Part shown: piece by piece, positions 1 to 64,000 of the stretch | Layout: the number at the start of each line of letters is the position of its first letter | How positions within the stretch are numbered: the stretch's first letter is position 1 | Sequence record: MN453779.2 | Reading direction: 5' to 3' (one strand) | DNA: 64,000 nucleotides | The notes under the pieces: generated by a model | Told to the model about the DNA's origin: nothing | The model's input: only the letters and a program-made list of their open reading frames with translations | Databases searched by the model: none | Made by a program: the position numbers and the translations under genes

Positions 1-903
1 TTACGGCATGTAGTTTGGGTTAGAAATACCGCGTTTATCTTCAGCCATCATCTCGGTAAGACCGCCATCACGCAGTGCTTGCAGAGTAGCAGTAGGCTGT
101 TTGAAGCCAGCAGGAGCCGCACGACCACTTGGGTTGTACATCGGCATACGCTTCATTACACTACGCGCAATCTCTTTAGCAGCATAGGTGTCAAACTCGA
201 TCAGGCCAGTGAACTCAGTGTTGATTTCACGGACTTTACCTGCCGGAGAATCTACATCATAACTGAACTCATACTGAGGACCTTCCTTAGGCATTTGCGC
301 AAGGACAATCGCGGCATGACGTACATCTTGCCAGTTACGGGTAGGCTCGAAGTAAACAGAACTTGCAGAGATTTCATCAAGCAGAAGTTCACCACCATAA
401 TTCAAAGTGATAATCTTCGGATGATGGATAACTGGATCATTAAGCAGGTAACTGATCCAAGCATCAAACAGTTTGGAGAACGGTTCACCTTCAGGATCAA
501 GTGCATTATGACTGATAGTACCAAATTGACGGCTGGAACCAACTGGGAAGGAGAGTGTAGCGCCACCAGCCCAAGTGATATCATGGTAGTCAACAGAAGT
601 ACGAACGGTCAGACCTGACCAGTTACGGCTTCGAGTTTCCATGTAAGCGCGCAGCAAACCGTGGAGTTCTTTACCACCAGGCATTGCGGAGAATGCAGAT
701 GGGGTAGAGAGCATCACACAGTAAGGACGTTGCGATACATAAGGTTGTTCCTGGACATAACGGAAGTTGTTCGGAGCAAATCCGTACTGACCGCCGTTAG
801 CAGCATTGATCACCGGAGTATTACCGATATCAAACGCTCGCTGGAAATCGCTGTTGCCAGGAAGCAACATCTTATTATCCCGATGTGGGCTATTAGTAGA
901 CAT
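1..903 (-). CDS. Putative tail tube protein (phiKZ gp30-like)
   Basis: 300-aa ORF directly downstream of the sheath gene on the same strand. Size and position match the sheath-tube pair of phiKZ-like phages. Confidence 0.65.
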   Translation of the reverse strand: MSTNSPHRDNKMLLPGNSDFQRAFDIGNTPVINAANGGQYGFAPNNFRYVQEQPYVSQRPYCVMLSTPSAFSAMPGGKELHGLLRAYMETRSRNWSGLTVRTSVDYHDITWAGGATLSFPVGSSRQFGTISHNALDPEGEPFSKLFDAWISYLLNDPVIHHPKIITLNYGGELLLDEISASSVYFEPTRNWQDVRHAAIVLAQMPKEGPQYEFSYDVDSPAGKVREINTEFTGLIEFDTYAAKEIARSVMKRMPMYNPSGRAAPAGFKQPTATLQALRDGGLTEMMAEDKRGISNPNYMP

Positions 904-913
904 TGACTATTCC

Positions 914-3112
914 TTATTGAGCGGTCAGACTTGTCTCGTTATAGGCTTCCAGTACGGAGTTCATCATATAAACACCTTTGGAGAACCACAGACGAGTAGT
1001 CGTGTACATGACAGATTTACCGTTAGGTTCATCTTCCCGGAAACCTGGTTCAACTTCCCAGTTAACGATGACAGAACCAAACTTCTCACGGATATCTTTC
1101 TCAGCTGTATCTTTAACAAAGGCAATATAACCTTGTTGACGATACTGAGTGTCACCAGAGATCTTGATCCAAGTGTCCTGAAGTACCTTCTCCACACAGA
1201 CACATTTCCAAACGTTGGAAAGGTCTTTCAGTACAGAGTCGGTGTTATCATAAACAGTCGGCAGAGCCGGTCGGCAATACTGAGAAGTATTCAAAGGAGT
1301 TACCGAGATAGCACCTTTGGTGAGGTTGTTAGCAGCCGGATCATCATCTTCAAACTGAACCAGTGGATCGTGAGCAACGCGCAGGGTGCGGTTACCTTCG
1401 TGATCAGGCATTCGATCACCGTAGATCTTGCCATCGTTACCACCACCTGCATAAGCAAATGCGTACATGGTATCGATGTTCAGAGAGAAGCGACCAAAAG
1501 TCGGTTCATCGATGATGCGACAATCCCACATGTTAATCGCTGCGCGACAAGCATGAGATTGGAAAGTCTCAGATTCCGGATACATGACAATCTTAGAGTT
1601 CAACGATTCCATAGTGGAATAGAGTTGCTCTTGAGATTTCTTCTTCAGATATTCAGTTGCACACAGTACAACAATGATATCTTTACGAACACCCAGGAAA
1701 TCGATCAGTGCATCTTTAACCGCTTCATTATAACCAACGTCCCACATAAAGGAAGTACGGTTACGAATGACGTCTTTGACATCCAAAGAACGACGGTAAG
1801 AAACAAAGTAAGCTTCCAGCAGAGATTGGTTCATGTACCAATATTGCTTATGACTTACAATAGCCGGAGAGCTGGTATTGGGAACCCAAACACCATCAAC
1901 TTCAGTAGTCCAGTCGGCGGGAGCGTCCGGGTACTTACCAGTTTTATCAGCATAGGGGTTAATACCACCGTTAGCTTGCAAGTAACTGTTCAGACCGACA
2001 CGAGTACCTTTGAGCTTGGAAGGAACATCTACCAGACCACCGAAGACGATGTGGTGATAATTCTTACCATAATGGTTAACCAAACTCAGCGGGTTCATGA
2101 TCGCTCCTTGGGGAAGGACATCGGTCTTGATCACCGGGGGAGTTTGTTTACCATCACCATATTCAGCTGCATACAGTTTAGTACAAACATCGTTCAGATA
2201 GTTGGTATAAACATGAGCAGATTCAAACGGTGCCGCTTTATCTTCCACTGGACGGTTTACTTGACGACCGGTGAAACGATCCAGACCACCTTGTACAGAA
2301 TAACGAACGTTATTAGCGCCAACGCTATTGAACAGGGTAATAACGGAATCGGGAGAACCGATAGTAGTAGTTGCTGGTACACGGATTCCACTAGAAAGTA
2401 GCTCACCGATGTTCATGGTGAACGGATATGCACCGTAGTTGATTACAAAACGCGCGATCTCATTCCAGTCGGTACCAAAAGAGTGACCAATGGCTGCATA
2501 CATTGCGTTGTAGCTATCGCCAATGCCTGAGAGTAACTCAAACAGCGGATAGAACGTCCCCGCGGTATCAGCAGGAACTGCTTTACCAGCAGGAGCGATA
2601 ACTTCGAAACTCTTAACCTCTCCTACAGCGGTAGCTTGATCGACAAACATGGTTGCCGGAGAAACAAAGATACCAGGAACAGTAGGAGTGTCTTCATCTA
2701 CCTTTGGATTACCTGCAATGTCAAGCACATAGTCATCACGGGAATCACGTTCGTAGTTAGGAACAGGAACACCTTCGAAGAGAACAACCCCGAGAATAGT
2801 ACGCGCTACTTCGACGTTATTAGTGAGACGCTTAAAGCTGAAAGAAGCTTGCGCTGCAGACCCAAGCTTTTGAATAGCGACCGCGATCGGGTTATAAAAC
2901 GGACCATACGGATCCATTACATCACCGAACTTCTCTTTGAAGTCAGCGACCGCGACTGTATCGCGTTTAGTCGGGCCCCGAGGGGTGACCATAGCGAAGT
3001 CAGGAAAGTGAGCAGGAGAGGCGAAAACGGGGATTGGATTAGTAAGATTTTCTTTGCTAACAATACCTTCGTTTACCACTTTTCCCGGAATCACTTTATT
3101 AAAAGTAGTCAT
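914..3112 (-). CDS. Tail sheath protein (phiKZ gp29-like)
   Basis: 732 aa with sheath-like N-terminus (TPRGPT...F...FG) and C-terminal WDVGY and PALPTVY segments. Strong codon bias. Divergent from the three-virion-gene/terminase block, as in phiKZ. Confidence 0.8.
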   Translation of the reverse strand: MTTFNKVIPGKVVNEGIVSKENLTNPIPVFASPAHFPDFAMVTPRGPTKRDTVAVADFKEKFGDVMDPYGPFYNPIAVAIQKLGSAAQASFSFKRLTNNVEVARTILGVVLFEGVPVPNYERDSRDDYVLDIAGNPKVDEDTPTVPGIFVSPATMFVDQATAVGEVKSFEVIAPAGKAVPADTAGTFYPLFELLSGIGDSYNAMYAAIGHSFGTDWNEIARFVINYGAYPFTMNIGELLSSGIRVPATTTIGSPDSVITLFNSVGANNVRYSVQGGLDRFTGRQVNRPVEDKAAPFESAHVYTNYLNDVCTKLYAAEYGDGKQTPPVIKTDVLPQGAIMNPLSLVNHYGKNYHHIVFGGLVDVPSKLKGTRVGLNSYLQANGGINPYADKTGKYPDAPADWTTEVDGVWVPNTSSPAIVSHKQYWYMNQSLLEAYFVSYRRSLDVKDVIRNRTSFMWDVGYNEAVKDALIDFLGVRKDIIVVLCATEYLKKKSQEQLYSTMESLNSKIVMYPESETFQSHACRAAINMWDCRIIDEPTFGRFSLNIDTMYAFAYAGGGNDGKIYGDRMPDHEGNRTLRVAHDPLVQFEDDDPAANNLTKGAISVTPLNTSQYCRPALPTVYDNTDSVLKDLSNVWKCVCVEKVLQDTWIKISGDTQYRQQGYIAFVKDTAEKDIREKFGSVIVNWEVEPGFREDEPNGKSVMYTTTRLWFSKGVYMMNSVLEAYNETSLTAQ

Positions 3113-3226
3113 ACTCGACTCCGAAATTATGTTGGATTTTTTTGATCAAAAAAATCAATCGTATGACCTTACGGCCACTAGATGGTTTAACGTTAATACG
3201 CATAACATTATTTTGGGACTAGACCT

Positions 3227-4102
3227 ATGATTATAAATGGTTACGACACCACAGTCGGTAGTCGTTTTAAAGTAAAAGACAAAGCAACTGAAACCATTCG
3301 AATGCTCCAAAGTAGCGATAAATTGGAGTTGGTGGATCAACGTGGGGTTTACGCAATCTCTCACAAGAATGATTACAATCTTCCTCCTTTTATCTTCCCT
3401 ATTTCCACGCAAAACTACATGCGTGAAAAAGTAACTATTTTTGATCAACGTCCGTACATTAATAAGGAAGGTAGAAACGTTAATCTTCCCGAATATAATG
3501 TCATGTTGTTAGCTGCCTGTTTGCAACAAGATCTGCAAAACAATCAAACCACTTTGATCAAATCAGTTCGTCCATTTACTATCAAAGCATTCGCTAATGC
3601 AATGGGTCGTAAACTGGAACGCATGGTAATGCTGGACGTGAATCAATCTATGGTGGTTCGCGTCATCCTAGCTTATTATTATGTTTGTCTTCTGGAAAAT
3701 AGTCGAGATGACTTTGCATTCGTAGCCCAGAACAGCATTCATGGTGCGCTGCGTTTTCCTATTCCTTTTATCCAAGAGACAATCAAAGATTTGGGTTTTG
3801 TTAACACTCTTCCAGAACTACTGAAGGCACTGACCACTCATCCTGCTTTGCAATCTCTTTCTCGTTTGGATCTTCCAGGTCTGGTACAAGCTGGCACCAC
3901 CATCTTCTTTTCTACCTCTGGGTTTAAACAACTCATGGGTGCTGCACTAGAGATGCCTGCATTGTTCACTGCTCTGTGCTGGGGTGCTGCTACTCAACGT
4001 ATTTACCAAAACACTATGATTGGTGAAGAGTTGAACGTAAAGCAAGACAAACGTGTAGAGACCTTCATCAGTACTGTTGGATATTATTTTAAATCAGCCT
4101 AA
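3227..4102 (+). CDS. Virion structural protein (phiKZ gp28-like)
   Basis: 291-aa ORF, first gene of the block between sheath and terminase. Assigned by synteny. Confidence 0.5.
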   Translation: MIINGYDTTVGSRFKVKDKATETIRMLQSSDKLELVDQRGVYAISHKNDYNLPPFIFPISTQNYMREKVTIFDQRPYINKEGRNVNLPEYNVMLLAACLQQDLQNNQTTLIKSVRPFTIKAFANAMGRKLERMVMLDVNQSMVVRVILAYYYVCLLENSRDDFAFVAQNSIHGALRFPIPFIQETIKDLGFVNTLPELLKALTTHPALQSLSRLDLPGLVQAGTTIFFSTSGFKQLMGAALEMPALFTALCWGAATQRIYQNTMIGEELNVKQDKRVETFISTVGYYFKSA

Positions 4103-4118
4103 TCAACTGGGGTAATCC

Positions 4119-6935
4119 ATGACAGCTTATGTTGCTTCGCACACCCAGGAGAATAATCCACTTGTCGATTATGCATTTAACACGATGTGGGGTAATCCAG
4201 AATTGGATTCTCAATATCAACTTAAGCTTGCTCGGGTTTCTCCAGCGCTTGGTTATGTGAATAACTTCTTCTATATGGGGAAGTCGTTTACACTACCAAG
4301 TGAAGGTGTGTTTTATCATGTCTTTTCAATGGGTGGTTTAGACCTCGACTACTGGAATATGGGTAGTCGAGGCAATCACTGGTATCCGTTTAATACTTGG
4401 GTGAAAGCTTCCACTATTTCTCATGATCGTGGTGTTGGGTTGGATGTTTATAATAGCAAAGGTAGAATCTTTCCAAGAACTCATACCTATATTTTAAACA
4501 CCTTCGAGGGGAACACTTTTGTAGCATTCCCTATTAATGGTAATTATCCAATTCCTGTTAGTAGTAACATGTATATTCGTTGTTACACGACAGATATTAA
4601 CACTGCGATTATTCCAAGTGATCAACAAGTTAAATGGCGATTTGGTTATTCTGGGGTAGAGTTTGTAACTGGTTCTGATTTAACCAATTTGAAGAATCAT
4701 TACAATGCTTATTTAGCTTATGGTATTGGGAAAGTCACTTTCTTTGTAAATGGTGTTATTACTGATATTAGTAAGTATGTTGGTCGTATTGGTGATCTGT
4801 TAGAAGTTTACTACGATCCAACTATCAAAATGGAAGTAAAGTACCAGTACGGTAGTTTGAATGACTATTACTCTGAGAAAGATAGTAAACGAAAACTATT
4901 AATTTTCCCAGGGTTTACTGACAAACCTCGTAAATACCAGTACTTTGATGATTGTGAGTTCTTCGTAGTTAATCGGTTAACTGGGCTAGGTCTGTATTAT
5001 CATCGTAATAGTCAAGATGCTATTCGTCAGTTAACTCATCAGGATTATGGATTAACTTCTGACTACGTAAGTTTCTTGATTAGTGAACTTATTGGGTTGA
5101 GTAAAGGTAAAGCAACTGAGAATGATTTCGATGTTGTAGTTCGTTACAGAGATACTAAGTGGCAATTTAATCTAGGTCCCAATACTAGTCGTATTAATGA
5201 TCTTTACTTACTGGAAGATCCAGCAGTAATTCTTCAGGCGATGATTGGACCTCATGCTACTGTAAAAGAGTGGACTCCAAGTGAATTGGAGAAAGCTCCT
5301 TGTAACTATGTGCTCAACTCTATTGCACCAAAGATCACCACTGAACGTGTAAGAGACGCTTTAGGTTACAATGGTTGTTCTACAGCTCTGTCTGATTCAC
5401 CTCTGTATATGCCGTTCATTACTCCTGGTGATCCAGCCTTTGAAGATATCTTCCCAACACCACCTTATACTTCTGGGTTAGGATATCGTATTCCTGCTAG
5501 TTATGTTGAATCATCTACGGCTTATGAGTATAACAAAGATGGATTATATATCCGTAAGAGTTCTATTCGTAATAGTGAATGGTTTAAACCAGGCCAGGAT
5601 ACTCACTACGTGGAGTTTGTAGTAGGTCAGGCCAGTACATGGTTAGACTATGAAATTAGCAGGGTAGATGTCCAAGCTAGACCTGGTTATGGATTCCGGG
5701 TATTTAAAGCAGGCTGGATTATTGATGATAATCCAGAGCCCACACCAGATACTAGTTTGTTTGCTAATGAAGTAGCAATTACTTCTGACGGTAATGACAT
5801 CTATCCTAGTCCCACAGAGTTAAGCATTGGTGGTGATTTAACATTAGCTAATCCAGTTGGACCTGTGACCACAGGTAGACCAGATGGCAAGTGGGTCGAC
5901 ATTACTGACAGTAATGAATACCAAGTTATCGATGGTGTTATTAAATGGAAGTTCGATACCAACAACCACGTTGGATTAGTTATCTTTGATACCATTCATT
6001 TGTATAACGAATTTGATCTAACACATGTTGATAATTCCGTTTACTTTGGTATTACGCACCAGTGGGAAATTGGTGGTGTTCTAGCTACTATGGAACCTGG
6101 TCAACTTGATGTCTGGTGTAATGGACATCCATTGATTGAGAACGTGGACTATAAGGTAGAATATCCTTATGTATACATAATCTCTAAAATGTGGTTAGAT
6201 CAATCTGGTACAAACAAGTTTGCTTATCGTGGACGAGGACTCAGTGCTGGTGGTTTGATCCCATCTAGTGAACTGGGTTTTGTAATGGATGGAGTGATTG
6301 GGCACAACGGTCGTTATAATCTTCGCATAGATCGTCCCACAAAGACTATTATTAACGGTAGACTTTGGATCACCTCTGCAATTGATCAAGCTGAAGATAT
6401 TCATCACGGAACTAATGTAGCTGTATTGAACGGATTCCCCTATGAGGTAAAACACATCTACTGTGATAATAAGTATGTTGAACAGTGTGATTTACATTGG
6501 GGATTTAAAGAATCCAGAGAGCTTGATAAGAAGGTTAGTGACTACTTGACAGAACACGTTAAGTACAAACCTAAAGCTCCTGTTAATTATCCGTATCTTC
6601 AGGAAGACCGTTATAGACTCTTTAGTCCATTCTTAAGTCAAATTGTAAATGAACTGATCTTAGGTTTCTTACCGACTCCTACGCCTAGCGATACGCCGAT
6701 TAAATATCCAGACAGTGTAATTGATAATTTAACTCGTCCTTATCAATGGTTGTTGAAGTTTGATCCGATTAAACTTAACATGGATTTGAGATTCTTCTCT
6801 GTTCATCCTTACAGTAATCTTACTCGTCCAACTGTTACTCCTAATCAATTAACAATTATCTCTCGAGTTAACGATTTGTATCTCGATGGTAAGTTGAAGA
6901 TTGAAGGTTTCTTTGAGGTATCGTCTAATGTTTGA
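4119..6935 (+). CDS. Large virion structural protein (phiKZ gp27-like)
   Basis: 938-aa ORF, GGGGT RBS, Y/N/G-rich and beta-rich composition. Assigned by synteny. Confidence 0.5.
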   Translation: MTAYVASHTQENNPLVDYAFNTMWGNPELDSQYQLKLARVSPALGYVNNFFYMGKSFTLPSEGVFYHVFSMGGLDLDYWNMGSRGNHWYPFNTWVKASTISHDRGVGLDVYNSKGRIFPRTHTYILNTFEGNTFVAFPINGNYPIPVSSNMYIRCYTTDINTAIIPSDQQVKWRFGYSGVEFVTGSDLTNLKNHYNAYLAYGIGKVTFFVNGVITDISKYVGRIGDLLEVYYDPTIKMEVKYQYGSLNDYYSEKDSKRKLLIFPGFTDKPRKYQYFDDCEFFVVNRLTGLGLYYHRNSQDAIRQLTHQDYGLTSDYVSFLISELIGLSKGKATENDFDVVVRYRDTKWQFNLGPNTSRINDLYLLEDPAVILQAMIGPHATVKEWTPSELEKAPCNYVLNSIAPKITTERVRDALGYNGCSTALSDSPLYMPFITPGDPAFEDIFPTPPYTSGLGYRIPASYVESSTAYEYNKDGLYIRKSSIRNSEWFKPGQDTHYVEFVVGQASTWLDYEISRVDVQARPGYGFRVFKAGWIIDDNPEPTPDTSLFANEVAITSDGNDIYPSPTELSIGGDLTLANPVGPVTTGRPDGKWVDITDSNEYQVIDGVIKWKFDTNNHVGLVIFDTIHLYNEFDLTHVDNSVYFGITHQWEIGGVLATMEPGQLDVWCNGHPLIENVDYKVEYPYVYIISKMWLDQSGTNKFAYRGRGLSAGGLIPSSELGFVMDGVIGHNGRYNLRIDRPTKTIINGRLWITSAIDQAEDIHHGTNVAVLNGFPYEVKHIYCDNKYVEQCDLHWGFKESRELDKKVSDYLTEHVKYKPKAPVNYPYLQEDRYRLFSPFLSQIVNELILGFLPTPTPSDTPIKYPDSVIDNLTRPYQWLLKFDPIKLNMDLRFFSVHPYSNLTRPTVTPNQLTIISRVNDLYLDGKLKIEGFFEVSSNV

Positions 6936-8667
6936 TGGACAACCAACGATTCCAGATACAAATGGAGTGTTCCCAGGGAACACTCCTAGTCGTCCTAATG
7001 GAGACGAACTAAAACGTGTTTGGTATATTGAACAGATTTATGATCCTGATGTTCACCCTGTTGAGGATATGACTAAGTACGTTGTTCCTTACGAAGGTGA
7101 GATCGTAATTGATCGTCCTGCTCACAAGTTTTACGAAGTTTCTCATGTAGATCGTTACGGAACTTGGAAAAGTACCTTTGTACCTTGGTATCCAATTCCA
7201 GAAACTAGCGAGAATGATTACTCTTTGTTCCCTAAGCACGAATACGGATTCCTACAGGGTGAATTAGCACTCTGTATCGATTACAGTGTTCGTCCTCCGG
7301 TTGCTAGGGTAGATGCTAACGCCACTGCTCCTGATGCTGCTTATGCGTTGCTGTACGAAGGTTCGGTGATTGGCGAAGCTGGCAAGATTATCTCTGCCAG
7401 ATATTCGGGTTCTGATCTGGTCGATAACCATATCTCTGTTTCTCCTGTTGTTATTGACAACTTGGAGAATAAGACCATCATGGGTGCTGATAGTTTCTCA
7501 GTTCAACTGAATGAAGCCGCGATGCCTAATGGTAAACGCTGTACTTTGGTTTATTACGATGTAGCAGGTAGACCCATTCCACCTACCTATTCAGTAGCAG
7601 TACAACACAGCGCATATCTGAAAGATCATCAACTGGGTCAACGTTACGTTAAATCCATTGAGTTGGTTTCCCCTTGGTTTACTAACTCTACACTTCCTAG
7701 TACCTTGTTTATTCCTATTAACTTGGCATTAAAAGCTGTAGAGTTTAGAGCGAAAGTTCATTATTCTGATGGTAGTTACGAAGAACATCCAGTAAACAGT
7801 TTTAATGGTGAATCTGGATTTACTTTGTCAGGGTTGGAACAATATAAACCAACTACCCCAGGTCAATCCACTAATGCGCTGGTATTGTCTTATGCTTACA
7901 AAAATAATGAGCAAGCTTATATCGCGCAGCCGGGTTCTCCCAAGCATACGTCAAACCGTTATACGATTGTTGCAACGACTGCTCAGGGCAGTTATAGTCC
8001 TCGTATTTACAGTTACCCTTATTGGGATCCTGCTGCTGGGTGGAAGCTTCGTCATTGGCTTACTGATCTGGATCGGCGGTATTGTCGAGATGTTACACAA
8101 CTGGTCACTCTGAATGAAGCAAGCCCCGCATTTGACGGTCGTAAATACGGTGAAGAACAAAACCTTATTTTCAACCTGAATATGCGGGATGTTTCTGCCA
8201 GTTATGAACCTTGGTCATTTGTCCAACATACTACTATCACATTGTACTCTGATGGAACAGTAGAGGGTCGTAAGTGGGATGTTCGACACTCATACGGGAA
8301 ACCTGCTTTCAATGCCTTGTCTGTTGAGTACATTGAACAAGTAGGTGGGAGCCAAATTGCTAAATTTGCTGGGATGGCTTCTTTGGAAGATTTCCTTAAC
8401 AAAGCGTATTATGGGTTTGACCCTATCTATGATCCGAGAACTGAAAGTAAAGCTTTAGTTCCCACTCATTTTGATTTGGTGAAGAACAATAATACCGCTA
8501 GAACCGGTATACCAATTGGGGAGTTTAACAACATTCCTGTAGGTGACTTGTCATTTAGTAATGGTGAAGGTGTCTATCTTCGTTGGACTCGTCGTGAAGC
8601 TTCAGGTAACGAACTACAGTTAGGTGTATCCGCTGGTGTCTGTAAGAAAGTAGTTGTTTACTCTTAA
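6928..8667 (+). CDS. Virion structural protein (phiKZ gp26-like)
   Basis: Start reassigned to the ATG at 6928, behind a GAGGT RBS and overlapping the upstream stop. About 579 aa. Assigned by synteny. Confidence 0.5.
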   Translation: MFDGQPTIPDTNGVFPGNTPSRPNGDELKRVWYIEQIYDPDVHPVEDMTKYVVPYEGEIVIDRPAHKFYEVSHVDRYGTWKSTFVPWYPIPETSENDYSLFPKHEYGFLQGELALCIDYSVRPPVARVDANATAPDAAYALLYEGSVIGEAGKIISARYSGSDLVDNHISVSPVVIDNLENKTIMGADSFSVQLNEAAMPNGKRCTLVYYDVAGRPIPPTYSVAVQHSAYLKDHQLGQRYVKSIELVSPWFTNSTLPSTLFIPINLALKAVEFRAKVHYSDGSYEEHPVNSFNGESGFTLSGLEQYKPTTPGQSTNALVLSYAYKNNEQAYIAQPGSPKHTSNRYTIVATTAQGSYSPRIYSYPYWDPAAGWKLRHWLTDLDRRYCRDVTQLVTLNEASPAFDGRKYGEEQNLIFNLNMRDVSASYEPWSFVQHTTITLYSDGTVEGRKWDVRHSYGKPAFNALSVEYIEQVGGSQIAKFAGMASLEDFLNKAYYGFDPIYDPRTESKALVPTHFDLVKNNNTARTGIPIGEFNNIPVGDLSFSNGEGVYLRWTRREASGNELQLGVSAGVCKKVVVYS

Positions 8668-8677
8668 TTCATAATAA

Positions 8678-8709
8678 GCTAACTCTAGACCTCGAGGTCT
8701 AGAGTTAGC
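8678..8709. terminator. Intrinsic terminator hairpin
   Basis: GCTAACTCTAGACCT-cg-AGGTCTAGAGTTAGC perfect inverted repeat after the virion block. Confidence 0.75.
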
Positions 8710-8734
8710 AATATGTTTGTTACTTTTAAGATCC

Positions 8735-8768
8735 ACATATTTTCAAACCTATATTACTATAGTGTATA
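8735..8768 (+). promoter_or_regulatory. phiKZ-type early promoter (TATATTAC core at 8750-8757)
   Basis: TTTTCAAACCTATATTACTATAGTG. Related motifs recur with cores at 14173, 24004, 30885, 35416, 42430, 44806, 51683, 57139 and 62321. Confidence 0.8.
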
Positions 8769-8818
8769 GATAAGAAAGTTATTTTAACTTCTTTCACCTT
8801 TAAGTATAGATAAGGAAT

Positions 8819-9778
8819 ATGATTATGTCTAAGCAAATCAAAATTGAAGTACCGGCCAATGTTTCTGGTATGGATGTTTGGAAAGCATTTCAAGCTAAAG
8901 GTAAACCAGTTCTTGAAATCAGTGAAGATGAGTGGGTCGGTGCAAGTGGCGCTACGGAGTACTTTGACCACTGGGATACTCTTTCCACTCAAGGTCATAA
9001 AGTGGCACTGGGGATTGATCATCATGGTCGGCACGTCATTATGATCAGGAATGAAGGATTTATCTTCCAGCGTTATTCTGACAGCAGCCAAACCTGGGTT
9101 CTGAATGGTGCTAATGAATTCCGCAATAAAGTCAGTCACGCTGAAGTGGGACTTGACGGCTGGAAATATATCTGCGAACGGTTCAAAGTTCAACCTGTTG
9201 TTGAATCTGAACCCGCCATTGTAGATCAAGGTGAGGAGAAAGAAATGGCTCCTAAAGATAAAGTGATCAATATCACTGTTACCAATGAACAAGCACAATC
9301 CGAACCCACCCAAATTAAGGAAGAAACCAAAATGAACACCACCACTCAAACTACTTCTGCACTGAACCTGAACTCCGACATGAACAACGCAGCGCCTGCT
9401 GTATCCACCAACACTGACAACCTAGGTATCGACACTACCACAGGAATCCTGGTAGCTGCTGGTGCTGCACTGGGCACCTGTCTGGGTATTCAATACACTG
9501 AAAACCGCTTCGATCTGACCTCCAATGTAATCACCGGCGCTGCTGTTACTCTGGCTGCAGCAGCATCCTTCGGTGCAGCTAAAGCTGGTCTGAATGAGAA
9601 ACTCGGTACCTACACCGGCATAGCTTCTCATGCGGCTCTGGGTGCTCTGGTGGGTGGTGTAACAGCCCAAGGTATGAAGTTTGGCGCCGACAAGTACCTC
9701 CCAACTCTGGAGCTTCAAGATGACACTACTGAACAAGCTCTGATCGAAGTGACGGAACTTCCTGTACTGGAAGCTTAA
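8819..9778 (+). CDS. Early protein with C-terminal hydrophobic (membrane) helices
   Basis: 319 aa, follows an early promoter and AAGGA RBS. Three Ala/Gly-rich hydrophobic segments in the last 120 aa. High-expression codon usage. Confidence 0.7.
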   Translation: MIMSKQIKIEVPANVSGMDVWKAFQAKGKPVLEISEDEWVGASGATEYFDHWDTLSTQGHKVALGIDHHGRHVIMIRNEGFIFQRYSDSSQTWVLNGANEFRNKVSHAEVGLDGWKYICERFKVQPVVESEPAIVDQGEEKEMAPKDKVINITVTNEQAQSEPTQIKEETKMNTTTQTTSALNLNSDMNNAAPAVSTNTDNLGIDTTTGILVAAGAALGTCLGIQYTENRFDLTSNVITGAAVTLAAAASFGAAKAGLNEKLGTYTGIASHAALGALVGGVTAQGMKFGADKYLPTLELQDDTTEQALIEVTELPVLEA

Positions 9779-9845
9779 TTAAATCGGACCTATAGTTTTC
9801 ACCATAGGTCCATTAATTTATATTTTTTAATTCTAGAGGTGTAAA

Positions 9846-10322
9846 ATGACTAAACGTTTCCATACCGTTCTTATCACTTCAGCCAATACCGCAACTATTA
9901 CTGATATCAGAACAAACGGTAAATTAAACATCACCTTTACCGGTAAAGTATTAAAAACCTGTGATGACTTTTTAGATTTCATCAATGAACTTCAAGAATG
10001 TCTTTGGGAAAAGAAAACATTGATCCTTGAGCTTTTTGGTGAATCACATATCTATTTCGACTGGATGATTGTGTTGGATGGGTCTGTGAGTTTGCGCGAT
10101 TGCGAACTTCACAATACCGATCTGGAAAACGTAAAACTCTCTAATGTAAACGTCAGGCTATGGAAAAACGCTATCATTAAATACAGTGAAATGGAGAACC
10201 AGGTTCTTCAGCATGAAGGTGGTGACCTGATGGTTAGATTCTGTTCTAGTGAGAGTACTAAACTTTCTTCTCTATTCTCAGATGACACTTTGATCATGTT
10301 TGACCAAGTACATACACGTTAA
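9846..10322 (+). CDS. Hypothetical protein, paralog of 33319-33783
   Basis: GAGGT RBS. Shares the (I/L)N(E/D)..L..K.LILELFG motif with 33319-33783. Confidence 0.65.
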   Translation: MTKRFHTVLITSANTATITDIRTNGKLNITFTGKVLKTCDDFLDFINELQECLWEKKTLILELFGESHIYFDWMIVLDGSVSLRDCELHNTDLENVKLSNVNVRLWKNAIIKYSEMENQVLQHEGGDLMVRFCSSESTKLSSLFSDDTLIMFDQVHTR

Positions 10323-10329
10323 CCTAGTT

Positions 10330-10359
10330 AACCTCTACTCCCAATTGGGAGTAGAGGTT
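10330..10359. terminator. Terminator hairpin, CTCTACTCCC family
   Basis: AACCTCTACTCCC-aatt-GGGAGTAGAGGTT followed by a T run. Confidence 0.8.
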
Positions 10360-10458
10360 TTTTAATACTTTATTTATTTTTCTTTAAAACTTTATTACAG
10401 ATGCTATGGAAACCAAGACAGTCTGGTGAAGTATTATATTCTAAACTAGGATTTACCA

Positions 10459-13400
10459 ATGAATCAAGATAAACTTAATACGGCCAAGTCGATACTTAAT
10501 CACTTAGGGATTAAAGCTGAATCTCTTCCCAACTTTGTAACAGATTGTTATTCTAAACAAATACCTTGTGTTGATTTAGATGAACGTGTACTAGCTCATT
10601 ATGAAGATGAATCTTTAAGCACCCTTAAAACAGTCAGATTTCTAAAAGACTTCTCAAGGTTTGGTGCAGGTATACATTTAGAGACAACTAACCAAACGTT
10701 TCTAAGGACAGCTGAGTTATTTAGGCAGATGGGAATTAAGAACTATTTCTTTATGCTTCAGCTTAATAACCCATTACTCAAAGATGTTGATCCATGGGCT
10801 GATGATTTAACCGATGAACAGAAGTTCATGGTATTGGAAGAGGCAAGATGTAATATATGGTACTGCCTTAGAGAACTAATTAAAATTGATGGTAGAAGGT
10901 TTCAGGGTAACCGTGCTGTTATTAGCTTTATATGGTCCTGTTTGAACCATATTCCGACACTAATATTGATGCCACGCCAATCTGGGAAAGCCATGCATAG
11001 CGCTGCCAACATAAAGGTACCTGGGGGGTGGTCGTGCATAAAAGATATCAAAGTGGGGGATGTAGTCACTTCTAAAGACGGTTCACTATCTAATGTTACA
11101 GGCGTTTTTCCTCAAGGAACGACTGATATTTATCGTGTTCATTTTGTTGATGGTAGGGCTGCTGATTGTTGCGGTGAACACCTTTGGACAGTTTGGGACG
11201 CTGGTAAGGGACGGCGTGGTAAATGGAGGGTGATGGACACTCTTTCGATAATGGAAAGAATTCCTGAATTGAAACGTGCTAGAAACCATTTATCGGTCCC
11301 TCTTATTGATCCTGATAAAACCACCCCTCCTAGCAATTTACCTTTACATCCTTATTTGTTAGGTGTCTTGCTTGGTGACGGGTCATTGGGACAAGGTAGT
11401 GTTTCTATTACTAAACCAGATCCTGAACTACAAAAAAGAGTTTCAAAAATTTTACCTAAAGGTTACGTTATTTCTCAGCACTCAGAGATTAAACGTTTCG
11501 GTATTGTAAAGGGGGAGGATTTTGATTCTAGCAAACACACTTCTATACAGGACTTGTTGCGAGAACTCAAATTACATGGTACTAGCACGTTCACTAAGTT
11601 TATCCCCGAGTGTTATAAATTAGCTTCTCACGGTCAGCGTCTTCGGTTACTACAAGGATTGATGGACACAGACGGGACTGCTGAGAAGGGGGGAAATACT
11701 TATTATTCCACTAGTAATGAACAACTAGCTAATGACGTTTTATACTTAGCTAGAAGCTTAGGTAATATTGCTAGGATTAAGAAGGAACAAAAATATTACA
11801 CACATAAAGGGGAGCGTAAACCAGGTCAACCTAGTTATAGAGTTCTGATTCGTAGTAGGGAACCATGGAACCTATTCCAAGATCCTAAGCGTAAAGCTCG
11901 TGTACAAAACTGCACAAGGGGTTTGGTGTTTAACAGTAAGTTAGCTATCTACTCTGTTGAGAAGCTTCCTGAGCAAGCTAAGACCATTTGTATTGAGATT
12001 GATCACCCTGATCAGTTGTACATCGTAGATGACTTCGTAGTAACTCACAACACTGTTGGTATGCAGGTAATGGCTTTCATATTACAGTATATCATCGGGC
12101 GTGGTTATCGTACAGGACTTATCACTCTTGCAGCTTCTAACCGGATGCAGTTCATTAATGCACTTAAGAAGATTCGAGCTGGACTTCCTGAGTACATGAT
12201 TAACATGAACTACAAGGACAAGGATGCTGGTAACATTCTTTCTTATCAGGCATACGGACAGGATAAAGAAAACACCTTTGAAGTAAAAGTACCTAGTGGT
12301 GGTGAAGATGGTGCCGAAAACGTATCTCGTGGTAACACGTTTGAAACACTGTTATTTGACGAACCAGCTTGGACTAAGTACATTGAAAACATAATGAACG
12401 GTGCTGGTCCTAGTACATTGACTGCTCAGAAGAATGCTCGGGAAAAGGGTATTCCTTACTTTACAGCAGAAGCTACTACTCCTAATAGTGTACTTAAGGA
12501 CGAAGGTAAGTACATGCATGACAAGATGGTTTCTAGTACTGAATGGAGAGAGATCTTCTTTGACAGTTACAGTGAGACACATTTAGTCGAAAGAGTAATG
12601 AAAGCTTCACCTGTGAAAACCACTTATCCTAGATTTGCTATGCAGTTTAACCATTTACAATTAGGTTTTGGTCACGATTGGGTTAAACGGACAATGGATA
12701 AGTTAGGTTTGAGCTGGGCTAAGGCCAAGATAGACCTTTTGCTTTTCTGGAGTGAAGACTCTAAGAATAAACTCTTTGATGACAAAACTCGGGAGAAACT
12801 TAACGATAGTAAAGTTGAACCGATTTGGAATGAGGAGATAAATGATACTGGTTTGTTTGTAGATTGGTTTGTCACTAAGGAGAGATTAGACGAGTTAGTA
12901 AATGATCCAACTGAGTTTATCTTGATGGGTGTCGATACATCTGATGCTATTAACAAGGATGCTTGTACATTAGTATTAAGACGCATGAAGACTGGTGAGA
13001 ACATTGGGGTAGGGCGTTATCCATTAGCATTCTTGGATGACGTTACAACTGTTCTGCGCGAGATGATCTTGAGGATTGAAAACTCTTTATTGATTATTGA
13101 ACGTAACCGTGCTGCGCACATGATCGAGCAACTGTTACTGACATTACCAAGTTACGGAATAGATCCATTTAAGCGTATATTCAACGATATTTATCAAGAT
13201 CCGATTAAATATAAAAATGAATATCGTGATGTTCAAGAGGTAATGTTCAAGTTTAGAACTAAAGAGTTTTATTTGAAACATAAAGCCAGATTTGGGTTCT
13301 TAACTAATGCTGAAACTCGTAGACAGATGTATGGGTTTATTTTGGAAGCTGTGAGCAATACTGGTAGTGGGATTAGATACAGACATTTGGTGGATGAACT

Positions 13401-13827
13401 AATTGGTTTGGAAACTGATATGGATGGTCGTATTGACCACGGTAAGAAAGGTCATGACGACTTGGTAATTGCTTGGCTGTTAAGTTATTGGGCCATTCGT
13501 ATGTTGAAGAATAGTTCACTGTACGGCATTCCTCCTGGTCAAGCTTTAACTCAGATCTCTACTTTAACTGGTAGTCAAGACGGCGAGAACTATACCAAAG
13601 ATCAACTAGAATTGTTTATGTTGATTAAGGAACGCATTGAACAGTTGAGTAAAGAACTGGAAGATAGTGATTCTGATATGGTTGGTAAGCGCATTGAGTT
13701 AGAGATACGTAAATTGGGAGAATTCATTCCTAAGAGTCTCAAACGCGTATTGACTATTGACGAAATCATTAGCAATGCTTCTGCCGAACGTAGTAAACGT
13801 GCCATCAACAGACGTTTTAATAGATAA
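10459..13827 (+). CDS. terL: Terminase large subunit, intein-containing (768-aa extein)
   Basis: Walker A PRQSGK|T split by an intein, Walker B LLFDE, nuclease GVDTS and HDDLVIAW motifs. Position matches the phiKZ terminase. Confidence 0.9.
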   Translation: MNQDKLNTAKSILNHLGIKAESLPNFVTDCYSKQIPCVDLDERVLAHYEDESLSTLKTVRFLKDFSRFGAGIHLETTNQTFLRTAELFRQMGIKNYFFMLQLNNPLLKDVDPWADDLTDEQKFMVLEEARCNIWYCLRELIKIDGRRFQGNRAVISFIWSCLNHIPTLILMPRQSGKAMHSAANIKVPGGWSCIKDIKVGDVVTSKDGSLSNVTGVFPQGTTDIYRVHFVDGRAADCCGEHLWTVWDAGKGRRGKWRVMDTLSIMERIPELKRARNHLSVPLIDPDKTTPPSNLPLHPYLLGVLLGDGSLGQGSVSITKPDPELQKRVSKILPKGYVISQHSEIKRFGIVKGEDFDSSKHTSIQDLLRELKLHGTSTFTKFIPECYKLASHGQRLRLLQGLMDTDGTAEKGGNTYYSTSNEQLANDVLYLARSLGNIARIKKEQKYYTHKGERKPGQPSYRVLIRSREPWNLFQDPKRKARVQNCTRGLVFNSKLAIYSVEKLPEQAKTICIEIDHPDQLYIVDDFVVTHNTVGMQVMAFILQYIIGRGYRTGLITLAASNRMQFINALKKIRAGLPEYMINMNYKDKDAGNILSYQAYGQDKENTFEVKVPSGGEDGAENVSRGNTFETLLFDEPAWTKYIENIMNGAGPSTLTAQKNAREKGIPYFTAEATTPNSVLKDEGKYMHDKMVSSTEWREIFFDSYSETHLVERVMKASPVKTTYPRFAMQFNHLQLGFGHDWVKRTMDKLGLSWAKAKIDLLLFWSEDSKNKLFDDKTREKLNDSKVEPIWNEEINDTGLFVDWFVTKERLDELVNDPTEFILMGVDTSDAINKDACTLVLRRMKTGENIGVGRYPLAFLDDVTTVLREMILRIENSLLIIERNRAAHMIEQLLLTLPSYGIDPFKRIFNDIYQDPIKYKNEYRDVQEVMFKFRTKEFYLKHKARFGFLTNAETRRQMYGFILEAVSNTGSGIRYRHLVDELIGLETDMDGRIDHGKKGHDDLVIAWLLSYWAIRMLKNSSLYGIPPGQALTQISTLTGSQDGENYTKDQLELFMLIKERIEQLSKELEDSDSDMVGKRIELEIRKLGEFIPKSLKRVLTIDEIISNASAERSKRAINRRFNR
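10990..12051 (+). mobile_element. Class 3 intein with LAGLIDADG homing endonuclease (354 aa)
   Basis: Starts with Ala (AMHSAAN) and ends VVTHN|T. Shows the W-C-T triad: HLW in block B, TICIEI in block F, THN in block G. LAGLIDADG motifs LLGVLLGDGS and LLQGLMDTDG. Confidence 0.88.
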
Positions 13828-13836
13828 GGGGCTAAT

Positions 13837-14100
13837 ATGATTTATGGATTAATAACAGTTGTTTGGTTACTGTTTTGTTATGTTACAGACCTTAATGATT
13901 TATACATTATACCGGCGTGTTTCTTTATCGGAAGAGAGGTCGCTCAAGCTGAACAAAGGGTGATCTCACAATACTACGGTAATAAGAGGGTAAATGCTCC
14001 TTGGTATTGTGGTCTTGAGGAAAGAGCTTGGACTAAGAAGGGAATACTGGATTTAGTTATTCCTTGGTTGGTAACTTTGTGTTATAGTTTTATCATTTAA
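13837..14100 (+). CDS. Small membrane protein
   Basis: 87 aa with hydrophobic ends and a GREVAQAE...GNKRVNAPW core. GGGG RBS. Confidence 0.6.
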   Translation: MIYGLITVVWLLFCYVTDLNDLYIIPACFFIGREVAQAEQRVISQYYGNKRVNAPWYCGLEERAWTKKGILDLVIPWLVTLCYSFII

Positions 14101-14108
14101 ATAATTTA

Positions 14109-14141
14109 AACTCTACTTACTCCTAAGGAGTAAGTAGAGTT
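14109..14141. terminator. Terminator hairpin
   Basis: AACTCTACTTACTCCT-a-AGGAGTAAGTAGAGTT inverted repeat. Confidence 0.75.
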
Positions 14142-14208
14142 ACTTTTGTTATTTCCTATAATTTCTTAAACCTATATTATTGTAGAGAAGTATTAAGGAG
14201 TTATAGTT

Positions 14209-15255
14209 ATGATAAATGTTTATTTCTCAGAATTACCTAAAACTTTAACTGAAATATTAGGGTTAAAGTACGATGGTACTATGTCTTATGAAGAACGCGT
14301 TCAGAAAAGATATGATTACATTAAAGAACAGTACGAACTAGATAACAAATATGAAGGATGGGATTACTTAGAGAATGTTAAATACGGTTTAAAGTTTGAT
14401 CATTTAATTACTTTTGAATATATGATATCTACTAAAGGTAGGATTTTAACTTTATTTATGCAAGAAGGAAGATATAAAGTACTTAGAGGAGATATTAGTA
14501 GGACTGGGTACAGTAACCAAACTATAACTATGGATAAATCTGGTTATAAGTGTTCGCGGCACCGATCCTTGTCTTCAACATTCATCCCTAAACCAAGTCA
14601 TTATAAACAAGGAATAAATCGTTTAGTAGTTAATCATAAAGATTTAATTAAGTTAAATAACCACTTTACTAATTTAGAATGGTGTACTAATCAGGAGAAT
14701 TTACGTCATCAAGTTATTGAGCATGGCAAGGTTAACGTTTATTTTAATCAAATATTTGAAGGTACGGTAGAAATAGATTGTAAATACAAAGGTGTTAAGT
14801 TTAAAGTATTTGGGGCGGAGGGGTTAGAAGAAATAGGACTTTACCGTGGATGTATTAATGAAATTTTCTCTGGTAGAAAGGAGCTTTCATTTGGTTGTAG
14901 TTGGAAGATAATAACTCAGGAAGAGGCTGATAAACTTCCAGATATTCCAGAATTCATTAAAGATAAGTTTATAAACAACATACCCTATACGGATATAAGA
15001 GTTAAACCTTTGAAAGGTACTGTTGTTAGGGACTGTGAATATAAAGGTTTAGAATTCGTAACTTATGGTAAACAAGAACTAGTGTCTTTAGGGTTTAATC
15101 AAGGTAATGTTTCAGTTTCTATCACAACCGGAAAGGTTACCCAGAGTTGTTTATGGGAATATATTTCCAGAGATGAGGCAGAATTATTACAAAGAGGATT
15201 AACTAAAGATCAACAGAAAGTTATTGTTACCAAGAGAGGACCTAATAAGAAGTAA
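14209..15255 (+). CDS. Free-standing HNH homing endonuclease
   Basis: HR.L...FIP...VVNHKDLIKLNNHFTNLEWCT.QEN HNH core plus two C-terminal repeats. Has its own early promoter (14173) and a downstream hairpin (15259-15284). Confidence 0.85.
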   Translation: MINVYFSELPKTLTEILGLKYDGTMSYEERVQKRYDYIKEQYELDNKYEGWDYLENVKYGLKFDHLITFEYMISTKGRILTLFMQEGRYKVLRGDISRTGYSNQTITMDKSGYKCSRHRSLSSTFIPKPSHYKQGINRLVVNHKDLIKLNNHFTNLEWCTNQENLRHQVIEHGKVNVYFNQIFEGTVEIDCKYKGVKFKVFGAEGLEEIGLYRGCINEIFSGRKELSFGCSWKIITQEEADKLPDIPEFIKDKFINNIPYTDIRVKPLKGTVVRDCEYKGLEFVTYGKQELVSLGFNQGNVSVSITTGKVTQSCLWEYISRDEAELLQRGLTKDQQKVIVTKRGPNKK

Positions 15256-15350
15256 ATCCAACACCTTCCTAATGGAAGGTGTTGGTATAAATAACCTCAT
15301 TTTCTTTTTATTGATTTTATGACCCTTTAATTTAACTAAGGAAATGAATT

Positions 15351-17819
15351 ATGCATAACACTGGGAACCCCTTGGGCTCAAAAGACATCCTTGATCTCTA
15401 TGACAACAGTGAGAACATCGATTACTTTGTTAATTCGCAAGAAGACGAACACCCAGATCGGTTTGGTGTTAAACGACTTACTTTGGCCGGATTGATCAAA
15501 CGCTCCATGGCGCTGCGAAATGAAATCAATGATTTCTCCGGTGCACTACCATTTACACCTGCATGGTCTGATGTTCCAATGAACGTCAGCACTGGCGTCG
15601 GGGGTGAAGGAGGCGCACTTAACCTTCAAGCTAGTGCGCTTGGTAACCGAACTGAATATCTTAAAGAAAGTGTTGATGGGCTTTTTTCTCGTTCAATTGA
15701 TCTTTCTGCGGCTAAATATGGGATCAAGGGACTTGCTACAGACATTAATGGTGTGAAGCAAGCCATTAGTGACGCCGAGGAATACGGTCTCTCAATCACC
15801 GCCCCTAAGAACCTGGTGATTAAGTTAGTAGGCACTGACGTTCTTACCTTCAGCTCAAGTTGTGACTTCAATCATTGCAAAATTGATTTGTCTGGGTTCT
15901 CAGGTAGAATCGTCTTTACAGATGGTGGTGTCTGGACAACTTATGATCAAACCCACCCTGTTGTCTCCAAACTGAATGCAGTGGCGACACTAGATGGAAC
16001 AGTTATTAATGCTTGGGACGGGGTTCCAGAAGTTGAGAACAGTTTCGTTAAATTTAACACCAATCAAAATTTCTACAGCTATCGACAAGCTGTTGTTAAA
16101 CGGAATGAACTTAACTGTCATACTCGATTTGGACAGCTTGACAGTTCATTCCTTTATCCGTTACCTGGATCTGCTATAACTTCGGTAGAAGTTAAGAAGT
16201 TCCCTGAGACTTATACAGTTGTCAAGAACATCAACTTCCACTTAGGTTCCAATGACACCATTAGTGATCTCGTCACTATCTCTGGTAGCTTATTGATTTT
16301 TGAGAACGTTATTTTTAACCAAAATAACTTTAAAAATATACTCAAAAATCAAACCTGGCTGTCAGTGGTTAAATCCGCATATGTTCAGGTAAGGAACGTT
16401 CGTTTTGTTTGGGTTTCGATCTCTGGCGCTACTAGCGGATATACGTACAACATTGGGATGTACGACTCCTACCACCTTAGGTTTGATAACGTTAAAGGCA
16501 GTGGTGATGGATGGGGTGCTACTGGTAGTAACCTTTGTCGCATTATCAAGTTTAACGAATGTCATTTATCTCGGATTGACTTCCACCAGCCTTTTAGTGA
16601 GTTAATGCAGATCAGCAACTCCAAGCTGGGAAGTTGGGGCATTTTGGTCACTGCAATTGGTAACTTGCTGATTGAAAATACCGAGTTTACTATTTCTGAT
16701 AACATCAACATCAATAACCATGGCTATATTCGGAGTCGTGACGATACCGGTGGTTTCTGTGATGGTGACTTGAAAATTCGCAACTGTTTCTTTACTGACA
16801 ACACTTCTACCGCGATGCAAGACCTGATCAAACATCAATATTCGAATAATCCTAAGCCTGCTGATTCACCAATCACCTATCGATACTGGCGGACAATTGA
16901 AATTATTGGCATTGGATGTAATAAGCGTCTTAATCTGGCTCCTAACATTGTTCCCAACGTTGGTATTTGTTACCCGATTAAGATTACAATTAGGAATGGG
17001 GTACGTGGCGACTTTGAATTTAATTCGCGTGACTTCAAAGATTATATCCCAACTGTCACTAAGCTCTATCCAAGTAATACTCCAATCAGTAACTACCCGA
17101 ACGTCTCTATCTCCATCGATGATTTGAACTTGAGATACATCTCCGTGGTTGAAGCGGCGAGTAGCAGTAAGTTTAACTTCCATGTTAACTTATCGAAAAT
17201 CTACAACACGGACCGGAACACTGGGTGTTTAGTGGAAACTACCGTTGAAGGTGTTTTGAATATCACGGACTCCATCATAGGTGGACTGGACTTCTATTCT
17301 GGTGGATTCACCAATAAATATCTTTGGGTTTCCATGATGGGTGGTGCGTTGAAACACGATGGTAGTCTAAACCAAGAACCATTGAATGGTTTCAATTCTT
17401 TTGTTTCGGTAAATCTCATTAATGTGCTTATTTCTACAATCTCTGAAGCAATGTTAGGTATTATAGCCAAAGCGAAAGTCTCAAGCTGCAACTATATTGT
17501 TGCTGATGCGGCTCAGCAAGGGTTATTAATTGGTAACTTCAACACTAATAATGGCTGGACAGGGCCAGTTGAATTACCCATCCCTGCATCGTTTAACAGA
17601 ATGAACATGTTGACATTGATCACTGGTTTTGACAGTGATAATAGTCGTAAATCCCACACGTTCATGCTAGCCAGGGCAAATTGTTCAATAACGATTGAAT
17701 ATCTTCCTGGAAGTCATCTAACTGTGACAACTGGTGCAGGTAACTCAAAAATCACGGTATCGAGTACTGAGTACACTACTCCAGCATCTGTTCCAAGATC
17801 TCTTTACGTTTATAGTTAA
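15351..17819 (+). CDS. Tailspike / tail fibre, probable beta-helix polysaccharide depolymerase
   Basis: N-terminal TGNPLGS.D..DLYDN.EN.D...DRFG anchor and GGEGG.LN.QA..LGNRT.YLK fibre motif. Then a long N/S/I-rich repetitive beta-strand region typical of parallel beta-helices. Confidence 0.75.
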   Translation: MHNTGNPLGSKDILDLYDNSENIDYFVNSQEDEHPDRFGVKRLTLAGLIKRSMALRNEINDFSGALPFTPAWSDVPMNVSTGVGGEGGALNLQASALGNRTEYLKESVDGLFSRSIDLSAAKYGIKGLATDINGVKQAISDAEEYGLSITAPKNLVIKLVGTDVLTFSSSCDFNHCKIDLSGFSGRIVFTDGGVWTTYDQTHPVVSKLNAVATLDGTVINAWDGVPEVENSFVKFNTNQNFYSYRQAVVKRNELNCHTRFGQLDSSFLYPLPGSAITSVEVKKFPETYTVVKNINFHLGSNDTISDLVTISGSLLIFENVIFNQNNFKNILKNQTWLSVVKSAYVQVRNVRFVWVSISGATSGYTYNIGMYDSYHLRFDNVKGSGDGWGATGSNLCRIIKFNECHLSRIDFHQPFSELMQISNSKLGSWGILVTAIGNLLIENTEFTISDNININNHGYIRSRDDTGGFCDGDLKIRNCFFTDNTSTAMQDLIKHQYSNNPKPADSPITYRYWRTIEIIGIGCNKRLNLAPNIVPNVGICYPIKITIRNGVRGDFEFNSRDFKDYIPTVTKLYPSNTPISNYPNVSISIDDLNLRYISVVEAASSSKFNFHVNLSKIYNTDRNTGCLVETTVEGVLNITDSIIGGLDFYSGGFTNKYLWVSMMGGALKHDGSLNQEPLNGFNSFVSVNLINVLISTISEAMLGIIAKAKVSSCNYIVADAAQQGLLIGNFNTNNGWTGPVELPIPASFNRMNMLTLITGFDSDNSRKSHTFMLARANCSITIEYLPGSHLTVTTGAGNSKITVSSTEYTTPASVPRSLYVYS

Positions 17820-17822
17820 CAA

Positions 17823-17854
17823 AACCTCTACTCCCCATTTGGGGAGTAGAGGTT
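17823..17854. terminator. Bidirectional terminator hairpin
   Basis: AACCTCTACTCCCCA-tt-TGGGGAGTAGAGGTT between convergent genes. Confidence 0.8.
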
Positions 17855-17861
17855 ACTTTAC

Positions 17862-18494
17862 TTACGCCGCTACTTTAAAATTGTTAACAATTTTAAGCAA
17901 GTTTTCCAAACTAGTTTCATCTGGACGAAGGATTTGAACGTTAACACCAAACTGATCTACCAAGTAATCAAGAGAACGTAGGTATTTGTCGCGATATGTT
18001 TCAAATACATCCTTATCTTTGAACATCAAATCCTTGGCATTGACCTCGCGTTTTTCCTCGACCGCTTTATTAAGTCGTTCCAAGAATTCTTCATGATTAA
18101 TATCAATAAAAATAACGAGGGACGGAAGAATATCAAATCCGTAACTTGACAAGAGCTTCTTGTTGAATTGAAAGATCTCGCTTGGAGTCACGTGGTCGTC
18201 TGATTGATAGACCATAGAGGTGATGAAATTGCGATCACTGATGACATCACGACCGTGTTTCAAATAAGGTCCAATGACCTTTTGGAATGCTTCCACCCGA
18301 CTCACCCCAAAACCTTGGATCTCTTCATCCTTGGTCATGGTGTTACTAACGAGTTTGGCTTTAAAAGCTTGACTCTCCGGACTTTCATTGAAAGGTTCTG
18401 CTGTAACCCGGGCCTTAATGGCAGCTCCGAGCTTTTTACAAACGGTCGATTTTCCGCCAAAGTCCATTGCTTCGACGACAATATACAATCCCAC
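17862..18494 (-). CDS. tmk: Thymidylate kinase
   Basis: IVVEAMDFGGKST P-loop, TAEP and SDRNFITSMVYQ motifs. Confidence 0.88.
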   Translation of the reverse strand: MGLYIVVEAMDFGGKSTVCKKLGAAIKARVTAEPFNESPESQAFKAKLVSNTMTKDEEIQGFGVSRVEAFQKVIGPYLKHGRDVISDRNFITSMVYQSDDHVTPSEIFQFNKKLLSSYGFDILPSLVIFIDINHEEFLERLNKAVEEKREVNAKDLMFKDKDVFETYRDKYLRSLDYLVDQFGVNVQILRPDETSLENLLKIVNNFKVAA

Positions 18495-18505
18495 ACTCTA
18501 CTCCT

Positions 18506-19981
18506 TTATTTATAATAGTCACGCACTAATGTTCTAATTACAATGTACAACATCAACCCATTACGTAGACAAGCCACGCTGTACTGAGTCTTGATTCCGG
18601 TCATTGCTGTGATTAACTTATCACCATTCTTTCTAAGCTTGTGAACCAATTCATTAATTGACTTATTACTAGTGTATCCGCCGCGTAGTTTATATACAAC
18701 GTTGCTCAAGTCATTATAACGTATAGAGTTAGAGCTCAGGTACTCAAAAAGGTGAGTAATAACATCATCTACAAACTCTCTGTATTTCTCACCCTTTGGA
18801 TGATTGTACTGGGTAGGAAACTCTTTAACTACTAAAGCCAATTTATCTTCAAATTGTTTCTGTGCTTTAGAGTCATCAATTGCTTTGGCGGCAAAACCCA
18901 GCAGTTCTTGCTTGTAGAAAGAGTGTCCATCAGTGATAATGTTATTGATGTAAGTACGAAAGGCATTTACATTCTTTTGAATATCTTTCAGGTCGATCTG
19001 ACCATCGCTAATAACAAAGCCTGATTCTGTTTCCACCAGGTTAACACTATCTTTAACCTCATAAAGCACTTTGGTAAAATCGTTAACAACACCCTTTAAA
19101 CGGGATTCCATGTCATTTACCATGTAGACAATTTTCTTATCATTGTCCATTTTGGTGAATGTGTCATAGTGGATACCTGTTTTAGGATCAATAATGAATT
19201 CAGCACGTGCTTTAAACAGAGCATTCCAACTACCGTAACGTTTGATGTCAAACTTCATCGACAGTTTGTTATAAGCAGTTTGAGCAACACTAGGTTTTAC
19301 CAAATAAGCAAAATAGTGGTTCATGATAGATGTTAAAATACGATAGTGGAATAACACCACCAAATTAACTAAAGCGTCATCTTTCATATTTTTCGGTAAA
19401 TTGGATTTGTGTACCTTATGCATCAAATAAACAATGGATAAGTTAAATGCATCTGAAGATACTTTAAAGTCCTTATTGACCCACTTACACTTTATTAACT
19501 CATCACGAAGCTTTACTTCATCAACGTCAATAATATCTGTAAAGAAAGCTACGCGATCAGCAGTTTTAAAAACGATTCGATGTGTACCAAGATATGGTGT
19601 CCCGAAGAACTCTGCGTGATCGTTATCTTTAGTTGCAAAACCATAAACAAAACGTCTAAGAGTGGAAACCCATTTGGGAGTAATTTCCAGGTCTTCTACT
19701 AACCCTTCAAAAACACCATAAACTGAATGATCAGTGTTGTAGTTGTAGTTTGGGACTAAAGCTTCTAACCCAGCAATACATTCGGCAATATCCTCAAAGC
19801 TTTCTAAACCACCATATTCGGTTATAGACCGAACAGGGGCAAACATAGAGCTAAGATACTCTTCGCTTCCAGAAAGCTTACTAAGGACTTCCTGTAGCTC
19901 TAAAAAGCTATTATCGTAATCTGCTTCTTCTAAAGGTTCAGGATTAAATCTAGCTTGAACCTGATGGCTAAATTGATTCAT
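18506..19981 (-). CDS. Conserved hypothetical phage protein
   Basis: 491-aa helical ORF in an operon with its neighbours, GGAG RBS. Confidence 0.7.
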   Translation of the reverse strand: MNQFSHQVQARFNPEPLEEADYDNSFLELQEVLSKLSGSEEYLSSMFAPVRSITEYGGLESFEDIAECIAGLEALVPNYNYNTDHSVYGVFEGLVEDLEITPKWVSTLRRFVYGFATKDNDHAEFFGTPYLGTHRIVFKTADRVAFFTDIIDVDEVKLRDELIKCKWVNKDFKVSSDAFNLSIVYLMHKVHKSNLPKNMKDDALVNLVVLFHYRILTSIMNHYFAYLVKPSVAQTAYNKLSMKFDIKRYGSWNALFKARAEFIIDPKTGIHYDTFTKMDNDKKIVYMVNDMESRLKGVVNDFTKVLYEVKDSVNLVETESGFVISDGQIDLKDIQKNVNAFRTYINNIITDGHSFYKQELLGFAAKAIDDSKAQKQFEDKLALVVKEFPTQYNHPKGEKYREFVDDVITHLFEYLSSNSIRYNDLSNVVYKLRGGYTSNKSINELVHKLRKNGDKLITAMTGIKTQYSVACLRNGLMLYIVIRTLVRDYYK

Positions 19982-19995
19982 TTAATCCTTCTCCA

Positions 19996-20847
19996 TTAAC
20001 GCTTTCTTGGGACCATCATTTTCAGCGAATCACTAACACCTTTTGGATCAGCGTAAGCAAGGTGTTTCTTTAATTCTTCGTTGAAGAACTCTTTAAACTC
20101 TCTAGCAGAATCTGCGTAACGTTCTACATCATCGCGCACATCGTCCACAGATACACCATAACGACTCACAGCCTCTTGCATACCTCTACGACACGTCTTA
20201 TAAATGTAAGCCTTTGTAGCTAGTTCTACGAGTTCGTAGAACTTATCGTACATCTTAGGTGGGATTACTGAGAAGTGTTCGTCGTAAGCTAAAATTACTT
20301 TAGCGATCATATTAAACATCGCTGCGCCAGCATCTCTTATTAAGAAAGAGTTATTACCAGTCATGGTGAAACTAGTAAATGAACGCTGTACGTTACTGTC
20401 GTCCAAACCAGTCATTAGTCTATTTAGTGCATTACCCACCTGACCACCAGTTCCGCAAGCACCATTCCCACTTGTCATGTTATAACCAGATGCAATAGCG
20501 CGATTAAGATTACCCGGATACACTTCAATAACTGAAATAATCTTTCTACCGCCCGTAAGAAAATCTGGTACATTTACATGTATATGTCCGCCCTGCATGT
20601 TCGTTATTCTAGCGCTGCTTAAATCAATGATCTCACTCGAACCTCCTATCACGTTAAGCAACGGTGCAACCATCTTGAGAATTACTTTCTCACGGATACC
20701 TTGCTCAATACTGTATTCAGTGTTAACAGGAGACCATACAGAACCAAATCCGGCGTTTGGGTTATCGAACGCTAACTTTAACAAATATTCAGGAATATCA
20801 TTAACTCCTGATATTAAATTTTGAATAGAAAAGTCCACTGGTGACAT
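19996..20847 (-). CDS. Conserved hypothetical, possibly virion protein
   Basis: 283-aa ORF with AAGGA RBS. The virion role is inferred only. Confidence 0.65.
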   Translation of the reverse strand: MSPVDFSIQNLISGVNDIPEYLLKLAFDNPNAGFGSVWSPVNTEYSIEQGIREKVILKMVAPLLNVIGGSSEIIDLSSARITNMQGGHIHVNVPDFLTGGRKIISVIEVYPGNLNRAIASGYNMTSGNGACGTGGQVGNALNRLMTGLDDSNVQRSFTSFTMTGNNSFLIRDAGAAMFNMIAKVILAYDEHFSVIPPKMYDKFYELVELATKAYIYKTCRRGMQEAVSRYGVSVDDVRDDVERYADSAREFKEFFNEELKKHLAYADPKGVSDSLKMMVPRKR

Positions 20848-20919
20848 TGTGTTTATCCTTATAATTAGGTTACTTTAGGAAGTTACAAAAGATCAAAAAT
20901 CAATAATGAATAAACATAA

Positions 20920-20951
20920 ACCCTACCCTCCCAATTAAGGGAGGGTAGGGT
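20920..20951 (-). terminator. Terminator closing the minus-strand non-coding transcript
   Basis: ACCCTACCCTCCC-aattaa-GGGAGGGTAGGGT, followed on the minus strand by TTATGTTTATT. Confidence 0.7.
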
Positions 20952-20954
20952 AAC

Positions 20955-21595
20955 TTATGTTAAAGTTAAATGCTCATCCCACAAGACTATCCGTGACCCA
21001 CCTTGGGATCCTCAGATCCCTATGAATTACAGATAGTCTTGCAGGTCGTGCACTCACTGCACCACTTCCACCCGACGAAAGGTGGCATACAGTTTGCTCA
21101 GTTAGCTCTAGTCGTCTAGCAGAGAGGCCCTGCTCTAGGGCACTAACTTACGCGCTGCTTATAACGCATCAGATGGCCTAACCGGCAAACGATGCGGGAA
21201 CTCACTGTTAGGGCGTTCCTTAATTGAGCAAGTCAGGAATAGATGATCCCGAGTTACTCTAGACGTCTTTGTTTCATGTCGCAGTCTTACTTCGACTATA
21301 ACTTTCAGACTTATTTGTCGCTTAAACGACACTACGCTTCGTCTGAAAGGCAATACCTCTTTGTTTCACGTCCTGAGGTTTTCTATTTGGGACGATCCCG
21401 CCACGTAGGGATTTGGATGTCTCTTAGCTGTTTGAATGCACCGTTAGGATAAAGGAGATATGCTGACCGAGCATTATAACAACGGGAAACAATTAAGAGA
21501 CTACTAGGACGATCACTACTTTTGAATTACCAAACAGTGATCGAATAGGTGAACCATCAATCCCACATTCACCTAACCGGGATGGTTAAAGTAAA
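20955..21595 (-). ncRNA. Candidate large structured non-coding RNA (~630 nt)
   Basis: No credible ORF. More than 10 stems, several extended by G-U pairs only on the minus strand, a 5' H-type pseudoknot and a downstream terminator. Confidence 0.65.
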
Positions 21596-21624
21596 AAATT
21601 GATGATTCAAGAGGGGTGTTATCC

Positions 21625-21875
21625 ATGAGAGAAAATACTTTCTATTAAGCTTTGAGTTTCAACAAGATGTGATAGAGCATGAAGCAACAGAAGAGTTTAT
21701 TCAAACATGGATAACAATGTGGTCCGGCGACTGGAACTCGAATCCAGAAGACTTACGTCGCCACATTTTAAGTATGGTCCCTTTACCGATTTGGGCACCG
21801 CCGGAATATATAGATCGGATCTTTCTCTTTGTTGTCATGAACACCAATAGGTCTCATATTGTTTATTTACCTTAG
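21625..21875 (+). pseudogene. Small ORF with an apparent 1-nt frameshift after codon 3
   Basis: GAGGGG RBS and ATG at 21625 stop after 7 codons. One extra A in the A4 run at 21632-21635 would join it to the 21669-21875 frame. Confidence 0.4.
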
Positions 21876-21968
21876 TCACTTCAATTCGAGTCAAAGTGTA
21901 ATTTTTCGGATAAATGTTAGATTGACAAGTTTCTTGAGAAAGATCTAAATTGAGGAAACTTTGATTAC

Positions 21969-22229
21969 CTACAATTCGATATCAAAAGATATAGGATTTT
22001 CTTTGGTGAGCTTTGCAAGGAGTTCGGTGTATCCACCAATCAACTCCCCATCAAGAAAAATCTGGGGGACGGTAGAAATCTCCTTTCCGCACAACTTACT
22101 TAATCCGTCTTTACCGATACCGGTTGTAACGATATCGATGTATTCAAAATCAATTTCTTTTTGTTCTAAGAGATCCTTAGCCTTTACACAATAAGGGCAA
22201 TTTTCTCTGCCATAAACTTGTGCTTTCAT
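21969..22229 (-). CDS. Glutaredoxin
   Basis: CPYC active site plus TVPQIF and IGGY motifs. Confidence 0.92.
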   Translation of the reverse strand: MKAQVYGRENCPYCVKAKDLLEQKEIDFEYIDIVTTGIGKDGLSKLCGKEISTVPQIFLDGELIGGYTELLAKLTKENPISFDIEL

Positions 22230-22323
22230 TTACTACCTTAAATATGGTAATAACCAGCTAGATTAAATAAGTGAGATAATGGGTAAAATTTTCTATTATA
22301 CTTATTTAACCAAGAGATTTAAA

Positions 22324-22400
22324 TGGTGGGCCTGGTGCGATTTGAACGCACTACCTAAGCCTTATGAGGACTCAGCTCTGACCAAGTGAGCTACAGGCCC
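22324..22400 (-). tRNA. tRNA with CAT anticodon (Met or Ile2)
   Basis: Full cloverleaf: GGGCCTG/CAGGCCC acceptor stem, CT-CAT-AA loop, TTCAAAT T-loop, encoded CCA. Confidence 0.92.
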
Positions 22401-22420
22401 TTGATTTACAAAACTTTTAT

Positions 22421-22924
22421 CTATAGCTTGAGCGTGTATCCCATATTCCGACAAACTTTTCTGTACTCTTCAAGATTAAATACTCCATTACAATCCGTGT
22501 ATTTAATCAAAGTGTTCATAGGTAATCCGGTGATTTCACAAGCTATTCTACATGTGGGATAACGTTTACCGTTAACATTCCATCCGGTCTTTTTGCGTAG
22601 CTTTTTTAGAGCGGCGCGATGTTTTTCTTCTGAGTCCCACCAGTTATCTTTACTTGTCCCTTTCATAAGGTGTTCTGGATTACAACGCCTTCTATTATGA
22701 CATGTATGTCTAACCACTTCTTCTTTTGTTATTTCACCATTGAAGACTTTATATACAAACCTATGAACAGACTCATTCTTACCAAGAAACCCATTTGGAT
22801 GAAATTGACCATAACCACCGCTAAGAGATCTGGTCCATTCCCAACATTTGTTTTCTTGATTAATAAAAATATGTGGTTTGATTTTATCTTCAAAAATAGT
22901 AAACAGTTCTTGATTAATCGTCAT
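22421..22924 (-). CDS. HNH endonuclease inside the tRNA cluster
   Basis: CWEW...GYG...VHRF.Y...VVRHTCHNRRRCNPEHL motif. Start placed at ATG 22924 behind a GGTGA RBS. Confidence 0.88.
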   Translation of the reverse strand: MTINQELFTIFEDKIKPHIFINQENKCWEWTRSLSGGYGQFHPNGFLGKNESVHRFVYKVFNGEITKEEVVRHTCHNRRRCNPEHLMKGTSKDNWWDSEEKHRAALKKLRKKTGWNVNGKRYPTCRIACEITGLPMNTLIKYTDCNGVFNLEEYRKVCRNMGYTLKL

Positions 22925-22944
22925 TTTATCACCATTAATCAAAT

Positions 22945-22977
22945 AGGTCGGAGCTCTAACCGCTGAGCTAAAGACCC
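22945..22977 (-). pseudogene. 5' half of a tRNA ending at U33
   Basis: GGGTCTT-TA-GCTC-AGCGGTTA-GAGC-T-CCGAC-CT corresponds to positions 1-33 of a tRNA. No matching 3' half is found. Confidence 0.8.
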
Positions 22978-22984
22978 TGTAAAA

Positions 22985-23061
22985 TGGTGAGCTCGGTGCG
23001 ACTTGAACGCACGACAGGAAGCTTAGAAGGCTTCTATTCTATCCAACTGAATTACGAGCTC
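22985..23061 (-). tRNA. tRNA-Arg (TCT)
   Basis: GAGCTCG/CGAGCTC acceptor stem, GAAGC-CT-TCT-AA-GCTTC anticodon arm, encoded CCA. Confidence 0.93.
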
Positions 23062-23064
23062 TGA

Positions 23065-23300
23065 ATAGGTGGGTAGGAACAAATCCTACCCGACATGTAT
23101 TACTTCGTTCTATCCCCAAGGTGCGCAAATGTCCGACCCGGTTTAGGGTTGAAATTATCAAGTGGTAGATTCGGAAGTAATAATGTTCTTTGAAATAGGG
23201 CGAGATGTTAGACCGGACTTTATACCGGTATCTCCTGGTGGTAAGTTCACCAAGCAACTTATTTTCAGTCTACTAACATCTCTAAGTCGAGTAACTAGAT
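23065..23300 (-). ncRNA. Candidate structured RNA or leader upstream of the tRNA operon
   Basis: Stems at 23202-23211/23273-23282 (10 bp), 23099-23106/23174-23181 and 23071-23078/23084-23091. TATATTAT promoter-like motif on the minus strand at 23329-23336. Confidence 0.45.
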
Positions 23301-23360
23301 TAACTATTTACTTCTACTATACTTCAACATAATATAAACATTATGCTTATTAAATAAAAA

Positions 23361-23391
23361 TACTCCTAGTTAGTTGGAGTAACTAGGAGTA
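23361..23391 (-). terminator. Terminator hairpin
   Basis: TACTCCTAGTTA/TAACTAGGAGTA with a T tract on the minus strand. Confidence 0.7.
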
Positions 23392-24067
23392 AAACAAAAA
23401 CGCATGGAAGCATTTTTGAACGGCTCGTTACTTTTTAATTAACTCTTTATAAAAACTAATTAAAAAGTAAGTGTTGATTTAACACCTACAAAAATAAACC
23501 CTACAGGAAAAAGAACAAAACAATGAAAAGAAAACCAACGCACGAAGAACCCCGAGTTCTTCCTTAAGAACACTTTGTTAAATATCCTTAAGGAAGAGAA
23601 GATGTAGGGATCATCTTCTCTGGAATAACAAGCACCTAAACGTACATGAAAGCAAGGGAATACTTTCCTAATAGTAACTCTTTTAGAATTAACATTAGGA
23701 AAGCCACAGATATCTAGGAGGAGGAAAATATCTGTGACTTTTTATTACGGAGGCTTTTCAAATGCAAGAAGCTAACTGTTAGCGGCAGTCTGACTTCTTT
23801 AAGTTCACTTAATAAAAATAAACTTAAAGAAATAAGGTAACAAATAATATTAGATGCTACCTTAAACCAAAGCGGTATAAAAACAATCAAGGATCCGATC
23901 ATGAAAAACACTACTGGTAACTACCGAACGTTTTTCTTTCACATATAATAAATAACTTGTTGTAAATAAATAAAAATATTTAAGTCCCATAATTTTTCAG
24001 ATAGATATTATTTTAATGATAAACTAGTGAGGTTTAATTTTAACCTTAAGTGTAGAGAGGGTAGTTT

Positions 24068-24481
24068 ATGAGACTATTTGGTTGTGAAGAAAAGGTAAGT
24101 GGAAGAGATCGACAAGTTTTCGTGTTTAAGGATTTTGTTATTAAACTTCCTAGAACTGAAAGCTGGTTGTCATTTGTGAGAGGACTATGTTCCAACCTTA
24201 AGGAAATTGAAACTGTTACCAATTACGATGGGTTGTTTCCAGATCAGATCATGGAGATAAAGTGGTCGGGATTTTTCGGGATCGTACTTGTAGTTAAACG
24301 CTACCAGGAAGTTAGGGATGTGTCTGAACATAGATGCAGGTTCTTTAACAGACTGGAACGAATTTACGGTGCTGATACATCTGATTGGAAATTCATCTGG
24401 GATGAAGATAACAAAGTCTTTAATTACGGCTGGGACAAATACGGACGGCTCGTAAAATTAGATATTGGGGTTTATTACTGA
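24068..24481 (+). CDS. Minimal protein-kinase-like protein (type A)
   Basis: G.DR.V...FVIKLP, NLKE, D.K..N.G and KLDIG motifs in 137 aa. Confidence 0.65.
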   Translation: MRLFGCEEKVSGRDRQVFVFKDFVIKLPRTESWLSFVRGLCSNLKEIETVTNYDGLFPDQIMEIKWSGFFGIVLVVKRYQEVRDVSEHRCRFFNRLERIYGADTSDWKFIWDEDNKVFNYGWDKYGRLVKLDIGVYY

Positions 24482-24882
24482 TGAAGCTCTTTACACTCCC
24501 AATAAATCCTGGGACTACAAGAAATATTTTAATCTTTAAACATTTTGTAATAAAACTTCCAAGAACGTGTAGTTGGGATCTTTGGAAACCCAATCTTAGT
24601 GATTTTAAAGCTAGTCTTGCAGTAAATAGATTGGAGCGCAAGAACATCAAACAAAATCAGGATGTTCCCGGAATCCCTAAGTTATATTTTTCAGACCCCT
24701 TTGGTTTTATCATCATTATGAAACGTTATCGAAAGTTTGACTCGGTAGCTCAGTACGTAAAACTTTATGATGAACTCATTAAAACATCGAGGTTGGAAAA
24801 AGAGTTCTGGGAAGATGATGCCTGTATCAGTAATTTTGGTTTAGACGAAAACAATCAAATTGTAAAAATTGACTTAGGTTAG
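24481..24882 (+). CDS. Minimal protein-kinase-like protein (type B)
   Basis: GTTR.I...FVIKLP, NRLE, DDACISNFG and terminal KIDLG motifs. TGATG coupling to the upstream gene. Confidence 0.65.
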   Translation: MKLFTLPINPGTTRNILIFKHFVIKLPRTCSWDLWKPNLSDFKASLAVNRLERKNIKQNQDVPGIPKLYFSDPFGFIIIMKRYRKFDSVAQYVKLYDELIKTSRLEKEFWEDDACISNFGLDENNQIVKIDLG

Positions 24883-24891
24883 GAGTGGTAT

Positions 24892-25506
24892 ATGAACTTT
24901 GATCAAATTAAGAAACGTGTTCAGCTTAATTTGCGTAATGCGTTTTCTGTAACTCATGTTAAACAGGAGTTGGTTAATCAAAAACTCATTAAAGACATGA
25001 GAGTACTGTGTGAATTTCGGGTCGAGTGCATTAGTTTTGTACTTAACAACGAGGAGAAACACTTTATCTTTTATATCGATAAACTCGATGGTCTTTATTT
25101 CACTAGGAGTAAAGAAGGGATGTTGGACGAACTTACTTCTAGAATACGTTATTACGATTTTACCTTTGAACTCACCGATGATCCTGAGTACCGTAATGAC
25201 ATCACCGGTAAACTTCTGGAAAGTATTATCGGTCGTGAAGCTCGTCAGCAGATGCACAACACTTTCAACTTCTGGAAGGAAGAAGCACAAGCCCGAGGCA
25301 ATAACTTCTTTTACACACTAGGTTACAAAGTAACTGGGTACAATAAACGCACCATGTCGTTTACAGCTGACTTTGAACTTAACGTTCGAAAAGAGGATGA
25401 AGACGAATTTATCAGTTATCGTGGTCAGTTTGTCGATGGTTCTGCTGTTAACATTAAAACAGACTGGAATGGTGTTTATGTGACACTTTCCGATATCTTC
25501 TATTAA
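24892..25506 (+). CDS. Hypothetical protein
   Basis: 204 aa, AGGAG RBS. Confidence 0.7.
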   Translation: MNFDQIKKRVQLNLRNAFSVTHVKQELVNQKLIKDMRVLCEFRVECISFVLNNEEKHFIFYIDKLDGLYFTRSKEGMLDELTSRIRYYDFTFELTDDPEYRNDITGKLLESIIGREARQQMHNTFNFWKEEAQARGNNFFYTLGYKVTGYNKRTMSFTADFELNVRKEDEDEFISYRGQFVDGSAVNIKTDWNGVYVTLSDIFY

Positions 25507-25575
25507 TTATGTGATAGACATCCAGGGAGGTAACTCCCTGTTATTTTTACACGTTAATAGTCGGGGATTGGTCTA

Positions 25576-26259
25576 ATGGGAACGATAGGTTTGAAAATTA
25601 AAATGTTGTTTGTTTATGTTATTTTGAAGATTATGTCCAAAAACATAGAAGTAATCAACGAGAAAGTTAAAGAGTTGGTTATCTGGGCTAATGGTAAAAA
25701 TAACGACAATGTTCTTTTGGGCGGGATTGGAAGTGTGGAAGTTCGCTTGGTGAAAGAGGGTAGAGGATGGTGGATTCATATTAAAGGTCTAGGTGTACCT
25801 TTGATCAAGGATCGACTCACCAACGGTTTCTATGCTTTCAATAAGAAGACCGTGGGACGTCTGGAGGCTCTTTTCATTACCTGGGCTGGGGTAGACTTCA
25901 AACACGACATCGATCACATCTGTGACTATATCAAGGGATTTGACTACATGTGTCAAGTTCCTGAGTTTGGCATCTTTGATCGTATTCGTGAAACCAAGAA
26001 AGAAGTTCACTTTACCCCTCACGAAGACTTTGGCAATTACATTGATGTGAGAGGTAATGTTGCTCGTAAGGTCTATGGACAATATTCCCTGGAATTGTGT
26101 TTTAAGATCAATTCAAAGTTTTGCCGAGGGTTTGTGGGTGAGTTAGTTATTGATGAAATCAAACCTATCGATATTACTACCGTATTCACTCAGAAGGAAT
26201 TTAACAAGTCCCTGGGTTGGTTGGTATCGGATTACGTTCAAAACGTCGTAAAGTGTTAA
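25576..26259 (+). CDS. Hypothetical protein
   Basis: 227-aa ORF co-oriented with the early block. Start uncertain. Confidence 0.65.
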   Translation: MGTIGLKIKMLFVYVILKIMSKNIEVINEKVKELVIWANGKNNDNVLLGGIGSVEVRLVKEGRGWWIHIKGLGVPLIKDRLTNGFYAFNKKTVGRLEALFITWAGVDFKHDIDHICDYIKGFDYMCQVPEFGIFDRIRETKKEVHFTPHEDFGNYIDVRGNVARKVYGQYSLELCFKINSKFCRGFVGELVIDEIKPIDITTVFTQKEFNKSLGWLVSDYVQNVVKC

Positions 26260-26327
26260 ATAGACATGCTGAGAAGGAGAGATCCTTCTCAGTGTTATTA
26301 TTTTTGCTGTCCAATGGAGTGTAGGAA

Positions 26328-26990
26328 ATGAAAACAGTATTTGATCGCGCTGATAAAGCAGTATTGAATATGGCACGGATCGTCAACCTCTTTGCTTGTG
26401 ATAAAGAGATTCTGGAAGCCATAGAAATTGAGTTGATAGGTTCTCGTGGTAAGAAAATCAATATTCTTACCTGCGGTAATGTAAAACTGCAAGCAGTGAT
26501 AGAAGACATGAATGTTTATCTGGGTTTTGGAGATGTTAGGTTCAAAGAAGAGTGTCTCCCTACCCTTCCTGGATGTTCTTTTAAAATCAACTTGTTGGTC
26601 AAGAACCACGACGAGATTTCTAATGATCTTCGTAAACGGTTTATCATTACCTATGAAAGTCGTTACAGAACCGCACTGCAACGCTTTATGAACAATTTGA
26701 AAGCTGGTTCCATGCAAAGGTCAGGATTCTGGTCAAAGCTGTTTAAACGGGGTCGGGTAAGCTTTAAGTCTGCTAACCCGGTTATCAATGAAATGTTCAC
26801 TTTGAAAGAAGTGGTCCCGTTTAACGGATACGATTTAACATTGAAGTTTGATATCCTGGGCGAGATTAAGGGAATAGGAACTTACTACAACAATTACAAC
26901 CCTGATATTTACATGTCAGTTTCTAAAGATACTCCTGAGAAACTCACTGATGGTGTTATCGGTAACATCATGAGCAAATACATCCTGTAA
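26328..26990 (+). CDS. Hypothetical protein
   Basis: 220 aa, AGGA RBS. Confidence 0.7.
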   Translation: MKTVFDRADKAVLNMARIVNLFACDKEILEAIEIELIGSRGKKINILTCGNVKLQAVIEDMNVYLGFGDVRFKEECLPTLPGCSFKINLLVKNHDEISNDLRKRFIITYESRYRTALQRFMNNLKAGSMQRSGFWSKLFKRGRVSFKSANPVINEMFTLKEVVPFNGYDLTLKFDILGEIKGIGTYYNNYNPDIYMSVSKDTPEKLTDGVIGNIMSKYIL

Positions 26991-27009
26991 TCTAGGAAGG
27001 AAAATAACT

Positions 27010-27768
27010 ATGAAAACTTTTAATCCATGTGAGAGAATGTCCTCACTCCATTCCGCCATGGATGTCAACTATGCACTTATTCAAGATTTCCGTGAACTGG
27101 GGTATTCTCAGTTCTTTCTTCCACTGTTGGAGTATAACAACTATGCTCGTAAACATCTGAAAGAAACTATTGCTAGTTTAAATGTTAGAGGAGAGTTTGA
27201 ACTTAAAATTGGAGTAGTCTGTAAGAACCAGATTAGTTTGGTTCGTAATAAACAACACAAATACTCTCTTCATGTTTCTGATGTTTACACTCAGGATAAA
27301 GAGATTATTTCTTTGTCTGGTATTCGTGATCTGTTTAACGAAGCTCAGGTCAGTATGATCATGACTAGACTGAATGCTTGTAAGTATCCGGAAGATCTCT
27401 ATTACAAACACTTTGAGATTATTCGTTCTAACATTGCTAAGTCTTTGACAGTGGGAAAGGTTAGCTTTGTTGATAAGCTTCTCAAACGTCCTAAGGAGAT
27501 TTCCTTTGACACCGGCGGATACACAGAAGGAAAATGGGTAGAAGCTCCGTATACAGCTTACTATGGGCTTTGGGGAAATGTTGAGGTTGAAGGACGGTGT
27601 AACTATTACGTTGGTATGATTAATCTTAGTTTGTTCCCTGAGATCCATACACCGGTTCACATCAAGCATTTTAAAGTTCTGTTCAATAAAGATCTTAAAA
27701 GTCTAGGGACTTACTTGGCTAAAGATATTGCGAGTCAGGTGTGTCAAGCGCTAGGTCCTAAATTCTAG
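27010..27768 (+). CDS. Hypothetical protein
   Basis: 252 aa, AGGAAGGA RBS. Confidence 0.7.
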   Translation: MKTFNPCERMSSLHSAMDVNYALIQDFRELGYSQFFLPLLEYNNYARKHLKETIASLNVRGEFELKIGVVCKNQISLVRNKQHKYSLHVSDVYTQDKEIISLSGIRDLFNEAQVSMIMTRLNACKYPEDLYYKHFEIIRSNIAKSLTVGKVSFVDKLLKRPKEISFDTGGYTEGKWVEAPYTAYYGLWGNVEVEGRCNYYVGMINLSLFPEIHTPVHIKHFKVLFNKDLKSLGTYLAKDIASQVCQALGPKF

Positions 27769-27829
27769 ATGTTTCATTTATTACAGGGTTGATTTTTAAT
27801 TAAACTAAATTTAGATAAGGAAAAATACC

Positions 27830-28459
27830 ATGTTTAAAAATGTTAATGAAATTGTTCAATATAAAGAACAGATTAAACAAGTCATTCACGACATAACCTC
27901 ACCGAAAGCTGAAAGTAAAGAGGTCGATATAAATATTAAAGAGATACAAGAAGTATTAAGAATTTCTTTTATCGACCTTAGAGGAGATCATAAGGTAGTG
28001 AAATTTGATTTGATTAAAAATATTTTTGATTCTGGGGAACAACAACTGGCGTCTATTAAAAACATTAGCACATTTACTGAATTAGATTTCTTTGCTAATG
28101 GTGAGGTGATGAAAGAAAGCGTTGACGCTTGTTACGAACTATTCTTTATTACATTTGTTACTCGTTTAGTGAGCAACTCGGTTTATGTTGTACATGACGT
28201 TTTCAAAGGAAATTTACTTCTTGATTTCTTAAAATCAGGACAGCTTAAAGGGTTAGATATAAAGAACACGACTAGAACAGTAAAGTACACAGTCTTTGAT
28301 AAACATGAAAATGTCGTTTGGGAAACTTCAATGAGTAATAGAACAGGATGTAAGCATTTCAACTTGGACAGTGGCTATTTTAATGGTGTTTTGATTTCTG
28401 CAATGACAATGGCTTTGATTTACAATGAAGATAACTGGGATGTAAACATTTCAAGTTAA
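27830..28459 (+). CDS. Hypothetical protein
   Basis: 209 aa, AAGGA RBS. Confidence 0.7.
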   Translation: MFKNVNEIVQYKEQIKQVIHDITSPKAESKEVDINIKEIQEVLRISFIDLRGDHKVVKFDLIKNIFDSGEQQLASIKNISTFTELDFFANGEVMKESVDACYELFFITFVTRLVSNSVYVVHDVFKGNLLLDFLKSGQLKGLDIKNTTRTVKYTVFDKHENVVWETSMSNRTGCKHFNLDSGYFNGVLISAMTMALIYNEDNWDVNISS

Positions 28460-28663
28460 TTGGGGATCTGAATTGGTTAATAAATAGGAATTGGTATTTT
28501 CAGTAATGGGTAAGGCGATTTATTTGTCTTACCCATTTATTTTAACATTACATTTTTATGTAAAAAGTATATTATATGTAATTGGTTTACTTTTCTTGAT
28601 TTTTGAACGTCATTTAACTTGGTTTCTTCACTCCTTTTTAAATCGGATTTATTTTCGATTTAA

Positions 28664-28719
28664 GGGGGGTTTGGGGGGTCCAGGTCAAAGTGGGGTCCAA
28701 AGGTCAAGTGCGGGTCCAA
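28664..28719. repeat. G-rich imperfect tandem repeat (GGGTCCA..GGTCAA.GT units)
   Basis: Units at 28675-28691, 28692-28709 and 28710-28719. G6, G6, G4 and G3 runs inside an AT-rich intergenic gap. Confidence 0.7.
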
Positions 28720-28955
28720 TTACCTAGTTCGGGTGAGTGGGCGGCTGGAAGCCTATTATACTTAATTAGTAAAATGAGTATGATGGTAAGATAAGAATGA
28801 ACGTAGTGAATGCCTTATCCATCAATACGAATGAACTGTAACTAGGTAAGAAGAAAAGTAATACATTTTAAAGATACTACAAACAACTTACTCTGGGTGA
28901 ATAACCTGGGGTAAGGGAATATGTTTGTTCATTTAAATAAACTATTAAAGAGGAT

Positions 28956-29300
28956 ATGAGAGTGAATATTGAAAAAGAAGTTGAACTGTTAATAAAGACT
29001 TTTAAAAATATATATTTTAATATTGATAAAGAATCATTAGTAATTTCCATAAAACCTATCAACATTAAACAACTTGGGCATATCTCAGTTAGTAAAGAAA
29101 ATGAACAACAACTTGTAGAACTATTAGATAATCAAGTTAATTTAAGATGGGGTTATGGTTTCTGCCAAGAGTCTCCCATTATTGAGATTTATTTAGGTGA
29201 TGGGAAAAGGGGTTGTTGTTTTGATAGTATACAGACATTATCTCCAACCACTGAAGGGCTAGTAGAACTAATAGTGGAGTTATTTGAAGATCTAACTTAG
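28956..29300 (+). CDS. Hypothetical protein
   Basis: 114 aa, GAGGA RBS. Confidence 0.6.
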   Translation: MRVNIEKEVELLIKTFKNIYFNIDKESLVISIKPINIKQLGHISVSKENEQQLVELLDNQVNLRWGYGFCQESPIIEIYLGDGKRGCCFDSIQTLSPTTEGLVELIVELFEDLT

Positions 29301-29482
29301 AGAACAGTTTATGCTAAGTTCATCAGGATTGATAATACTTACTAGTTTATTGATAAAGGCTGTAACTAGTAAACTAGAGTTTACACCTGGAACGTTACAA
29401 GATTCAGATTTCTACGCTTTAATTAAATCAATTGGTGAAAATCTAGTTTATTAAACTTTTACATTAAATCTAGGAGAAGAAA

Positions 29483-29989
29483 ATGAAACTAACAATGCGT
29501 GAAGTTAATCTCATGATTAACAATAACATCTATCTCTTTGGGAAATTCCTGGATAAGGAGATAGATCGAGTAGAGATCAAGTTACCGGATAACGAAGAAG
29601 TGGGAGTTGATCGCACTATTGTTTTCCAACATGGCACTGAAGAGAATGGGGTGATACAGTTTATTACTGGTGATAAGGATCCGATCACAAAGAAGATCAA
29701 GATTAAAGTACGGGAAGAGGAACTCCACGTAAAACTTGCATCTAAACTGGAGCTGGCAGAGGCATTAATTCAGCGAGAACTGGGGGACATTATGCTGGAA
29801 TCCAGTTTCAATGAAATGGTGGATGATCCGGAAGTGAATAAGCAGGTGTGTCCATTTATTTCCAATAAGAGAATTGATGAGTACGTTCTCACATCCACAC
29901 AGGAACTGGATGGTAGATTGTCAATAATTTTGTTGAGTCTTTATATTCAAGGTTCGTACTGGATTGATCGACCCATGGAAGTAAAATAA
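29483..29989 (+). CDS. Hypothetical protein
   Basis: 168 aa, TCTAGGAGAAGAAAATG leader. Confidence 0.7.
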   Translation: MKLTMREVNLMINNNIYLFGKFLDKEIDRVEIKLPDNEEVGVDRTIVFQHGTEENGVIQFITGDKDPITKKIKIKVREEELHVKLASKLELAEALIQRELGDIMLESSFNEMVDDPEVNKQVCPFISNKRIDEYVLTSTQELDGRLSIILLSLYIQGSYWIDRPMEVK

Positions 29990-30073
29990 ATAATAACTAA
30001 CGATAACTTACTCTGGGCCTTAACCCAGAGTAAGTTCTGTTTTTCATATTACTAATAAGTCTAGGAGAAGAAA

Positions 30074-30433
30074 ATGAAATTACGTATGGATGTATTGAAA
30101 AGTAACATTGGTTCTAAAAGTGTAGAACTTGTTAAGTTTATTCGTAAAGAGATTGAAGAGGTCAGTTTTGCTATAACTGTTGATATGGATTACCGGATGG
30201 TAATGAAGCCAGCTTACGGATCACTTTACTCCACTTCCGTAATTGATACAGTTACCAAAGAAGTAAAGGATGAGGTAAACCATAGACAACGTTTCTTTGG
30301 TCATCTGGAAAGATTACACGGTAACGATATACCTTGTTGGAATTTTGTTTGGGATGAAGACAACAAGGTATTTAACTATGGCTGGGATAAATACGGTAGA
30401 TTAGTAAAAATAGATTTAGGGATTTTTCACTAA
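30074..30433 (+). CDS. Chimeric protein: 29483-like N-terminus fused to a kinase-like C-terminal half
   Basis: C-terminal WDEDNKVFNYGWDKYGRLVK is identical to 24068-24481. N-terminal MKL.M...KF..KEI resembles 29483. Confidence 0.65.
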   Translation: MKLRMDVLKSNIGSKSVELVKFIRKEIEEVSFAITVDMDYRMVMKPAYGSLYSTSVIDTVTKEVKDEVNHRQRFFGHLERLHGNDIPCWNFVWDEDNKVFNYGWDKYGRLVKIDLGIFH

Positions 30434-30798
30434 TGTTTATTAATCGTAAAGGATGTACTAGAACGGTTTTGGTTTTTAATGACTTTGTGATTAAAATTCC
30501 AACCTTAAACTCTTGGGAGCTTTTTCTTCATGGTCTGCTGGCAAATATTACTGAAGAAAGGTTTAGTAGGGAGTTAGATAATCGATTAGGTCTAGTCCCC
30601 ATGTATTATGGTAGTAAGCTGGGGATTTATGTTGTTAGTAAAAGAGCCAGAGAAGTAAAGCACCGTGGGTTGTTCTGGGTAGAATTGGGAAGATTAGCGG
30701 CCTTATCAGATCTTCATCCTGACTTTTGGTATCACGATGCAAAACCCGAAAACTTTGGATATATTAATAATCAACTTGTAAAAATTGACCTAGGTTAG
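30433..30798 (+). CDS. Minimal protein-kinase-like protein (type B)
   Basis: GCTRTV...FVIKIP, NITE, YHDAKPENFG and terminal KIDLG motifs in 121 aa. Confidence 0.75.
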   Translation: MFINRKGCTRTVLVFNDFVIKIPTLNSWELFLHGLLANITEERFSRELDNRLGLVPMYYGSKLGIYVVSKRAREVKHRGLFWVELGRLAALSDLHPDFWYHDAKPENFGYINNQLVKIDLG

Positions 30799-30833
30799 GA
30801 GTAGCATATGAACTTTGATCAAATTAAGAAACG
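30769..30833 (+). repeat. 65-bp direct repeat of 24853-24917
   Basis: 61 of 65 positions identical by manual comparison. Spans the kinase stop, an RBS and a truncated copy of the 24892 gene start. Confidence 0.85.
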
Positions 30834-30935
30834 CGGACTAAATACATAAGACAATTTAATTTAGGTTCTATAATTTTTCACATAGATATTATTTCTATGT
30901 AATGTTACAATATGTATTTCAAAGGAGTGTAGAAA

Positions 30936-31421
30936 ATGTCTGTTATTGAAAGTGTAAGTGAACTGAAGACTTTGACCAAAGCGTGTTTGAAGACTGTAAT
31001 GTTTCATAACGTCTTTATTCACTCCGGTGATTATCAATTCCGTAAGTTGAAAGGAAATCTTCTCATGGAATTGAAAGTGGAACTTCTTGATGGTAAACGG
31101 ATGCTCAACATCTACATTCATGGAAGTTCTGGTAACACTAAACAACTTCTTTCACTTTCTCTTGGTGATTGCAAGTCCTGGTACAATAAGGATTTCATCA
31201 GGGTTATTGAGCGAGCTTTGGTAAAACAGATGTTTGTTCGTCTAGGTGAAACCAAACAGATGGTATTTGATGATCTCGATTACTATTATGTTTACACTAA
31301 GAAATTGGATAAAGTTATCTGTAACGAAGTAGAACAAGCTATGAGTAATTTCCATTCTGGGGTGAGAGTTGTTAAAGCTCCATTTAGGAAGTTGCTAGAA
31401 ACCCCTGTAGAACTCGTTTAA
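30936..31421 (+). CDS. Hypothetical early protein
   Basis: 161 aa after the early promoter at 30885, AAGGAG RBS. Confidence 0.7.
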   Translation: MSVIESVSELKTLTKACLKTVMFHNVFIHSGDYQFRKLKGNLLMELKVELLDGKRMLNIYIHGSSGNTKQLLSLSLGDCKSWYNKDFIRVIERALVKQMFVRLGETKQMVFDDLDYYYVYTKKLDKVICNEVEQAMSNFHSGVRVVKAPFRKLLETPVELV

Positions 31422-31456
31422 ATAATAATTTTCTATTAAAGTCTAGGAGAAAGTAA

Positions 31457-32200
31457 ATGAAAATTTCTATTAAGCAATGTATGCAAGCAACTCCGGCGAT
31501 CATTGATCAAGTTTTTGTACATATCAACATGTACTTGAAACGTGCAGTTCATAACAACCATCTTGTTCCATTTAAAGTTTATGGATTCGATTGTAAGCTG
31601 ATTTTTATCAACGATGTGGACCAAGGTATCAAGATTGGTTTGAATATTGGAAATATCTCACACATTGATTTTATTATCAAGAAAGAAGACGTCGAGATTG
31701 GTGTGGTAAATATCGAGCATGTAAAAGAATATGTCAATGAACAAATGTTCAAAATTATCACTCGTCTGTTTTATCAATTGTTCACTTACGACGAAATTAA
31801 CAATTTGGTTAAAGAGTATGGAGAATGTGACTATGGTGACATTTCTCACCTGTTTAATAAACATTACCCCTCAATAGAAGTTCAGAAACGTACTAATGGG
31901 TATCGTTACTATACCTGGGTGGGGATTCCTAAAGCTGATGAAGCAACATTACGTTTTGAAAACATTGTTCAAAATTCCATGTTTATGCCATTGAGCGATA
32001 TTGGTGAAGTTTCTATCTTTGATAAGGAATTTACAACTTTCGAAATGTCAAATGAGATTTCTAATCGTCCCATTGAAATTCCTGCCGAACAAGTTTACTA
32101 TGCTTGTAAGGTAATTGACAACTTTTGCTATGATTTGACCTTCCTTTGCATGAAGGGAGAATATAAACCAGAGTGGTTAAATACCATGGTTTCAATCTAA
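31457..32200 (+). CDS. Hypothetical protein
   Basis: 247 aa, TCTAGGAG leader. Confidence 0.7.
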   Translation: MKISIKQCMQATPAIIDQVFVHINMYLKRAVHNNHLVPFKVYGFDCKLIFINDVDQGIKIGLNIGNISHIDFIIKKEDVEIGVVNIEHVKEYVNEQMFKIITRLFYQLFTYDEINNLVKEYGECDYGDISHLFNKHYPSIEVQKRTNGYRYYTWVGIPKADEATLRFENIVQNSMFMPLSDIGEVSIFDKEFTTFEMSNEISNRPIEIPAEQVYYACKVIDNFCYDLTFLCMKGEYKPEWLNTMVSI

Positions 32201-32225
32201 TAGCAAATAAAATGGGATAAAACGA

Positions 32226-32594
32226 ATGCAACAAGTAGATAGTAAGTTTGAAAAGAAAATGGTAGTTTTTCTTAACAGTTTGATTAATCAGACTAAGAAA
32301 AACAAGATTGAACTTAACAGTAAAGCCGAATTCAATATAGATGGCAAAACTGTTGTGTTCACCGCCCTACCTGAATTTCGTAAATATGGAAGTTTCCAAG
32401 TTTGTAACTGGAATAGTCCTGTTTATAATAGTAACAAAGAAAGTGTAATAGCTTCTTTCAAACTGAAATTGAACGGAAACATGTTTGGTAAGTTTAGCGT
32501 TCATGTAAAACATGTGATAGGGGATGTTCCCGAGCACGAACTTATCAAACTCTCTCGTGAAATGAAACAGAACCTGATGGCCAGTTTAAACTAG
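32226..32594 (+). CDS. Hypothetical protein
   Basis: 122 aa, co-oriented with its neighbours. Confidence 0.65.
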   Translation: MQQVDSKFEKKMVVFLNSLINQTKKNKIELNSKAEFNIDGKTVVFTALPEFRKYGSFQVCNWNSPVYNSNKESVIASFKLKLNGNMFGKFSVHVKHVIGDVPEHELIKLSREMKQNLMASLN

Positions 32595-32605
32595 TCTAGG
32601 AGATA

Positions 32606-33241
32606 GTGCAAATGGAAATGACTGTTAGCGTAACCGAGTTCACTGATAACACCACTTTATTTTGGCAAGGTGTTGAAACCGCTCGTAAGAACTTCAAACA
32701 AACCCAGGTAGTGGGGTTTAGTAATATCATTGAACTGAATGAAACTATTAAAGTGGAGTTCTGGAATCAGTGTAATGAAGAAGGCGATCTTAATGTAAGC
32801 TGTTTGGTTCCTGGCTTGGGTTCTTCCGGTACTCTGGGGTTTAGCTACTCCGAGGTACAAGAAGATGAGATTCCTGAAGAAGTGTATGGTAATCACCTGT
32901 TGATCTTTATTAACAGCCTAGTTAAACATCTTGGTCACAAAGCTTATCAACAGTGGTGCGAAGAAACCGACTTTATAAGTTACATTGATCAGCTCAATAC
33001 TGATAGGATGACTGAACTTCTTCCCAAAGGGTTTGGTCTGATTCTGGAACCAGAAGTGCGTGGGTATGATCTTCAAGTGGTTGATAGTGAAGGTCAGTTG
33101 CTATACCGCGCATCTGGAGAAAACGTTCTTGACTTTGAAGAGAACACTTCCTGGGATAAGCTTAAGCTGGAGATTAAACTTGCTTGGATGACTGTTTATG
33201 TAAATGGTCTTGCTTTCAAAGATCAGAAAGTTATTATTTAA
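32606..33241 (+). CDS. Hypothetical protein
   Basis: 211 aa, TCTAGGAG leader, GTG start. Confidence 0.7.
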   Translation: MQMEMTVSVTEFTDNTTLFWQGVETARKNFKQTQVVGFSNIIELNETIKVEFWNQCNEEGDLNVSCLVPGLGSSGTLGFSYSEVQEDEIPEEVYGNHLLIFINSLVKHLGHKAYQQWCEETDFISYIDQLNTDRMTELLPKGFGLILEPEVRGYDLQVVDSEGQLLYRASGENVLDFEENTSWDKLKLEIKLAWMTVYVNGLAFKDQKVII

Positions 33242-33318
33242 ACCTATCTAGAGTAATCCAGGATTTCCTGGATTACTCTTTTAAGTCTAGTTGAATAAGT
33301 ACGATAGGAATAATTATA

Positions 33319-33783
33319 ATGATGAAAGAAGGTAGGATAAGTTATGTAATAGATGGAAATAAAGTTGTATTTCATGATAATCAACTAAATGGTAGTTTAG
33401 TATTGTATTTCAAACCTTTGAATCCTAAGCAAGGGTCAGATTTGATGTATGGTACTTTAAACGATATCTTGTTGTCGTTGAAGAGAAAAGAACTTATCTT
33501 GGAGTTATTCGGAATCACCAGAATAGATGTTCAAAAAGACATCATACTTAGAGGTAAGATTTTTCTTAAATCTAGTTTCTTATTTGATCCTGAATTGAAC
33601 AATTCTAAACTATACTTTGTTTCTATTAAAAGTCGCTGTGTAATTAACGAATCAGAGATTTCTCACTTTGGTGATACAAGACATGGATTGATTAGATTTG
33701 ATCACTGTAACATCTCCAAAGAAGATTTTGTAAGACTTCCAGCAGGAAGAGAAATTACTGTTATAAACAACCAGATCCATTAA
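33319..33783 (+). CDS. Hypothetical protein, paralog of 9846-10322
   Basis: 154 aa, LILELFG motif. Confidence 0.65.
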   Translation: MMKEGRISYVIDGNKVVFHDNQLNGSLVLYFKPLNPKQGSDLMYGTLNDILLSLKRKELILELFGITRIDVQKDIILRGKIFLKSSFLFDPELNNSKLYFVSIKSRCVINESEISHFGDTRHGLIRFDHCNISKEDFVRLPAGREITVINNQIH

Positions 33784-33800
33784 TCTAGAAAGAGGTCATT

Positions 33801-35333
33801 ATGAACGCTAAATTCATTATTGAACAAATCGTTATGTCAATGTCGTTTTTGAAAGCTGATCAATTTACCGAGCATAAGTTTATTAAACAGGAAGATGAAC
33901 ACGGGATGTATACGTGTTTGAAAACTGTCATTAATCATCCTGAAACTGGTCACTTGCAAAATAAAGTTGGTGTTGCTACAATTTTAGAGGATATCAAAGA
34001 AAAATTAGGAACTATATTTTTCAATTGGAGTTATCTCCTGGATGTTCTCTCCGAGATTAACAAATTAGAAAATATAGAAGAATACAAGGACGTGTTAGAG
34101 AATTTTCATTATCATTTATTAGAAAGGGCATTGACCCGCAAGGTAGATCTTTTTCTAGGTGAGGTGAACCAAGACGATCTGGCGGATCGTCGCGCTATAC
34201 TTGTGCGAGCTTTTCAGGGTCATTACTTAAACCTCCATTTATTTAATGAAACCATAGAACGTGCTTTTGATCTTAATCTTGGTAAACAAATGGAGTTACT
34301 TGTCGATGTATTCAATATTCCCCAAGAGATGGTTGAAGCTATCCTAGAAAAAGAAGATTCTTACGACCGTCGAGTTTTTACTATCAGTTCACTCCGAGAT
34401 TTCTTATTTGATAAAGAACCTTCTCCATCCAAACCAAAGGGTGATGCCGTTTCGGATGACACTCAAGCGGTTCAAGAAATTCTAAATAAACCAATTAAGG
34501 ACAAAGATATGAAACAAGAACAATTTTACACCAAACTGTATTTCTACACTGACGCAAAACACATTATCTTCTCAGATGGTAAAGCTCAGGACATTGCTGA
34601 ATGTTTCTCGAAACTATCTCCAGCTGATCAAGCTTCTGTTTGCTACGAGTTTGGTATTTTGGCTTCAGACATTCAGTATGTTCCGGGGATTGCCAATGTA
34701 CTTGCAACTATGTTCATGAATATGGATATGCAAAATCTTAAGCGCAAACTTTCAGATCTGGTTTCTTGTGGATTTATTGAAGAACTACACGATCGTCTCG
34801 ACGGTTGTAAAACCTGGGAAGATGCCAATAAACTTCACAAATATGTAATGGTGACTTTCAATGGAATGAAAATTCCAGATCTGAAGGATATCATTGTTAA
34901 ATACATGTCTTTGGATAATCACGATCAGTTTGATCACAATGGGACACAGCTAGCTGGTTTCTTTGCTGGTGTAATTTATGCTGATGCGATGACCATGGTT
35001 AAACGTCATGAAGAACAACTACACATGCCTAATGTGGTATCTCCGACTGATTTTGGGGTGATTAGTGACGATGTTGGTGAACTTTACATCCCTGATATTT
35101 ATGACCGCAATTTTGGTGCCGGGCTGCTAAAGAGTAAACAAGAAACCCAGCGCTCTAAATCAGAACAAGCATCAGACATTACTATGGACGATGTTCTCGA
35201 CATAGTGTTTGGACGACGTTCCTTCAGCGATAAAGAAAATGAACCCAAGCAACCAGTAAAAGAACAACAGAAAAACATTTTAGAAGACAATCGCAAAGTG
35301 CAGCGCCCTCGCATCATCATTATCAAACGTTAA
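33801..35333 (+). CDS. Hypothetical helical protein
   Basis: 510 aa, GAGGT RBS, followed by a hairpin at 35341-35370. Confidence 0.75.
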   Translation: MNAKFIIEQIVMSMSFLKADQFTEHKFIKQEDEHGMYTCLKTVINHPETGHLQNKVGVATILEDIKEKLGTIFFNWSYLLDVLSEINKLENIEEYKDVLENFHYHLLERALTRKVDLFLGEVNQDDLADRRAILVRAFQGHYLNLHLFNETIERAFDLNLGKQMELLVDVFNIPQEMVEAILEKEDSYDRRVFTISSLRDFLFDKEPSPSKPKGDAVSDDTQAVQEILNKPIKDKDMKQEQFYTKLYFYTDAKHIIFSDGKAQDIAECFSKLSPADQASVCYEFGILASDIQYVPGIANVLATMFMNMDMQNLKRKLSDLVSCGFIEELHDRLDGCKTWEDANKLHKYVMVTFNGMKIPDLKDIIVKYMSLDNHDQFDHNGTQLAGFFAGVIYADAMTMVKRHEEQLHMPNVVSPTDFGVISDDVGELYIPDIYDRNFGAGLLKSKQETQRSKSEQASDITMDDVLDIVFGRRSFSDKENEPKQPVKEQQKNILEDNRKVQRPRIIIIKR

Positions 35334-35519
35334 CATTTATACCCTCTACACCTGCAAAGGTGTAGAGGGTAGCTTAGCCTATTAAAATTTTGTCTATTCT
35401 ATAATTTTTCAAACCTATATTATTATTGTGTACCAGTAGGAAGAGTTTTAATTTTGACTAAGGAGTTTATCATGTAACTATAATCAAATCACCTATCTAA
35501 TTAGCACAGGGTCACTAGG

Positions 35520-35891
35520 ATGAACAAATCAGATTTAATAAAGAAAATATTCCTAGGAGAACTCTTTGAAGAAAAACCTAAGAGTTACCCCAAAGTTTAT
35601 TTTATCAAAGGTATGTTGCGAGATGATAACTTAAGGTTCTTTTCCACGTTCAGATATCGGGTTAATAAACAAGATGTTATTATTGTCTCTATCAAGATTG
35701 CTCTTGATAATCCAGAGAACAATGTATGTGTTTCATTGATCCATATTAAACCAATGAAAAAGTTCACTAAATCGATATTTCGCAAATCCTATCGAGTACT
35801 TTACAAAGGGATGGATGAGATCATTTCATCGTCATCTATTCTCCTTGCAGAGAAACTAGACAAGCTTGAGGAAAGCTTTAATGTCAAATAG
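35520..35891 (+). CDS. Hypothetical protein
   Basis: 123 aa after the early promoter at 35416. Confidence 0.6.
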   Translation: MNKSDLIKKIFLGELFEEKPKSYPKVYFIKGMLRDDNLRFFSTFRYRVNKQDVIIVSIKIALDNPENNVCVSLIHIKPMKKFTKSIFRKSYRVLYKGMDEIISSSSILLAEKLDKLEESFNVK

Positions 35892-36273
35892 TGTAGAAAA
35901 GTTAATCGTTATGATCAAGCGGGATGTGGGCGAGTTCCTTGATATGATCAAGAGTAAACCGTTTCCTTCTGAAATCAAAACTGAAGAAGCTAAAATGTTC
36001 AGTTTCAGTACCACTTGTACCGGAACTGAATTTAAGATCTCTGTTACAGCCTTAAAGACAGAATTCGCAGGTAAGTTTCTGATATACATAAATACTGCGT
36101 TTATGTCAGAGCCTAAAACAAAAGAATCAATTATTATCCACGGAGTTCCTCTTCACGGTACTTACGAGTCAACTCATGCTCTTGAGAATATCGAAGAAGA
36201 AGATCAACTGGATAGTGAAATCTATCGACTGATTGAAGAATCTCTTGAACAACATATCAGTCATGCTTTGTAA
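35881..36273 (+). CDS. Hypothetical protein
   Basis: ATG at 35881 behind a GAGGA RBS, overlapping the upstream stop. Confidence 0.65.
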   Translation: MSNSVEKLIVMIKRDVGEFLDMIKSKPFPSEIKTEEAKMFSFSTTCTGTEFKISVTALKTEFAGKFLIYINTAFMSEPKTKESIIIHGVPLHGTYESTHALENIEEEDQLDSEIYRLIEESLEQHISHAL

Positions 36274-36396
36274 CGCTCTGTATTGCGTTTAAATCAATTT
36301 CTTTATTAAATACGTACGATTCAATACTTTAGAGAAAAGAATCGTTTACAAGAGCTCTCAGCTCGTTTTAATCAATATGTTATCTAGGAGAAGAAA

Positions 36397-37347
36397 ATGG
36401 ATCGTTGCTTCAATATCTATGGTGCTGGTGGTGCTGGTATTAACATTCTGAACCAACTACTCAAAGAGTCCAAGTCCCAGCAGTTTATCAAACAAGTGGT
36501 TGGTCTAGATACTTCTGACGCCAACCCGGCTATCGATGGACTGTTTGAAATCGAACGCCTGGGTGATACTCGTGGCTCTGGTTCTGATAAGAGTGCCAAC
36601 ATCTCCCGTTATCCGGACTTCGTAAAACAAGTTCTGGCTAAACACCAACCTAACAGTATTAACATCGTGGTGTTCTCAGCCGCTGGTGGTTCAGGTTCTG
36701 GTATTGGGCCTTTCCTGGTACGCGCCATGTTGGAACGTGATATCCCAGTTCTGTCGGTAGTTATTGGTGATACAACTTCTATTAAAGAGTTTGATAACAC
36801 CATCTCCACCCTGCGTTCTCTGAATGCTCAGACTAAACTTGGTTGCCCGGTGTTGTTCGCTTATCGTGAAAACCAACTTGGCCGAACCCAAGGTGAAGTT
36901 AACCGTAACGTGCTGGAAGTAATTAACAATGCCATCATGATGTTCAATCTACAAAACGAACGTATTGATTACGCTGATGTTAAGAACTTTTTCTTCTTTA
37001 CCAATGTGGTTAAAGCAGATCCGATTCTTACTCAAGTATCGTTCTGTAACGATGAGAATGTGAAAGACTACAAGCGCACCCCAGTTGCTTGTATCTCTCT
37101 GTTCAATGACATTGATCAAATCAAAGCTCCGTTCGATAATCTCCTGTATCGCAAAGCCGGTTTGTTCGGACCTGAAACAGAAGGTCTGATTAACGCAGCT
37201 CACGCTCTGCTTGATCACGGTTCTACTCTTAATGAGTTGGAAGTAATGATGAAGCAACAAGAGACCAAACAGGCTGAACTCTCTGGTAAATACAAAGTAC
37301 AAAAAGATCTGAGCCAAGGTTCTGATGACCACGGTATGTTCTGTTAA
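36397..37347 (+). CDS. phuZ: PhuZ phage tubulin
   Basis: GAGGAGINI, LDTS, RGSGSD and tubulin signature AAGGSGSGIG in 316 aa. Confidence 0.93.
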   Translation: MDRCFNIYGAGGAGINILNQLLKESKSQQFIKQVVGLDTSDANPAIDGLFEIERLGDTRGSGSDKSANISRYPDFVKQVLAKHQPNSINIVVFSAAGGSGSGIGPFLVRAMLERDIPVLSVVIGDTTSIKEFDNTISTLRSLNAQTKLGCPVLFAYRENQLGRTQGEVNRNVLEVINNAIMMFNLQNERIDYADVKNFFFFTNVVKADPILTQVSFCNDENVKDYKRTPVACISLFNDIDQIKAPFDNLLYRKAGLFGPETEGLINAAHALLDHGSTLNELEVMMKQQETKQAELSGKYKVQKDLSQGSDDHGMFC

Positions 37348-37391
37348 TATAAATGGAGTAGAGGAGGGGATTAACCCTCCTCTAACTTATT

Positions 37392-37670
37392 ATGCAAATT
37401 CTTTTTAATCTGTCTAGTATAGGCAACAACTTAACTGTATTGTCGGAAGCTAAAGAGAGTTTGGCATATTCCATTTTACAAGACGCGTGTCTTGACCATG
37501 GTATCCCTCTCCCACCTTCGTCGTATAGTAGAAGTCTCTCCCATGAACACAGTTATCTTTTTGAATTGGTGAAGGGATATGTGGATGAGAAACTACTCAC
37601 TGTACCCACCCCGAGTTACGCGACCTTAACCAACCTAGGTCATCTTCACTTTCAACTCGATATTACTTAA
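37392..37670 (+). CDS. Hypothetical protein
   Basis: 92 aa in the block between PhuZ and the polymerase. Confidence 0.5.
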   Translation: MQILFNLSSIGNNLTVLSEAKESLAYSILQDACLDHGIPLPPSSYSRSLSHEHSYLFELVKGYVDEKLLTVPTPSYATLTNLGHLHFQLDIT

Positions 37671-37682
37671 CAAGGCCTGGTT

Positions 37683-38162
37683 ATGTTTCATATCGATTAC
37701 AATTTACTAAAATCACAAGTTGCTCTTACCTGTGTAATGTCAGGCGGACAAGCGACAGAAACTCTGGACTACAATAATGCTATCTATTACAGTAAACTCG
37801 CTCTAGATTGTATTGTTCATGTTCTCAATGATAAAGTAAATAAACCTGAAGAATCATTTTACCTGTATTGCGAAGAGTACCACAAGAACGATTGTCAATT
37901 CACCTTCCTTGGAGAAATTGTTATTGGAATGGTGTTAGATATCAAAAGACAGTTCTACACCTCAGGTTTTGATCCACGGTTGAAGTATAAACTACTTGAA
38001 CGTAAATTTAATAATATTCCTTGTTATCGCATCTGCATGGATTTAGAAGAGACGTTCCTCTTCTTTACTCCTAAGGAAGATAAGGAAGATGTTTCTCAAG
38101 CTGTATCTGATGATCCATCTCAGGAGATGTTAAATGAGCTCTTTGGGATTTACAGTCATTAA
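37683..38162 (+). CDS. Conserved hypothetical protein
   Basis: 159 aa, operon-like spacing. Confidence 0.65.
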   Translation: MFHIDYNLLKSQVALTCVMSGGQATETLDYNNAIYYSKLALDCIVHVLNDKVNKPEESFYLYCEEYHKNDCQFTFLGEIVIGMVLDIKRQFYTSGFDPRLKYKLLERKFNNIPCYRICMDLEETFLFFTPKEDKEDVSQAVSDDPSQEMLNELFGIYSH

Positions 38163-38580
38163 CTTCACCAACTTCTTTCCGTTTATAGAGCAAGCTCTTG
38201 ATGAGAAAGGAATGTACTCATCAAGAATGATAGTTAGAAAAGATTATCCATTCCTTGTTCCTGCGTTTCAAACATATCTAATTAGAAAGTGTGGTGTATT
38301 CTCTTTAGTTGGTTATGTAGAAGAACCGGTATTAACATCCTGGTTTGATTTTGAAACGTTAATAGAAGAGTTTGATGATTTACTACTACAGTTTAGAGAG
38401 TACCTCATATCTAATTTAGGGCTAGATCTACAAGCCAGGTATACTCTGGTTCGTTATCTGGATAATTTCAACTTTATCATTGCACAAGGAGAACAGGATG
38501 ATCCGGTACTCGACCACCAACATTCATCCCTTGTGGATGATTGTGAACAAGTGGTCACTGAATGCGACCCGTTTCTTTGA
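38134..38580 (+). CDS. Conserved hypothetical protein
   Basis: 148 aa, AGGAG RBS, overlapping its neighbours. Confidence 0.6.
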   Translation: MSSLGFTVINFTNFFPFIEQALDEKGMYSSRMIVRKDYPFLVPAFQTYLIRKCGVFSLVGYVEEPVLTSWFDFETLIEEFDDLLLQFREYLISNLGLDLQARYTLVRYLDNFNFIIAQGEQDDPVLDHQHSSLVDDCEQVVTECDPFL

Positions 38581-38791
38581 AATAGCGCAAGAGTATGTTC
38601 AAAATCGCAATCCTGAAGTTTTATCTATCAGGTTACAAATGCTGGAACCTACTCAAGGATTTATGTTAAATCAAGAAGTAAGACAACAGCTTGATTTACT
38701 TATCCAAACATTAGAATCTATTGAAGAATGGCAGAAGTGCTATTTCGAAAACCAACAGTTTATTGTTATAGAAGGGCAATTAAATGTCTGA
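38498..38791 (+). CDS. Hypothetical protein
   Basis: ATG at 38498 after an AGGAG RBS. Start uncertain. Confidence 0.55.
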   Translation: MIRYSTTNIHPLWMIVNKWSLNATRFFEIAQEYVQNRNPEVLSIRLQMLEPTQGFMLNQEVRQQLDLLIQTLESIEEWQKCYFENQQFIVIEGQLNV

Positions 38792-39086
38792 ACCTAAAAT
38801 CTTTACCCAACTGATTACGTTCCCAGGTATTCCGATTGAGACTGTAACAAATGCAGTTGGTCTCCTTATGAATGTTCATGGCGTAGAGCATCAACTGACA
38901 GTTAACCCAGAAGGGTTTTCTAGTGATGCACTAGTAACTGGCGACGAGGTAGCTGATATTCGGGCCACTAATCAATATCTGGAACTTAACGGTTTGCTTG
39001 GTGGACTTTCTCGCGATCATGAGTTGGTAACTTGCGATACTAAGTCAGATGGCAAATGTCTACATCTGACCTTCACTTGTAAGTAA
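38784..39086 (+). CDS. Hypothetical protein
   Basis: 100 aa, coupled to the upstream stop. Confidence 0.65.
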   Translation: MSEPKIFTQLITFPGIPIETVTNAVGLLMNVHGVEHQLTVNPEGFSSDALVTGDEVADIRATNQYLELNGLLGGLSRDHELVTCDTKSDGKCLHLTFTCK

Positions 39087-39095
39087 GGACACTAC

Positions 39096-39728
39096 ATGTT
39101 TGTCTACCTTAATGCGTTTAATTACGATGAACTCATTGGGGGAATCGTGGAGCGTTTAGGAATTCAAGACGAACCTTTGACCTATGAGATTTTGTTAAAG
39201 GCGTTCAAGAGTGTTTCAGAACGTTTAAAACGAAGGAAAGAGCTTCTTTCCTCCGCCAATGAAGATCCAGATAACGTAGTTGAAAAACTGGCTGATCGTT
39301 ATTTAGAACTAGTTAGGATTTCTCCCCACTTTAACGATGAAACTAATCCGATCAGTTTTCTAGTAGAACTAATAGTGGGTTCAAAACCTCAAAGTGTTTG
39401 GGAAGGTTATGAAATCTACCGGATTCTTTCCGAGGTTCACCAAGAAGTTGGTAATGATAAAGATGGTTATTGCTTGGACATTGACCCGGACGAGGCTCTA
39501 GCTATCGCTGAAACTATTCTGGAACACATTGAAAGTAATAAACTGATTGGGGAAAATCCTTTAGATTCTTTCCTAGAAGAACACATCAAAAATCAATTGA
39601 TTGGCGATGAACCAGGTTCTTTACAGTTAGAAGTAATAGATTCCCCAGGTAAAGTAGTGAACTATGGAAATGCTTTGATAACATTACCCCTATTACTTGC
39701 CAAGGTTGAACACTATGAAGTTATCTGA
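39096..39728 (+). CDS. Hypothetical acidic protein
   Basis: 210 aa, AAGGA RBS. Confidence 0.7.
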   Translation: MFVYLNAFNYDELIGGIVERLGIQDEPLTYEILLKAFKSVSERLKRRKELLSSANEDPDNVVEKLADRYLELVRISPHFNDETNPISFLVELIVGSKPQSVWEGYEIYRILSEVHQEVGNDKDGYCLDIDPDEALAIAETILEHIESNKLIGENPLDSFLEEHIKNQLIGDEPGSLQLEVIDSPGKVVNYGNALITLPLLLAKVEHYEVI

Positions 39729-40137
39729 AATCCAAAAAGGCGACCTAGTTAATTACGATATGATCACCCCAGGTATTTTTGGGGACCAGTATCGAGGTGT
39801 TTTGGTAGCAGGCGTGGTTGATTATACAGTAGCTTCCAGTATTGATCCAGAGCTTAATGTAAAACACCAAGCTTTCTATCCAATGTTTAAAAACACCGTG
39901 GATAACGTTAATGATCCATCTCGTTACGATTATCTGCTTATTAGACCAGACCCCACCCAATCTAATCTCTTGGTTATCGGTTATCCCTGGATTAATCCAA
40001 GTTCCCTAGAAGTAACCAAAGGTCGCTCTGCCCTTATTACCATTACCACTTGGGAACAGCGCTTTGAAAGCCCTTTAAAAGACTTTCTAGCTAATCTAGG
40101 TGTTCCTTACACCATTGATGTTCGCGATAAGTCCTAA
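39715..40137 (+). CDS. Conserved hypothetical protein
   Basis: ATG at 39715 after AAGGT, followed by a hairpin at 40156-40185. Confidence 0.65.
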   Translation: MKLSEIQKGDLVNYDMITPGIFGDQYRGVLVAGVVDYTVASSIDPELNVKHQAFYPMFKNTVDNVNDPSRYDYLLIRPDPTQSNLLVIGYPWINPSSLEVTKGRSALITITTWEQRFESPLKDFLANLGVPYTIDVRDKS

Positions 40138-40293
40138 CACCCTTAACTGATTCTAGCCCAACCTCCTTAATTGGGGGTTGGGTTAGTCTTTACATTTGTT
40201 ATTTTATCTTTTCACCACGATCGCAATTTAGTAGCCAACTAAACATTTAATCTCCCATCATTTGTTTTTCATATTTCTGTTGAGGGAACAGTT

Positions 40294-42360
40294 ATGTCAG
40301 AATCCAATCCGTTTCTCTCAGAAACGTACGAATCAGATCGTAATATAATTAAACACTCTATTGATCAGTATTCGGAATTGATTAGTAGAGTACAAGGTGA
40401 AGATAAAGAAGTTGTAAAGGCTAATTTACTAACCTATTTCAAAGCCAACAAAGAACAATATAAGTCTAAACGGGCTAAAGTTATTATTAAGAATAAAGTT
40501 GGCGATAGAGAAGTAAAGATTATCCCATTCTCGTCTGTATTAAAGCATGTGCAAGATAAAAACTATCACTTCTCACCAAGTATGATAGCTTACACCAATT
40601 CCGATGAAGAAGAATGTGTAAACTCAATCGGCACTCGGCTGTTTATTGCTAACCGTAAGTACTACAAGAACTTGCGTCAAGACGCCAAAGCTGTTAACGA
40701 TAAAGATCTTTATGGTAAATACCATGAACTTCAAAATGCTTTTAAGATATTCAACAACGCTCAATCTGGTGCTATGTCTTCTGGCGGGACTTGTCTCACC
40801 AATCAGACAGCACACACTTCACTTACATCAACAACGAGATGTCTGACCTCTACAGCTAACCTTACCAACGAACAGTTCATCGCCGGTAATCGTTTCTACC
40901 ATAACCCTGATGCTACCTTGCAGTCTATGATAGCTAGAATCCAAGTTACAGATTTCAAGTTACTTGAACAAGTGATGGAGGGCTATAAACTTCACTATCC
41001 TTCATCTGAAGATTTAATGAAACGTGTTAAATACTGCTCTAGTAGATATTGGGATTCTGAACCGCAGATGAAACTGATAGAGTCATTTGTAGATAAAATG
41101 AACCCTATTGAAAAGGCATCTATACTTTATACTCTAGACTTGTTTTCTTTGTTTAATCATAATAGAGAGTTTATCAAAACCTTCTTTGATAAATGGTGTC
41201 ATATACCAGAAGTTGATGAGACAAAACTACTCAAACCCGATAATGGCGATAGATATGTTCTCTGTGTCTCTAAGTTACCAAGAGAACATAGTAAAGAGCA
41301 ACTACAAGGACTCAATCATTATCACGTTCAAGTAGAAAAAGAATATGCTGATTTTATCAAAGTGTTCTTTAAATCTCCTATTCCTCCAACAGGATTATTC
41401 AATGTAATTAACGCTGTAAGGGACTGTGTACTCACTAGTGACACGGACTCGAGCATCATGAGCCTAGATGAGATGATTGATGCTTACGCTAGTGACGAAG
41501 CAAGCAAAATAAAACTCAACGGTGTTATTACATATTTTGTTAGAATGATCTCGTTAGACCAACATAGACAACTTTCGTCCAATATGAACGTGGCTAAGAA
41601 GAATCTTACACTTCTCGAGATGAAAAACGAATTCTACTTCTCTAGTTATGTTACAACTGATATGTCTAAACATTACTATGCTTATCAGGACATGGTAGAA
41701 GGAGTGGTTAACGAAGAAGTCGATATTGAGGTCAAGGGCGTCCAACTTAAGTCTTCTAAGATAGCAGCTGTTATTAAAGAAAAGGCCCAGGAATTGATGA
41801 TAGCTACCTTGGACGCGATTAAGACAGGGGAATCTTTAGATGCTGCCGAGGTCCTACACGGTATTGGGGAACTGGAAAGAGGTATCGTTAGCGACATTCA
41901 AAATGGTGATTATAAATGGCTTAGTCGCGAAAGTATCAAACCCGCTGCCGCGTATTCTAACCCAGATTCTGAAAAATACTTTTATCACTCTCTTTGGGAA
42001 GAAGTATTCTCAGAGAAATATGGTCCTGCACCTGAACTTCCTTACACTGGAATCAAGATGTCTGTTGATCTTACTTCTAAATCAAAGCTTAATGCTTATT
42101 TGGAAAAGATCGAAGACATTTCTATTCGTGAGAAGTTTAAGGTATTCCTAGAAAGTAAAGGTAAAGATAAGTTGACTAACCTTTATCTTCCTATGGAACG
42201 CGCCCAGAACTTGAAAGATATTCCGCTAGAACTCAAACAAGCCATTGACTACAGAACCTTGTTAAAACAAAACCTCAAGAGTGTTTACACTGTACTCCAT
42301 TCTACAGGTTTGTACATGATGAATGACAGTATTACCCGTTTAGTATCAGACGAACATTGA
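40294..42360 (+). CDS. Family B DNA polymerase, polymerase-domain subunit (phiKZ gp50-like)
   Basis: QNAFKIFNNAQSG, LTSDTDS, SKHYYA and EVKGVQLKSS motifs. Position between PhuZ and chimallin. Confidence 0.82.
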   Translation: MSESNPFLSETYESDRNIIKHSIDQYSELISRVQGEDKEVVKANLLTYFKANKEQYKSKRAKVIIKNKVGDREVKIIPFSSVLKHVQDKNYHFSPSMIAYTNSDEEECVNSIGTRLFIANRKYYKNLRQDAKAVNDKDLYGKYHELQNAFKIFNNAQSGAMSSGGTCLTNQTAHTSLTSTTRCLTSTANLTNEQFIAGNRFYHNPDATLQSMIARIQVTDFKLLEQVMEGYKLHYPSSEDLMKRVKYCSSRYWDSEPQMKLIESFVDKMNPIEKASILYTLDLFSLFNHNREFIKTFFDKWCHIPEVDETKLLKPDNGDRYVLCVSKLPREHSKEQLQGLNHYHVQVEKEYADFIKVFFKSPIPPTGLFNVINAVRDCVLTSDTDSSIMSLDEMIDAYASDEASKIKLNGVITYFVRMISLDQHRQLSSNMNVAKKNLTLLEMKNEFYFSSYVTTDMSKHYYAYQDMVEGVVNEEVDIEVKGVQLKSSKIAAVIKEKAQELMIATLDAIKTGESLDAAEVLHGIGELERGIVSDIQNGDYKWLSRESIKPAAAYSNPDSEKYFYHSLWEEVFSEKYGPAPELPYTGIKMSVDLTSKSKLNAYLEKIEDISIREKFKVFLESKGKDKLTNLYLPMERAQNLKDIPLELKQAIDYRTLLKQNLKSVYTVLHSTGLYMMNDSITRLVSDEH

Positions 42361-42466
42361 TCTTTACTCCTCTACTCCTTAATTGGGGTAGAGGAGGTTA
42401 TTTTATCCCTCCTATTTATTTTTCAAACCTATATTACTATAGTGTATAAATAAAAAGAGGTTTGAA

Positions 42467-43498
42467 ATGAAAATTGATGAACGACTACTTGCTTATAAAC
42501 CAATATCTGTTACTCTTAACTTTGATTGGGAAAAGACTACATTTGATCAAAGAGCTCAAATGAGGTGGGATTATATTCAGGAACAGAAAAAGAAAGATCC
42601 CAACTATGTTGGATATGATTTTCCTGAATGGTTTAGGAGTTCTCATGGCTCAAATGCCGACCGTAGTGGAAAATATTTCGTAGATAAAAATAAGTTAGTT
42701 AACACCATTGGTCAAATAGTAAAATTACAAGGTAAAGACGTTATTATTAGTTTTGGAAGTAAGAGAGATGATGGATATCTAGCGGTCAGGTTATCGTGCA
42801 ATGGCGGTCGCGGTAAAGCCAAAGTTCACCGAATAGTAGCATGTACTTTCATACCTATCCCTTTCAGACTAAGGGGGTGCAGCAAGAAAATAGTAGTTAA
42901 TCATAAGAATGATATTAGGCATTGTAATTTTATCTCTAATCTCGAATGGTGTACTAACCAAGAGAATATCACAAAGGCATACGAAACAGGAGTAAGTAAG
43001 GTCACACCGTTTAAATGTGTCGTCGGTGAAATTAATGGAATAGAAGGAAATGTTTATTATTTCTCTAGGATTTCTGAGCTCAACGAGTTGAAATTTAGCA
43101 ACTGGAAAATATATAACTCAGTAAATACAGGAAGTATGTATTGTCACGCTAGGTGGTATCAAATAAGTAAAGAGGAGTTATCAGGTAAGAAGTTAGGGAT
43201 ACCGGAAGAAGATCTATTAAAAATAAGGGATACAAAAAACGGAAATTTTAAATCAAGATGTGCTGTCGGGACGATTGTTTCGGATGGGCCATGCAAGGGA
43301 GAGATATTTTATATATTTGGTTCAGCAGAGTTACGTAAATACGGATTTGATGACAGTAGAGTCTCATCTGTAATATTAAATAAAAGAAAAACACATAGGG
43401 GTTGTACTTGGTATAGAATAAGTAGAAAAGAAAGTTTAGGTAAACCCATTGGTTTAACAGAAGCTCAAAAAGAACACATCTTTGGTAAGAAAGAATAA
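42467..43498 (+). CDS. Free-standing HNH homing endonuclease
   Basis: VHRIVACTFIP...VVNHKND...NFISNLEWCTNQENI motif. Own early promoter at 42430. Confidence 0.85.
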   Translation: MKIDERLLAYKPISVTLNFDWEKTTFDQRAQMRWDYIQEQKKKDPNYVGYDFPEWFRSSHGSNADRSGKYFVDKNKLVNTIGQIVKLQGKDVIISFGSKRDDGYLAVRLSCNGGRGKAKVHRIVACTFIPIPFRLRGCSKKIVVNHKNDIRHCNFISNLEWCTNQENITKAYETGVSKVTPFKCVVGEINGIEGNVYYFSRISELNELKFSNWKIYNSVNTGSMYCHARWYQISKEELSGKKLGIPEEDLLKIRDTKNGNFKSRCAVGTIVSDGPCKGEIFYIFGSAELRKYGFDDSRVSSVILNKRKTHRGCTWYRISRKESLGKPIGLTEAQKEHIFGKKE

Positions 43499-43554
43499 TC
43501 AATGTTATGTAACTTAACCTCTACCTTCCAGATGGGAAGGTAGAGGTATAATTA

Positions 43555-44646
43555 TCATCTTTCTTTTAAATCTAAATGAACATTGTAGAACTTGTTTCTC
43601 CAGTATGGATCTTTTATCTGATTAAGAATAAAAACAGGATTTAGTTTATAGAAAGTTCTTAATTGAGCTTCTATAATAGGATCCTGATATCCCATGTAAT
43701 CCATATAAGAGAGATATGGTTTCACCCAATATAAAGCAGCTAAGGTATAAATCCAGCCTAACTGAATAAACATCTGGGATTTACCGCAGTTAATGAAAGG
43801 ACCTGAGTTAGAATAAAGAGTAGGATGGTATTCCATATACTCAGTAAAACTTCTCAGTCGATCAGACATCAATTTCTTTTTCTTCCACGTTACATACCTA
43901 CCTAAGTCCATGGAGTAGTCTGTAAACGCGAATGGTGGATCTTGAATAACTATTTTGTCACCAGCCGTATAATTTAACATTACTGTTTCATTATGTACTG
44001 GATAATAATCCATCAGTACTAAATAGATGAAGTGCTGGGGTGTTAAACCTACATTAACATTACTGGCAACTCTATCAGTTAAGTAATAGTAATAACTTAG
44101 CACTAGTCGATGGAGATCCACTTGTATAGCGGTGTAGAAATCTTCTTGACCCTTTCTAATCTCGCTGTCTAATAACTTAGACAAATCCCAGTATTGAACA
44201 TTACTAGTGGAGAATATGGTCGAAAGTATTGGTTGCTCAGATATTTTTTCACGAGAGAGATCATCTATTGTCAACCCGTACTCGTTATCAAACGGAACGA
44301 CAAAAAGAGTATGATGATTGCTTTCAGGAAATACTGTATCGAGGTGATCTTTACCTTTGTTATATAACGAGGTAAGGTTAACCAAGCTTGCGTATTGTCT
44401 ACCTTTTAATTCCACCAAATTAAAAAGAGACTCTGATCCTGATACAATGTCAACCGAAAAGTGTTGAAGCAGTTGTACTAATGGATGTTGACTAGGAACA
44501 ACTCGATTACCTAGTTGGAAATACTTCCTATAGTTTTCTCTGTTTCTAGCTATAATACGTTGTAGGTTACCAAGACCTCCGTACTGTGGTACCGAGTATT
44601 GTAACCCATTGCTCTTTAGTTTGAAATGAGACATATGGTAACTCAA
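43555..44646 (-). CDS. Conserved hypothetical protein, divergent from chimallin
   Basis: 363-aa ORF, the only credible coding frame in this interval. Confidence 0.7.
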   Translation of the reverse strand: MSYHMSHFKLKSNGLQYSVPQYGGLGNLQRIIARNRENYRKYFQLGNRVVPSQHPLVQLLQHFSVDIVSGSESLFNLVELKGRQYASLVNLTSLYNKGKDHLDTVFPESNHHTLFVVPFDNEYGLTIDDLSREKISEQPILSTIFSTSNVQYWDLSKLLDSEIRKGQEDFYTAIQVDLHRLVLSYYYYLTDRVASNVNVGLTPQHFIYLVLMDYYPVHNETVMLNYTAGDKIVIQDPPFAFTDYSMDLGRYVTWKKKKLMSDRLRSFTEYMEYHPTLYSNSGPFINCGKSQMFIQLGWIYTLAALYWVKPYLSYMDYMGYQDPIIEAQLRTFYKLNPVFILNQIKDPYWRNKFYNVHLDLKER

Positions 44647-44900
44647 CTTAAAAAGATAAGTAATGTAGTATTATATGTACAAACATCTAGGTTCATCCTA
44701 GGTGTTAAAGCGGTAGCTGTACGTCGTATGGAAAATTCTGTCATACGATCAACGTAGGAATGACTAATTTGTGACAATTTTTATAGTTCTATAATTTTTC
44801 AAACCTATATTACCTAAGTGATAAGTAAGAGAAGTATTTTCAATTACTTTATTAACCCGCCACTAGTGATTTAAATAACTTTTAGCTAAAGGAAATTATC

Positions 44901-46802
44901 ATGCAAGTTAACAACAACGAAAACAACGCTATGAACACTACCCTGGGTCTGGGTACTTCTTCTAACGGTTCTGGTTCTCCTCTGGCTGCGCTGTTTGGTA
45001 GCACCAACCTGATCACCTCCTCCCACTCCGCAACCGAAGTTGCTGATGTGATCAAGTACCTGCAAGAGAAAGTTAAAGAGCTGCTGGCCAACACCGCCCC
45101 TGAAATCCAGAAAGCAACTCTGCCGCGTTTCATAGAACGGCCGACCTCTGACATCACCCCGCATCTGCCCGCCATCGCAATGTACACCGTACTGGGTACT
45201 AGCTGCTACGTTATGCCGATCCTGTTCTACAAAGCGGGTTTCACCGATGCCACCGATACCATCCAAATGGGTAACGAAGCTCCGCGTGGTTATGCTAAAA
45301 CTCCGACTTCCTTCATGACCAATGATGTAATGAAGAAGGTTAAGGAAAGCTTCAAATTGATCGACGGTAAAACCATGACCAACGTAGTGATTACCGCACC
45401 GATGGTAATGAACCTGGAGCGTTATATCAAAGCTGGTATTACCGGCGAAGATATGGCCGCTAAAGTTGGTCACAAACTGCTCAAAGAGTGGCAGACCGGT
45501 ATTACCAACATGGCTGCTCTGGAAACTCAGAAAGCTGGTGGTCAACTGCCCAACCCGTTTGCCGGTGGTAAACTGTTTGGTCAGCATGAAGCTGCTCTGG
45601 CTCGTGTTGAGTCTGTTCATCAACTGGTTGTTGATGGTCTGCCTGTTCCGTATAACCTGGCTGTTAAGCTGGCAACTGCCAACAAGAACAACATGACCAA
45701 CTACGGTAACAACACCGCCAAGACCATCCTGACAACTTACCTGAACGTCCAACTGGAAACCATGTCTCCTGGTCAGTTCAACGATGTTCGTGCTCGTAAC
45801 CCCGGTCGTCCTTGCGGTCCGATCGTTCCGGTTGTTGTAGCTGGCATGTCCAACCCTGGTGAAACCCTGCATCACAACAACTCCCTGATGACCCAACTGC
45901 TCGGTCTGTTCGCAAGTCTGGCAGCTAACGCACCGGTGTTCTTCTCCGAAGCGTTCCGTGGTCAACAGGTTGGTAACCGTGGTAACCTGGGCGTGTTCAA
46001 CAACTACATGGCTTCTATTCTGGGTCCTGTGTACGGTGCTGATCACAACCTCACCAACAAGAACATCACCAACATCGCAGTAACCAATGACTGGATCCAG
46101 CGTTATGTTGCTCCCCAAGCAGTATACGCAATCGATCTGATCGGTTATGTAGATGAAACCAGTAACAACGACTTCTGGTTCGGTATCACTTCTGGTGACA
46201 AGTCCTCTACCTACGTTCGTTCCATGATCTCCCTGTGTGATCTGCTGACCGGCGGTAAGTTCTCTGCTCTGGCTAAAGAGAACACTGAGAAAGGTGCAAA
46301 CCGTGACAAGTCCAAAGAGTGGGCGTTTGGTGATGCTATCATGCATCGTACCAACATCATCCGTCCTTACGGTATCGCCAAGAAAGGTAATGCTTGGTTT
46401 GATCTGGGTGAAGTCGATGGTATGTTCCTGCGTCAGCCCGAGTACTACGGTACCAATGAAGTAGCAATTAATGAGTACAACGCCCTGCTGCAAGGTAGCA
46501 TGGGTAACATTGATACTCGTATCCGTCAGTACAACATCCTGAACCGTCTGCAGGCGATGTTCAACAACGATGTGATCGTTGAAGGTTGGAGCCTGCGTTA
46601 TGTATTTAACCAATCCTTCTTCAACACCCTGGCTCAAGCAATGTCTGCTGCTGGTACTCTGTCCGTATCCGGTAACAACGCTGCCGCTAACTGGACCATG
46701 CACGTTCAGAACGAAATCCTGAACATGACCATGGGTGCTAGCCTGTCTAACGCTCCGGTCACTCAGAACGTAATGAACAACGTGATGTACACCCAGTTCT
46801 AA
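44901..46802 (+). CDS. chmA: Chimallin (phage nuclear shell protein)
   Basis: 633 aa, extreme high-expression codon bias, early promoter at 44806. Lies immediately upstream of the nvRNAP beta-prime gene, as phiKZ gp54 does. Assigned by size and synteny. Confidence 0.82.
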   Translation: MQVNNNENNAMNTTLGLGTSSNGSGSPLAALFGSTNLITSSHSATEVADVIKYLQEKVKELLANTAPEIQKATLPRFIERPTSDITPHLPAIAMYTVLGTSCYVMPILFYKAGFTDATDTIQMGNEAPRGYAKTPTSFMTNDVMKKVKESFKLIDGKTMTNVVITAPMVMNLERYIKAGITGEDMAAKVGHKLLKEWQTGITNMAALETQKAGGQLPNPFAGGKLFGQHEAALARVESVHQLVVDGLPVPYNLAVKLATANKNNMTNYGNNTAKTILTTYLNVQLETMSPGQFNDVRARNPGRPCGPIVPVVVAGMSNPGETLHHNNSLMTQLLGLFASLAANAPVFFSEAFRGQQVGNRGNLGVFNNYMASILGPVYGADHNLTNKNITNIAVTNDWIQRYVAPQAVYAIDLIGYVDETSNNDFWFGITSGDKSSTYVRSMISLCDLLTGGKFSALAKENTEKGANRDKSKEWAFGDAIMHRTNIIRPYGIAKKGNAWFDLGEVDGMFLRQPEYYGTNEVAINEYNALLQGSMGNIDTRIRQYNILNRLQAMFNNDVIVEGWSLRYVFNQSFFNTLAQAMSAAGTLSVSGNNAAANWTMHVQNEILNMTMGASLSNAPVTQNVMNNVMYTQF

Positions 46803-46888
46803 TAGAGCTGATAAACGTTAAGATGTAACTACTAGAGAGGAGGGTAATTCCTCCTCTCTAGTTTATTACCTGGAGGTAATTTTTTCGT

Positions 46889-49800
46889 ATGTCAACTTTA
46901 GCGAATGTACTTGAGCAGTATCAAATACAACATCTTCTTCCAACCACTCTATTTGATAAAATTATTGAAGAGTCAGGTTATACACCAGAAGGTGATGACG
47001 AAAGCTTTTACCAGCCTCTTTATCCAGACATTGAAGATTTTAATTATCGGCATGATACTACTACAGTTCATCCGATCTATCTGAATGATTTCGATTTTAA
47101 TATAGAAGAAGATCGAGAAAAGATTACTGCTCTACTACGTACCGAATATGAAGGAAACAATTTCGATACAGTCGCGAGCTGCACTTGTAAGAAACATCGG
47201 ACTAATGCGTACCTTGGTACAAGTTTCGTTTGTGACAGTTGTGGAGATCCTGTCACTAAACCACTTGGCGAGAAAATCGAAACCAAAGTCTGGCTTCGCA
47301 CTCCTGCTAATGTGTCAGGTTTTATTAATCCTACTATTGCGGAAGTGTTCTTTCGTAAACTTAACACCAAAACTCCTAAGGTAAATTTGATGGAGTATTG
47401 GATTAACAAAGAGTTTAGAAATGAAAAGCGTTTTAGAGACCCAAGTCATAGTGCGTTTAAAATAGCTTGTAAACTAGAAGCTTTCCGTTTGTCGCTCAAT
47501 ATCGAATTTGGATATAACGAGTTCGTTGACAATATGGATTTGATTATCAGATCAGCTATTGAACACGACACTAATGGTGTTCTGGATCTTACTGAAAAGA
47601 ACCGTGAACATTATGCGATGTTCTGGGAAAAATTCAAATCAAGAGCTGTAGCTCAACATCTCCCTTTGCCTAACAAGGTAACCTCTATTGTCGAGTCTGA
47701 CCAACGAGATAAATATGTTAATAAGGAGAAGAGTGATCTTGAAAAGATCTTTTACACCATTGCTGATATGTATCCAGCTTATGACTATCGTTCTACTGAG
47801 AACGCAGAGATCATGGGGAAGATCTTTACTAAACTCAAAAACATGATGTTGGATGTAACTGAATCTATCCTCTTCAAGAAGAAAGGGATGATTCGATATC
47901 ACGCTGGTGCTGGTAAGCTACCAATGACTGGTCGTTCTATTATCACAGGTGAATCTGGTGTTTGTCGCTCAGACACTATCATCGTTCCCTGGTTGTACGG
48001 AATAACTTGTTTGGATAAACACCTAACTAACTGGCTGTATCGGAAAGGTTATACCCCGCTGAAAGTAAAGGAGATTATACGTTCTGCTGCTAACTTTAAA
48101 CATCCTGTTGTAGAGGAGTTCTTTAACTGGGTAGAAAGTAATCGATACGCCATTGCAACGTGCGGTCGAAATCCTTCTATTCAGTATTTGTCAGCACGTG
48201 GTTTCTTTGTACAGTTTAACCGCGATGTAGAAGATAAATCCATCCGGATTCCGATCACTACAGTTAAGGAATTTAATGCCGATCGAAATGTATTTAGCAT
48301 ACATGTGGGAAAATAACTTAAACTATTTTCTCCAGTTAAATACACTCAGTCCCCCTAGGGTGAAAGTCCTAGTGAGGTACCTTTTGAATTGCTGGAAAGT
48401 CCACAAAAGTTACTTACCTAAGCTTAATTAGAAATGATTAAGTTAGTGGTGTCGAAAGACAGAAACAACAAGTAACCTGTCCTACGCTAAGAAATAATGC
48501 TAAGGGATACTAACAAGGGATAATCAGCCTCCGAGGATCTAAGTATATTCGTGATGAATAGATAGGATTCAGGTTCAACGACTGTCCCGTGGCTGGGAGT
48601 AGGGAAATCAGATTTCCTGAAGTATTAGGCACCTAACCGTGTAAAGACGTAGGTGATGGTATAGTCTGCTCCTCTAGTAATGTAGAGGCGGGTGTCTTAG
48701 CGCACCGGTGTTATTATGATAGCCAAAATGGCGAACGGTAATAACACGGACATAAGGTTCGACGGTAAACTTTTGCTGTCATTAAACCCTTTCAATTGCT
48801 GGAAACCCCTTAGAGCTTAATCAACTAAAGCGGAATTGGAAACAATAAACGTAAATGTTTGAAAATGATTAAGATTGGGCAATCAGCAGCGAAGCTTCTA
48901 AATACATTTGAGATGAATGGATACGAAGAACGTTCAACGACTACGTTCCCAGAAGCCTGGGATGATGAGGGCGCTTTAAAGCGAAGATATAGTCTCTACC
49001 GGTATGAAAGTATCGGATGGAAATCCCTGACCGGAATTCCACGTGATCTAGCGAATCACGAAGAGTCCTAAAAAGACGGAGAACAATAATGTTGTTAATA
49101 CCTGAATCCGATGGGTTCTTTGTTACTGAAACTGGTCGAGTATACGACAAAGACGGCAAAGAACGAAATTACTACACCAACGGAGACGGGTATATTACCG
49201 CCTCGATCTCTATTGGTGGTAAGTGGCAAACATTTGGGGTACAGCGGTTGGTCATGTTAGCCTATGAACCGATTGATAATCCAGATGACTACACGGTCAA
49301 TCATATTGACCTTGATAAAACCAATAACAACAAACCAAATTTAGAATGGCTGACAACAAAGTGGAACAATATCCATTCTGCTATTTTTAACAGTAAAGGT
49401 AAACGCCCTGTTGTCAGATGTTTGAATGGTGATGAAGAAATGTTCATCAAAGATGTGATGACGCTTCCCACAATTCTTGGTGTCGATATCCAGCAAATAT
49501 GGTTTGCAATTAAGAACTCAACCCAGATAAATGGATGGTCCATTTCACCGATCCCTTATGACGATAAAGAAATTATCCGATTATTGAACAGTTCCATTGG
49601 AACTGTTGATGGACCAGTGAGACCAGTTAGATGTTTAGACATCGAAACTGGAATTTGGAAAAATTACAAGAGTATGAAAGAAATGGCTAATGAATTTGGT
49701 GTTGGTATAACACACATCAGACATCGCTTAGCTACCTTTGAACGTCCTCGTATATTTCTCCAACGTTACATTATTCTGGATGATGGAGTTTCAGATGAGT

Positions 49801-50104
49801 TCATCACCCCAGAACTAATCGCCATGTTAAAGATGACTTGGACGAAGAAAAGAAAGCGTTGGTCAGAACGCTGTAATTAGGACTCGATAAAAACCACTTA
49901 TGTGGAACAATGTGATAGGATAACATGTATCTATTCTTTATCCCCGATATGGTGGGTAAAGTAAATGCGTATAGTAACTGGGGGCACCATCAAATGGTCG
50001 ATCCAAACAAGCCGTTTAAAACAAGTAGATTTGTTGCAGCGACACGAACTAATCTCTTAAACATAAATAGCGTACTTCTTAATACACCGATTGAGGAGGA
50101 CTAA
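46889..50104 (+). CDS. Non-virion RNA polymerase beta-prime N-terminal subunit, spliced: join(46889..48283, 48758..48766, 49919..50104), 529 aa
   Basis: Zn-binding Cys pairs, GRSIITG and CGRNPS motifs. Joining the three exons restores KEFNAD-FDG-DNMY (catalytic NADFDGD). Confidence 0.9.
48284..48757 (+). mobile_element. Group I intron 1 (474 nt, no ORF)
   Basis: Follows U and ends in G. Core motifs: P GAATTGCTGGAAA (48386), Q TAATCAGCC (48521), R GTTCAACGACT (48573), S GATGGTATAGTCT (48655). Confidence 0.88.
48767..49918 (+). mobile_element. Group I intron 2 (1152 nt) carrying an HNH ORF
   Basis: P1 pairs exon GACGGU with guide GCUGUC, including the U-G splice-site pair. Core motifs: P CAATTGCTGGAAA (48793), Q AATCAGCAG (48881), R CGTTCAACGACTA (48931), S GAAGATATAGTCT (48983). 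Ends in G. Confidence 0.92.
49089..49880 (+). CDS. Intron-encoded HNH homing endonuclease
   Basis: VQRLVMLAY...VNHIDLDKTNN...NLEWLT..WN..H motif and C-terminal RPVRCLD...YKS..E.A repeat. GGAG RBS. Lies 3' of the S motif. Confidence 0.88.
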   Translation: MLLIPESDGFFVTETGRVYDKDGKERNYYTNGDGYITASISIGGKWQTFGVQRLVMLAYEPIDNPDDYTVNHIDLDKTNNNKPNLEWLTTKWNNIHSAIFNSKGKRPVVRCLNGDEEMFIKDVMTLPTILGVDIQQIWFAIKNSTQINGWSISPIPYDDKEIIRLLNSSIGTVDGPVRPVRCLDIETGIWKNYKSMKEMANEFGVGITHIRHRLATFERPRIFLQRYIILDDGVSDEFITPELIAMLKMTWTKKRKRWSERCN

Positions 50105-50105
50105 T

Positions 50106-50756
50106 TTGAACGTAACATCAGCTTTCAATAGAGGTTGTGGTGGAAGCTTGAGTAGTGAAGCTGCCCAAGTCTACGATAGCTTCATGGGAAATATGTTGCA
50201 GAAATACGAAAACTTAACTGGATGGTTGAGCGAAACTGTAGATTCTGTAAAGAAAGCTCATAGCAACTTCATGTCTTCTAAAATGTGGGAGTTCTCTAAC
50301 CGTATTGGTAGAACAGGACACTACGTAGGAAGATTCGAAATCGGTTATCTGTCAGAAGTTCATTTCCAACAACAAGCCACTGGGTTTATGCGTAATTACA
50401 TTATGGCTAATCCTAACATGATGGCGTTGTATGAAACTGAACAAGTTTCTGGATATGGTGGAGATTTCTCTGACTTGTGTTCTGGTATTGGTCATGGTAA
50501 CTATTACTATGATAAAGCGATGGACGGATTAGTTACTCAAAATGAGAGTGATCAATACTTCTATCGTACTTACCACAATTCAATGGACGAAGGAACGCAT
50601 CTAAGTCCTAGAGAACGTTTCGATATTCAACGTACTTGGCGTGCGACCGACCACCACATTAAGAACTTGTTTGACTCGTCTAACATTGCGGGTGGAAACA
50701 TTCTTACTTTGGAAGAAGTTGAAGAACGTCGTAAAGCAGAAGAAGACAAAGAGTAA
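50106..50756 (+). CDS. Conserved core hypothetical protein
   Basis: TTG start behind GAGGAGG, about 216 aa, follows the nvRNAP gene. Confidence 0.7.
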   Translation: MNVTSAFNRGCGGSLSSEAAQVYDSFMGNMLQKYENLTGWLSETVDSVKKAHSNFMSSKMWEFSNRIGRTGHYVGRFEIGYLSEVHFQQQATGFMRNYIMANPNMMALYETEQVSGYGGDFSDLCSGIGHGNYYYDKAMDGLVTQNESDQYFYRTYHNSMDEGTHLSPRERFDIQRTWRATDHHIKNLFDSSNIAGGNILTLEEVEERRKAEEDKE

Positions 50757-50831
50757 TTAAACTGAACTACCTGAGGAGTTATCCTTGGGTAGTTCTTCTA
50801 TCTACTTTAAAAAAATTAAGGAAATAGACAA

Positions 50832-51158
50832 ATGAAGCAAGTTCACGAAGATGATATTTGTGTTGTAACACGATCTGAAGTTGATGTTAATCGTTACTAT
50901 GGAAGTGGACGTCGTAGTAAACTACCTCTGCCAATGCTTAGGTATCAGGACTCAAGTGATCCCAATAAAGAAAATGGTTTCACTTTGGAAGGTGTAATCG
51001 CTTCTGCTATTGATCGTTTGGAGCACTTTAATACTGGACAGTTTAAATGTGATCACAATGATCGTGCTTTGGAACATCTTCGTGGCGCATTGAAAGAACT
51101 CAATGACCGAGTAGAAGATCGTAAAGCGCGAGATGTTTACAACACCGACAAAGCTTAG
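50832..51158 (+). CDS. Tad1-like immune-signal sponge protein
   Basis: YQ...NG.T.E.VI...IDRLEHF....FKC..N..A...L..AL..L..R..DR..R.V pattern recalled from the Tad1 family. Confidence 0.6.
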   Translation: MKQVHEDDICVVTRSEVDVNRYYGSGRRSKLPLPMLRYQDSSDPNKENGFTLEGVIASAIDRLEHFNTGQFKCDHNDRALEHLRGALKELNDRVEDRKARDVYNTDKA

Positions 51159-51166
51159 GAGTTAAC

Positions 51167-51655
51167 ATGGGTGCTGGATACGCCTCTTTCCAGATGGATT
51201 TGAAAAGTGCTGTAGCGATTAATGCAGCAATTGAAAAAGAAGAGATTAAATGCGCTGATGACTTTCACGAGAAGTTAGCAACTAAGATTAATATTGTAGC
51301 TAATGATCTTCACGCAACACTAATGTATGACAAGCGAGATCCCGACATTAGTCCAGGGATTAATCGTAAATCATACAAAGCTAAGGTAATCAACGTAGAG
51401 AAGCTAGGAGTACCCGGTAAGCAATTCTACGCCCTAGTCCTTACCCTTGAGTCAGAAGAGATCCAGAAACGTTTTAAAGAGCTTCTGGAGCTTGGGTTTG
51501 AGCATTCCTTCCCAGAGCTTAAACTCCATTGTAGTTTGTACTATGGAGATGGGACTGAACTGTGTTATAAGTTCATGAAGCGTTTATTTGATGAAGGTAA
51601 ACTTCCAGAATACATTACACTTTGTAATGAGAACTGGAATGCTTGTAAAGACTAA
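51167..51655 (+). CDS. acb1: Acb1-like 2H phosphodiesterase (anti-CBASS)
   Basis: Two HxT/S motifs (LHATLMY, LHCSLYY) and LVLTLESE...R...L..GFEHSF, matching the T4 57B/Acb1 layout. Confidence 0.75.
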   Translation: MGAGYASFQMDLKSAVAINAAIEKEEIKCADDFHEKLATKINIVANDLHATLMYDKRDPDISPGINRKSYKAKVINVEKLGVPGKQFYALVLTLESEEIQKRFKELLELGFEHSFPELKLHCSLYYGDGTELCYKFMKRLFDEGKLPEYITLCNENWNACKD

Positions 51656-51751
51656 CCTTTAAGATCCATGAAATTTCAAACCTATATTACTAGAGTGATA
51701 AATATAAATAATGTTTCATCATCTCTCCATATATAGATAAGGAATATAACC

Positions 51752-51895
51752 ATGACTTCAGCTCAACTCCTCGGTCTTGCTTTCTTTGGTCCTATGATGG
51801 TAGTTACCTTTTCTGTCTTGGGGTTCTACTACTATAACCAGTGGAAAGAAAATAAAGCTAAGAAAGGTCCTATGGCTACCTTTAATAAGCGTTAA
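51752..51895 (+). CDS. 47-aa single-pass membrane protein (not in the ORF track)
   Basis: MTSAQLLGLAFFGPMMVVTFSVLGFYYYNQWKENKAKKGPMATFNKR. Early promoter at 51683, AAGGA RBS, downstream hairpin at 51905-51932. Confidence 0.7.
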   Translation: MTSAQLLGLAFFGPMMVVTFSVLGFYYYNQWKENKAKKGPMATFNKR

Positions 51896-51977
51896 GTTAT
51901 ACGTTGCTACTCTCCCAATTGGGAGAGTAGCAATATTAAGAATGATAATTTTTTTGTTTAAATTTAAGGAGTAATGT

Positions 51978-52391
51978 ATGCCAAAGGGTGTAGTTGCTAC
52001 CATGGATACTTTAGGTTTTGTTAAAGAACCTACTGTAAAGATTGACCGACTCATTGCTTACTGGTTTGCAAACCGTATTGATCAATCTATTATCCTCACT
52101 GGTATTTATAGTTATCAATATGTTGTTGCAAGACATCAGAACGATTTCCAAATTGATAATTTTATTAAAGATATGGAAGAAAGTTTACGTTCCTATCTTT
52201 TAGAGTGCTTCACAGGTGTCGAAGTAGTGGTAAGATCACCAGATTACGAACCAGTTAAAAAGATGTTTACATTAGCAGTATCTGGACAAGTAGAAGAAGA
52301 CGGTAAGCTGTATGATTTAGCAACGTCAGTTTCTGTTAATGGTAAGACATTCGAATTAATTCAAAGAGGAAGGAAAGAATATGCAAGGTAA
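51978..52391 (+). CDS. Conserved core hypothetical protein
   Basis: 137 aa, AAGGAG RBS. Confidence 0.7.
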   Translation: MPKGVVATMDTLGFVKEPTVKIDRLIAYWFANRIDQSIILTGIYSYQYVVARHQNDFQIDNFIKDMEESLRSYLLECFTGVEVVVRSPDYEPVKKMFTLAVSGQVEEDGKLYDLATSVSVNGKTFELIQRGRKEYAR

Positions 52392-53193
52392 AGAGGTTGC
52401 AGGTTTTGAAGGGGTTGATAAATTCGCTCACGGTGATTTGTTCGAATTCCTAAGTAAGTCCTTTGCTTATACAGAAGTGGCTGGACAACGTGTTATTCAG
52501 ACCCCGGATGGTTTATTTGTAGAACACGTGTTGATGGAAGAAGAGTACTTCGTAGATAACTGGCTGACCCAATTCGCTATTGGACACGCCGGTGATAAGA
52601 ACTACTTCGATATGGAGACTTGGAACCAACTTACCGATAACTTTACCAAAGGTGTAATTGTTATCAATGAGCAACGTCATCCAGTTCTGATCATTCGCAA
52701 GTTCACCGAAATGGTGCTTCCTGAAGACCTAATGGAGAAACTAGCCTTTTGCAGTAACTATGCTTCTAAAGCTAAGTTCGTTACCGACGAAGCCGAAAAG
52801 ACCGCTCTGATCAAACAGTTTGCTGAACAAGTCAATGCCATCACTAACTATGCTGGAGTAGACGAAGATTCTCTAACTAGTTTGATTCCTCCCGCTTTCT
52901 ACGATAAACACAATGTACATCCACTCACAATGAAACAATTGATCTACATTCGTGATACCTATAAAGTAGCGGGTCAATCTATCGATCCTGATGGCGATAT
53001 CTTTAAACGTCTTGAAACCATTATTACTAGGTTTAATAAAGGTGAAAAGATCAACGAGTCAGATAAGAAGTTTGTACTGGAAATTACCCAAAATGAATTT
53101 CTTTTTGACTACGAAGACCATTCGGTAGAAGAACCAATTTCAATCGAAAAAACGCCGTCAGAACCTGAAGAATTTGATCCGCTTGCGGATTAA
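52381..53193 (+). CDS. Conserved hypothetical protein
   Basis: 270 aa with an acidic C-terminus, overlapping the upstream stop. Confidence 0.7.
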   Translation: MQGKEVAGFEGVDKFAHGDLFEFLSKSFAYTEVAGQRVIQTPDGLFVEHVLMEEEYFVDNWLTQFAIGHAGDKNYFDMETWNQLTDNFTKGVIVINEQRHPVLIIRKFTEMVLPEDLMEKLAFCSNYASKAKFVTDEAEKTALIKQFAEQVNAITNYAGVDEDSLTSLIPPAFYDKHNVHPLTMKQLIYIRDTYKVAGQSIDPDGDIFKRLETIITRFNKGEKINESDKKFVLEITQNEFLFDYEDHSVEEPISIEKTPSEPEEFDPLAD

Positions 53194-53225
53194 ACTAATG
53201 AGGGTGTTTACGTCTAGGAACAGAC

Positions 53226-54359
53226 ATGGAAAAAAGATTTAATGCATTATGGTGTTCTGATCAACATACGTTGCACCCTCATACCTCCACACAACACATT
53301 TTGGATAACATGAGTCGTTTCTATTACAAAGATAACAACTTAAGTGATATCGATCTAAGTGTTTGGGGTGGGGACTTCTTCCATGACTTAGCGCCAGCTA
53401 ATGACAGTAACTTGTTGTTAGTGCATCGCTGGGTTAAAAAGTATTTACATAGTTGCCATGAACGTAAAGTCCATGTAAGAATATTAGAAGGAACATCTTC
53501 CCACGATTGGGGACAACCAGAGACTTTAGAAGTACTAAAACCAAAAGGTTCTCCTTATATCAAATACATTAACACGTTGAGTATTGAGTTTATTCCAGAA
53601 CTTGATATCAATGTAATGTATGTTCCTGATAACTTTGGTAAAACCTCCACCGAAGATATTTATGATCAAGCAGTTGAACTATTAGCTAATCACAACTTAA
53701 CTCAAGTGGATTTTATCTTCTTACATGGTGGGTTTGTATTTCAACTTCCTCCAGTTGCCAATAAGCACGGTACATTGTACGATGAATTGAAATGGAGTAA
53801 GTTAGCTAAACACGCTATCTTCTCAGGTCATATTCATAAACCTGGACAGAAATACAACATCTATTGTTCCGGTTCTTTTGATCGTATAGCTCATGGTGAA
53901 ATGCATCCAAAAGGTGCTTATAGATTCTCGTTCAATAAAGAACACTTCAGCGCCTCGTTCTACGAGAATGCTTATGCCCAGATCTATGATACGATCCAGA
54001 TAACTCCGGAAACTAACGTTAAGCAACTTACTAAGATCATTGATAGCTATTTAAGGAAATCGCCGCCACCTAAAACACGTATTAAAGTTAAAGGTGGTTT
54101 GTCAGCAGTAACGGTAGCTTTAATAAATGAGTACAAAGATCAATATCCGATGTACCATTTTGAAACTGATAATGTCAAGGAAGAGAATATTGATATAGAT
54201 GCTACTCTGTATTCTCCAGAAGACTATAAAGCCATCACGTTGACTAAAGATAATCTTAAAAGTAATTTGTTTAATTTCATGGAACCAACTATCGGTCAGA
54301 ACGATGACATAGATAAAGCGTACCTTGAACAGTTATTAGACGAGGTAATGAATGGTTAA
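53226..54359 (+). CDS. sbcD: SbcD/Mre11-like metallophosphoesterase nuclease
   Basis: SDQH, GGDFFH, LEGT.SHD, FLHG and SGHIH motifs. Confidence 0.85.
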   Translation: MEKRFNALWCSDQHTLHPHTSTQHILDNMSRFYYKDNNLSDIDLSVWGGDFFHDLAPANDSNLLLVHRWVKKYLHSCHERKVHVRILEGTSSHDWGQPETLEVLKPKGSPYIKYINTLSIEFIPELDINVMYVPDNFGKTSTEDIYDQAVELLANHNLTQVDFIFLHGGFVFQLPPVANKHGTLYDELKWSKLAKHAIFSGHIHKPGQKYNIYCSGSFDRIAHGEMHPKGAYRFSFNKEHFSASFYENAYAQIYDTIQITPETNVKQLTKIIDSYLRKSPPPKTRIKVKGGLSAVTVALINEYKDQYPMYHFETDNVKEENIDIDATLYSPEDYKAITLTKDNLKSNLFNFMEPTIGQNDDIDKAYLEQLLDEVMNG

Positions 54360-55164
54360 CCGCACACTAGGTACCGTACCGATAAGTGTCGGTACTGCAA
54401 TGGCCATAGAAGCTCTCCAGAGCGCTCCTATGCACAGATACCAAACACTCCTCGTCAATCTACGTACTGTGGTGAGAAATGCAAGAGAAGCGTTTGAGGA
54501 GCTTCCTAGCGAAACTGAACTTTTTAATGCAGCTAAAGATGATGTGGTGGGGATTGCGAATTATATTGCTGAACTTAAGTTGAAAACACTACTTGACATT
54601 AAGTTCTATTATCCTAGTTATCAAGCCCTACCAAGACTCTTTCCATTAGCTAAATTAAAAGAACAGGATCCCAGTAAGCTAGTTAATCCAAAAGAAGAGA
54701 ACAGAAAGAAAAAGATCATTCTTGATAATGGTGCACTAAAACGTCTTATTAAAGAGTTTGATAAGTTTGTTTCCCAAGTGGATTCATCTATTCCTCAGTT
54801 CTCAGGAGATGGGTTAATCATTACTCACCACCCTGTTGATCTAGTAACAACAGAAAGTTACCACAGATTGCATCTATTAGAGTCACACACTGGATCGATA
54901 AAAGGTTACGTTCAGTTTTACACTAAACTAACTGGAGGGAAAGAGTTAACTAATATCCCATTAAACAAACTGACCATTCAGATCTTTGGTGATAATGCTG
55001 TTAACTTCATGTCCCAATCAATCTCAGTGAAAAACGAAATCAAAGCTCTGGCTAAATCGGTACCATGGAGTACTGCATCCACGCCAAGCTTTATCGCTAG
55101 TACAATTAGACGGATGCCGAGCTCTGCGCCAGAACGCGACATTCTACTCAAAATGATTAAGTAA
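54352..55164 (+). CDS. Conserved core hypothetical protein (possible nuclease-like fold)
   Basis: 270 aa coupled to SbcD, with N.RTVVRN, ITHHPVDL and LLESHTG motifs. Function uncertain. Confidence 0.65.
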   Translation: MVNRTLGTVPISVGTAMAIEALQSAPMHRYQTLLVNLRTVVRNAREAFEELPSETELFNAAKDDVVGIANYIAELKLKTLLDIKFYYPSYQALPRLFPLAKLKEQDPSKLVNPKEENRKKKIILDNGALKRLIKEFDKFVSQVDSSIPQFSGDGLIITHHPVDLVTTESYHRLHLLESHTGSIKGYVQFYTKLTGGKELTNIPLNKLTIQIFGDNAVNFMSQSISVKNEIKALAKSVPWSTASTPSFIASTIRRMPSSAPERDILLKMIK

Positions 55165-55177
55165 AAGGAATATCAAT

Positions 55178-55213
55178 ATGTCTCAACAACAAGCTTTCCA
55201 ACGTCGTCCATAA
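55178..55213 (+). pseudogene. Orphan 5' stub (MSQQQAFQRRP-stop) of the 56314 gene
   Basis: AAGGA RBS plus 11 codons matching the first 11 codons of 56314 at 10 of 11 residues. Confidence 0.8.
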
Positions 55214-55277
55214 TTTTAGCGCTCTAAAAAATTTAGAACATATATCATCATTTAGAAATGTTGTAATGGAGTTCTAA

Positions 55278-56295
55278 ATGTGTGAAATAAAATTAATATC
55301 AGATATTCTTAATCTATCCTTAGCTAAGGAAGATCATGAAGAAACTGTACAAAAACGTTGGGATTATATTCAAGAGCAATTAGAGAAAGATCCTAATTGG
55401 GTGGGTTATGACCACGCCGAATACCATCACGGTAGGGTTGATCTCTTTATAAACTTTAATGGATGTGTAATTTCAACCAATGGAGAAGTGTTTAACAACA
55501 CCGGGGTATTGAATAAAGTTTACACTAATAATTGTAAGTATAAATTTACAACTTTAAAAAATAAAGAAAAATCAAGTAGCTACTTTATACATAGATTGTT
55601 GGCCTCAACATTTTTACCTAGAAAAAAATGATCTGGTTTCTAAACCTTTCCATAGATTGCAAGTGAACCATAAGGACGGAGTTAAAGCCAATAATATTTT
55701 ATTTAATCTTGAATGGTGCACTAGTAAAGAGAATATTATTCACGCGTTCGATAAAGGTTTGTGCAAAGGTATTTCTGGGTCGGAAAACTCAAGAACTATA
55801 CCTCTTTTGGCAACAGTGGTAATGATCGGACCTTTCAAAGGAAAGCAGTTTGTTTTAGTTGGTAAGCAAGAGTTTATAAATCATGGGTTTCACCAAGGTG
55901 GTGTGCATAGATGTTATAACAAAGATCTAGAAACTTCTAATGGATGCACTTGGGTTGGTATCGATCCTGATAAGATATCGGACTACCCAAGAACACCGCC
56001 AGAAGGATACTTGGATTATTACCGCGAGAACTATCTCCTTTCCATGCCAACTTCTATACCAATAGTAGGAACCATAGAAAGAGGTCCACATGCTGGATAC
56101 ACTTTCTGCTTAATAGGTAGAAAGGAAATAAAAGCTGCCGGTTTTATCGACTCTCATGTAAGAGAAGCTGGACATAAAAACGGTATGCATAAAGGTTGTC
56201 GATGGAAGGTTATATCTAAAGAAGAAGTTGGCCATTACCAAAGAACCTTACCAAAAGAAATTTTTAACACTATTCCAAAATACAACGAAAAGTAA
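55278..56295 (+). pseudogene. HNH homing endonuclease split by a frameshift at an A7 run
   Basis: IHRLLASTFLP (55278-55631) and VNHKDG..NN...NLEWCT.KEN (55657-56295) join into 338 aa if one A is removed from 55622-55628. Confidence 0.8.
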
Positions 56296-56313
56296 TTTAT
56301 TAAGGAAAAAAAT

Positions 56314-57051
56314 ATGTCACAACAACAAACATTTCAAAGACGTCCTCAACTACTTGCCAATGACTATCGTTACCCGGCTCCAATGTCCCGTGAACCTGTA
56401 GAGGGTGCTAAGTACCCTGCGCGTTGGACTTGGGAACAAGGTCTGGATGGTAAGATCTATTTTAAAGTTAACGACGGGGTATTCGGTAAAGACGACCGTA
56501 ACGCCAAAATGAAAGAAGTCGAAATGTCTGCCATGGATCGACTGTCCCTGTTCGAACTAATGAAAGATGCTTGTGATAACGCCAACTTCACCAAAACCCA
56601 GTACCACGTCAAGAAAGTTACTTTCGGTGCTGGCGGTCGTTTGAACGAACATCCGTCTACTCTTGGCATCTTTACTGTCATGCGTAGCCAAGAAGGACGA
56701 ATCTCGGTAGGTTATACCAAAGGTTCCTACAAAGTTATGTTTGAATTCAAATCACCATTTGATTCAATGATTATGGTATCTAAAGACGGTGAACCTTGTG
56801 AAGACCCAGGTTTGATGAGTCGTGTATATTGCAAGGCGTTTATCAATTTCTACGGCCCATACCTTAACGAGCTAGAGATTGCCGGTTATAAGCCGCGCGA
56901 GAGCAAGAACGCTGGTGGTAATAACAACGCTGGTGGTAACAGTGGTTGGAACGGCAATGGTGGTAATAACTGGAATGGCAACGGTGGCGGTAACAATAGT
57001 TCACAACGTAAACCAGATCCCACTTCTTTTGATGATGACTTGGACTTTTAA
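56314..57051 (+). CDS. chmC: ChmC-like nucleic-acid-binding protein (phiKZ gp67 position)
   Basis: 245 aa with a folded N-terminal domain and a G/N-rich disordered tail ending DDDLDF. Directly upstream of the sigma-like subunit. Assigned by synteny. Confidence 0.6.
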   Translation: MSQQQTFQRRPQLLANDYRYPAPMSREPVEGAKYPARWTWEQGLDGKIYFKVNDGVFGKDDRNAKMKEVEMSAMDRLSLFELMKDACDNANFTKTQYHVKKVTFGAGGRLNEHPSTLGIFTVMRSQEGRISVGYTKGSYKVMFEFKSPFDSMIMVSKDGEPCEDPGLMSRVYCKAFINFYGPYLNELEIAGYKPRESKNAGGNNNAGGNSGWNGNGGNNWNGNGGGNNSSQRKPDPTSFDDDLDF

Positions 57052-57177
57052 GAGTAACTTTTAAAACATTTAAAGAGAGAAGGCTTTAAGCCTTCTCTCT
57101 ATTATATCTATTTTTACCGTCCTATATTTTTTCAGATAGATATTATTTAAGTGTTATTCTAGGGGAGTGTTTAAAAA

Positions 57178-58779
57178 ATGCGATATAGCACCGTACTTTC
57201 TGGGAAACGACGGATTGATTCTGTTATCGTTTCTCACAATAATGAACAGATTGAATTTAAGGGAACACAAACGGTTTGCGGTGGCGATGCTGATCAAGAG
57301 TTGTTCGAATTCATGAACATCTTCTTTGAAGGTTGTCGTGAGAGTACTATGGATCAATTGTGGAATTTGTTTAAAGAAGGTAAACGAATTCTCCAACCTG
57401 GTTATTTCGAAGAAGCTGAAACTCCAGAACTATCGGAACTTCGTGAACGTAGTTTGGATTATCAGTTCCTAATCGATAAACTTGGCCCTATTGTCAAGCG
57501 TATGTACGAGTTGGTTACACCCAATGAAATTGCTTACGCAGCTCAAGTAACAGGTCGTACGGTAGCTCCTAAAGACCTGATGCGTATGGCAGCTATGGGG
57601 GACTATCCAGAAGAGACTACAATTGATAATGACAAGTATGCTGAGTTAGTTAAACTTGCTTTCACAGCTCAACTTTGCTTCCCTCTTATCAACCAGTTGT
57701 TAGACCAGATCAACGAAGTAACTGGTAAAGATTATCAGTACGCTGTAGTGGGTAGTATGATTTCTCAGATCCCTAGTATCGTAGAGATACCTGGTTGGAA
57801 GATCATGGATACCTATATCCGTGCAAGTTGTGCTCGTAAAGATAGTAAGCGGGAAAATACCGACGTGGTATCTGAAGAACGATATGTTGACTATATCGTA
57901 TTCGAGGGACTGTTTAGTAAACTCTCTTTGTCATTTATCCCGAGTCAACTCAAAGACAAAAACTTGTCCAAAGAGTTAAACTCATTAGTAGAAGGAAAAA
58001 TCCGTAAAGAACAATCTACAAAGTTTACAAGGTTCTCCGAAAGTAAACCAGGTAGCGATGATCAATCCATTCCAGAAAGTTATCGTATCGCTCAAACAGT
58101 AAATGGTTCTGATGAAGAAGCTATGGCAGAGTTCTTCTCATTTGGTATGTTTGATGAAGAAGATAAACCTCGTCATAAAGATATCTTTAAATACCAAGCA
58201 AAAGCTCTTGGAATTAAGGCCGAAAAGACCGTGGAGAAGTTGTTTCATAATCTTCCAACTGTTTGGGATTTTCGTTTTACCAACATTCAGAATCAATTAC
58301 TCCAGTTAGCGTTTATTGATGATATTAACTATTATCTTTATCCTGCTATGGATTATCGGCAGCTAACCGCTGCAATGTGTTTGGCGCAAGTTAAACTATT
58401 TGAACAAGGTTATGAACATCTTGCCCAACTAGTCTGTGCTATGCGTTCTAATGCTGTCCCTATTACTTACATGGGAGATGAATTCAAACTCTCTACCAAA
58501 GAGCGAGAGGATCTAATCGATCTGTGTTATATCTATGTGGGTCAATCCACTGCTAGTACAGATAACATGTTAGTGATGTCGGTACAATCCTTCCTAGATG
58601 AGTTAGCGGCCTCTGGGTGGGAATCTAATATCGAACCAGGATTATTGGGTAACCAGAAGTTCCTTGATGCAATGTCACCCGGTGATATGTATCCCATTGA
58701 TCTAGTACCAGAAATTAAACGTGAGTTACTTGCGTTGATTACCCAAACCCATAGTGTAGAAAAAGAAAACGAGGAATAA
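57178..58779 (+). CDS. nvRNAP promoter-specificity (sigma-like) subunit, phiKZ gp68-like
   Basis: 533 aa, early promoter at 57139, position in the core block. Confidence 0.65.
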   Translation: MRYSTVLSGKRRIDSVIVSHNNEQIEFKGTQTVCGGDADQELFEFMNIFFEGCRESTMDQLWNLFKEGKRILQPGYFEEAETPELSELRERSLDYQFLIDKLGPIVKRMYELVTPNEIAYAAQVTGRTVAPKDLMRMAAMGDYPEETTIDNDKYAELVKLAFTAQLCFPLINQLLDQINEVTGKDYQYAVVGSMISQIPSIVEIPGWKIMDTYIRASCARKDSKRENTDVVSEERYVDYIVFEGLFSKLSLSFIPSQLKDKNLSKELNSLVEGKIRKEQSTKFTRFSESKPGSDDQSIPESYRIAQTVNGSDEEAMAEFFSFGMFDEEDKPRHKDIFKYQAKALGIKAEKTVEKLFHNLPTVWDFRFTNIQNQLLQLAFIDDINYYLYPAMDYRQLTAAMCLAQVKLFEQGYEHLAQLVCAMRSNAVPITYMGDEFKLSTKEREDLIDLCYIYVGQSTASTDNMLVMSVQSFLDELAASGWESNIEPGLLGNQKFLDAMSPGDMYPIDLVPEIKRELLALITQTHSVEKENEE

Positions 58780-58784
58780 ATAAA

Positions 58785-60323
58785 ATGCAACTAGTTAACG
58801 CTCAAGTCGGTCTGACCAACCTGTACCCTGATCAAGTAATCCGTAATCCAGCAGTGAACATGGATAACCAGGTCATCGATACCTTGGTTTCTGAGAATCT
58901 GCAAGGTGGTGTAAATGAACGTTCCCTGTTAACGGCTGCTGCTCTTTCAGGTGGACTTAATGCTCAAGCTACTGGATTTGCTACTATCCAGAATGGTTGG
59001 AATGATAGCAAGGGTCTGATGAAACTGGATTTTATTGTTCAAGAATCTCCAGTGGCTGTTCAGTACATGCATGTGATTGGTTATATTCATAATAACAACT
59101 CACAAGGTCTTGACCTGAATGCTATATTTGTTCCGCAGTTCAGTTGGAAAAGTGAAGAAAGGATGGTGGGCTCTGGTTTGTTAGACACCCCAACAACCAT
59201 TAAGCGCACCATCGGTCAACGCACCGATTACCTGATGAATGATGGTTCGGCTTCTGATCAAATGGTCACCATGCGTCCTGGTGACGTAGTGGAGTATGCG
59301 CTTAACAATGCAACTCAGCAATCCATTATCGATCAGATGGAAGCAGAAGGTCTGGAAGGAATGACACCTGTTGGTACAGTAGCTGGTTCTAATATCTCAC
59401 GTGTGGGTGCAATTGCATCCAAACGGGGCAACCTGAACCCAGCTGGTTATGCCGCAGACATCCTGGGTGCCGGTCTATCTGTTCAGCGTGGGCAGAGAGT
59501 ATACCAGGGCGGTACCGAAATGGATGGTGTTATCCAAGGTCATGGGGAAGGTTTGTTCGGAGAACTAGCGAACTCAGCTCACCAAGTAGGTGGTACTGAA
59601 CCGGCTATCATGCGTGACAACTTCTTTGCTGAAATGTCATCAATGCTTGGTAATGTTCGGATGGCTGGTTTTACCGGGTATACCATTAATGATCTACTGA
59701 TGGTATTCGATAACCTGAACGAAGTACTTGACCTTACCTTGTTCGATGCCGAACAATACCGTGTGGATGATCTTTCTCTGAGTTGTGAAAGTATGGGTAC
59801 TTCCCAGCTCGCCGAATTTGTTAGTCATGAAATCATGATGAACGTTATGGATCTGCTGATCAAGTACGGTCTGACCACAATCTCTTTCCGTGGATCTAAC
59901 TGTGATAACTTTGGCGGCGATGGTGGATTGAGTAACATTGTTATTCTTCCGTATAACGTAACATCATTGACTGATAATGATTTTGACATGGGGTCTAAAG
60001 CAGAAGCTTTTGTAACCGCACTGACTAATCAGATCTTCACCAAACTCAATGGCATCAGTATTAACCAACTCACCCCGATCCGTTTTGATGTCCACGCAGA
60101 GCTCTTTGGTACCACTACCATTAATATGTGTGTAGTGACCGAAGATAACATCTCAACCGGATTCTCCATGAATGACGCTGGATCAGTCTCTGGGATGCAA
60201 TCTCGCACCTTCCCGACCTTTGCTATTAACAACGCTTCCTCTATTCTGGGTAATGATTCTACCGCTATCCAGATGGGTGCTAACTTCTATAGTAACATTA
60301 ACGAATACTTCACCGGCTACTAA
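58785..60323 (+). CDS. picA: PicA/Imp1-like nuclear import factor (phiKZ gp69 position)
   Basis: 512 aa immediately after the gp68-like gene. Assigned by size and synteny. Confidence 0.6.
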   Translation: MQLVNAQVGLTNLYPDQVIRNPAVNMDNQVIDTLVSENLQGGVNERSLLTAAALSGGLNAQATGFATIQNGWNDSKGLMKLDFIVQESPVAVQYMHVIGYIHNNNSQGLDLNAIFVPQFSWKSEERMVGSGLLDTPTTIKRTIGQRTDYLMNDGSASDQMVTMRPGDVVEYALNNATQQSIIDQMEAEGLEGMTPVGTVAGSNISRVGAIASKRGNLNPAGYAADILGAGLSVQRGQRVYQGGTEMDGVIQGHGEGLFGELANSAHQVGGTEPAIMRDNFFAEMSSMLGNVRMAGFTGYTINDLLMVFDNLNEVLDLTLFDAEQYRVDDLSLSCESMGTSQLAEFVSHEIMMNVMDLLIKYGLTTISFRGSNCDNFGGDGGLSNIVILPYNVTSLTDNDFDMGSKAEAFVTALTNQIFTKLNGISINQLTPIRFDVHAELFGTTTINMCVVTEDNISTGFSMNDAGSVSGMQSRTFPTFAINNASSILGNDSTAIQMGANFYSNINEYFTGY

Positions 60324-60344
60324 TTTTAGATGTAAGGATTTACA

Positions 60345-61868
60345 ATGAACCAACTTAACAGTATTTACCAATCCATGCTCAAATCCTGGGGTGTAAGTTT
60401 CACTCCCGATCACGAACTGATCCTGAATATGGCTGGTCAAGAAGTTCCAGTTAAAGTAGAAGATAAGCAAGTCTATCTTCCCACTAACGATAACCTTAAT
60501 GGTGTTACCATTGGTAAGGTATTCTTCCACCCTGCTTGTGAATCGGTAATGTCTAAGGAGACTGAGATCTTCAAAGTTATCCGTAAACTTACCTGCGCTC
60601 GCATCTATCAAGTGTTCCAACCTATTGCACAAGTGTTGTTTGCTGTGGCTGGTAAGAAGACTGGTAAAACTACTTCTGGTAAGATGCTGGAGAAACTGGA
60701 ACCTTTTAAGAACGCTTCTAAAGAAGTTAAAGAAGACGTTCTTACTCTGATCAAAGGAATTGGAATCACTCTGGAAGGCACAGGTATTGATAATCGTCTT
60801 ATCAACTGGAATCTGATCAAAGGTGGTAAAGATGATCAAGATCGTCACGTTTACTATACTGCCATCCCAGATTACCCGTATTACCTGGAACTGTGCCGCA
60901 TAGTAGCTCAAAACGATCATGTCAAACAAACAGGTCGTTTGAACTTCAACAACAACAACGTAAGTAAAGCTGCTATGGAGTTGGTGATTTATCTATTCGA
61001 GATGGTTTTCCCATCATGCCTGGATAACACTATAGCGAGTTACTCCGTGGTATCTCCTGACGCCGCACGTTTAACTGCTTACCTGCACTCTTACGGCTTG
61101 GTAGTAAGTGAGCTCAATTCCCTGATCAGCAAGTTCCGTAAGGATTTCGATACCATTGGTATTTATGGCATTGAACTAGACTGGCTGACTGAACTGGATT
61201 CATTGGGTGAATACAAAGGTCTTATTCCTCCCCTGGATTACAACAACTACAACGTAACCACTTCTGGTGACAATGTAGGAAGTCGTGCTCCTAGTAAAGC
61301 TGTCACTACCTTTAACCTATTTGGTAATAACGCGACCCAACAAAACCAGCAACAACAAACCAATACAGCTGTAAAGCAACCTAATGCTCCAGCGGCTCGT
61401 CCTGGTGAGCATTACATGGGATGTGACTACACCGAGTCCAATGGTGTATTTGAGTTTAAGTTCCAAATGCCTGGTGGTTTGATTCGTTCTGTATCAGTAA
61501 CCGAAGATAACCGCATTATCAATGAGATTGTAATTAATCCTGCGATGAGTGCGATGAACGGTCTGGGGAATACTCCTCTCGGAGGTATGAATGATCCACG
61601 TTTGCTTATGGCTCTTGCTCAAATGCAAAACAATGGTATTCCTCCCCTGATGGGTATGGGGATGAATAATGGTGGTGGGTTTGTTCGTGACCCATATACT
61701 GGTCAAATGGTTCCTACCGGTGGTAATAACGGCTATAACAACAATGGTTATAACTCAGCACCACTTGGTACCAATGACGCGTGGGGGAATAACAGCAATC
61801 AATATCAACCTATGGACGCTTATACAGCCACTGGCGCAGGTGGTACTGTAGGTGTAAATAACTTCTAA
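60345..61868 (+). CDS. Conserved core protein (phiKZ gp70 position)
   Basis: 507 aa, FHPACES motif, G/N/M-rich low-complexity tail. Confidence 0.65.
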   Translation: MNQLNSIYQSMLKSWGVSFTPDHELILNMAGQEVPVKVEDKQVYLPTNDNLNGVTIGKVFFHPACESVMSKETEIFKVIRKLTCARIYQVFQPIAQVLFAVAGKKTGKTTSGKMLEKLEPFKNASKEVKEDVLTLIKGIGITLEGTGIDNRLINWNLIKGGKDDQDRHVYYTAIPDYPYYLELCRIVAQNDHVKQTGRLNFNNNNVSKAAMELVIYLFEMVFPSCLDNTIASYSVVSPDAARLTAYLHSYGLVVSELNSLISKFRKDFDTIGIYGIELDWLTELDSLGEYKGLIPPLDYNNYNVTTSGDNVGSRAPSKAVTTFNLFGNNATQQNQQQQTNTAVKQPNAPAARPGEHYMGCDYTESNGVFEFKFQMPGGLIRSVSVTEDNRIINEIVINPAMSAMNGLGNTPLGGMNDPRLLMALAQMQNNGIPPLMGMGMNNGGGFVRDPYTGQMVPTGGNNGYNNNGYNSAPLGTNDAWGNNSNQYQPMDAYTATGAGGTVGVNNF

Positions 61869-61929
61869 ACAACAATAAGGTAGACCTGTAAGTCAGCTAA
61901 TGCTGACTTACAGGCTATTTTACCAATAT

Positions 61930-62268
61930 TTAATTTTCTCTTCTCACTCTAGTTACTTGGATAACAGAGTTAATGTTTTCTCTAGTAACAGTCCAAAACC
62001 CTTTTAAGTGGGAGAAATCTTGATTAGGATTCTCTATTCCATTTAAATAAGAAATAGTCCAGATCATATCTTCAGGAATAAGACTATTCATTCCCCCCAT
62101 ACTCCTAAGTAGTTTATGAAAATTGTTGCGATAAGCGAACCGTAAACTATCATCTACAAAAGGAGAGAATGAAGCTCTAGCTAAAAGGATTTCTTTACAA
62201 CTTCGAATAATAGTTTTGTATTCTTCAGTGTAGAAAAAAGAATTACCAGAGTTCATAGAAATTGGCAT
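61930..62268 (-). CDS. Conserved small hypothetical protein
   Basis: 112 aa, AAGGA RBS, lies antisense between core genes. Confidence 0.65.
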   Translation of the reverse strand: MPISMNSGNSFFYTEEYKTIIRSCKEILLARASFSPFVDDSLRFAYRNNFHKLLRSMGGMNSLIPEDMIWTISYLNGIENPNQDFSHLKGFWTVTRENINSVIQVTRVRREN

Positions 62269-62358
62269 GACAAAAGTTTCCTTTTATTAATTTTTTACAA
62301 GCCCTATAATATTTCAGACCGATATTATTAGAATGTAATTCTAGGGAGATATTTAAAA

Positions 62359-64000
62359 ATGAAAGACAAGAAACCTAAAAACCAACTTACCCATAGAACA
62401 AATGGTCTAGCGGTCGGGCTGAACGCATGTAAAGTCTCTTCATCACCTGCTAGATTATACATGCTTTCGAAAAATCTCGGCAAAGCGGCGGTAGTCTGGC
62501 ATCCGACAAATAGGAAGTTTAGCGCTGGCGATGAAGTCGAGTATGGGAAGACTGCTCGAAAAGTAGAAGCAGAGTCTGATGTGGAAGTTGAGGCTATTTT
62601 CTTTCCACGTAATATCCTTAACACCACCGAGCCTAATCTTTGGGGTAAAGTAAACGTTATAGTTCGTAATCTAGAAACAGGAATCTATGACGTGATTGAA
62701 CTGGAAAAGTTCAATACTCAAAACATGGATTTGGGATTCGAGTACAAATACGATGATGATCTACTTCGTAGTATCAAACCTGGTAGTCAATATCGTAAAG
62801 GGACTGTGTTTGGACAATCAGCTCGTATTTCTGAGAGTAATGAATGGTGTCCAGGTATTGAAACTAAAGTAGCTGCTATGAGCCACGTCTATACAGAAGA
62901 AGATGCTGTTCTGATCTTTGAAAGTTATGCACGTAAGGTTGGTGTTACTTTTAGTCGTAAACATGATTACCAGTGGAACGAAGAAGAGTTTATTCCGCTT
63001 AACTTGTACGGTAGCGCTGATAAACCACAACTCTGTCCACTGTCTGGCGAGCGCGTTCGGGAAGACGGTATTGTAATGGGGTTTCGTCGTAAGGATCCTA
63101 ATGCAGGTATCTCAGGGATGACTAAACGCTCCCTGATGATTCCAGATCCTATTTACGATGTATTGTTCTACTCCAGCCCAAACTGTATTGTAGCTGACAT
63201 CGAAGTTCAAACAGAACGTTACAAGAACCAATCTAATAATCGTAAAGCTGAGAAGCTCACTCAACCTCACACTTTGATCTTGGAAAAGATCGAAGAAGAA
63301 TATAACAACTATTATAACGATATTGTTAAATGGTTCGTTAATAAAGAACGTCAATATGCTGACAATGTTCCTTTGTCAGGGAAACTCTGGAATCTGATCT
63401 TTATGGCACGCGGTGCTATTACAAGGGATTTCAGCACTCCTCACTCTAATGGTAAATTCCATAAGGTAAAACGTAAAATCCACAACATCAATCTAAAGGA
63501 CTGGCGTATTATCGTTACTCTTAAGGAAGATGTAGAAGGTAAGGTACGTTTCAAGAATACTGGTATGGATGGTAACAAATCCGTTATCATGAAAATCTTA
63601 CCTGACTCTATGGCGCCTGTAGATGAGTATGGTAACAAAGCTGATATGATTGTGGGTAATACACCTGCATTTCGTCGTCAAACTTTGGGGTCGTTGATCG
63701 AGCTTGACGTGAACTTTGTTAACCAATATGTTTACAGAGAGATTAAACAAGCTTTTGAAAGTAAGGATTACGTGACAGCTTGGGATAAAGCACATCTGTT
63801 CTACAAAACAGTTAATCCCTCATTTGGGGAACTGGTAGAACAACTGAACGCTGAAGAACGAATGGCTCACCTAAGATGGATTATGAAAGATGAGAATGAA
63901 TTCGGTATTCTAGCACCTTCCGGTACTGATGACATAGGGATTAAGATCACTGAACGTTTGGCTGATACTTATGCTCATATCAAACCAACCCCTGTTACTT
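62359..64000 (+). CDS. nvRNAP beta subunit C-terminal part (partial, runs off the window; not in the ORF track)
   Basis: Frame from ATG 62359 reads SSPARLYM near its start and is in frame with KNTGMDGNKSVIMKILP (63541 onward), the RpoB G.K...HGNKGVI equivalent. Early promoter at 62321. Confidence 0.88.
   Translation, partial: MKDKKPKNQLTHRTNGLAVGLNACKVSSSPARLYMLSKNLGKAAVVWHPTNRKFSAGDEVEYGKTARKVEAESDVEVEAIFFPRNILNTTEPNLWGKVNVIVRNLETGIYDVIELEKFNTQNMDLGFEYKYDDDLLRSIKPGSQYRKGTVFGQSARISESNEWCPGIETKVAAMSHVYTEEDAVLIFESYARKVGVTFSRKHDYQWNEEEFIPLNLYGSADKPQLCPLSGERVREDGIVMGFRRKDPNAGISGMTKRSLMIPDPIYDVLFYSSPNCIVADIEVQTERYKNQSNNRKAEKLTQPHTLILEKIEEEYNNYYNDIVKWFVNKERQYADNVPLSGKLWNLIFMARGAITRDFSTPHSNGKFHKVKRKIHNINLKDWRIIVTLKEDVEGKVRFKNTGMDGNKSVIMKILPDSMAPVDEYGNKADMIVGNTPAFRRQTLGSLIELDVNFVNQYVYREIKQAFESKDYVTAWDKAHLFYKTVNPSFGELVEQLNAEERMAHLRWIMKDENEFGILAPSGTDDIGIKITERLADTYAHIKPTPVT

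Follow-up and report, generated by a model that had tools for sequence, protein, structure and literature searches.

Evidence for a family of large structured RNAs in OBP-like jumbo phages, with putative hammerhead ribozymes in relatives of the Aeromonas phage PS1 RNA

Comparison of the tRNA locus of Aeromonas phage PS1 with those of its relatives makes it likely that the minus strand from position 21719 to about 20915 encodes a stable, highly structured noncoding RNA about 800 nt long. It would represent, in Ferozepurvirus, an RNA family of OBP-like jumbo phages that has not been described before. Positions are those of the window, the 64-kb stretch of DNA analyzed, which is identical in sequence to bases 1-64000 of the PS1 genome (MN032614.2, genus Ferozepurvirus, 237 kb). 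In family members a type I hammerhead ribozyme would lie centrally, with a variable domain on its 5' side and a conserved, pseudoknotted module of about 250 nt on its 3' side. PS1 appears to have lost the self-cleaving hammerhead that other family members carry, and the middle part of its RNA seems to be of hammerhead ancestry, a feature absent from an earlier reading of this DNA (referred to below as the earlier note).

Results

Locus and boundaries of the RNA

The noncoding region lies between PS1_0014 (19996-20847, minus strand) and a tRNA-Leu(UAA) gene, which is itself absent from the annotation of the PS1 record. The record annotates no feature across 20955-21595. The longest stop-free stretches are 64-69 codons, no ORF is common across lineages and a PHROG search of the ORFs gave no match, in agreement with the earlier view that the region holds no credible ORF. 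The PS1_0014 product is a DUF7484 protein, for which relatives carry the name virion structural protein. Its identity is 64-73% with proteins from Pseudomonas phage OBP and from jumbo phages infecting eight further genera (Erwinia, Kosakonia, Serratia, Klebsiella, Pantoea, Edwardsiella, Shewanella, and Aeromonas) and about 47% with its counterpart in phage EL, values that make PS1 an OBP-like member of the phiKZ-related jumbo phages.

The RNA had been bounded at 20955-21595 (about 630 nt), which proved too narrow. The P0 helix, paired at 10/10 positions in 4/4 Ferozepurvirus phages, probably extends the RNA to 21719, so that it would start right after tRNA-Leu and measure about 800 nt. As the last product of a tRNA-glutaredoxin transcription unit, the RNA would be co-transcribed with the tRNAs, its 5' end would come from tRNA-Leu processing and its 3' end would be set by the conserved intrinsic terminator, which as a sequence feature is real and just as previously described (U-tailed, 20920-20951). 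We infer the transcript ends, abundance, and stability as a free RNA from sequence. Table 1 lists the features of the locus.

Table 1 Features of the candidate PS1 RNA and its surroundings (window positions unless an L-numbered comparison locus is given)
Feature	Position	Strand	Remarks
tRNA-Leu(UAA)	21720-21804	minus	Upstream neighbor of the RNA; found by ARAGORN; Rfam tRNA 46.7 bits
P0 domain	21618-21715	minus	About 80 nt closed by a 10-bp helix (21706-21715 with 21618-21627); the RNA probably begins here
P1 long hairpin	21551-21608	minus	10-11/11 bp in four phages; 6 both-side-changed cells; present in the MFE fold
P2 hairpin (stem f)	21510-21543	minus	8/8 bp in 4/4 phages
Ultra-conserved core	21278-21527	minus	88-100% identity of PS1 to relatives; includes helix 21494-21501 with 21419-21426
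Hammerhead-derived module (putative)	21356-21396	minus	Former tertiary-contact strand, degenerate core box, and stem II-like hairpin 1 with the first 11-nt repeat
Continuous helix (stem e)	21301-21350	minus	Surrounds a stem III-like hairpin; 9/9 bp, invariant
Stem II-like hairpin 2	21261-21287	minus	With the second 11-nt repeat
Pa hairpin	21197-21219	minus	5-bp stem, 13-nt conserved loop
Pb hairpin	21165-21196	minus	Part of 21100-21196
AGCG strand, conserved	21151-21160	minus	Part of 21100-21196
Pc, branched (stem d)	21100-21148	minus	Part of 21100-21196; pairs in 4/4 phages
Family-wide 3' module	20970-21100	minus	Pseudoknot strand, Pd hairpin (stem c), GAAGU strand, closing helix, and Pf
Pf long hairpin (stems a and b)	20978-21045	minus	Part of the 3' module
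Intrinsic terminator	20920-20951	minus	13-bp stem, U-rich tail; sequence conserved across the family
UUUAUGU and GAUCUUUUGUAA-like motifs	about 20850-20915, and same place in L133-L145	minus	Recur before the DUF7484 gene
Degenerate tRNA-like element	L145:3388-3465, L140:1599-1672, and same place in L144 and L139		Rfam 29.6-30.3 bits, just over the tRNA threshold

Two HNH genes were seen in the vicinity. In PS1 an HNH endonuclease gene (22421-22924, minus strand) lies between tRNA-Met and tRNA-Arg and is missing in AVP1, and in pAEv1810 another HNH gene (L004:2832-3884) directly follows the RNA, replacing the usual terminator region. In most lineages a UUUAUGU motif and a GAUCUUUUGUAA-like motif are found just past the terminator, before the DUF7484 gene; these may be a phage promoter.

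Folding and strand in the Ferozepurvirus phages

PS1 and three diverged relatives, AVP1, ACP1, and pAEv1810, were aligned over the whole region (n = 4). The earlier note had proposed a comparison of folding energy with shuffled controls, and the minus strand folds far better than its shuffles (MFE -254.8 kcal/mol, z = -9.3); the plus-strand values are -232.2 kcal/mol and z = -7.25. The minus strand proposed earlier is favored by this lower energy and also by one-sided changes that give U.G pairs on that strand only. The only changes in the P0 helix are five one-sided C-to-U changes opposite G, which are tolerated on the minus strand only. The orientation is the same as that of the tRNAs and the terminator.

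Five of the six stems previously listed (a, c, d, e, and f) pair in 4/4 phages, whereas stem b pairs in PS1 only. In the four-phage alignment both sides of the pair had changed in nine cells of stem a and in three of stem c. An H-type pseudoknot had been placed at the 5' end, but in the relatives no more than 2-3 of 5 positions pair in one arm and 4-6 of 8 in the other. Its 3' arms are used instead by a long hairpin, P1 (21598-21608 with 21551-21561), which on this comparative evidence appears to take the place of the pseudoknot. The P2 loop carries a 47-nt insertion in AVP1, ACP1, and pAEv1810. The 11-nt element reported to occur twice (21266-21276 and 21358-21368) is indeed present twice, in the loops of two similar hairpins.

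DNA identity between PS1 and the relatives is higher in the core than in the two flanking protein genes (82-93%) or in tRNA-Leu (56-61%). As the most conserved 250 nt are invariant within Ferozepurvirus, the fold given for that part is a prediction and not a covariation-supported structure.

A wider family with a conserved 3' module

A homologous RNA is found at the same locus in about 20 jumbo phages from nine host genera. The other lineages were reached via the flanking DUF7484 gene; nhmmer with a four-sequence Ferozepurvirus profile did not reach them and an exact 19-mer from the core gave no match in IMG/VR. Two search patterns were rejected: one made from the two 11-nt repeats matched A-rich sequence by chance and nothing else, and a first 3'-domain pattern gave four matches, all by chance and in coding sequences. 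At the locus in 13 isolates, an unannotated gap of 550-1200 nt precedes the sequence-conserved terminator in 13/13 and is itself preceded by tRNA or glutaredoxin genes, a synteny, upstream of the DUF7484 virion gene, that PS1 shares. Three IMG/VR contigs of 264-271 kb encode a 68-69% identical DUF7484 protein, and upstream of its gene each has an ORF-poor stretch of about 950 nt with ordered motifs in common with PS1. The ordered motifs are few, and on them the PS1 core may be homologous to the long 5' domain of the other lineages.

In a few isolate genomes small doubtful ORFs are annotated inside the gap. The hypothetical ORFs that overlie the RNA in AVP1 (L002:4029-4145), N1M2 (L138:2874-3386), Kc263 (L135:3527-3718), and D6 (L140:3187-3897) are not conserved between lineages and are probably mis-calls. 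In Aeromonas phages of the Chaoshanvirus and Ludhianavirus types, the noncoding stretch opens with a degenerate tRNA-like element.

Because MAFFT misaligned the five Aeromonas lineages that are most distant, anchors and a covariance model were used instead. The model, R1, was built from 12 sequences, none of them from Ferozepurvirus, and matches the window at 20970-21100 of the minus strand with 46.5 bits (E 4e-10); the three relatives score similarly. In the R1-guided alignment of 19 rows, one of which is a spurious opposite-strand match, 95.6% of the cells of the 3' module are paired versus 39-46% with slid partners; the alignment is fitted to R1 and leans towards the model, a bias that the slid controls share. 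Both sides changed in 18/23 pairs and 0/500 shuffles reached the observed values. The earlier note had suggested looking for covariation among homologues, and it is strong both within Ferozepurvirus and across the family. The R1 search found the 3' module missing in phages SXP01, Survivor, and pEt-SU. Note that R1 also gave a 28.3-bit match at L144:3822-3962 (minus strand), on the strand opposite to the true ZPAH34 module, which may reflect near-palindromic helices.

From its 5' side the 3' domain consists of the Pa hairpin, a second hairpin, the AGCG strand, a variable hairpin, an ACNGU strand, a covarying hairpin, a GAAGU strand, and a closing helix plus the long terminal hairpin. Ten different Pa stem sequences occur, all of which pair (5/5 in PS1). 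The Pa loop (21204-21208) pairs with the ACNGU strand (21089-21093) at 5/5 positions in 18/18 sequences, which would give a pseudoknot. At its center this interaction has A:U in the PS1 group; U:A occurs in AhC3_1, CF8, and five sequences of clade B, and the remaining seven sequences, OBP among them, have C:G. The pseudoknot strand may instead pair with the GAAGU strand, a competing interaction that fits 17/18 sequences by way of wobble pairs. When cut between fixed anchors, the distal part of the 3' module is exactly 127 nt long in seven diverged lineages (L133, L135, L136, L138, L142, L144, and L145), which suggests a length constraint.

A hammerhead ribozyme in the relatives

Rfam models gave only sub-threshold hammerhead signals, 23.7 bits for Hammerhead_1 in L124 (gathering score 34) and 15.5 bits for Hammerhead_3 in Survivor (gathering score 48.5). 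In the 13 sequences of alignment A7, all relatives of the PS1 RNA, the hammerhead core features taken from the Rfam consensus lines are complete: the CUGANGA box, the GAAA strand, and a cleavage triplet ending in H, with the invariant letters in place. The three-stem structure is 89% paired in A7 versus 29-42% with slid partners, and 11/21 pairs are compensated, including 3/3 pairs of stem I. Moreover, in 13/13 relatives 4-7 bp form between the stem II loop and the strand immediately 5' of stem I, in seven sequence forms; this pairing would be the kind of tertiary contact that natural hammerheads use. By covariation, these 13 relatives appear to contain a type I hammerhead of canonical form whose tertiary contact covaries. 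Cleavage is predicted after a conserved GUC. The cut would separate the 5' from the 3' domain in most relatives, and the RNAs of SXP01, Survivor, and pEt-SU would be cut 20-30 nt ahead of the terminator. A hammerhead pattern scan of metagenomes added one short family member.

A rearranged hammerhead in PS1

The hammerhead-derived module of PS1 was delimited by context alignment with the 13 hammerheads. Retained are the contact strand, a stem II-like hairpin with a complementary loop, a GAC-GAA(G/A)C strand, a stem III-like hairpin, and GUC; within Ferozepurvirus, both sides of the pair had changed in three cells of the inner stem of the stem III-like hairpin. The box, intact in 13/13 relatives, reads AUAGAAAA in PS1 and departs from the hammerhead core, and 12 extra nucleotides separate stem II from the GAA strand. 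GAC pairs with GUC within a continuous 10-bp helix (21341-21350 with 21301-21310, stem e). The strand order gives a two-way helix, and the three-way junction cannot form. The family hammerhead model, R2, found no match in PS1 or at any Aeromonas-phage locus with default filters, and with filters off the best PS1 match covers only the stem II part (5.6 bits, E 0.38). Sequence comparison thus indicates a rearranged ribozyme, most likely inactive: with an altered box, a 12-nt insertion, and the cleavage triplet locked in a helix, the PS1 RNA is most likely uncut.

Known RNA families and introns

The earlier statement that the RNA fits no known family holds, as an Infernal search of Rfam, both at the gathering threshold and at E <= 10, gave no match in the PS1 RNA region, whether to GOLLD, ROOL, group I introns, tmRNA, or RNase P RNA. 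The same search on L124 and phage Survivor returned only tRNAs and the sub-threshold hammerheads at E <= 10. Neither ARAGORN nor Rfam matched tmRNA, RNase P RNA, 6S RNA, or other housekeeping RNAs, and RNase P-like, tmRNA-like, and group II readings were dropped because no model matched. Full-text literature searches and a 2026 jumbo phage review yielded no account of this RNA, nor of any hammerhead from these phages.

Three segments had also been said to echo the Q, R, and S motifs of group I introns. This did not survive: RF00028 has no match here at E <= 10, and among the four phages the R-like segment does not vary, while changes in the S-like segment are matched by changes in its hairpin partner, so that P7 pairing has no support. 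The region is intergenic, from tRNA-Leu to the terminator, with no interrupted gene and no flanking exons. A full-length, unannotated group I intron does occur at 48702-49016 of the window (79.6 bits, RF00028). It overlaps a small ORF, PS1_0050, and is followed by an HNH endonuclease ORF, PS1_0051, and for these reasons a host gene is probably split at 48702-49788 (plus strand).

Discussion

The central proposal of the earlier note, a new large structured minus-strand RNA beside the tRNA cluster, is upheld by the covariation, the lack of an Rfam match, and the wider family; the 5' pseudoknot lacks support from the relatives and the group I echo falls away. By context and layout the nearest analogues would be GOLLD (RF01998) and ROOL (RF03087), although no similarity to either was detected. 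GOLLD and ROOL are phage RNAs encoded near tRNA islands and both form RNA-only cages. GOLLD shares its context and its layout of a conserved 3' part and a variable 5' part, but neither sequence nor structure matches at E <= 10, and the present RNA comes from OBP-like jumbo phages with gammaproteobacterial hosts. A self-cleaving ribozyme is not reported for GOLLD, whereas relatives of the PS1 RNA have a predicted one. ROOL RNAs are about 600-660 nt long, are encoded by phages or prophages near tRNA islands, and have several pseudoknots and no known protein partner; their fold is unrelated to that of the OBP-like phage RNA, which has no Rfam match. The hammerheads of the 13 relatives share the full core, three covarying stems, and a covarying contact with type I hammerheads that have a tertiary contact (Rfam clan CL00010), but score below the gathering threshold and are embedded in structured RNA of 0.7-1.1 kb; the PS1 copy lacks the core and junction features. 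The tRNA gene cluster of phage T4 also gives rise to small stable non-tRNA RNAs of unknown function, which are co-transcribed with the phage tRNAs and are far smaller.

A different explanation, to which we give a low probability, is that the region acts in cis as the trailer of the tRNA/glutaredoxin operon. It would then be a long 3' UTR whose structure protects the transcript, guides processing, or insulates the operon from the downstream late virion genes, and it would have no role as a free RNA. The RNA is always the last element before the conserved terminator, the promoter-like motif for the virion gene comes next, and in several relatives the RNA directly follows the glutaredoxin ORF rather than a tRNA and could therefore be its 3' UTR. 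However, a length of 650-1100 nt, an invariant loop-strand pseudoknot, and a ribozyme that has a tertiary contact are all more than a simple trailer requires, and such a trailer would account poorly for a core more conserved than coding genes and for a distal 3' part held at 127 nt.

It is much less probable that a self-splicing or catalytic element, either a group I-like intron or a cryptic hammerhead, is still active in PS1. Such an element would fit the hammerhead of the relatives, and it would also fit what PS1 retains: a stem II-like hairpin together with its contact strand, and the two strands GAC-GAA(G/A)C and GUC. Against it, no group I match was found at E <= 10 by a search that detected the true intron elsewhere in the window, no gene is interrupted, R2 failed as described, and the PS1 strand order is incompatible with a three-way junction. 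We likewise see hardly any chance that the region is decaying nonfunctional DNA (a mobile-element remnant or pseudogene) or a set of small protein genes: the nearby HNH homing endonuclease genes, the stop-free stretches, and the small ORFs annotated over the RNA in some relatives point that way, but the region is more conserved than its neighboring genes, its changes are compensatory, and its ORFs are neither shared across lineages nor matched by PHROG. A DNA-level signal such as a replication origin or packaging site is equally implausible despite the noncoding, repeat-bearing character of the region and a terminase gene a few kb away in relatives, since wobble pairs that differ between the strands and compensation over long range belong to RNA rather than to duplex DNA and the hammerhead of the relatives makes sense only as RNA.

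If the region does encode a stable member of this RNA family, the PS1 RNA, having lost the ribozyme signature, most likely remains in one piece and would probably work as the folded RNA itself, whether as scaffold, decoy, or RNA-only assembly as suspected for GOLLD and ROOL. A bolder possibility, which we put forward tentatively and think more likely wrong than right, is that the OBP-like, phiKZ-related jumbo phages have in this family an RNA machine of their own, built from two modules, in which the hammerhead frees a large 5' RNA and a compact pseudoknotted 3' RNA. The new ends, a 2',3'-cyclic phosphate and a 5'-OH, would be protected, and the 3' module would be either a subunit from which an RNA-only assembly is built or a functional fold of a new type, one that binds a ligand, is catalytic, or is directed at tRNA. 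Were this so, PS1 would show that the RNA can also work when fused and uncleaved. Predicted pseudoknots of ROOL and GOLLD turned out to be intermolecular contacts, and by analogy the covarying pseudoknot of the 3' module might be one as well.

Very few classes of large ornate noncoding RNAs have come to light, and every one of them has brought new RNA structural biology. The OBP-like phage RNA class is kept in cultured, easily handled jumbo phages of nine genera of Gammaproteobacteria and so is directly testable, and it offers a natural comparison between hammerhead-keeping and hammerhead-losing versions of one RNA. The annotation is also corrected, since every deposited genome either leaves the RNA region blank or has small ORFs wrongly called there. 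Finally, the metagenome scan returned about nine ordinary-looking hammerheads unrelated to the family (loci L152-L158, L160, L162, and L163), which have a longer stem I and lie on gut and environmental contigs.

Follow-up and report, generated by a model that had tools for sequence, protein, structure and literature searches.

In the jumbo phage PS1 of Aeromonas, a tRNA(CAU) gene that stops short of its anticodon is followed by an HNH endonuclease gene and then by an intact tRNA with the same anticodon, and we consider it probable that the half-tRNA is the scar of a homing endonuclease, a 700-bp unit with a linked tRNA (tRNA B) having replaced the rest of the resident tRNA (tRNA A). The window that we analyzed is a stretch of 64,000 nucleotides from record MN453779.2, and positions refer to it; over 21600-23400 it matches Aeromonas phage PS1 (NC_070998 / MN032614, same coordinates) at 100% identity, and phage PS2 is identical to PS1 across the same region. 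PS1 is a 237-kb phage of the genus Ferozepurvirus, and its sequenced relatives are AVP1 (L001), ACP1 (L002) and pAEv1810 (L003). The locus contains the following features.

22985-23061, minus strand: tRNA-Arg(UCU), intact, first in the array, 7 nt upstream of the stub (ARAGORN; Rfam 62.9 bits)
22945-22977, minus strand: 5' remnant, positions 1-33, of tRNA(CAU) A (match to intact A; tRNA HMM)
22248-22947, minus strand: 700-bp presence/absence block, made up of a 20-nt leader, the HNH reading frame, 20 nt, tRNA B and a 76-nt spacer (contig joints; blastn boundaries)
22910-22942, minus strand: predicted hairpin, a 9-bp AU-rich stem around the GGUGA Shine-Dalgarno sequence and the HNH AUG (folding; kept in L059)
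22421-22924, minus strand: HNH_3 (His-Me finger) endonuclease gene, ATG at 22924, 167 aa, phiR1-37 g107-like, C80R (Pfam; alignments)
22324-22400, minus strand: intact tRNA(CAU) B, 67% identical to A (ARAGORN; Rfam 61.1 bits)
21969-22229, minus strand: glutaredoxin gene, ancestral at the locus and outside the cassette (Pfam; synteny with phages D3 and N1M2; HNH-less alleles)
21818-21952, minus strand: conserved spacer S, which follows the last variable-block tRNA in AVP1, ACP1 and pAEv1810
21720-21804, minus strand: tRNA-Leu(UAA), last of the array (ARAGORN, Rfam; sequence varies among PS1, AVP1 and ACP1)

ARAGORN and Rfam place three tRNA genes on the minus strand (Arg(TCT), tRNA(CAT) and Leu(TAA)), and because PS1 has only these three, B is its sole intact CAU tRNA. 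The order that a sequence-only reading had described on that strand (stub at 22977-22945, then the HNH gene, then a complete tRNA(CAU) of different sequence) is borne out. The stub consists of the 5' strand of the acceptor stem, the D arm and the 5' strand of the anticodon stem, and ends in C32 and U33. Its positions 1-30 agree at 30 of 30 letters with the intact tRNA(CAT) A at the corresponding place in AVP1 (L001:2925-3000), where the preceding tRNA-Arg(UCU) is 100% identical to that of PS1, and they are identical also to the intact A of the environmental contig L074; AVP1 has G where PS1 has C at position 31, and the two agree again at 32-33. The earlier likening of the stub to CAU-type tRNAs was thus correct, and the intact form that it led one to expect in HNH-less relatives exists in AVP1 and L074, with a mosaic of A in a third contig, L071. 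A home-made tRNA HMM (nhmmer) detects the stub as model positions 2-34 (E 2e-4), Rfam does not report it even at E 10, and exact-pattern scans of IMG/VR and JGI for the 30-mer returned nothing. The 3' half of A has no match in the window or in the 237-kb PS1 genome with up to three mismatches allowed.

The limits of the incoming unit follow from comparison with alleles that lack it. By blastn, homology to AVP1 runs to 22945 and restarts at 21952, so that 992 bp in PS1 take the place of the last 41 nt of A. This stretch is not a single unit, the glutaredoxin gene within it being an older resident. Neither the HNH gene nor the glutaredoxin gene occurs in the whole genomes of AVP1, ACP1 and pAEv1810, but a cassette that includes glutaredoxin is ruled out by synteny (glutaredoxin stands behind the tRNA array in the more distant Aeromonas phage D3, at 63% amino acid identity, and in Klebsiella phage N1M2, at 44%, levels comparable to those of the flanking gp014, at 69% and 66%) and by the presence of glutaredoxin in the HNH-less alleles L071, L072 and L074. 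The set of real empty-site sequences (L071-L074) was fetched through near-identical glutaredoxins, and its arrays differ from one another: L074 reads tRNA-Arg, intact A, a 25-nt Asn stub and glutaredoxin; L071 reads tRNA-Arg, a mosaic A/C' tRNA(CAU), Asn, Ser and glutaredoxin; L072 reads Arg, C', Asn, Ser, glutaredoxin and Leu; and L073 reads B, the 76-nt spacer and glutaredoxin, as in PS1. All four rejoin PS1 at 22247, the CCA end of the last tRNA of those alleles, which sets the foreign block at 22947-22248 (700 bp). The extent given in the sequence-only reading therefore needs revision: the HNH gene and tRNA B are foreign, as it held, and the block is larger than it noted, the 76-nt spacer being part of it.

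The HNH gene is present in PS1, PS2, the ENA contig L059 and the sequencing runs X1, X17 and X3, and absent from AVP1, ACP1, pAEv1810, L071, L072 and L074. L059 represents a second allele of the cassette, with a nuclease 92% identical to that of PS1 in amino acids and with the same leader and junction motif (GACCT, then RTTTGATTAATGG). Its stub comes from a different, Arg(TCT)-like tRNA, directly behind the conserved leader of the array, and the same junction behind two different stubs indicates that the junction is constant and the origin of the stub variable; positions 29-33 of the PS1 stub (GACCU) may accordingly belong to the incoming cassette rather than to A, judging from this comparison. 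The tRNA downstream of the L059 nuclease gene is a chimera (5' half of B, 3' half of C' type) whose anticodon stem is non-complementary, which points to a crossover at the anticodon loop. ACP1 has B without the HNH gene, and B is thus not strictly tied to the nuclease. We also considered a co-conversion tract, suggested by the 98% identity of PS1 and AVP1 near the junction, and dropped this reading because the leader is 96-100% identical among all four phages.

The arrangement is found beyond the isolates. That of PS1 occurs in 17 public sequencing runs from 10 studies (wastewater, freshwater, mollusc and biofilm), 100 letters of other sequence separate 22247 from 22948 in contigs of two wastewater runs (X1 and X17), and a contig from a mollusc metagenome joins 21949 to 22948 and is of the AVP1 type. 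Filled and empty alleles share these wastewater and mollusc samples, in which the depths of HNH-bearing versus block-free contigs are 7-18 versus 68, 14 versus 49, and about 10 versus 89, contig depth being a rough guide only.

The only Pfam domain in the nuclease is HNH_3 (PF13392; 37 bits against a cut-off of 24.8, E 2.5e-9), with no GIY-YIG catalytic domain. The reading frame is flanked by 20 nt on each side and Rfam finds no ribozyme, which places the gene outside any intron or intein. The protein keeps H54, R72, H73, C75, C81, N82, P83 and H85. PS1 and PS2 have Arg (CGT) at residue 80, where every other family member has Cys, and four of four environmental runs read TGT at 22687 (G>A), that is, Cys80; to judge from this substitution, the nuclease of the two isolates may be attenuated or dead. 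An AF2 model (pLDDT 73) has I-HmuI (E 8e-3) and I-PpoI (E 0.3) as its closest PDB matches, both with low TM scores, and a sequence search of the PDB with the HNH protein gave no match at E up to 1.

Searches of phage genomes with tblastn recovered full-length relatives (38-46% amino acid identity) in seven phages, namely Klebsiella phages Centimanus, KpLz-2_45 and N1M2, Yersinia phage phiR1-37 (g107), Acinetobacter phage SH-Ab 15599, Agrobacterium phage Atu_ph07 and Alishewanella phage Slicko01, and every one of these relatives is housed in a tRNA array. Further members came from IMG/VR (L014, L016 and L017, recovered with the family alignment, a scan with the single HNH protein being empty) and from a protein database (P0001-P0004). 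Hundreds of additional tblastn matches span the N-terminal HNH_3 part only. The signature of the family is an N-terminal GCW-W..S..GYGQ box followed by the HNH_3 core, and a C-terminal helical tail, W-ING..Y....A...TGL...I.K....G.F....YR..C....PK, that ends in PK[VIL]; this PK[VIL]-stop tail, whose codons we considered as a possible tRNA fossil, is conserved as protein and its codons vary. The PS1 nuclease fits the family at 37-49% identity over 77-100% of its length, and on these alignments the phiR1-37 g107-like HNH proteins appear as a distinct family, which is first defined here. Its association with tRNA genes is close: a tRNA gene or fragment lies within 250 nt of all 15 distinct full-length members (intact tRNAs in the case of L016, L017 and SH-Ab 15599), and a tRNA-like match lies within 1.5 kb of only 2 of 40 N-terminal-only matches.

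Broken tRNAs are frequent at these borders. Half-tRNAs adjoin or closely precede eight of the 15 full-length members examined; the 5' pieces end at about tRNA positions 27-33, the 3' pieces start at 36-45, and the isotypes are Asn, Arg and CAU. Both halves of one tRNA seem to flank the insert in three contigs. In KpLz-2_45, a tRNA-Arg(TCT) that is intact in Centimanus breaks off after position 28, with 65 nt between it and the HNH gene. In Centimanus, the HNH stop adjoins positions 45-76 of a KpLz-type tRNA(CAU), and an intact tRNA(CAU) of different sequence lies 22 nt upstream of the HNH gene; the stretch common to these two phages (tRNA 3' piece, tRNA-Leu, Arg 1-28) is 156 nt long and 100% identical between flanks of 75% identity. 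In L069, 57 nt separate tRNA-Asn positions 1-28 from the HNH reading frame, whose last 10 nt are tRNA positions 36-45, with positions 46-76 next. The acceptor halves there are complementary at 7 of 7 positions, and positions 29-35 are deleted, which explains why ARAGORN calls the joined halves in only 3 of 264 cases; the assignment as a split gene rests on identity to the intact tRNA-Asn of KpLz-2_45. In L014 a D-armless tRNA-Arg(UCU)-like element and the HNH gene stand, in this order, between a 5' half and a 3' piece, and the joined halves give a tRNA call in 170 of 350 combinations versus 13/350 and 0/350 in mismatched controls; the first split tRNA of this contig, with 0/350 ARAGORN calls for the joined halves, is tentative, through acceptor complementarity only. 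In N1M2, positions 6-27 of a 5' stub match E. coli tRNA-Asn at 22 of 22 letters, the HNH gene follows, and an intact tRNA-Asn(GTT) of different sequence begins one base past the HNH stop. L068 has a short 5' stub, then a D-armless tRNA-Arg-like element, then the HNH gene. A broken tRNA together with an intact, differently sequenced tRNA of the same anticodon is thus seen in PS1, in N1M2 and, in mirror image, in Centimanus. The Asn stub of L074 (positions 1-25) has no HNH gene nearby, and the array must therefore produce tRNA debris by other routes as well.

If B is a substitute for A, it should do the work of A. The intact alleles examined have one CAU tRNA per array, beside AGA and UUA tRNAs (that of L059 is the broken chimera), and in PS1, with 39% GC, ATA makes up 15% of Ile codons, AGA 23% of Arg codons and TTA 20% of Leu codons. 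A, B and C are all closer to tRNA-Ile2 of phage T5 (68%, 60% and 60% identity) than to T5 Met (55%, 47% and 45%) or fMet. The top E. coli matches of A are all annotated tRNA-Ile, and A also matches a trnI-CAU-derived Rfam model (43 bits, antisense strand); B, which scores 61 bits as a tRNA, matches neither E. coli tRNA-Ile nor that model. Weighing the nearness to T5 Ile2 and the matches of A against the misses of B, we hold with moderate confidence that B would have the same function as A.

In the homing mechanism that we propose, the enzyme would nick or cut the tRNA genes of co-infecting genomes without the nuclease gene, at sites within or close to the anticodon arm, and repair of the break would copy the gene in. 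The stretch replaced in PS1 would begin in the anticodon arm of the resident A and finish at the CCA end of the final tRNA ahead of glutaredoxin. The broken tRNA gene would escape further recognition, and the loss of A would be offset by the riding, differently sequenced tRNA with the same anticodon. Cleavage specificity, the resistance of B and biased inheritance are parts of this scheme that we infer. The resident tRNA(CAU) of Centimanus has an entire anticodon arm identical to that of the broken one, and resistance by way of a diverged anticodon arm fails there. A homing cassette with a replacement tRNA had already been suggested from the sequence, and the suggestion holds in that the HNH gene and B form one presence/absence block and that the layout recurs in N1M2 and Centimanus; the occurrence of B without HNH in ACP1 speaks against a fixed pairing. 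The stub itself would now probably do no more than head the nuclease mRNA as its 5' leader, transcribed together with tRNA-Arg. The 90-nt leader 22984-22895, which begins just past tRNA-Arg and reaches into the HNH gene, folds into two predicted hairpins (MFE -23.9 kcal/mol, z -3.0): in the first a GGGUC-GACCU pairing, one pair longer through G31C, closes the D arm, and the second is the 9-bp stem over the Shine-Dalgarno sequence and AUG, conserved in L059, which could hold nuclease expression low. Nuclease genes that lie in tRNA clusters have been proposed to be under tight expression control (PMC2330249), and the predicted hairpin over the HNH start fits such control.

Three other explanations were weighed against homing. 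The same folding could mean that selection maintains the 33-nt half as a stable small RNA, such as a regulator or, as had been put forward from the sequence, a decoy for anticodon nucleases: the stub with G31C folds to a compact hairpin, the z score of its leader is -3.0, and the junction is unchanged in environmental contigs. Nucleases of the PrrC, RloC and colicin types recognize the anticodon loop, however, and the stub stops before the anticodon and lacks that loop; it passes straight into the HNH leader and neither a terminator nor a processing signal marks a 3' end, PS1 and L059 have different acceptor and D-loop parts, and a stub without HNH occurs as plain debris in L074. We regard a small-RNA role as very improbable, and the decoy idea in particular is unsupported. 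Insertions in the anticodon loop of tRNAs are classically group I introns, and an interrupted yet functional tRNA, containing such an intron or joined in trans from split halves, would agree with the retention of both halves in L069 and L014. L069, however, has lost positions 29-35, including two of the three anticodon bases, the reading frame in PS1 has flanks of just 20 nt with no match to a ribozyme or intron model, and the 3' half is nowhere in the PS1 genome; the absence of the 3' exon refutes a functional interrupted tRNA for PS1, and we give this explanation next to no credence overall.

The stub might also be plain recombination debris, the tRNA array being a hot spot between the conserved leader and glutaredoxin in which similar tRNA genes recombine illegitimately or through short homologies and are broken, and the HNH gene lying there by chance with a specificity unrelated to A. 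Every relative does have a different array (Arg-A; B alone; Arg-C-Asn; Arg-A/C'-Asn-Ser; Arg-A plus an Asn stub), the tRNA(CAU) genes of L071 and L059 are mosaics, and the Asn stub of L074 sits in an allele without HNH. What such debris leaves unexplained is the presence of eight family members beside half-tRNAs in unrelated phages, the clustering of 5' ends at 28-33 and of 3' starts at 36-45, and the identical junction behind the two different stubs of PS1 and L059, and we judge it unlikely as the origin of the PS1 stub.

Homing at anticodon arms, if it is the correct reading, has consequences beyond this locus. Phage tRNA arrays are now regarded as counter-defence loci against host immunity that cuts tRNAs (PMC11464382, PMC11555353, PMC13096335), and their rapid change is poorly understood; a family of nucleases that lands again and again in anticodon arms, ruining one tRNA and supplying another, would offer a concrete mechanism of turnover, would explain the origin of orphan half-tRNAs in phage genomes, and could provide enzymes whose new DNA specificity comes from generic features of tRNA genes. 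The broadest form of the proposal is that the g107-like HNH proteins are widespread, isotype-blind homing endonucleases of the anticodon arm that kill the gene they enter, and often bring a substitute tRNA or lie next to one; this we put forward tentatively, at somewhat less than even chances. The family would then be a main cause of the rapid turnover of tRNA arrays in jumbo phages and other large phages, and of the mosaic genes and half-tRNA debris found in them. Because filled and empty sites occur together in wastewater, homing can be put to a direct test.

Free-standing homing endonucleases of phage tRNA clusters, the kind of element to which we assign this one, are already known. SegB of T4, a GIY-YIG homing endonuclease in the T4 tRNA cluster, recognizes the sequence that codes for the T arm, cuts the tRNA genes of SegB-less relatives and drives the inheritance of neighbouring tRNA genes (PMC2330249); its homologues are enriched near tRNAs (PMC13096335), and relaxed recognition of a generic tRNA feature makes many tRNA genes usable to it (PMC2330249, PMC13096335). 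The PS1 nuclease gene is likewise free-standing inside a phage tRNA array, and it differs from SegB in its HNH_3 domain, its anticodon-arm junctions and the destruction of the tRNA gene; half-tRNAs are not mentioned in the text of the SegB paper ('truncated' has 0 occurrences). By analogy, we infer that the PS1 nuclease would act like SegB without being a SegB-type member. Embedding of an HNH endonuclease in a tRNA array is shared with T5, where hegA lies 23 nt downstream of tRNA-Ile2(CAU) and hegD and hegC overlap a pseudo-tRNA-Gln and tRNA-Ser; the three are F-Tfl endonucleases according to the citation of Akulenko et al. 2004 in PMC2330249. Against these T5 proteins, BLASTP with the PS1 HNH gives E values of 1.1, 0.18 and 0.013, all from short motif-only matches with no whole-protein homology. 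The best structural match of the PS1 model, I-HmuI (PDB 1u3e; weak, E 8e-3, TM 0.26), has a modular layout of His-Me finger and helical DNA-binding tail that the model may share, and this HNH nicking endonuclease of Bacillus phage SPO1 is, unlike the PS1 gene, borne by an intron in a polymerase gene.

Two further systems bear on the fate of the interrupted gene. In the Aeromonas phage Aeh1, the free-standing HNH gene mobE reportedly splits nrdA, and the protein halves are said to assemble into a working enzyme; the PS1 HNH gene has likewise landed within a gene and split it, and unlike in the MobE case the split gene no longer yields a working tRNA and a second gene would take over its role. 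I-Ssp6803I, a group I intron endonuclease with a PD-(D/E)XK fold, is specific for the anticodon region of tRNA-fMet genes, much as the anticodon region of a tRNA(CAU) gene is involved in PS1; it is encoded in an intron, so that its tRNA is functional after splicing, unlike that of PS1. Set beside these systems, what is new here is the definition of the family, the recurrence of anticodon-arm junctions across isotypes and unrelated large phages, the linked putative substitute tRNA in several genomes, and the co-occurrence of filled and empty sites in nature.

The tRNA array of the Aeromonas jumbo phage PS1 (window 21720-23061) is hypervariable when compared with its relatives AVP1, ACP1 and pAEv1810 (L001, L002 and L003) and with the contigs fetched via near-identical glutaredoxins (L071-L074). 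Its tRNA-Leu(UAA) occurs as three mutually unrelated sequences, its tRNA-Arg(UCU) as two types, and its tRNA(CAU) as at least four types, plus mosaics between types: in L071 the D and anticodon arms are those of type A (the type of which PS1 keeps only a 5' stub, beside the HNH cassette) and the acceptor and T arm come from type C', and in L059, a contig with a second allele of the cassette, a C' 3' half follows a 5' half of type B (intact within the cassette). At its downstream border this array also has HNH genes unrelated to that of PS1:

L003:4253-5305 (pAEv1810), unrelated HNH gene, 350 aa
L071:987-1739, unrelated HNH gene, 250 aa

Upstream of the tRNA-Arg we found a conserved element:

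window 23085-23433, minus strand, non-coding leader

PS1, AVP1, ACP1 and pAEv1810 share 96-100% identity over this leader, against 58-90% in the adjacent coding DNA, and an 8-bp hairpin (GGGTAGGA..TCCTACCC) closes it immediately before the first tRNA. An Rfam search of the leader gave no match; it could be a promoter, a processing element or a structured RNA. Within the PS1 HNH gene itself, the codon at window 22685-22687 is CGT (Arg80) in both PS1 and PS2, whereas all other family members (phiR1-37 g107-like HNH) have Cys and the environmental runs have TGT (four of four).

Split and unusual tRNAs were also found in other sequences:

L014:386-1354, second possible split tRNA (halves GCCGGTT.. 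and ..AATCGGC)
L060:3908-3941 and 4231-4272, split tRNA with an insert of about 290 nt at position 35/36
L014:1402-1491, L068 about 300-383 and L011:2364-2442, D-armless tRNA-like element with a long variable arm
L009:3110-3206, L005:4051-4137 and L069:1-100, tRNA-like gene with an expanded anticodon loop (Rfam tRNA, 38.9 bits)

The L014 halves, which ARAGORN did not accept as a tRNA when joined, enclose a tRNA that looks intact (441-512, 40 bits) as well as an HNH ORF of a different, classic kind (598-1310). The insert in L060 is possibly a group I intron; a Cas12f1/TnpB-like gene and an HNH of the family lie near this tRNA. In the D-armless element the acceptor stem pairs perfectly over 7 bp and the anticodon loop carries UCU; the HNH gene starts 1-16 nt downstream of the element in all three contigs, which are unrelated. 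The expanded anticodon loop (about 31 nt, with a GC hairpin inside) is conserved in Siatvirus-like Klebsiella phages. The Rfam model RF04354 ('Plastid-ycf2 5'UTR') has hits on L001, L003, L005, L009, L010 and L011, where it aligns to phage tRNA(CAU) genes read in antisense and, with weaker scores, to tRNA-Asn and tRNA-Lys. Antisense trnI-CAU is evidently part of this model.

Nuclease and tRNA genes lie in comparable intimacy in phage T5, in an unrelated HNH lineage:

L012:3345-3420 and 3398-3979, nuclease and tRNA genes of T5

There the 3' end of the HNH gene hegD and an annotated pseudo-tRNA-Gln(CUG) overlap, and tRNA-Ile2(CAU) is followed 23 nt on by the start of a second, hegA.

Follow-up and report, generated by a model that had tools for sequence, protein, structure and literature searches.

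The PS2 locus

The DNA analysed here (the window) comprises bases 1–64,000 of the genome of the Aeromonas jumbo phage PS2 (MN453779.2). Its plus strand carries four paralogous ORFs (blastp E-values 1e-14 to 4e-28), whose annotated CDSs, PS2_0017, PS2_0018, PS2_0027 and PS2_0028, are all labelled 'hypothetical protein'. A1 (PS2_0017, 24,068–24,481, 137 aa) is a putative A-type mini-kinase that has every motif of the set, and B1 (PS2_0018, 24,481–24,882, 133 aa) a putative B-type mini-kinase. A2 (PS2_0027, 30,074–30,433, 119 aa) is an open but chimeric ORF, and B2 (PS2_0028, 30,433–30,798, 121 aa) is of the canonical type, again with the full motif set. At both places the stop codon of the first ORF overlaps the start codon of the second by 1 nt, as TGATG at 24,479–24,483 (A1/B1) and as TAATG at 30,431–30,435 (A2/B2). 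A1, B1 and B2 match the profile of PHROG 4301, a family of unknown function (E-values 5e-18, 1e-13 and 3e-28, respectively); the PHROG profile search returned no match to this family for A2. PS2 thus carries four members, including one recombination chimera, of a phage family whose proteins are about 120 residues long. The ORFs themselves, the order of their motifs, their stops and the 1-nt overlaps are as an earlier note on this DNA had described them.

Compared with its orthologue in phage pAEv1810, A1 has saturated synonymous sites and a dN of 0.155, and by this comparison it is under purifying selection. B2 shares about 50% identity with genes that E. coli Asteriusvirus phages and Aeromonas phage 2L372X carry in single copy and, judged from its sequence, is of another subtype than B1.

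The Gly-rich turn reads G-R-D-R-Q-V in A1, G-T-T-R-N-I in B1 and G-C-T-R-T-V in B2; the pattern G.TR.V proposed earlier for all three is therefore exact in B2 and inexact in A1 and B1. The translations bear out the V-I-K lysine and the N..E of the helix that follows it in all three proteins. The sequence D-x-K-x-x-N, which resembles a kinase catalytic loop and is a feature of the protein kinase-like (PKL) fold superfamily, is complete in A1, A2 and B2, and B1 has Cys for Lys. It is followed by K-x-D-[IL]-G, in which the DFG equivalent is D-I-G or D-L-G. The stops were said to lie at or near this motif, and indeed B1 and B2 end on its Gly and A1 and A2 three residues later. The beta3 Lys, the alphaC Glu and the DFG-type Asp are all found in A1, B1 and B2 (B1 having an insertion before the alphaC-like helix), whereas A2 has no such Lys. 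The activation segment and the helical core of the C-lobe (alphaF onward), which also count as PKL features, are absent, and it is this absence that distinguishes the proteins.

Protein alignment and DNA comparison showed that the N-terminal part of A2 resembles the start of an unrelated gene (pAEv1810_43-like), while its C-terminal part is the catalytic-loop/DFG half of an A-type protein (blastp against A1, E 4e-28) that has neither Gly-rich turn nor beta3 Lys. The earlier observation that this ORF keeps only the catalytic half was thus correct, and the chimeric origin explains it. Cassette recombination produced A2 as a by-product, and this ORF cannot encode a kinase that binds ATP, which leaves PS2 with three candidate enzymes instead of four. 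Traces of the recombination extend beyond the ORF: the end of B1 together with the start of PS2_0019 forms a 68-nt direct repeat (93% identity) with the end of B2 and a remnant of a duplicated PS2_0019-type gene start (30,808–30,849, plus strand, 13 codons), which moved along with the 3' end of the B gene. A conserved 25-nt intergenic motif, a candidate promoter, lies about 55 nt upstream of A1 (23,989–24,013, plus strand), and a second copy follows B2, 42 nt upstream of PS2_0029 (30,870–30,894, plus strand). With a third copy at 57,124 the motif occurs three times in the window, against 0.00 expected by chance, each time 30–55 nt 5' of a plus-strand gene. A terminator-like hairpin (30,005–30,036, plus strand; a 13-pair stem and then a T run) separates PS2_0026 from A2.

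A widespread phage family of conserved length

We gathered family representatives at E ≤ 1e-3 and obtained 347 clusters at 50% identity, which have the same layout. Among the 143 full-length representatives, 121 (about 85%) end 0–3 residues past the Gly of the DFG equivalent, and the median length is 124 residues. Because so large a share has this end in common, the short length is a conserved property of the family and not a truncation.

In an alignment of 123 sequences the beta3 Lys (K21), the alphaC Glu (E41) and the DFG Asp (D119) are each invariant (123/123), and G7 (120/120), R10 (121/121) and G109 (121/123) nearly or fully so. Within the catalytic loop, column 102 is always acidic (123/123), K104 is present in 106/123 (86%) and column 107 is N or S in 122/123. 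Columns 102 and 107 covary (D+N in 78 sequences, E+S in 39, mixed in 6), which fits selection on active-site geometry. About a third of the members have Glu as the catalytic acid and 14% have no loop Lys, so that catalysis may be absent from part of the family, all B-types among them. The DFG-equivalent motif is D-[YLI]-G across the family, with Tyr in the middle in 106/123.

PHROG 4301 is a widespread and phage-restricted family. Its members come from about 100 phages with sequenced genomes and from several hundred clusters of metagenomic origin. The family spans jumbo, T4-like, N4-like and small phages, and its carriers include phages of laboratory E. coli K-12 strains, where expression and structure are easy to describe. 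All contexts seen were phage genomes or phage contigs, and none of 185,579 cellular genomes scanned for the motif contained it. Some family genes adjoin Tad2-like or polyvalent-protein genes. Some relatives are already auto-annotated as Ser/Thr kinases; our literature search found no paper on the family.

Sequence searches did not place these proteins in a known family. None of the four ORFs or the 123 relatives matched a Pfam kinase family (Pkinase, RIO1, APH, Kdo, ABC1) at E ≤ 1, and the ORFs had no match of any kind in Pfam or NCBIfam and none among the known anti-phage defence proteins of PADLOC. Searched against PDB sequences, the family profile gave TTK kinase as its top match, with the catalytic loop and DFG in register and a non-significant E of 0.16. 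Two longer relatives gave faint ABC1 matches (E 0.025 and 0.26), and the C-terminal tails of longer relatives had no match in Pfam. At this level, nothing supports placing the proteins in a named kinase family.

Predicted fold

AlphaFold2 (AF2) modelled B2 with a pLDDT of 96.5 and a pTM of 0.86, and A1 with a pLDDT of 92.8. In both models, five strands and a long helix follow one another in the order expected of a PKL N-lobe, with the invariant Lys on the third strand, the Glu in the long helix and the Asp after the last strand. In Foldseek searches of the PDB, 48 of the 50 listed matches of B2 were kinase-like, as were all top matches of A1 (best WbdD, E 1.6e-4). The kinase-like structures included WbdD, Rio2, Lpg2603, APH(2''), TTK, CK2, Bud32/PRPK and NleH, matched with a probability of about 1 but with modest E-values (1e-4 to 5e-2) and TM-scores of 0.45–0.65 normalised to the query. 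For B1, the BFVD model of the PS1 orthologue superimposes on the B2 model with TM-scores of 0.91/0.83 and an rmsd of 1.6.

Because the models match almost only kinase-like structures, the kinase-like fold that had been read from the motifs is upheld as a prediction of high confidence. Going by these models, and with the same high confidence, the family proteins are predicted to correspond to the first two-thirds of a protein kinase and to end directly at the magnesium-binding DFG-type motif. Every kinase match returned runs past DFG (target lengths 160–565 residues), so a domain stopping at this point has no solved counterpart among the matches. On its own, a domain of this kind might lack stability or activity.

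Possible modes of action

The reading that we favour, and hold on balance to be probable, is that A1, B1 and B2 are real, selected PHROG 4301 genes for a kinase-like domain ending at DFG, which would carry out ATP/Mg2+-dependent phosphotransfer with external positioning of the substrate. The domain would comprise a nucleotide-binding N-lobe, an alphaE-like helix, the catalytic loop and a metal-binding DFG-type turn, with nothing after it. The Gly-rich turn, the beta3 Lys with its partner Glu of alphaC and the DFG-type Asp would together bind ATP and Mg2+, and the catalytic loop, through its acidic residue and its Lys and Asn, would transfer or at least hydrolyse the gamma-phosphate. As the activation segment and the alphaF–alphaI substrate platform are missing, positioning would have to come from elsewhere: from the target itself, from self-association or, in Aeromonas jumbo phages, from an A/B pair, of which B is the member with the degraded catalytic loop. 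The genes behave as mobile accessory genes among small phage genes of unknown function, which makes a role in host takeover or counter-defence, as suggested before, plausible from gene context.

A rather unlikely alternative is that the proteins are nucleotide-binding switches, ATPases or pseudokinases that bind, and perhaps hydrolyse, ATP so as to clamp, remodel or sequester a protein of the host or the phage, and that phosphorylate no substrate. The residues that are strictly invariant are those for ATP/Mg binding, whereas the catalytic-loop positions vary more; B-type copies have no loop Lys, the substrate platform is absent, and Rio2 and Bud32/PRPK rank among the best matches in fold. Moreover, COQ8 and similar atypical kinase-like proteins are reported to be ATPases (PMC13418538). 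However, the constant acidic residue at 102, the frequent Lys 104 and the covariation of 102 with 107 amount to more constraint than simple binding would need.

We give somewhat less credence to an obligate A/B hetero-oligomer, in which an active A and a degraded B would each cover the face otherwise covered by the missing C-lobe. The earlier note had proposed both coupled A+B pairs and such oligomers, and the distribution of the genes supports each proposal in part. A-type and B-type genes, whose pairing is confined to Aeromonas jumbo phages, occur together in 9 of 13 of these, and B never occurs without A. They are adjacent with overlapping stop and start codons in four (PS1, PS2, AerS_266 and ZPAH34), and all B-type copies read, with orthologues in the nine phages, have lost the catalytic-loop Lys and kept the Lys/Glu/Asp set. 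On the other hand, a gene lies between A and B in LAh10, D3, D6 and D9, while AhC3_1 has the two in the opposite order with about 2.7 kb between them. A stands alone in pAEv1810 (which has no B1 orthologue), ACP1, AVP1 and CF8, and roughly 90 further phage records contain just one copy, of the canonical type, which means that hetero-oligomers cannot be how the family works in general. Nor is the second PS2 'pair' a true one: it is a recombination product whose 'A' is the chimera without N-lobe and whose 'B' is of the different, canonical subtype.

It is very unlikely that the proteins are one half of a split kinase, with the missing C-lobe encoded by a separate neighbouring gene and joining in trans. 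A gene of about 90 codons lies directly 3' of the mini-kinase in three unrelated phages, and the duplication in PS2 that copied the 3' end of B took in the start of the following gene as well. Yet the downstream genes of the three phages belong to three different PHROGs and do not align with one another, and an all-against-all comparison of the neighbours at 15 loci found only the mini-kinase itself in common to at least three. PS2 and AerS_266 have no neighbour gene in common, and the tails of longer relatives, as noted above, are unmatched in Pfam. These comparisons revealed no conserved partner gene able to supply a C-lobe, and the earlier idea of partner-supplied docking is to that extent unsupported.

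That the ORFs are functionless, truncated remnants of a full-length kinase gene is scarcely credible: A2 is truly a fusion remnant, and the PS2 proteins span only positions 35–169 of the 225-position PHROG 4301 profile, but for A1, B1 and B2 decay is contradicted by the stop position kept across diverse representatives, the invariant key residues, the low dN of A1 and the compact, confident models.

More broadly, we tentatively suggest that PHROG 4301 might be the smallest self-contained kinase-like phosphotransferase (subdomains I–VII, about 120 residues), with the C-lobe replaced by the target or, as in the Aeromonas A/B pair, by a degraded paralogue, a module which phages would use to rewire or disarm the host. 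If the proteins are active, the part of a kinase up to DFG suffices for catalysis, which would bear on the evolution of the kinase fold and on the real need for a C-lobe. They would then be a very small natural module for ATP binding and phosphotransfer, an uncharacterised phage family would gain a function, and nature would have provided, in the conserved active/degraded A–B pair of Aeromonas jumbo phages, a compact example of a kinase with its pseudokinase.

Comparison with known systems

The T7 gp0.7 family (T7K) consists of phage-encoded kinase-like enzymes that counter processes and defences of the host (PMC13645617). According to the same paper, DPV takes the place of DFG in T7K, whose domain is larger and includes a shut-off/DNA-binding part at the C-terminus; PHROG 4301, by contrast, has D-[YLI]-G with nothing after it. 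The PS2 proteins do not belong to this family: its PHROG 2828 was not matched at E ≤ 1, and their motif is D-I-G or D-L-G. A T7K relative, A0A7L7SMK1 (discussed in PMC13645617), appears far down the BFVD fold list.

The top Foldseek matches, WbdD, Lpg2603 (E 1.3e-3) and APH(2'') (E 9e-3), have the same core and serve non-protein substrates too; at 283–501 residues these targets are much longer than the phage proteins, with 14–20% identity. RIO kinases and Bud32/PRPK resemble PHROG 4301 as small atypical kinase-like domains without an activation loop and are among the best fold matches (TM 0.55–0.61 for Rio2 and 0.60–0.63 for PRPK). The family profile did not match them at the sequence level, and with 225–286 residues, about twice the length of the phage proteins, they run well past DFG.

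A likeness in architecture is seen in OspG, NleH1 and NleH2, minimal effectors of enteric bacteria whose kinase domains are also cut down after the DFG region. PDB searches gave no sequence match to OspG/NleH, and the A1 model matches the NleH1/2 kinase domains in fold only (Foldseek E 7e-3 to 1e-2, TM 0.42–0.47). The effectors are secreted, whereas PHROG 4301 proteins are phage-encoded; the NleH kinase-domain chains matched have 160–163 residues and the ORFs in the window 119–137, and the phage proteins end on, or 1–3 residues past, the DFG-equivalent Gly. A precedent for the favoured reading is OspG, which is active although it has no kinase subdomains VIII–XI and which becomes activated when a host protein binds to it (PMC12756638).

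Four short ORFs with a predicted kinase-like fold

An earlier note had described four ORFs in the window as putative mini-kinases, and all four are present on the + strand: A1 (PS2_0017, 24068-24481, 137 aa), B1 (PS2_0018, 24481-24882, 133 aa), A2 (PS2_0027, 30074-30433, 119 aa), and B2 (PS2_0028, 30433-30798, 121 aa). The kinase-like order of motifs claimed for them is visible directly in the translations, and the proteins do stop at or within three residues of the DFG equivalent, B1 and B2 ending on its Gly and A1 and A2 three residues past it. The TGATG and TAATG stop/start overlaps were both found as well. The four ORFs are paralogues (blastp E-values of 1e-14 to 4e-28). Comparison of A1 with its orthologue in phage pAEv1810 gave a dN of 0.155 with saturated synonymous sites; A1 is under purifying selection.

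The AlphaFold2 models of B2 (pLDDT 96.5, pTM 0.86) and A1 (pLDDT 92.8, pTM 0.84) show the succession of strands and helices expected of a kinase N-lobe, followed by an alphaE-like helix, the catalytic loop, two short strands, and the final Asp. Using Foldseek against the PDB, the check proposed for the kinase-like fold, we retrieved kinase-like structures almost exclusively with both models, at a probability of ~1. The B2 model matched Lpg2603, Rio2, APH(2''), TTK, CK2, phosphorylase kinase, and PRPK (E-values of 1e-3 to 5e-2, query-normalised TM-scores of 0.47-0.65), and the A1 model matched WbdD (E 1.6e-4), Akt1, MELK, Rio2, AceK, and CK2, as well as the kinase domains of NleH1/2, Bud32/PRPK, and PknB. 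In the search of predicted viral structures, the B1 orthologue from PS1 superimposed on the B2 model with TM-scores of 0.91/0.83 and an rmsd of 1.6; next came numerous small phage proteins (117-235 residues), a few of which bear the name protein kinase. The kinase-like fold is thus well supported as a prediction.

Neither B2, nor the four paralogues, nor profiles of 13 and 123 sequences gave a significant match when searched against PDB sequences. The only one of these queries to rank a kinase first was the 123-sequence profile, which placed TTK at the top at E 0.16 and aligned its catalytic loop and DFG in register, a link that is only suggestive. Among the relatives, AH04_186, Kc263, and pEa_SNUABM_5 gene 70 are automatically annotated as Ser/Thr kinases. 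Pfam, NCBIfam, and PADLOC returned no family for the ORFs, and the sequence comparisons do not support membership of a curated kinase family.

A conserved short family with a kinase triad

PHROG 4301, to which no function is assigned, was matched by A1 (E 5e-18), B1 (E 1e-13), and B2 (E 3e-28); A2 gave no match to it. An exhaustive HMMER search with B2 yielded 347 cluster representatives at E<=1e-3, almost all of 110-135 residues. The DFG-equivalent Gly lies 0-3 residues from the C-terminus in 121 of the 143 representatives that span the whole domain (85%; median length 124), and just 14 of the 143 carry tails longer than 10 residues. Because so large a share ends there, we regard the short length as a conserved property of the family and not as a local truncation. 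The longer relatives were considered as carriers of a hidden C-lobe, and this was rejected: the tails of Kc263 (267 aa), RP12 (209 aa), AH04 (163 aa), and the relatives P0158 and P0101 have no Pfam match. Two of the few tailed members, P0123 and P0135, carry paired Cys-x-x-Cys motifs past the DFG equivalent, which suggests a small zinc-ribbon-like appendage.

The classical kinase triad is invariant in the 123-sequence alignment: Lys in the third strand, Glu in the long helix, and Asp in the DFG equivalent. Conservation is also high (B2 numbering) at G7 (120/120), R10 (121/121), K104 (106/123), G109 (121/123), Y120, and G121 (106/123 each). Column 102 in the catalytic loop is always acidic (123/123; D in 79, E in 44), and column 107, the Asn position, holds N or S in 122/123. 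These two columns covary strongly, with D+N in 78 sequences, E+S in 39, and a mixed pair in 6 (n=123), dividing the family into two active-site subtypes; we infer that the covariation reflects a compensated active-site change.

Subtypes and the A/B pairs

B2, unlike B1, belongs to the canonical subtype. Single-copy genes of Aeromonas phage 2L372X and of many Asteriusvirus phages of E. coli, 121Q and PBECO4 among them, share ~50% identity with it; identity is 37-43% for genes of the T4-like phages JS10 and G4507, the N4-like phages phi G17 and Moonfish, and Erwinia jumbo phages. The A-type and B-type are carried solely by Aeromonas jumbo phages, the A-type by 13 distinct ones and the B-type by 9 of these 13; B-type without A-type was never seen. 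A and B are adjacent with overlapping stop and start codons in PS1, PS2, AerS_266, and ZPAH34, are separated by a single gene in LAh10, D3, D6, and D9, and lie ~2.7 kb apart in reversed order in AhC3_1, whereas A stands alone in pAEv1810, ACP1, AVP1, and CF8. In all B-type copies read, Cys, His, or Thr stands in place of the catalytic-loop Lys and the Lys/Glu/Asp triad is kept, a sequence pattern reminiscent of a kinase and its degraded partner. The proposal that the proteins work as A/B pairs therefore holds as co-occurrence in 9 of 13 Aeromonas jumbo phages but fails as a general rule: because four phages have A alone and most phages a single canonical copy, hetero-oligomers are not the general mechanism.

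As side observations, a gene for a putative Ser/Thr protein phosphatase is found ~0.1 kb upstream of the A-type gene in LAh10 (comparison locus L023, 1-481), and a CYTH-like phosphatase gene ~1.7 kb upstream of that in AerS_266 (L021, 1-273).

Recombination at locus 2

In its N-terminal part, A2 is nearly identical to the beginning of the gene 43 product of the congeneric phage pAEv1810, an unrelated protein of 175 residues, and its C-terminal part is the catalytic-loop/DFG half of an A-type protein. Lacking the Gly-rich turn and the beta3 Lys, A2 cannot bind ATP in the manner of a kinase. In addition, a 68-nt repeat of 93% identity duplicates the 3' end of B along with the opening codons of PS2_0019, the gene that comes next, so that a 13-codon remnant of a PS2_0019-type start sits past B2. 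The fused A2 and the 68-nt repeat argue that locus 2 (A2 and B2) arose by recombination of a cassette into another gene; the cassette would have comprised part of A, the gene in the B position, and the start of the gene that follows. The outcome of the event is a single broken gene (through one insertion/fusion) together with one remnant of a duplicated gene start. The A2 reading frame is open and the overlap with B2 is retained.

Ferozepurvirus phages show mosaicism in the genes that lie between the two loci (window 27770-28536 and 30800 onward versus 4903-5631 and 7414-8052 of the pAEv1810 locus, L008). In place of the A2-B2 cassette, pAEv1810 holds extra genes including a SAM-dependent methyltransferase.

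Genomic setting and expression signals

Megablast identified the window as bases 1-64000 of the 240-kb Aeromonas phage PS2 (MN453779.2, genus Ferozepurvirus), with 99.9% identity to PS1 and ~88% identity to AVP1, pAEv1810, and ACP1 across 61-63% of the region. Because tubulin-like (36397-37347) and RNA polymerase beta'-like genes (46889-48316 and 62359-64000) are present, we class PS2 among the phiKZ-like jumbo phages; it may be nucleus-forming. The mini-kinase genes lie inside a long series of small + strand genes, each annotated 'hypothetical protein', which starts past a divergent gap adjoined by tRNA genes and a - strand HNH endonuclease gene. HNH endonuclease genes are found at 14209, 42467, and 49089, and another lies between tRNAs (22421-22942). 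ARAGORN predicted a tRNA-Leu (anticodon taa) at 21720-21804 on the - strand that is absent from the GenBank feature table, which lists only tRNA-Met and tRNA-Arg around this stretch; Rfam at the gathering threshold confirmed tRNA-Met alone.

A 25-nt motif occurs three times on the + strand of the window, where chance predicts no copies, and always 30-55 nt ahead of a + strand gene: at 23989-24013 upstream of A1, at 30870-30894 just past B2 and upstream of PS2_0029, and at 57124-57148 upstream of PS2_0063. This motif may be a phage promoter. A weaker fourth site lies at 62311 ahead of an RNA polymerase-like gene, and another version of the intergenic motif, 18 nt long, gave just one further weak site. 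Upstream of A2 there is a strong terminator-like hairpin. A scan for sigma-70-type promoters was uninformative on timing because it found fewer sites than in shuffles. PS2_0026, A2, and the tubulin-like gene PS2_0037 have in common an identical 17-nt ribosome-binding/start context (29469-29485, 30060-30076, and 36383-36399, + strand).

Neighbourhoods of family members

All contexts seen were phage. Clustering the neighbours of 15 loci revealed nothing in common except the mini-kinase itself, and a conserved partner gene was rejected, since the ~90-codon downstream genes of G4507, 121Q, and phi G17 fall into three PHROGs and show no alignment to one another. In T4-like JS10 (L004, 2986-3354) the RNA ligase gene rnlB directly follows the family member, after a gap of 2 nt; this arrangement was seen only in JS10 and its close relative NC-G, and may be due to chance. 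Elsewhere, family members adjoin the tRNA cluster of G4507, a portal-type (head-tail connector) gene, or a lysis amidase, a Tad2-like gene, and a large polyvalent protein, or lie between terminase and portal genes on metagenomic contigs. The E+S members on the metagenomic phage contigs L026, L027, L028, L030, and L032 are located in or beside late modules (past the terminase gene, near portal genes, past the lysis amidase) and not among early-looking small genes; one is near the Tad2-like gene and large polyvalent protein.

A motif scan based on 13 sequences returned 8 viral loci, mainly in phages already seen. The scan of 185,579 cellular genomes found zero members, an absence that, with one narrow motif, applies to the canonical clade only.

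Comparison with known systems

Taken together, the interpretation in the earlier note is partly supported: the fold and the conserved truncation are borne out, and the support does not extend to general A/B pairing, early timing, or counter-defence. Literature searches found no paper on the PHROG 4301 family. On the predicted models, the best reading of these proteins is a putative ATP/Mg2+-binding phosphotransfer core that would lack a substrate platform of its own. The main rival is that they serve as an ATP-binding switch or ATPase that does not phosphorylate a substrate, and ATPase action of this kind is reported for COQ8 (PMC13418538).

For the putative phosphotransfer core, T7 gp0.7, a PHROG 2828 protein with a DPV motif (PMC13645617), is a functional analogy only; PHROG 2828 is not matched by the ORFs of the window. 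By predicted fold, the nearest small atypical kinases are RIO and Bud32. The nearest precedent for a core without a substrate platform is OspG/NleH: OspG is active although it lacks subdomains VIII-XI, and is turned on by a bound host protein (PMC12756638).

Follow-up and report, generated by a model that had tools for sequence, protein, structure and literature searches.

How could an active polymerase subunit be made from a gene whose catalytic motif is broken into separate pieces of DNA? The question is raised by a 64,000-nucleotide window of the nucleus-forming jumbo phage Aeromonas phage PS2 (MN453779.2), where the GenBank annotation lists only separate hypothetical proteins (PS2_0048, 0049, 0050, and 0051). 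All features described here lie on the plus strand. The gene directly upstream, at 44901 to 46802, codes for chimallin, the phage nuclear shell protein (phrog_4795 "nuclear shell protein," E 7e-95), so the locus is syntenic with phiKZ gp54-gp55; locus L028 likewise has chimallin followed by beta'N. The interrupted gene begins with exon 1 (46889 to 48283; 465 codons, ending ...EFNAD), which matches the non-virion RNA polymerase (nvRNAP) beta' N-terminal subunit (phrog_2987, E 5e-116) and, by tblastn, PHIKZ055 and the annotated beta' subunits of OBP and others. It ends with exon 3 (49919 to 50104; 61 codons plus a stop, DNMYLFF...). Pfam has no match for exon 1, exon 3, or PS2 chimallin, although PHROGs matches them. 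By its phrog_2987 and tblastn matches and the NADFDGD motif, the gene is the phiKZ gp55 homolog, coding for the chimallivirus nvRNAP beta' N-terminal subunit. According to work on phiKZ (reviewed in PMC7598289), polymerases of the gp55 family are absent from virions and transcribe the late genes and possibly the middle ones, and it is this published phiKZ work that links the PS2 gene to late, possibly middle, transcription.

Exon 1 spans positions 2 to 418 of the PHROG 2987 profile and exon 3 spans positions 422 to 477, so that exactly three positions are missing. They are filled by a 9-nt micro-exon, TTCGACGGT (48758 to 48766), which codes for Phe-Asp-Gly and serves both as 3' exon of one intron and as 5' exon of the next; in intron-less relatives, tblastn places exon 3 9 nt after exon 1. 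Each of the three catalytic Asp codons lies in a different exon, as an earlier note on this DNA had proposed: the first is GAT at 48281-48283, at the end of exon 1, the second is within TTCGACGGT, and the third is GAT at 49919-49921, at the start of exon 3. The exons sum to 1,590 nt and join in frame to give a predicted 529-aa product containing ...KEFNADFDGDNMY..., which is collinear with intron-less homologs, spans EFNADFDGDNMY across NADFDGD, and has this loop restored.

The two insertions are intron 1 (48284 to 48757, 474 nt) and intron 2 (48767 to 49918, 1,152 nt), each of which follows a T and ends with an omega-G (G48757 and G49918), with GATAAC beginning at 49919 directly after intron 2. 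The earlier note had drawn these same boundaries and lengths, had called both introns group I with full P/Q/R/S cores, and had suggested a check with Infernal group I models, and its reading is borne out. Intron 2 matches RF00028 with 79.6 bits (E 1e-18), above the gathering score of 50, whereas intron 1 scores 42.4 bits, below it, although with a significant E value (5.6e-9 locally, 1.9e-7 for the whole window). Close homologs of intron 1 score about 43.8 to 62 bits on the same model, those of ZPAH34 and CF8 exceeding the gathering score. Taken together, the arrangement is far beyond chance. The P, Q, R, and S elements, read from the sequence, are at 48386-96, 48520-29, 48573-84, and 48656-67 in intron 1 and at 48793-803, 48880-90, 48932-43, and 48984-95 in intron 2. 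P10 pairings are weak in both PS2 introns.

In intron 2 the ribozyme core (P3-P9) occupies 48787-49016, and an open reading frame lies in the 3' peripheral loop; the stem predicted to close this loop (49063 to 49885, pairing GAGUCCUAA at 49063-71 with UUAGGACUC at 49877-85) was read from the sequence and recovered in a fold with the reading frame replaced by a tetraloop. The P1 hairpin (48761 to 48780) pairs GACGGU at 48761-66 with GCUGUC at 48775-80, its splice-site pair being a U.G wobble. It is recovered in the unconstrained minimum-energy fold, and its exon strand consists of micro-exon bases only, as the note had it; pairing of A48767 and A48768 with U48773 and U48774 extends these 6 bp to 8 bp with intron bases. 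Ten of the 13 site-2 introns listed have a GCYGUC guide 9 to 15 nt inside the intron, the guide being shorter or shifted in the other three, and the site-2 P1 of L028 has the compensatory pair GAUGGU/GCCAUC.

Intron 1 lacks a reading frame and begins with a long P1 extension (48284-48348), within which there is an in-frame stop at 48314-48316, followed by P2, the P3-P9 core, and P9.1/P9.2. Its guide sequence is GUC at 48349-48351, directly 5' of P2, which pairs with the GAU at 48281 to 48283 and makes U48283 the U of the U.G wobble that marks the 5' splice site; only these three exon base pairs are formed in P1. The identification rests on the position beside P2, on covariation, on the unconstrained minimum-energy fold, in which 48281-83 is paired with 48349-51, and on the compact GAUC-AAAA-GGUC hairpin of L028. 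In relatives inserted 3 nt upstream, where the exon ends in GCU, the guide changes from GUC to GGC. An automatic guide search, which works for guides of 4 to 8 nt, did not single out the 3-nt site-1 guide and picked GUU/GUUA elsewhere. In the intron 1 family alignment (A1), changes in both partners preserve pairing at 26 of the 68 predicted base pairs; for intron 2 covariation was followed in P1 only.

The intron 2 reading frame (49089 to 49880, 263 aa, with GGAG 7 nt upstream of its ATG) has the motif NHID...NLEW...NNIH and matches phrog_59 (E 9e-28), falling just below the cutoff of Pfam HNH_3 (23.1 versus 24.8 bits). It is a predicted intron-encoded HNH endonuclease of I-HmuI-like type, for which there are no data on cleavage or target, and the claim that only intron 2 carries an HNH stands. 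Its closest relatives are the site-2 intron proteins of Miami, HHBS47_1, and 5 TSL-2019 (31 to 41% identity over ~250 aa), but these are 323 to 330 aa long and the PS2 protein lacks the last ~65 residues, a C-terminal module, and so does not have the full set of DNA-binding modules of its relatives (the I-HmuI-like test). The HNH clades follow the insertion site, with PS2, Miami, HHBS47_1, and 5TSL at site 2 and AVP1, EL, and phiKp_32 at site 1; restriction of the PS2 clade to site-2 introns is the sole, and indirect, hint that its enzyme would cut or nick intron-less alleles close to this site. Decay is also seen in ZPAH34, where only both ends of an AVP1-type reading frame are left.

The strongest support for two introns and a retained 9-nt exon, beyond the Rfam matches and guide pairings, comes from natural single-intron and intron-less alleles, in which each junction is seen as uninterrupted DNA. 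AVP1 has intron 1 only, there with its own HNH; pAEv1810 has a site-2 intron only; ACP1 has both sites occupied, with intron 1 paired with a different partner than in PS2; and many relatives have none. The micro-exon is contiguous with exon 3 in AVP1 (TTCGATGGTGATAAC), ZPAH34, and CF8, and with exon 1 in pAEv1810 (AATGCTGACTTTGACGGT) and D3, and all PS2 junctions are thereby fixed to the base. Phages that are 94 to 95% identical over the aligned parts of the locus and 98.5 to 99% identical in the exon 1 protein carry a single intron or a different partner. Aeromonas phage D3 has a copy of intron 2 without a reading frame (87% identity, same site) that is missing from D6, D9, and LAh10, and D3 and D6 differ by 5 synonymous changes clustered within 13 nt of the site.

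The earlier note had no example of a three-codon exon between two bacterial-type group I introns, but the arrangement in this gene is not unique to PS2. Exons as small as this (9, 12, or 15 nt) are also predicted in ACP1, phiKp_32, VB_ZK_P1, and AerS_266, and one uncultivated chimallivirus has four introns in the gene, with exons of only 12 and 9 nt lying between three of these introns. The second insert (311 nt) of phiKp_32 and VB_ZK_P1 has group-I-like ends, with no Rfam match even at E 10. Guide and exon pairs shift with the insertion site (GUC/GAU, GGC/GCU, GCCGAA/UUCGGU, GUUGGG/CCUAAU, GCYGUC/GACGGU, and GCCAUC/GAUGGU). In a tree of intron cores PS2 introns 1 and 2 belong to different lineages; the cores were cut by a loose motif and some are incomplete, so only well-supported clusters were used. 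In IMG/VR, the seven relatives found by protein are all intron-less and the twin-junction 22-mer has no match. An 18-mer gave 109 stretches across two collections, with an intron core upstream in only 7, the rest being chance. Origin of the two introns by tandem duplication is ruled out by their different lineages and peripheral domains, and a nested twintron by their side-by-side position, with coding bases between them and each found alone in relatives.

It could be argued that nothing is spliced, that the small reading frames are expressed separately as annotated, and that the beta' gene is fissioned or dead with its function supplied elsewhere. The GenBank entry agrees with this, and long-read transcriptomics of phiKZ failed to detect splicing of predicted introns at gp56, gp72, and gp179 (PMC10914365), showing that prediction and detection can disagree. 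Against this, without splicing two of the three catalytic Asp residues would be missing from the products, both insertions match the group I model significantly, the in-frame restoration fills the profile gap exactly, sister phages have contiguous alleles, and PS1 and PS2, both isolated lytic phages, have one detectable copy of the gene, so that we give an absence of splicing almost no credence. Removal of the 1,635-nt block as one unit, twintron-like or with exon skipping as the main product and the 9 nt lost, would keep the frame, but the resulting NAD-DNMY protein would lack the FDG found in every homolog, a P1 and a terminal G are present in both introns, and each intron occurs alone in relatives; it is just as hard to credit. 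The reading in which two independent group I introns flank a retained 9-nt FDG exon is held with high confidence, although splicing itself is inferred, since neither PS2 nor any relative has RNA, cDNA, or protein data.

Intron 1 could still be a weakened ribozyme that needs a chaperone from phage or host, or the prior removal of intron 2, in order to splice, given its score under the gathering threshold, its 3-bp exon pairing, the mismatched A-C in P3, and its long P1 extension, possibly what is left of a former reading frame. This seems unlikely: AVP1 has a nearly identical core as its only intron, as ZPAH34 and CF8 have related ones, the covariation supports the view that the fold is maintained, and the Azoarcus intron provides a precedent for three-base exon pairing. 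More weight, though still on the doubtful side, goes to the idea that the double insertion is adaptive and not merely selfish, timing or gating nvRNAP production and protecting the active-site DNA from competitors' homing endonucleases. In its favor, the HNH of a PhiPA3 polymerase-gene intron gives a competitive advantage against phiKZ (PMC11620839), HNH lineages are site specific and their target is disrupted in occupied alleles, and intron-less alleles mostly have GGC or GGA and not GGT for Gly. However, near-identical phages live with zero, one, or two introns; the splicing gate on transcription proposed in the note is inferred as a logical dependency only; the HNH of PS2 is truncated, and no reading frame is left in intron 1; and there are no expression or competition data. 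Shielding of the site from competing endonucleases, also proposed there, is likewise an inference. Co-homing of intron 1 with intron 2 is plausible at a distance of 9 nt, but intron 1 stands alone in AVP1, has another partner in ACP1, and would depend in PS2 on a shortened HNH.

On the favored reading of two introns and a retained exon, two unrelated mobile group I introns with phage IA2-like cores entered the DNA for the Mg-binding NADFDGD loop in independent events, at points 9 nt apart. In the mechanism inferred from this, the pre-mRNA would be made early, as in phiKZ; GUC at the base of the long P1 extension would select the 5' site of intron 1 and GCUGUC that of intron 2, and guanosine attack followed by exon ligation at the terminal G of each intron would give GCCGAT-TTCGACGGT-GATAAC. 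Three spacer bases (UUC) separate the exon bases used by the two P1 helices, and since that of intron 1 draws on exon 1 only and that of intron 2 on the micro-exon only, either order of splicing is structurally allowed. If exon 1 were joined straight to exon 3, FDG would be lost without a frameshift and the subunit would be inactive. The pile-up of introns is best explained by selfish homing, in which distinct HNH lineages would be tied to distinct positions in an ultra-conserved stretch, insertion at one position would leave the next one open, and reading frames would then decay, as proposed for the missing one of intron 1 and the shortened one of intron 2. A broader version is tentative, and we consider it possible but short of an even chance: the 21 bases of (P)NADFDG would be a multi-lane homing hot spot with at least five adjacent positions, where lineages retarget by a guide change of 3 to 6 nt and an endonuclease switch, stack because an occupied lane does not close the next, and leave micro-exons of 9 to 15 nt. 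Stacked alleles would act as mutual-exclusion or incompatibility determinants in co-infecting jumbo phages, with splicing proceeding without coupled translation, inside or leaving the phage nucleus. The shortest workable micro-exon may then be the downstream P1 with three further bases.

Polymerase genes of the phiKZ type with a single intron were already known, as were micro-exons in organelles. The phiKZ locus gp55/gp56/gp56.1 has the same gene and catalytic motif, a group I core (RF00028, 75.6 bits), and an HNH gene, and an intron in gp55 is cited in PMC11512511; the junction was read as CCTAAT|...ACG|GCTGATTTTGACGGC. It differs from PS2 in having a single predicted intron, after the Asn codon and 6 nt upstream of PS2 intron 1, with the guide GUUGGG, an HNH in a different clade, and no micro-exon. 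PhiPA3 gp210, coding for a virion RNAP beta subunit, also has an HNH-bearing group I intron at conserved Asp residues of a chimallivirus polymerase gene, and in co-infection its endonuclease nicks the other phage's intron-less allele (PMC11620839), but this is a single intron in another subunit of the other polymerase, and its activity is experimentally demonstrated whereas that of PS2 is deduced from sequence alone. As summarized in PMC3073962, Staphylococcus phage Twort has three group I introns in one protein gene, with exon-dropping alternative joining documented (Landthaler and Shub 1999), although they are not at a polymerase active site and are mutually similar, whereas the PS2 pair are of different lineages. 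The placozoan mitochondrial cox1 gene also has a micro-exon between two independent group I introns at the codon of a conserved catalytic residue, but it is a single base, organellar, group IB, and supported by RNA-seq, with no homing-endonuclease allelic series and no phage (PMC5436844). The T4 td, nrdB, and nrdD and SPO1-type introns share with those of PS2 an IA2-like core, an HNH or GIY-YIG gene in a peripheral loop, insertion in conserved motifs, co-conversion of flanking exons, and an early stop codon downstream of the 5' junction (PMC3073962), although with one intron per site. Our literature searches on NADFDGD with group I introns and on microexons with phages returned nothing relevant.

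The records of PS1, PS2, ACP1, AVP1, and others list three or four "hypothetical proteins" where the phage encodes the catalytic subunit of an essential polymerase, which annotation pipelines therefore miss. The same 21 bases hold none, either one, both, or three introns across culturable, closely related phages, so that mobile introns are crowded here to an unusual degree. This graded series of alleles in culturable close relatives makes old questions about group I introns directly testable, including the minimum length of an exon serving as both 3' and 5' exon, the order in which neighboring ribozymes act and how often they skip, the co-evolution of guide and endonuclease behind a 3-nt shift of homing site, and endonuclease competition as a source of intron stacking. 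Splicing of the T4 and SPO1-type introns is helped by translation of the upstream exon (PMC3073962), which may be unavailable co-transcriptionally in a nucleus-forming phage (PMC12908238). With transcription separate from translation in these phages, their introns may splice unassisted by ribosomes, unlike those of T4.

The gene for the β' N-terminal subunit of the nonvirion RNA polymerase (nvRNAP) of PS2, a nucleus-forming jumbo phage of Aeromonas, is interrupted twice within the codons for its catalytic NADFDGD motif. Exon 1 (46889-48283), ending in AAT GCC GAT, is followed by intron 1 (48284-48757; 474 nt, with T before it and GG at its end), a micro-exon (48758-48766; TTC GAC GGT), intron 2 (48767-49918; 1152 nt, with T before it and AG at its end), and exon 3 (49919-50104), which begins GAT AAC ATG TAT. 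When recomputed, the joined exons form 1590 nt in frame, coding for 529 residues that contain TTVKEFNADFDGDNMYLFF. Rereading the sequence reproduced all of the coordinates and lengths claimed in the earlier note, along with the U preceding and the G closing each intron and the splitting of the catalytic Asp residues, as the motif's three Asp codons lie one in each exon. An in-frame stop (48314-16) occurs 11 codons into intron 1, and a stop soon after the intron start is the usual arrangement (PMC3073962). The GenBank record annotates no introns and divides the locus into four ORFs: PS2_0048 (46889-48316; noted as similar to the OBP β' subunit), PS2_0049 (48865-49071, + strand; 68 aa), PS2_0050 (49089-49880, + strand; putative HNH), and PS2_0051 (49925-50104), which corresponds to exon 3 with its start placed at an internal ATG. 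PS2_0049 lies wholly within the intron 2 ribozyme core (P5-P9) and is probably a spurious gene call. The stretch 46889-50104 matches PS2 (MN453779.2) over its full length and with unchanged coordinates (100% identity), and PS1 is identical to it as well; both phages belong to the genus Ferozepurvirus, with genomes of 237-240 kb and A. hydrophila ATCC 7966 as isolation host.

Exon 1 aligns with positions 2-418 of PHROG 2987 (RNA polymerase beta subunit) and exon 3 with positions 422-477, so that exactly three positions are missing, the size of the micro-exon. By tblastn, exon 1 matches 289 jumbo-phage records, including PHIKZ055 and many annotated β' subunits, and the upstream ORF (44901-46802) codes for chimallin (phrog_4795), the same order as gp54 and gp55 in phiKZ. 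In phiKZ, early genes encode the nvRNAP, whose targets are the late and possibly the middle genes (PMC7598289); because the PS2 gene encodes an enzyme of this type, a working polymerase would depend on both splicing events. The proposal that splicing gates transcription holds as a dependency only, with no demonstrated control point. Elsewhere in the window, ORF 51167-51655 (+ strand) matches Pfam Acb1 (anti-CBASS 2H phosphodiesterase; 52.5 bits), the adjoining ORF 50832-51158 is anti-Thoeris according to the annotation of the AerS_266 record, and three tRNA genes are clustered at 21723-23061 (− strand; Rfam tRNA matches at 21723-21804, 22327-22400, and 22988-23061).

The Rfam group I model matches both inserts, at 48702-49016 (79.6 bits) and 48332-48687 (42.4 bits; E values of 5.6e-9 locally and 1.9e-7 over the whole window), and nothing else in the 64 kb; only intron 1 scores below the gathering score, the curated threshold. 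The alignment of the intron 1 family (eight members) has a consensus fold with P4, P5 and its extension, P7, P7.1/7.2, P8, and P9.1, in which 26 base pairs are maintained despite changes on both sides. Duplication of one intron to give the other is ruled out by their peripheral domains, which in intron 1 are a large P5 extension and P9.1/P9.2 and differ in intron 2, and by an intron-core tree that places them in different, supported clusters. The tree is rough, with some cores cut short. The introns following the micro-exon in PS2 and phage ACP1 also belong to different lineages.

Intron 1 occupies site 1, after the first Asp codon, and intron 2 occupies site 2, after the Gly of FDG. At site 2, exon GACGGU pairs with GCYGUC located 9-15 nt inside the intron in 10 of the 13 introns listed; ACP1, pAEv1810, phiKp_32, and VB_ZK_P1 have a guide that is shorter or displaced, and for AerS_266 an automatic search chose a different one. 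An unconstrained minimum-energy fold of PS2 48750-48800 yields the intron 2 P1 hairpin, with U48766 facing G48775, confirming that it is built only from micro-exon bases. In the minimum-energy fold of 48278-48378, G48281-A-U48283 pairs with G48349-U-C48351 at the base of a long extension hairpin directly 5' of P2. This exon pairing is short, at three bases, for which the Azoarcus intron provides a precedent. In phage AVP1 the P1 extension of intron 1 houses the HNH ORF and is closed by ACACUAACAC/GUGUUAGUGU, and an intron 1-type intron of the metagenomic locus L028 has a compact hairpin, GAUC-AAAA-GGUC. Relatives with an insertion 3 nt upstream of site 1 have exon end GCU and, in the same place, guide GGC; the pairs are UUCGGU/GCCGAA in AerS_266, CCUAAU/GUUGGG in phiKZ, and GAUGGU/GCCAUC at site 2 of L028, the last a compensatory change. 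In each instance, then, a different site comes with a different guide, and this is the strongest internal evidence for real 5' splice sites. Potential P10 pairings in both introns look weak. The Gly codon of FDG is GGT in every allele bearing a site-2 intron and mostly GGC or GGA in intron-less alleles (L017 and L019-L025), which fits either a splice site that requires U or avoidance of the target.

Four close relatives are 94-95% identical over the aligned parts of the locus (98.5-99% for the exon 1 protein). AVP1 has intron 1 only (GCCGAT, 1468-nt intron, TTCGATGGTGATAACATG), with a 336-aa HNH ORF inside and site 2 empty; pAEv1810 (AATGCTGACTTTGACGGT, 382-nt intron, GATAACATG) has site 1 empty and a different, ORF-less intron at site 2; and ACP1 combines a 474-nt intron 1 and the 9-nt exon with a pAEv1810-type intron of 379 nt. 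Aeromonas phage D3, of another genus, shares the insertion point of PS2 intron 2 to the base and carries there an ORF-less 310-nt copy of it (87% identity); its siblings D6, D9, and LAh10 are without an insert. Every exon-intron boundary proposed for PS2 is thus contiguous in some relative. Judged only by the distance between them, intron 1 is likely to co-home with intron 2; the allelic series, however, shows the two assorting independently over time. D3 and D6 have five synonymous differences within 13 nt of the site and roughly one per 50 nt elsewhere, which fits co-conversion or selection for P1. In ACP1 (L002, 2875-2886), dense substitutions just upstream of intron 1 change TVKEF to TCGAF in exon sequence otherwise nearly identical to that of PS2; this patch may have come from a divergent donor by co-conversion.

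Insertions were surveyed more widely by comparing the ends of exon 1 and exon 3 tblastn matches. About 20 distinct phages have the 9-nt spacing expected without an intron (e.g., OBP, N1M2, Kc263, pEt-SU, AH04, RisingSun, and pTD1), and introns are also absent from all seven IMG/VR relatives retrieved by protein; the remaining phages have inserts at several distinct positions inside the motif. These follow the Asn/Gly codon in phiKZ (gp56 HNH) and AerS_266; the Ala codon in EL (ORF025 HNH), phiKp_32, and VB_ZK_P1; the first Asp codon in PS1/PS2, ACP1, AVP1, ZPAH34, and CF8; and the Gly of FDG in PS1/PS2, D3, ACP1, pAEv1810, AerS_266, HHBS47_1, Miami, phiKp_32, VB_ZK_P1, Aphrodite1, and 5 TSL-2019. 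All score as group I introns at E values of 1e-6 or better, with one exception: phiKp_32 and VB_ZK_P1 have a second insert without any Rfam match. This 311-nt insert after FDG (L012, 1990-2300, in the Klebsiella phage phiKp_32; L013, 990-1300, in the Raoultella phage VB_ZK_P1) has U before it, G at its end, and a GCCG guide-like match; it may belong to a group I subtype that RF00028 does not cover, or be of another kind. Two-insert alleles with a micro-exon thus recur, the micro-exon being 9 nt in PS1, PS2, ACP1, and one metagenome contig, 12 nt (GATTTTGACGGT) in phiKp_32 and VB_ZK_P1, and 15 nt (GCAGACTTTGACGGT) in AerS_266.

A four-intron allele, L028, was recovered by pattern scan from an uncultivated 113-kb viral contig (IMGVR_UViG_3300046328_000321), in which the β' N-terminal homolog (2695-4215) adjoins chimallin. 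Its inserts of 370, 342, 339, and 347 nt all exceed the Rfam gathering score (68-88 bits) and lack ORFs; the first splits GRN|PS, and the last three are parted only by CCAAATGCTGAT (12 nt) and TTTGATGGT (9 nt). With the introns conceptually removed, the protein stays collinear with that of PS2 through GRNPS...NADFDGD...KPF. Site-1-type introns with a ...GGACAWAAGG 3' end followed by TTYGAYGG are present in more divergent metagenome DFDGD genes (L029, L076, L082, L084, and L131), so this family reaches past gp55 orthologs. In Serratia phage 2050HW (L006, 1916-3340), the RNA polymerase beta subunit gene is interrupted by a related group I intron that contains an endonuclease ORF and scores 82.6 bits; a 112-nt stretch of its core is 87.6% identical to PS2 intron 2, indicating the same ribozyme scaffold in a different polymerase gene.

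The PS2 HNH ORF (49089-49880, + strand) has an HNH motif and GGAG 7 nt ahead of its ATG, and sits inside a loop closed by a 9-bp stem (49063-71/49877-85); intron 1 contains no ORF at all, and the earlier note had given an HNH to intron 2 only. The PS2 HNH is closest to ORFs in the site-2 introns of Miami, HHBS47_1, and 5 TSL-2019, with 31-41% identity across about 250 residues; that of the Klebsiella phage Miami (L011, 970-1953; 328 aa) is unannotated in the deposited record. The site-1 ORFs of AVP1, EL, and phiKp_32 form a second HNH clade, and phiKZ gp56 is apart from both. The clades match sites across genera, so the endonuclease lineage follows insertion position, as would be expected of site-specific homing; HNH activity is not demonstrated. 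At 263 aa, the PS2 HNH is shorter than its clade relatives (323-330 aa): the final module, about 65 C-terminal residues found in every other site-2 member, is missing, and a DNA-binding module may have been lost. The site-1 intron of ZPAH34 (L007, about 640-770) retains the first and last parts of an AVP1-type HNH ORF with the middle deleted, a snapshot of endonuclease decay, and in CF8 the ORF is completely gone.

In the proposed pre-mRNA, two ribozymes would each fold independently, and the structure would permit removal in either order, since each P1 draws solely on its own upstream exon and three bases (UUC) part G48757 from the intron 2 P1. Joining exon 1 straight to exon 3 would lose FDG in frame. 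Exon skipping is documented in Twort (PMC3073962), making the suggestion of a dead product reasonable, if untested.

Single introns in phiKZ-like polymerase genes are known, as the earlier note said: predictions of the phiKZ gp55 intron, and of HNH ORFs within polymerase genes of phiKZ, are long-standing (PMC10914365, PMC11512511), and in PhiPA3 a polymerase-gene intron with an HNH has been shown to act in competition between phages (PMC11620839). Placozoan mitochondria have micro-exons flanked by two group I introns (PMC5436844). A three-codon exon between such introns, new to the earlier note, recurs in relatives, and within an incomplete literature coverage no paper was found that describes intron stacking or micro-exons, whether for a phage gene or for the NADFDGD motif. 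The arrangement at 46889-50104 is real, recurrent, and unannotated, but made of familiar parts, with splicing inferred from sequence in the absence of transcript or protein data. The truncated PS2 HNH, the ZPAH34 remnants, and the ORF-less intron 1 are stages of the usual gain-and-decay cycle.
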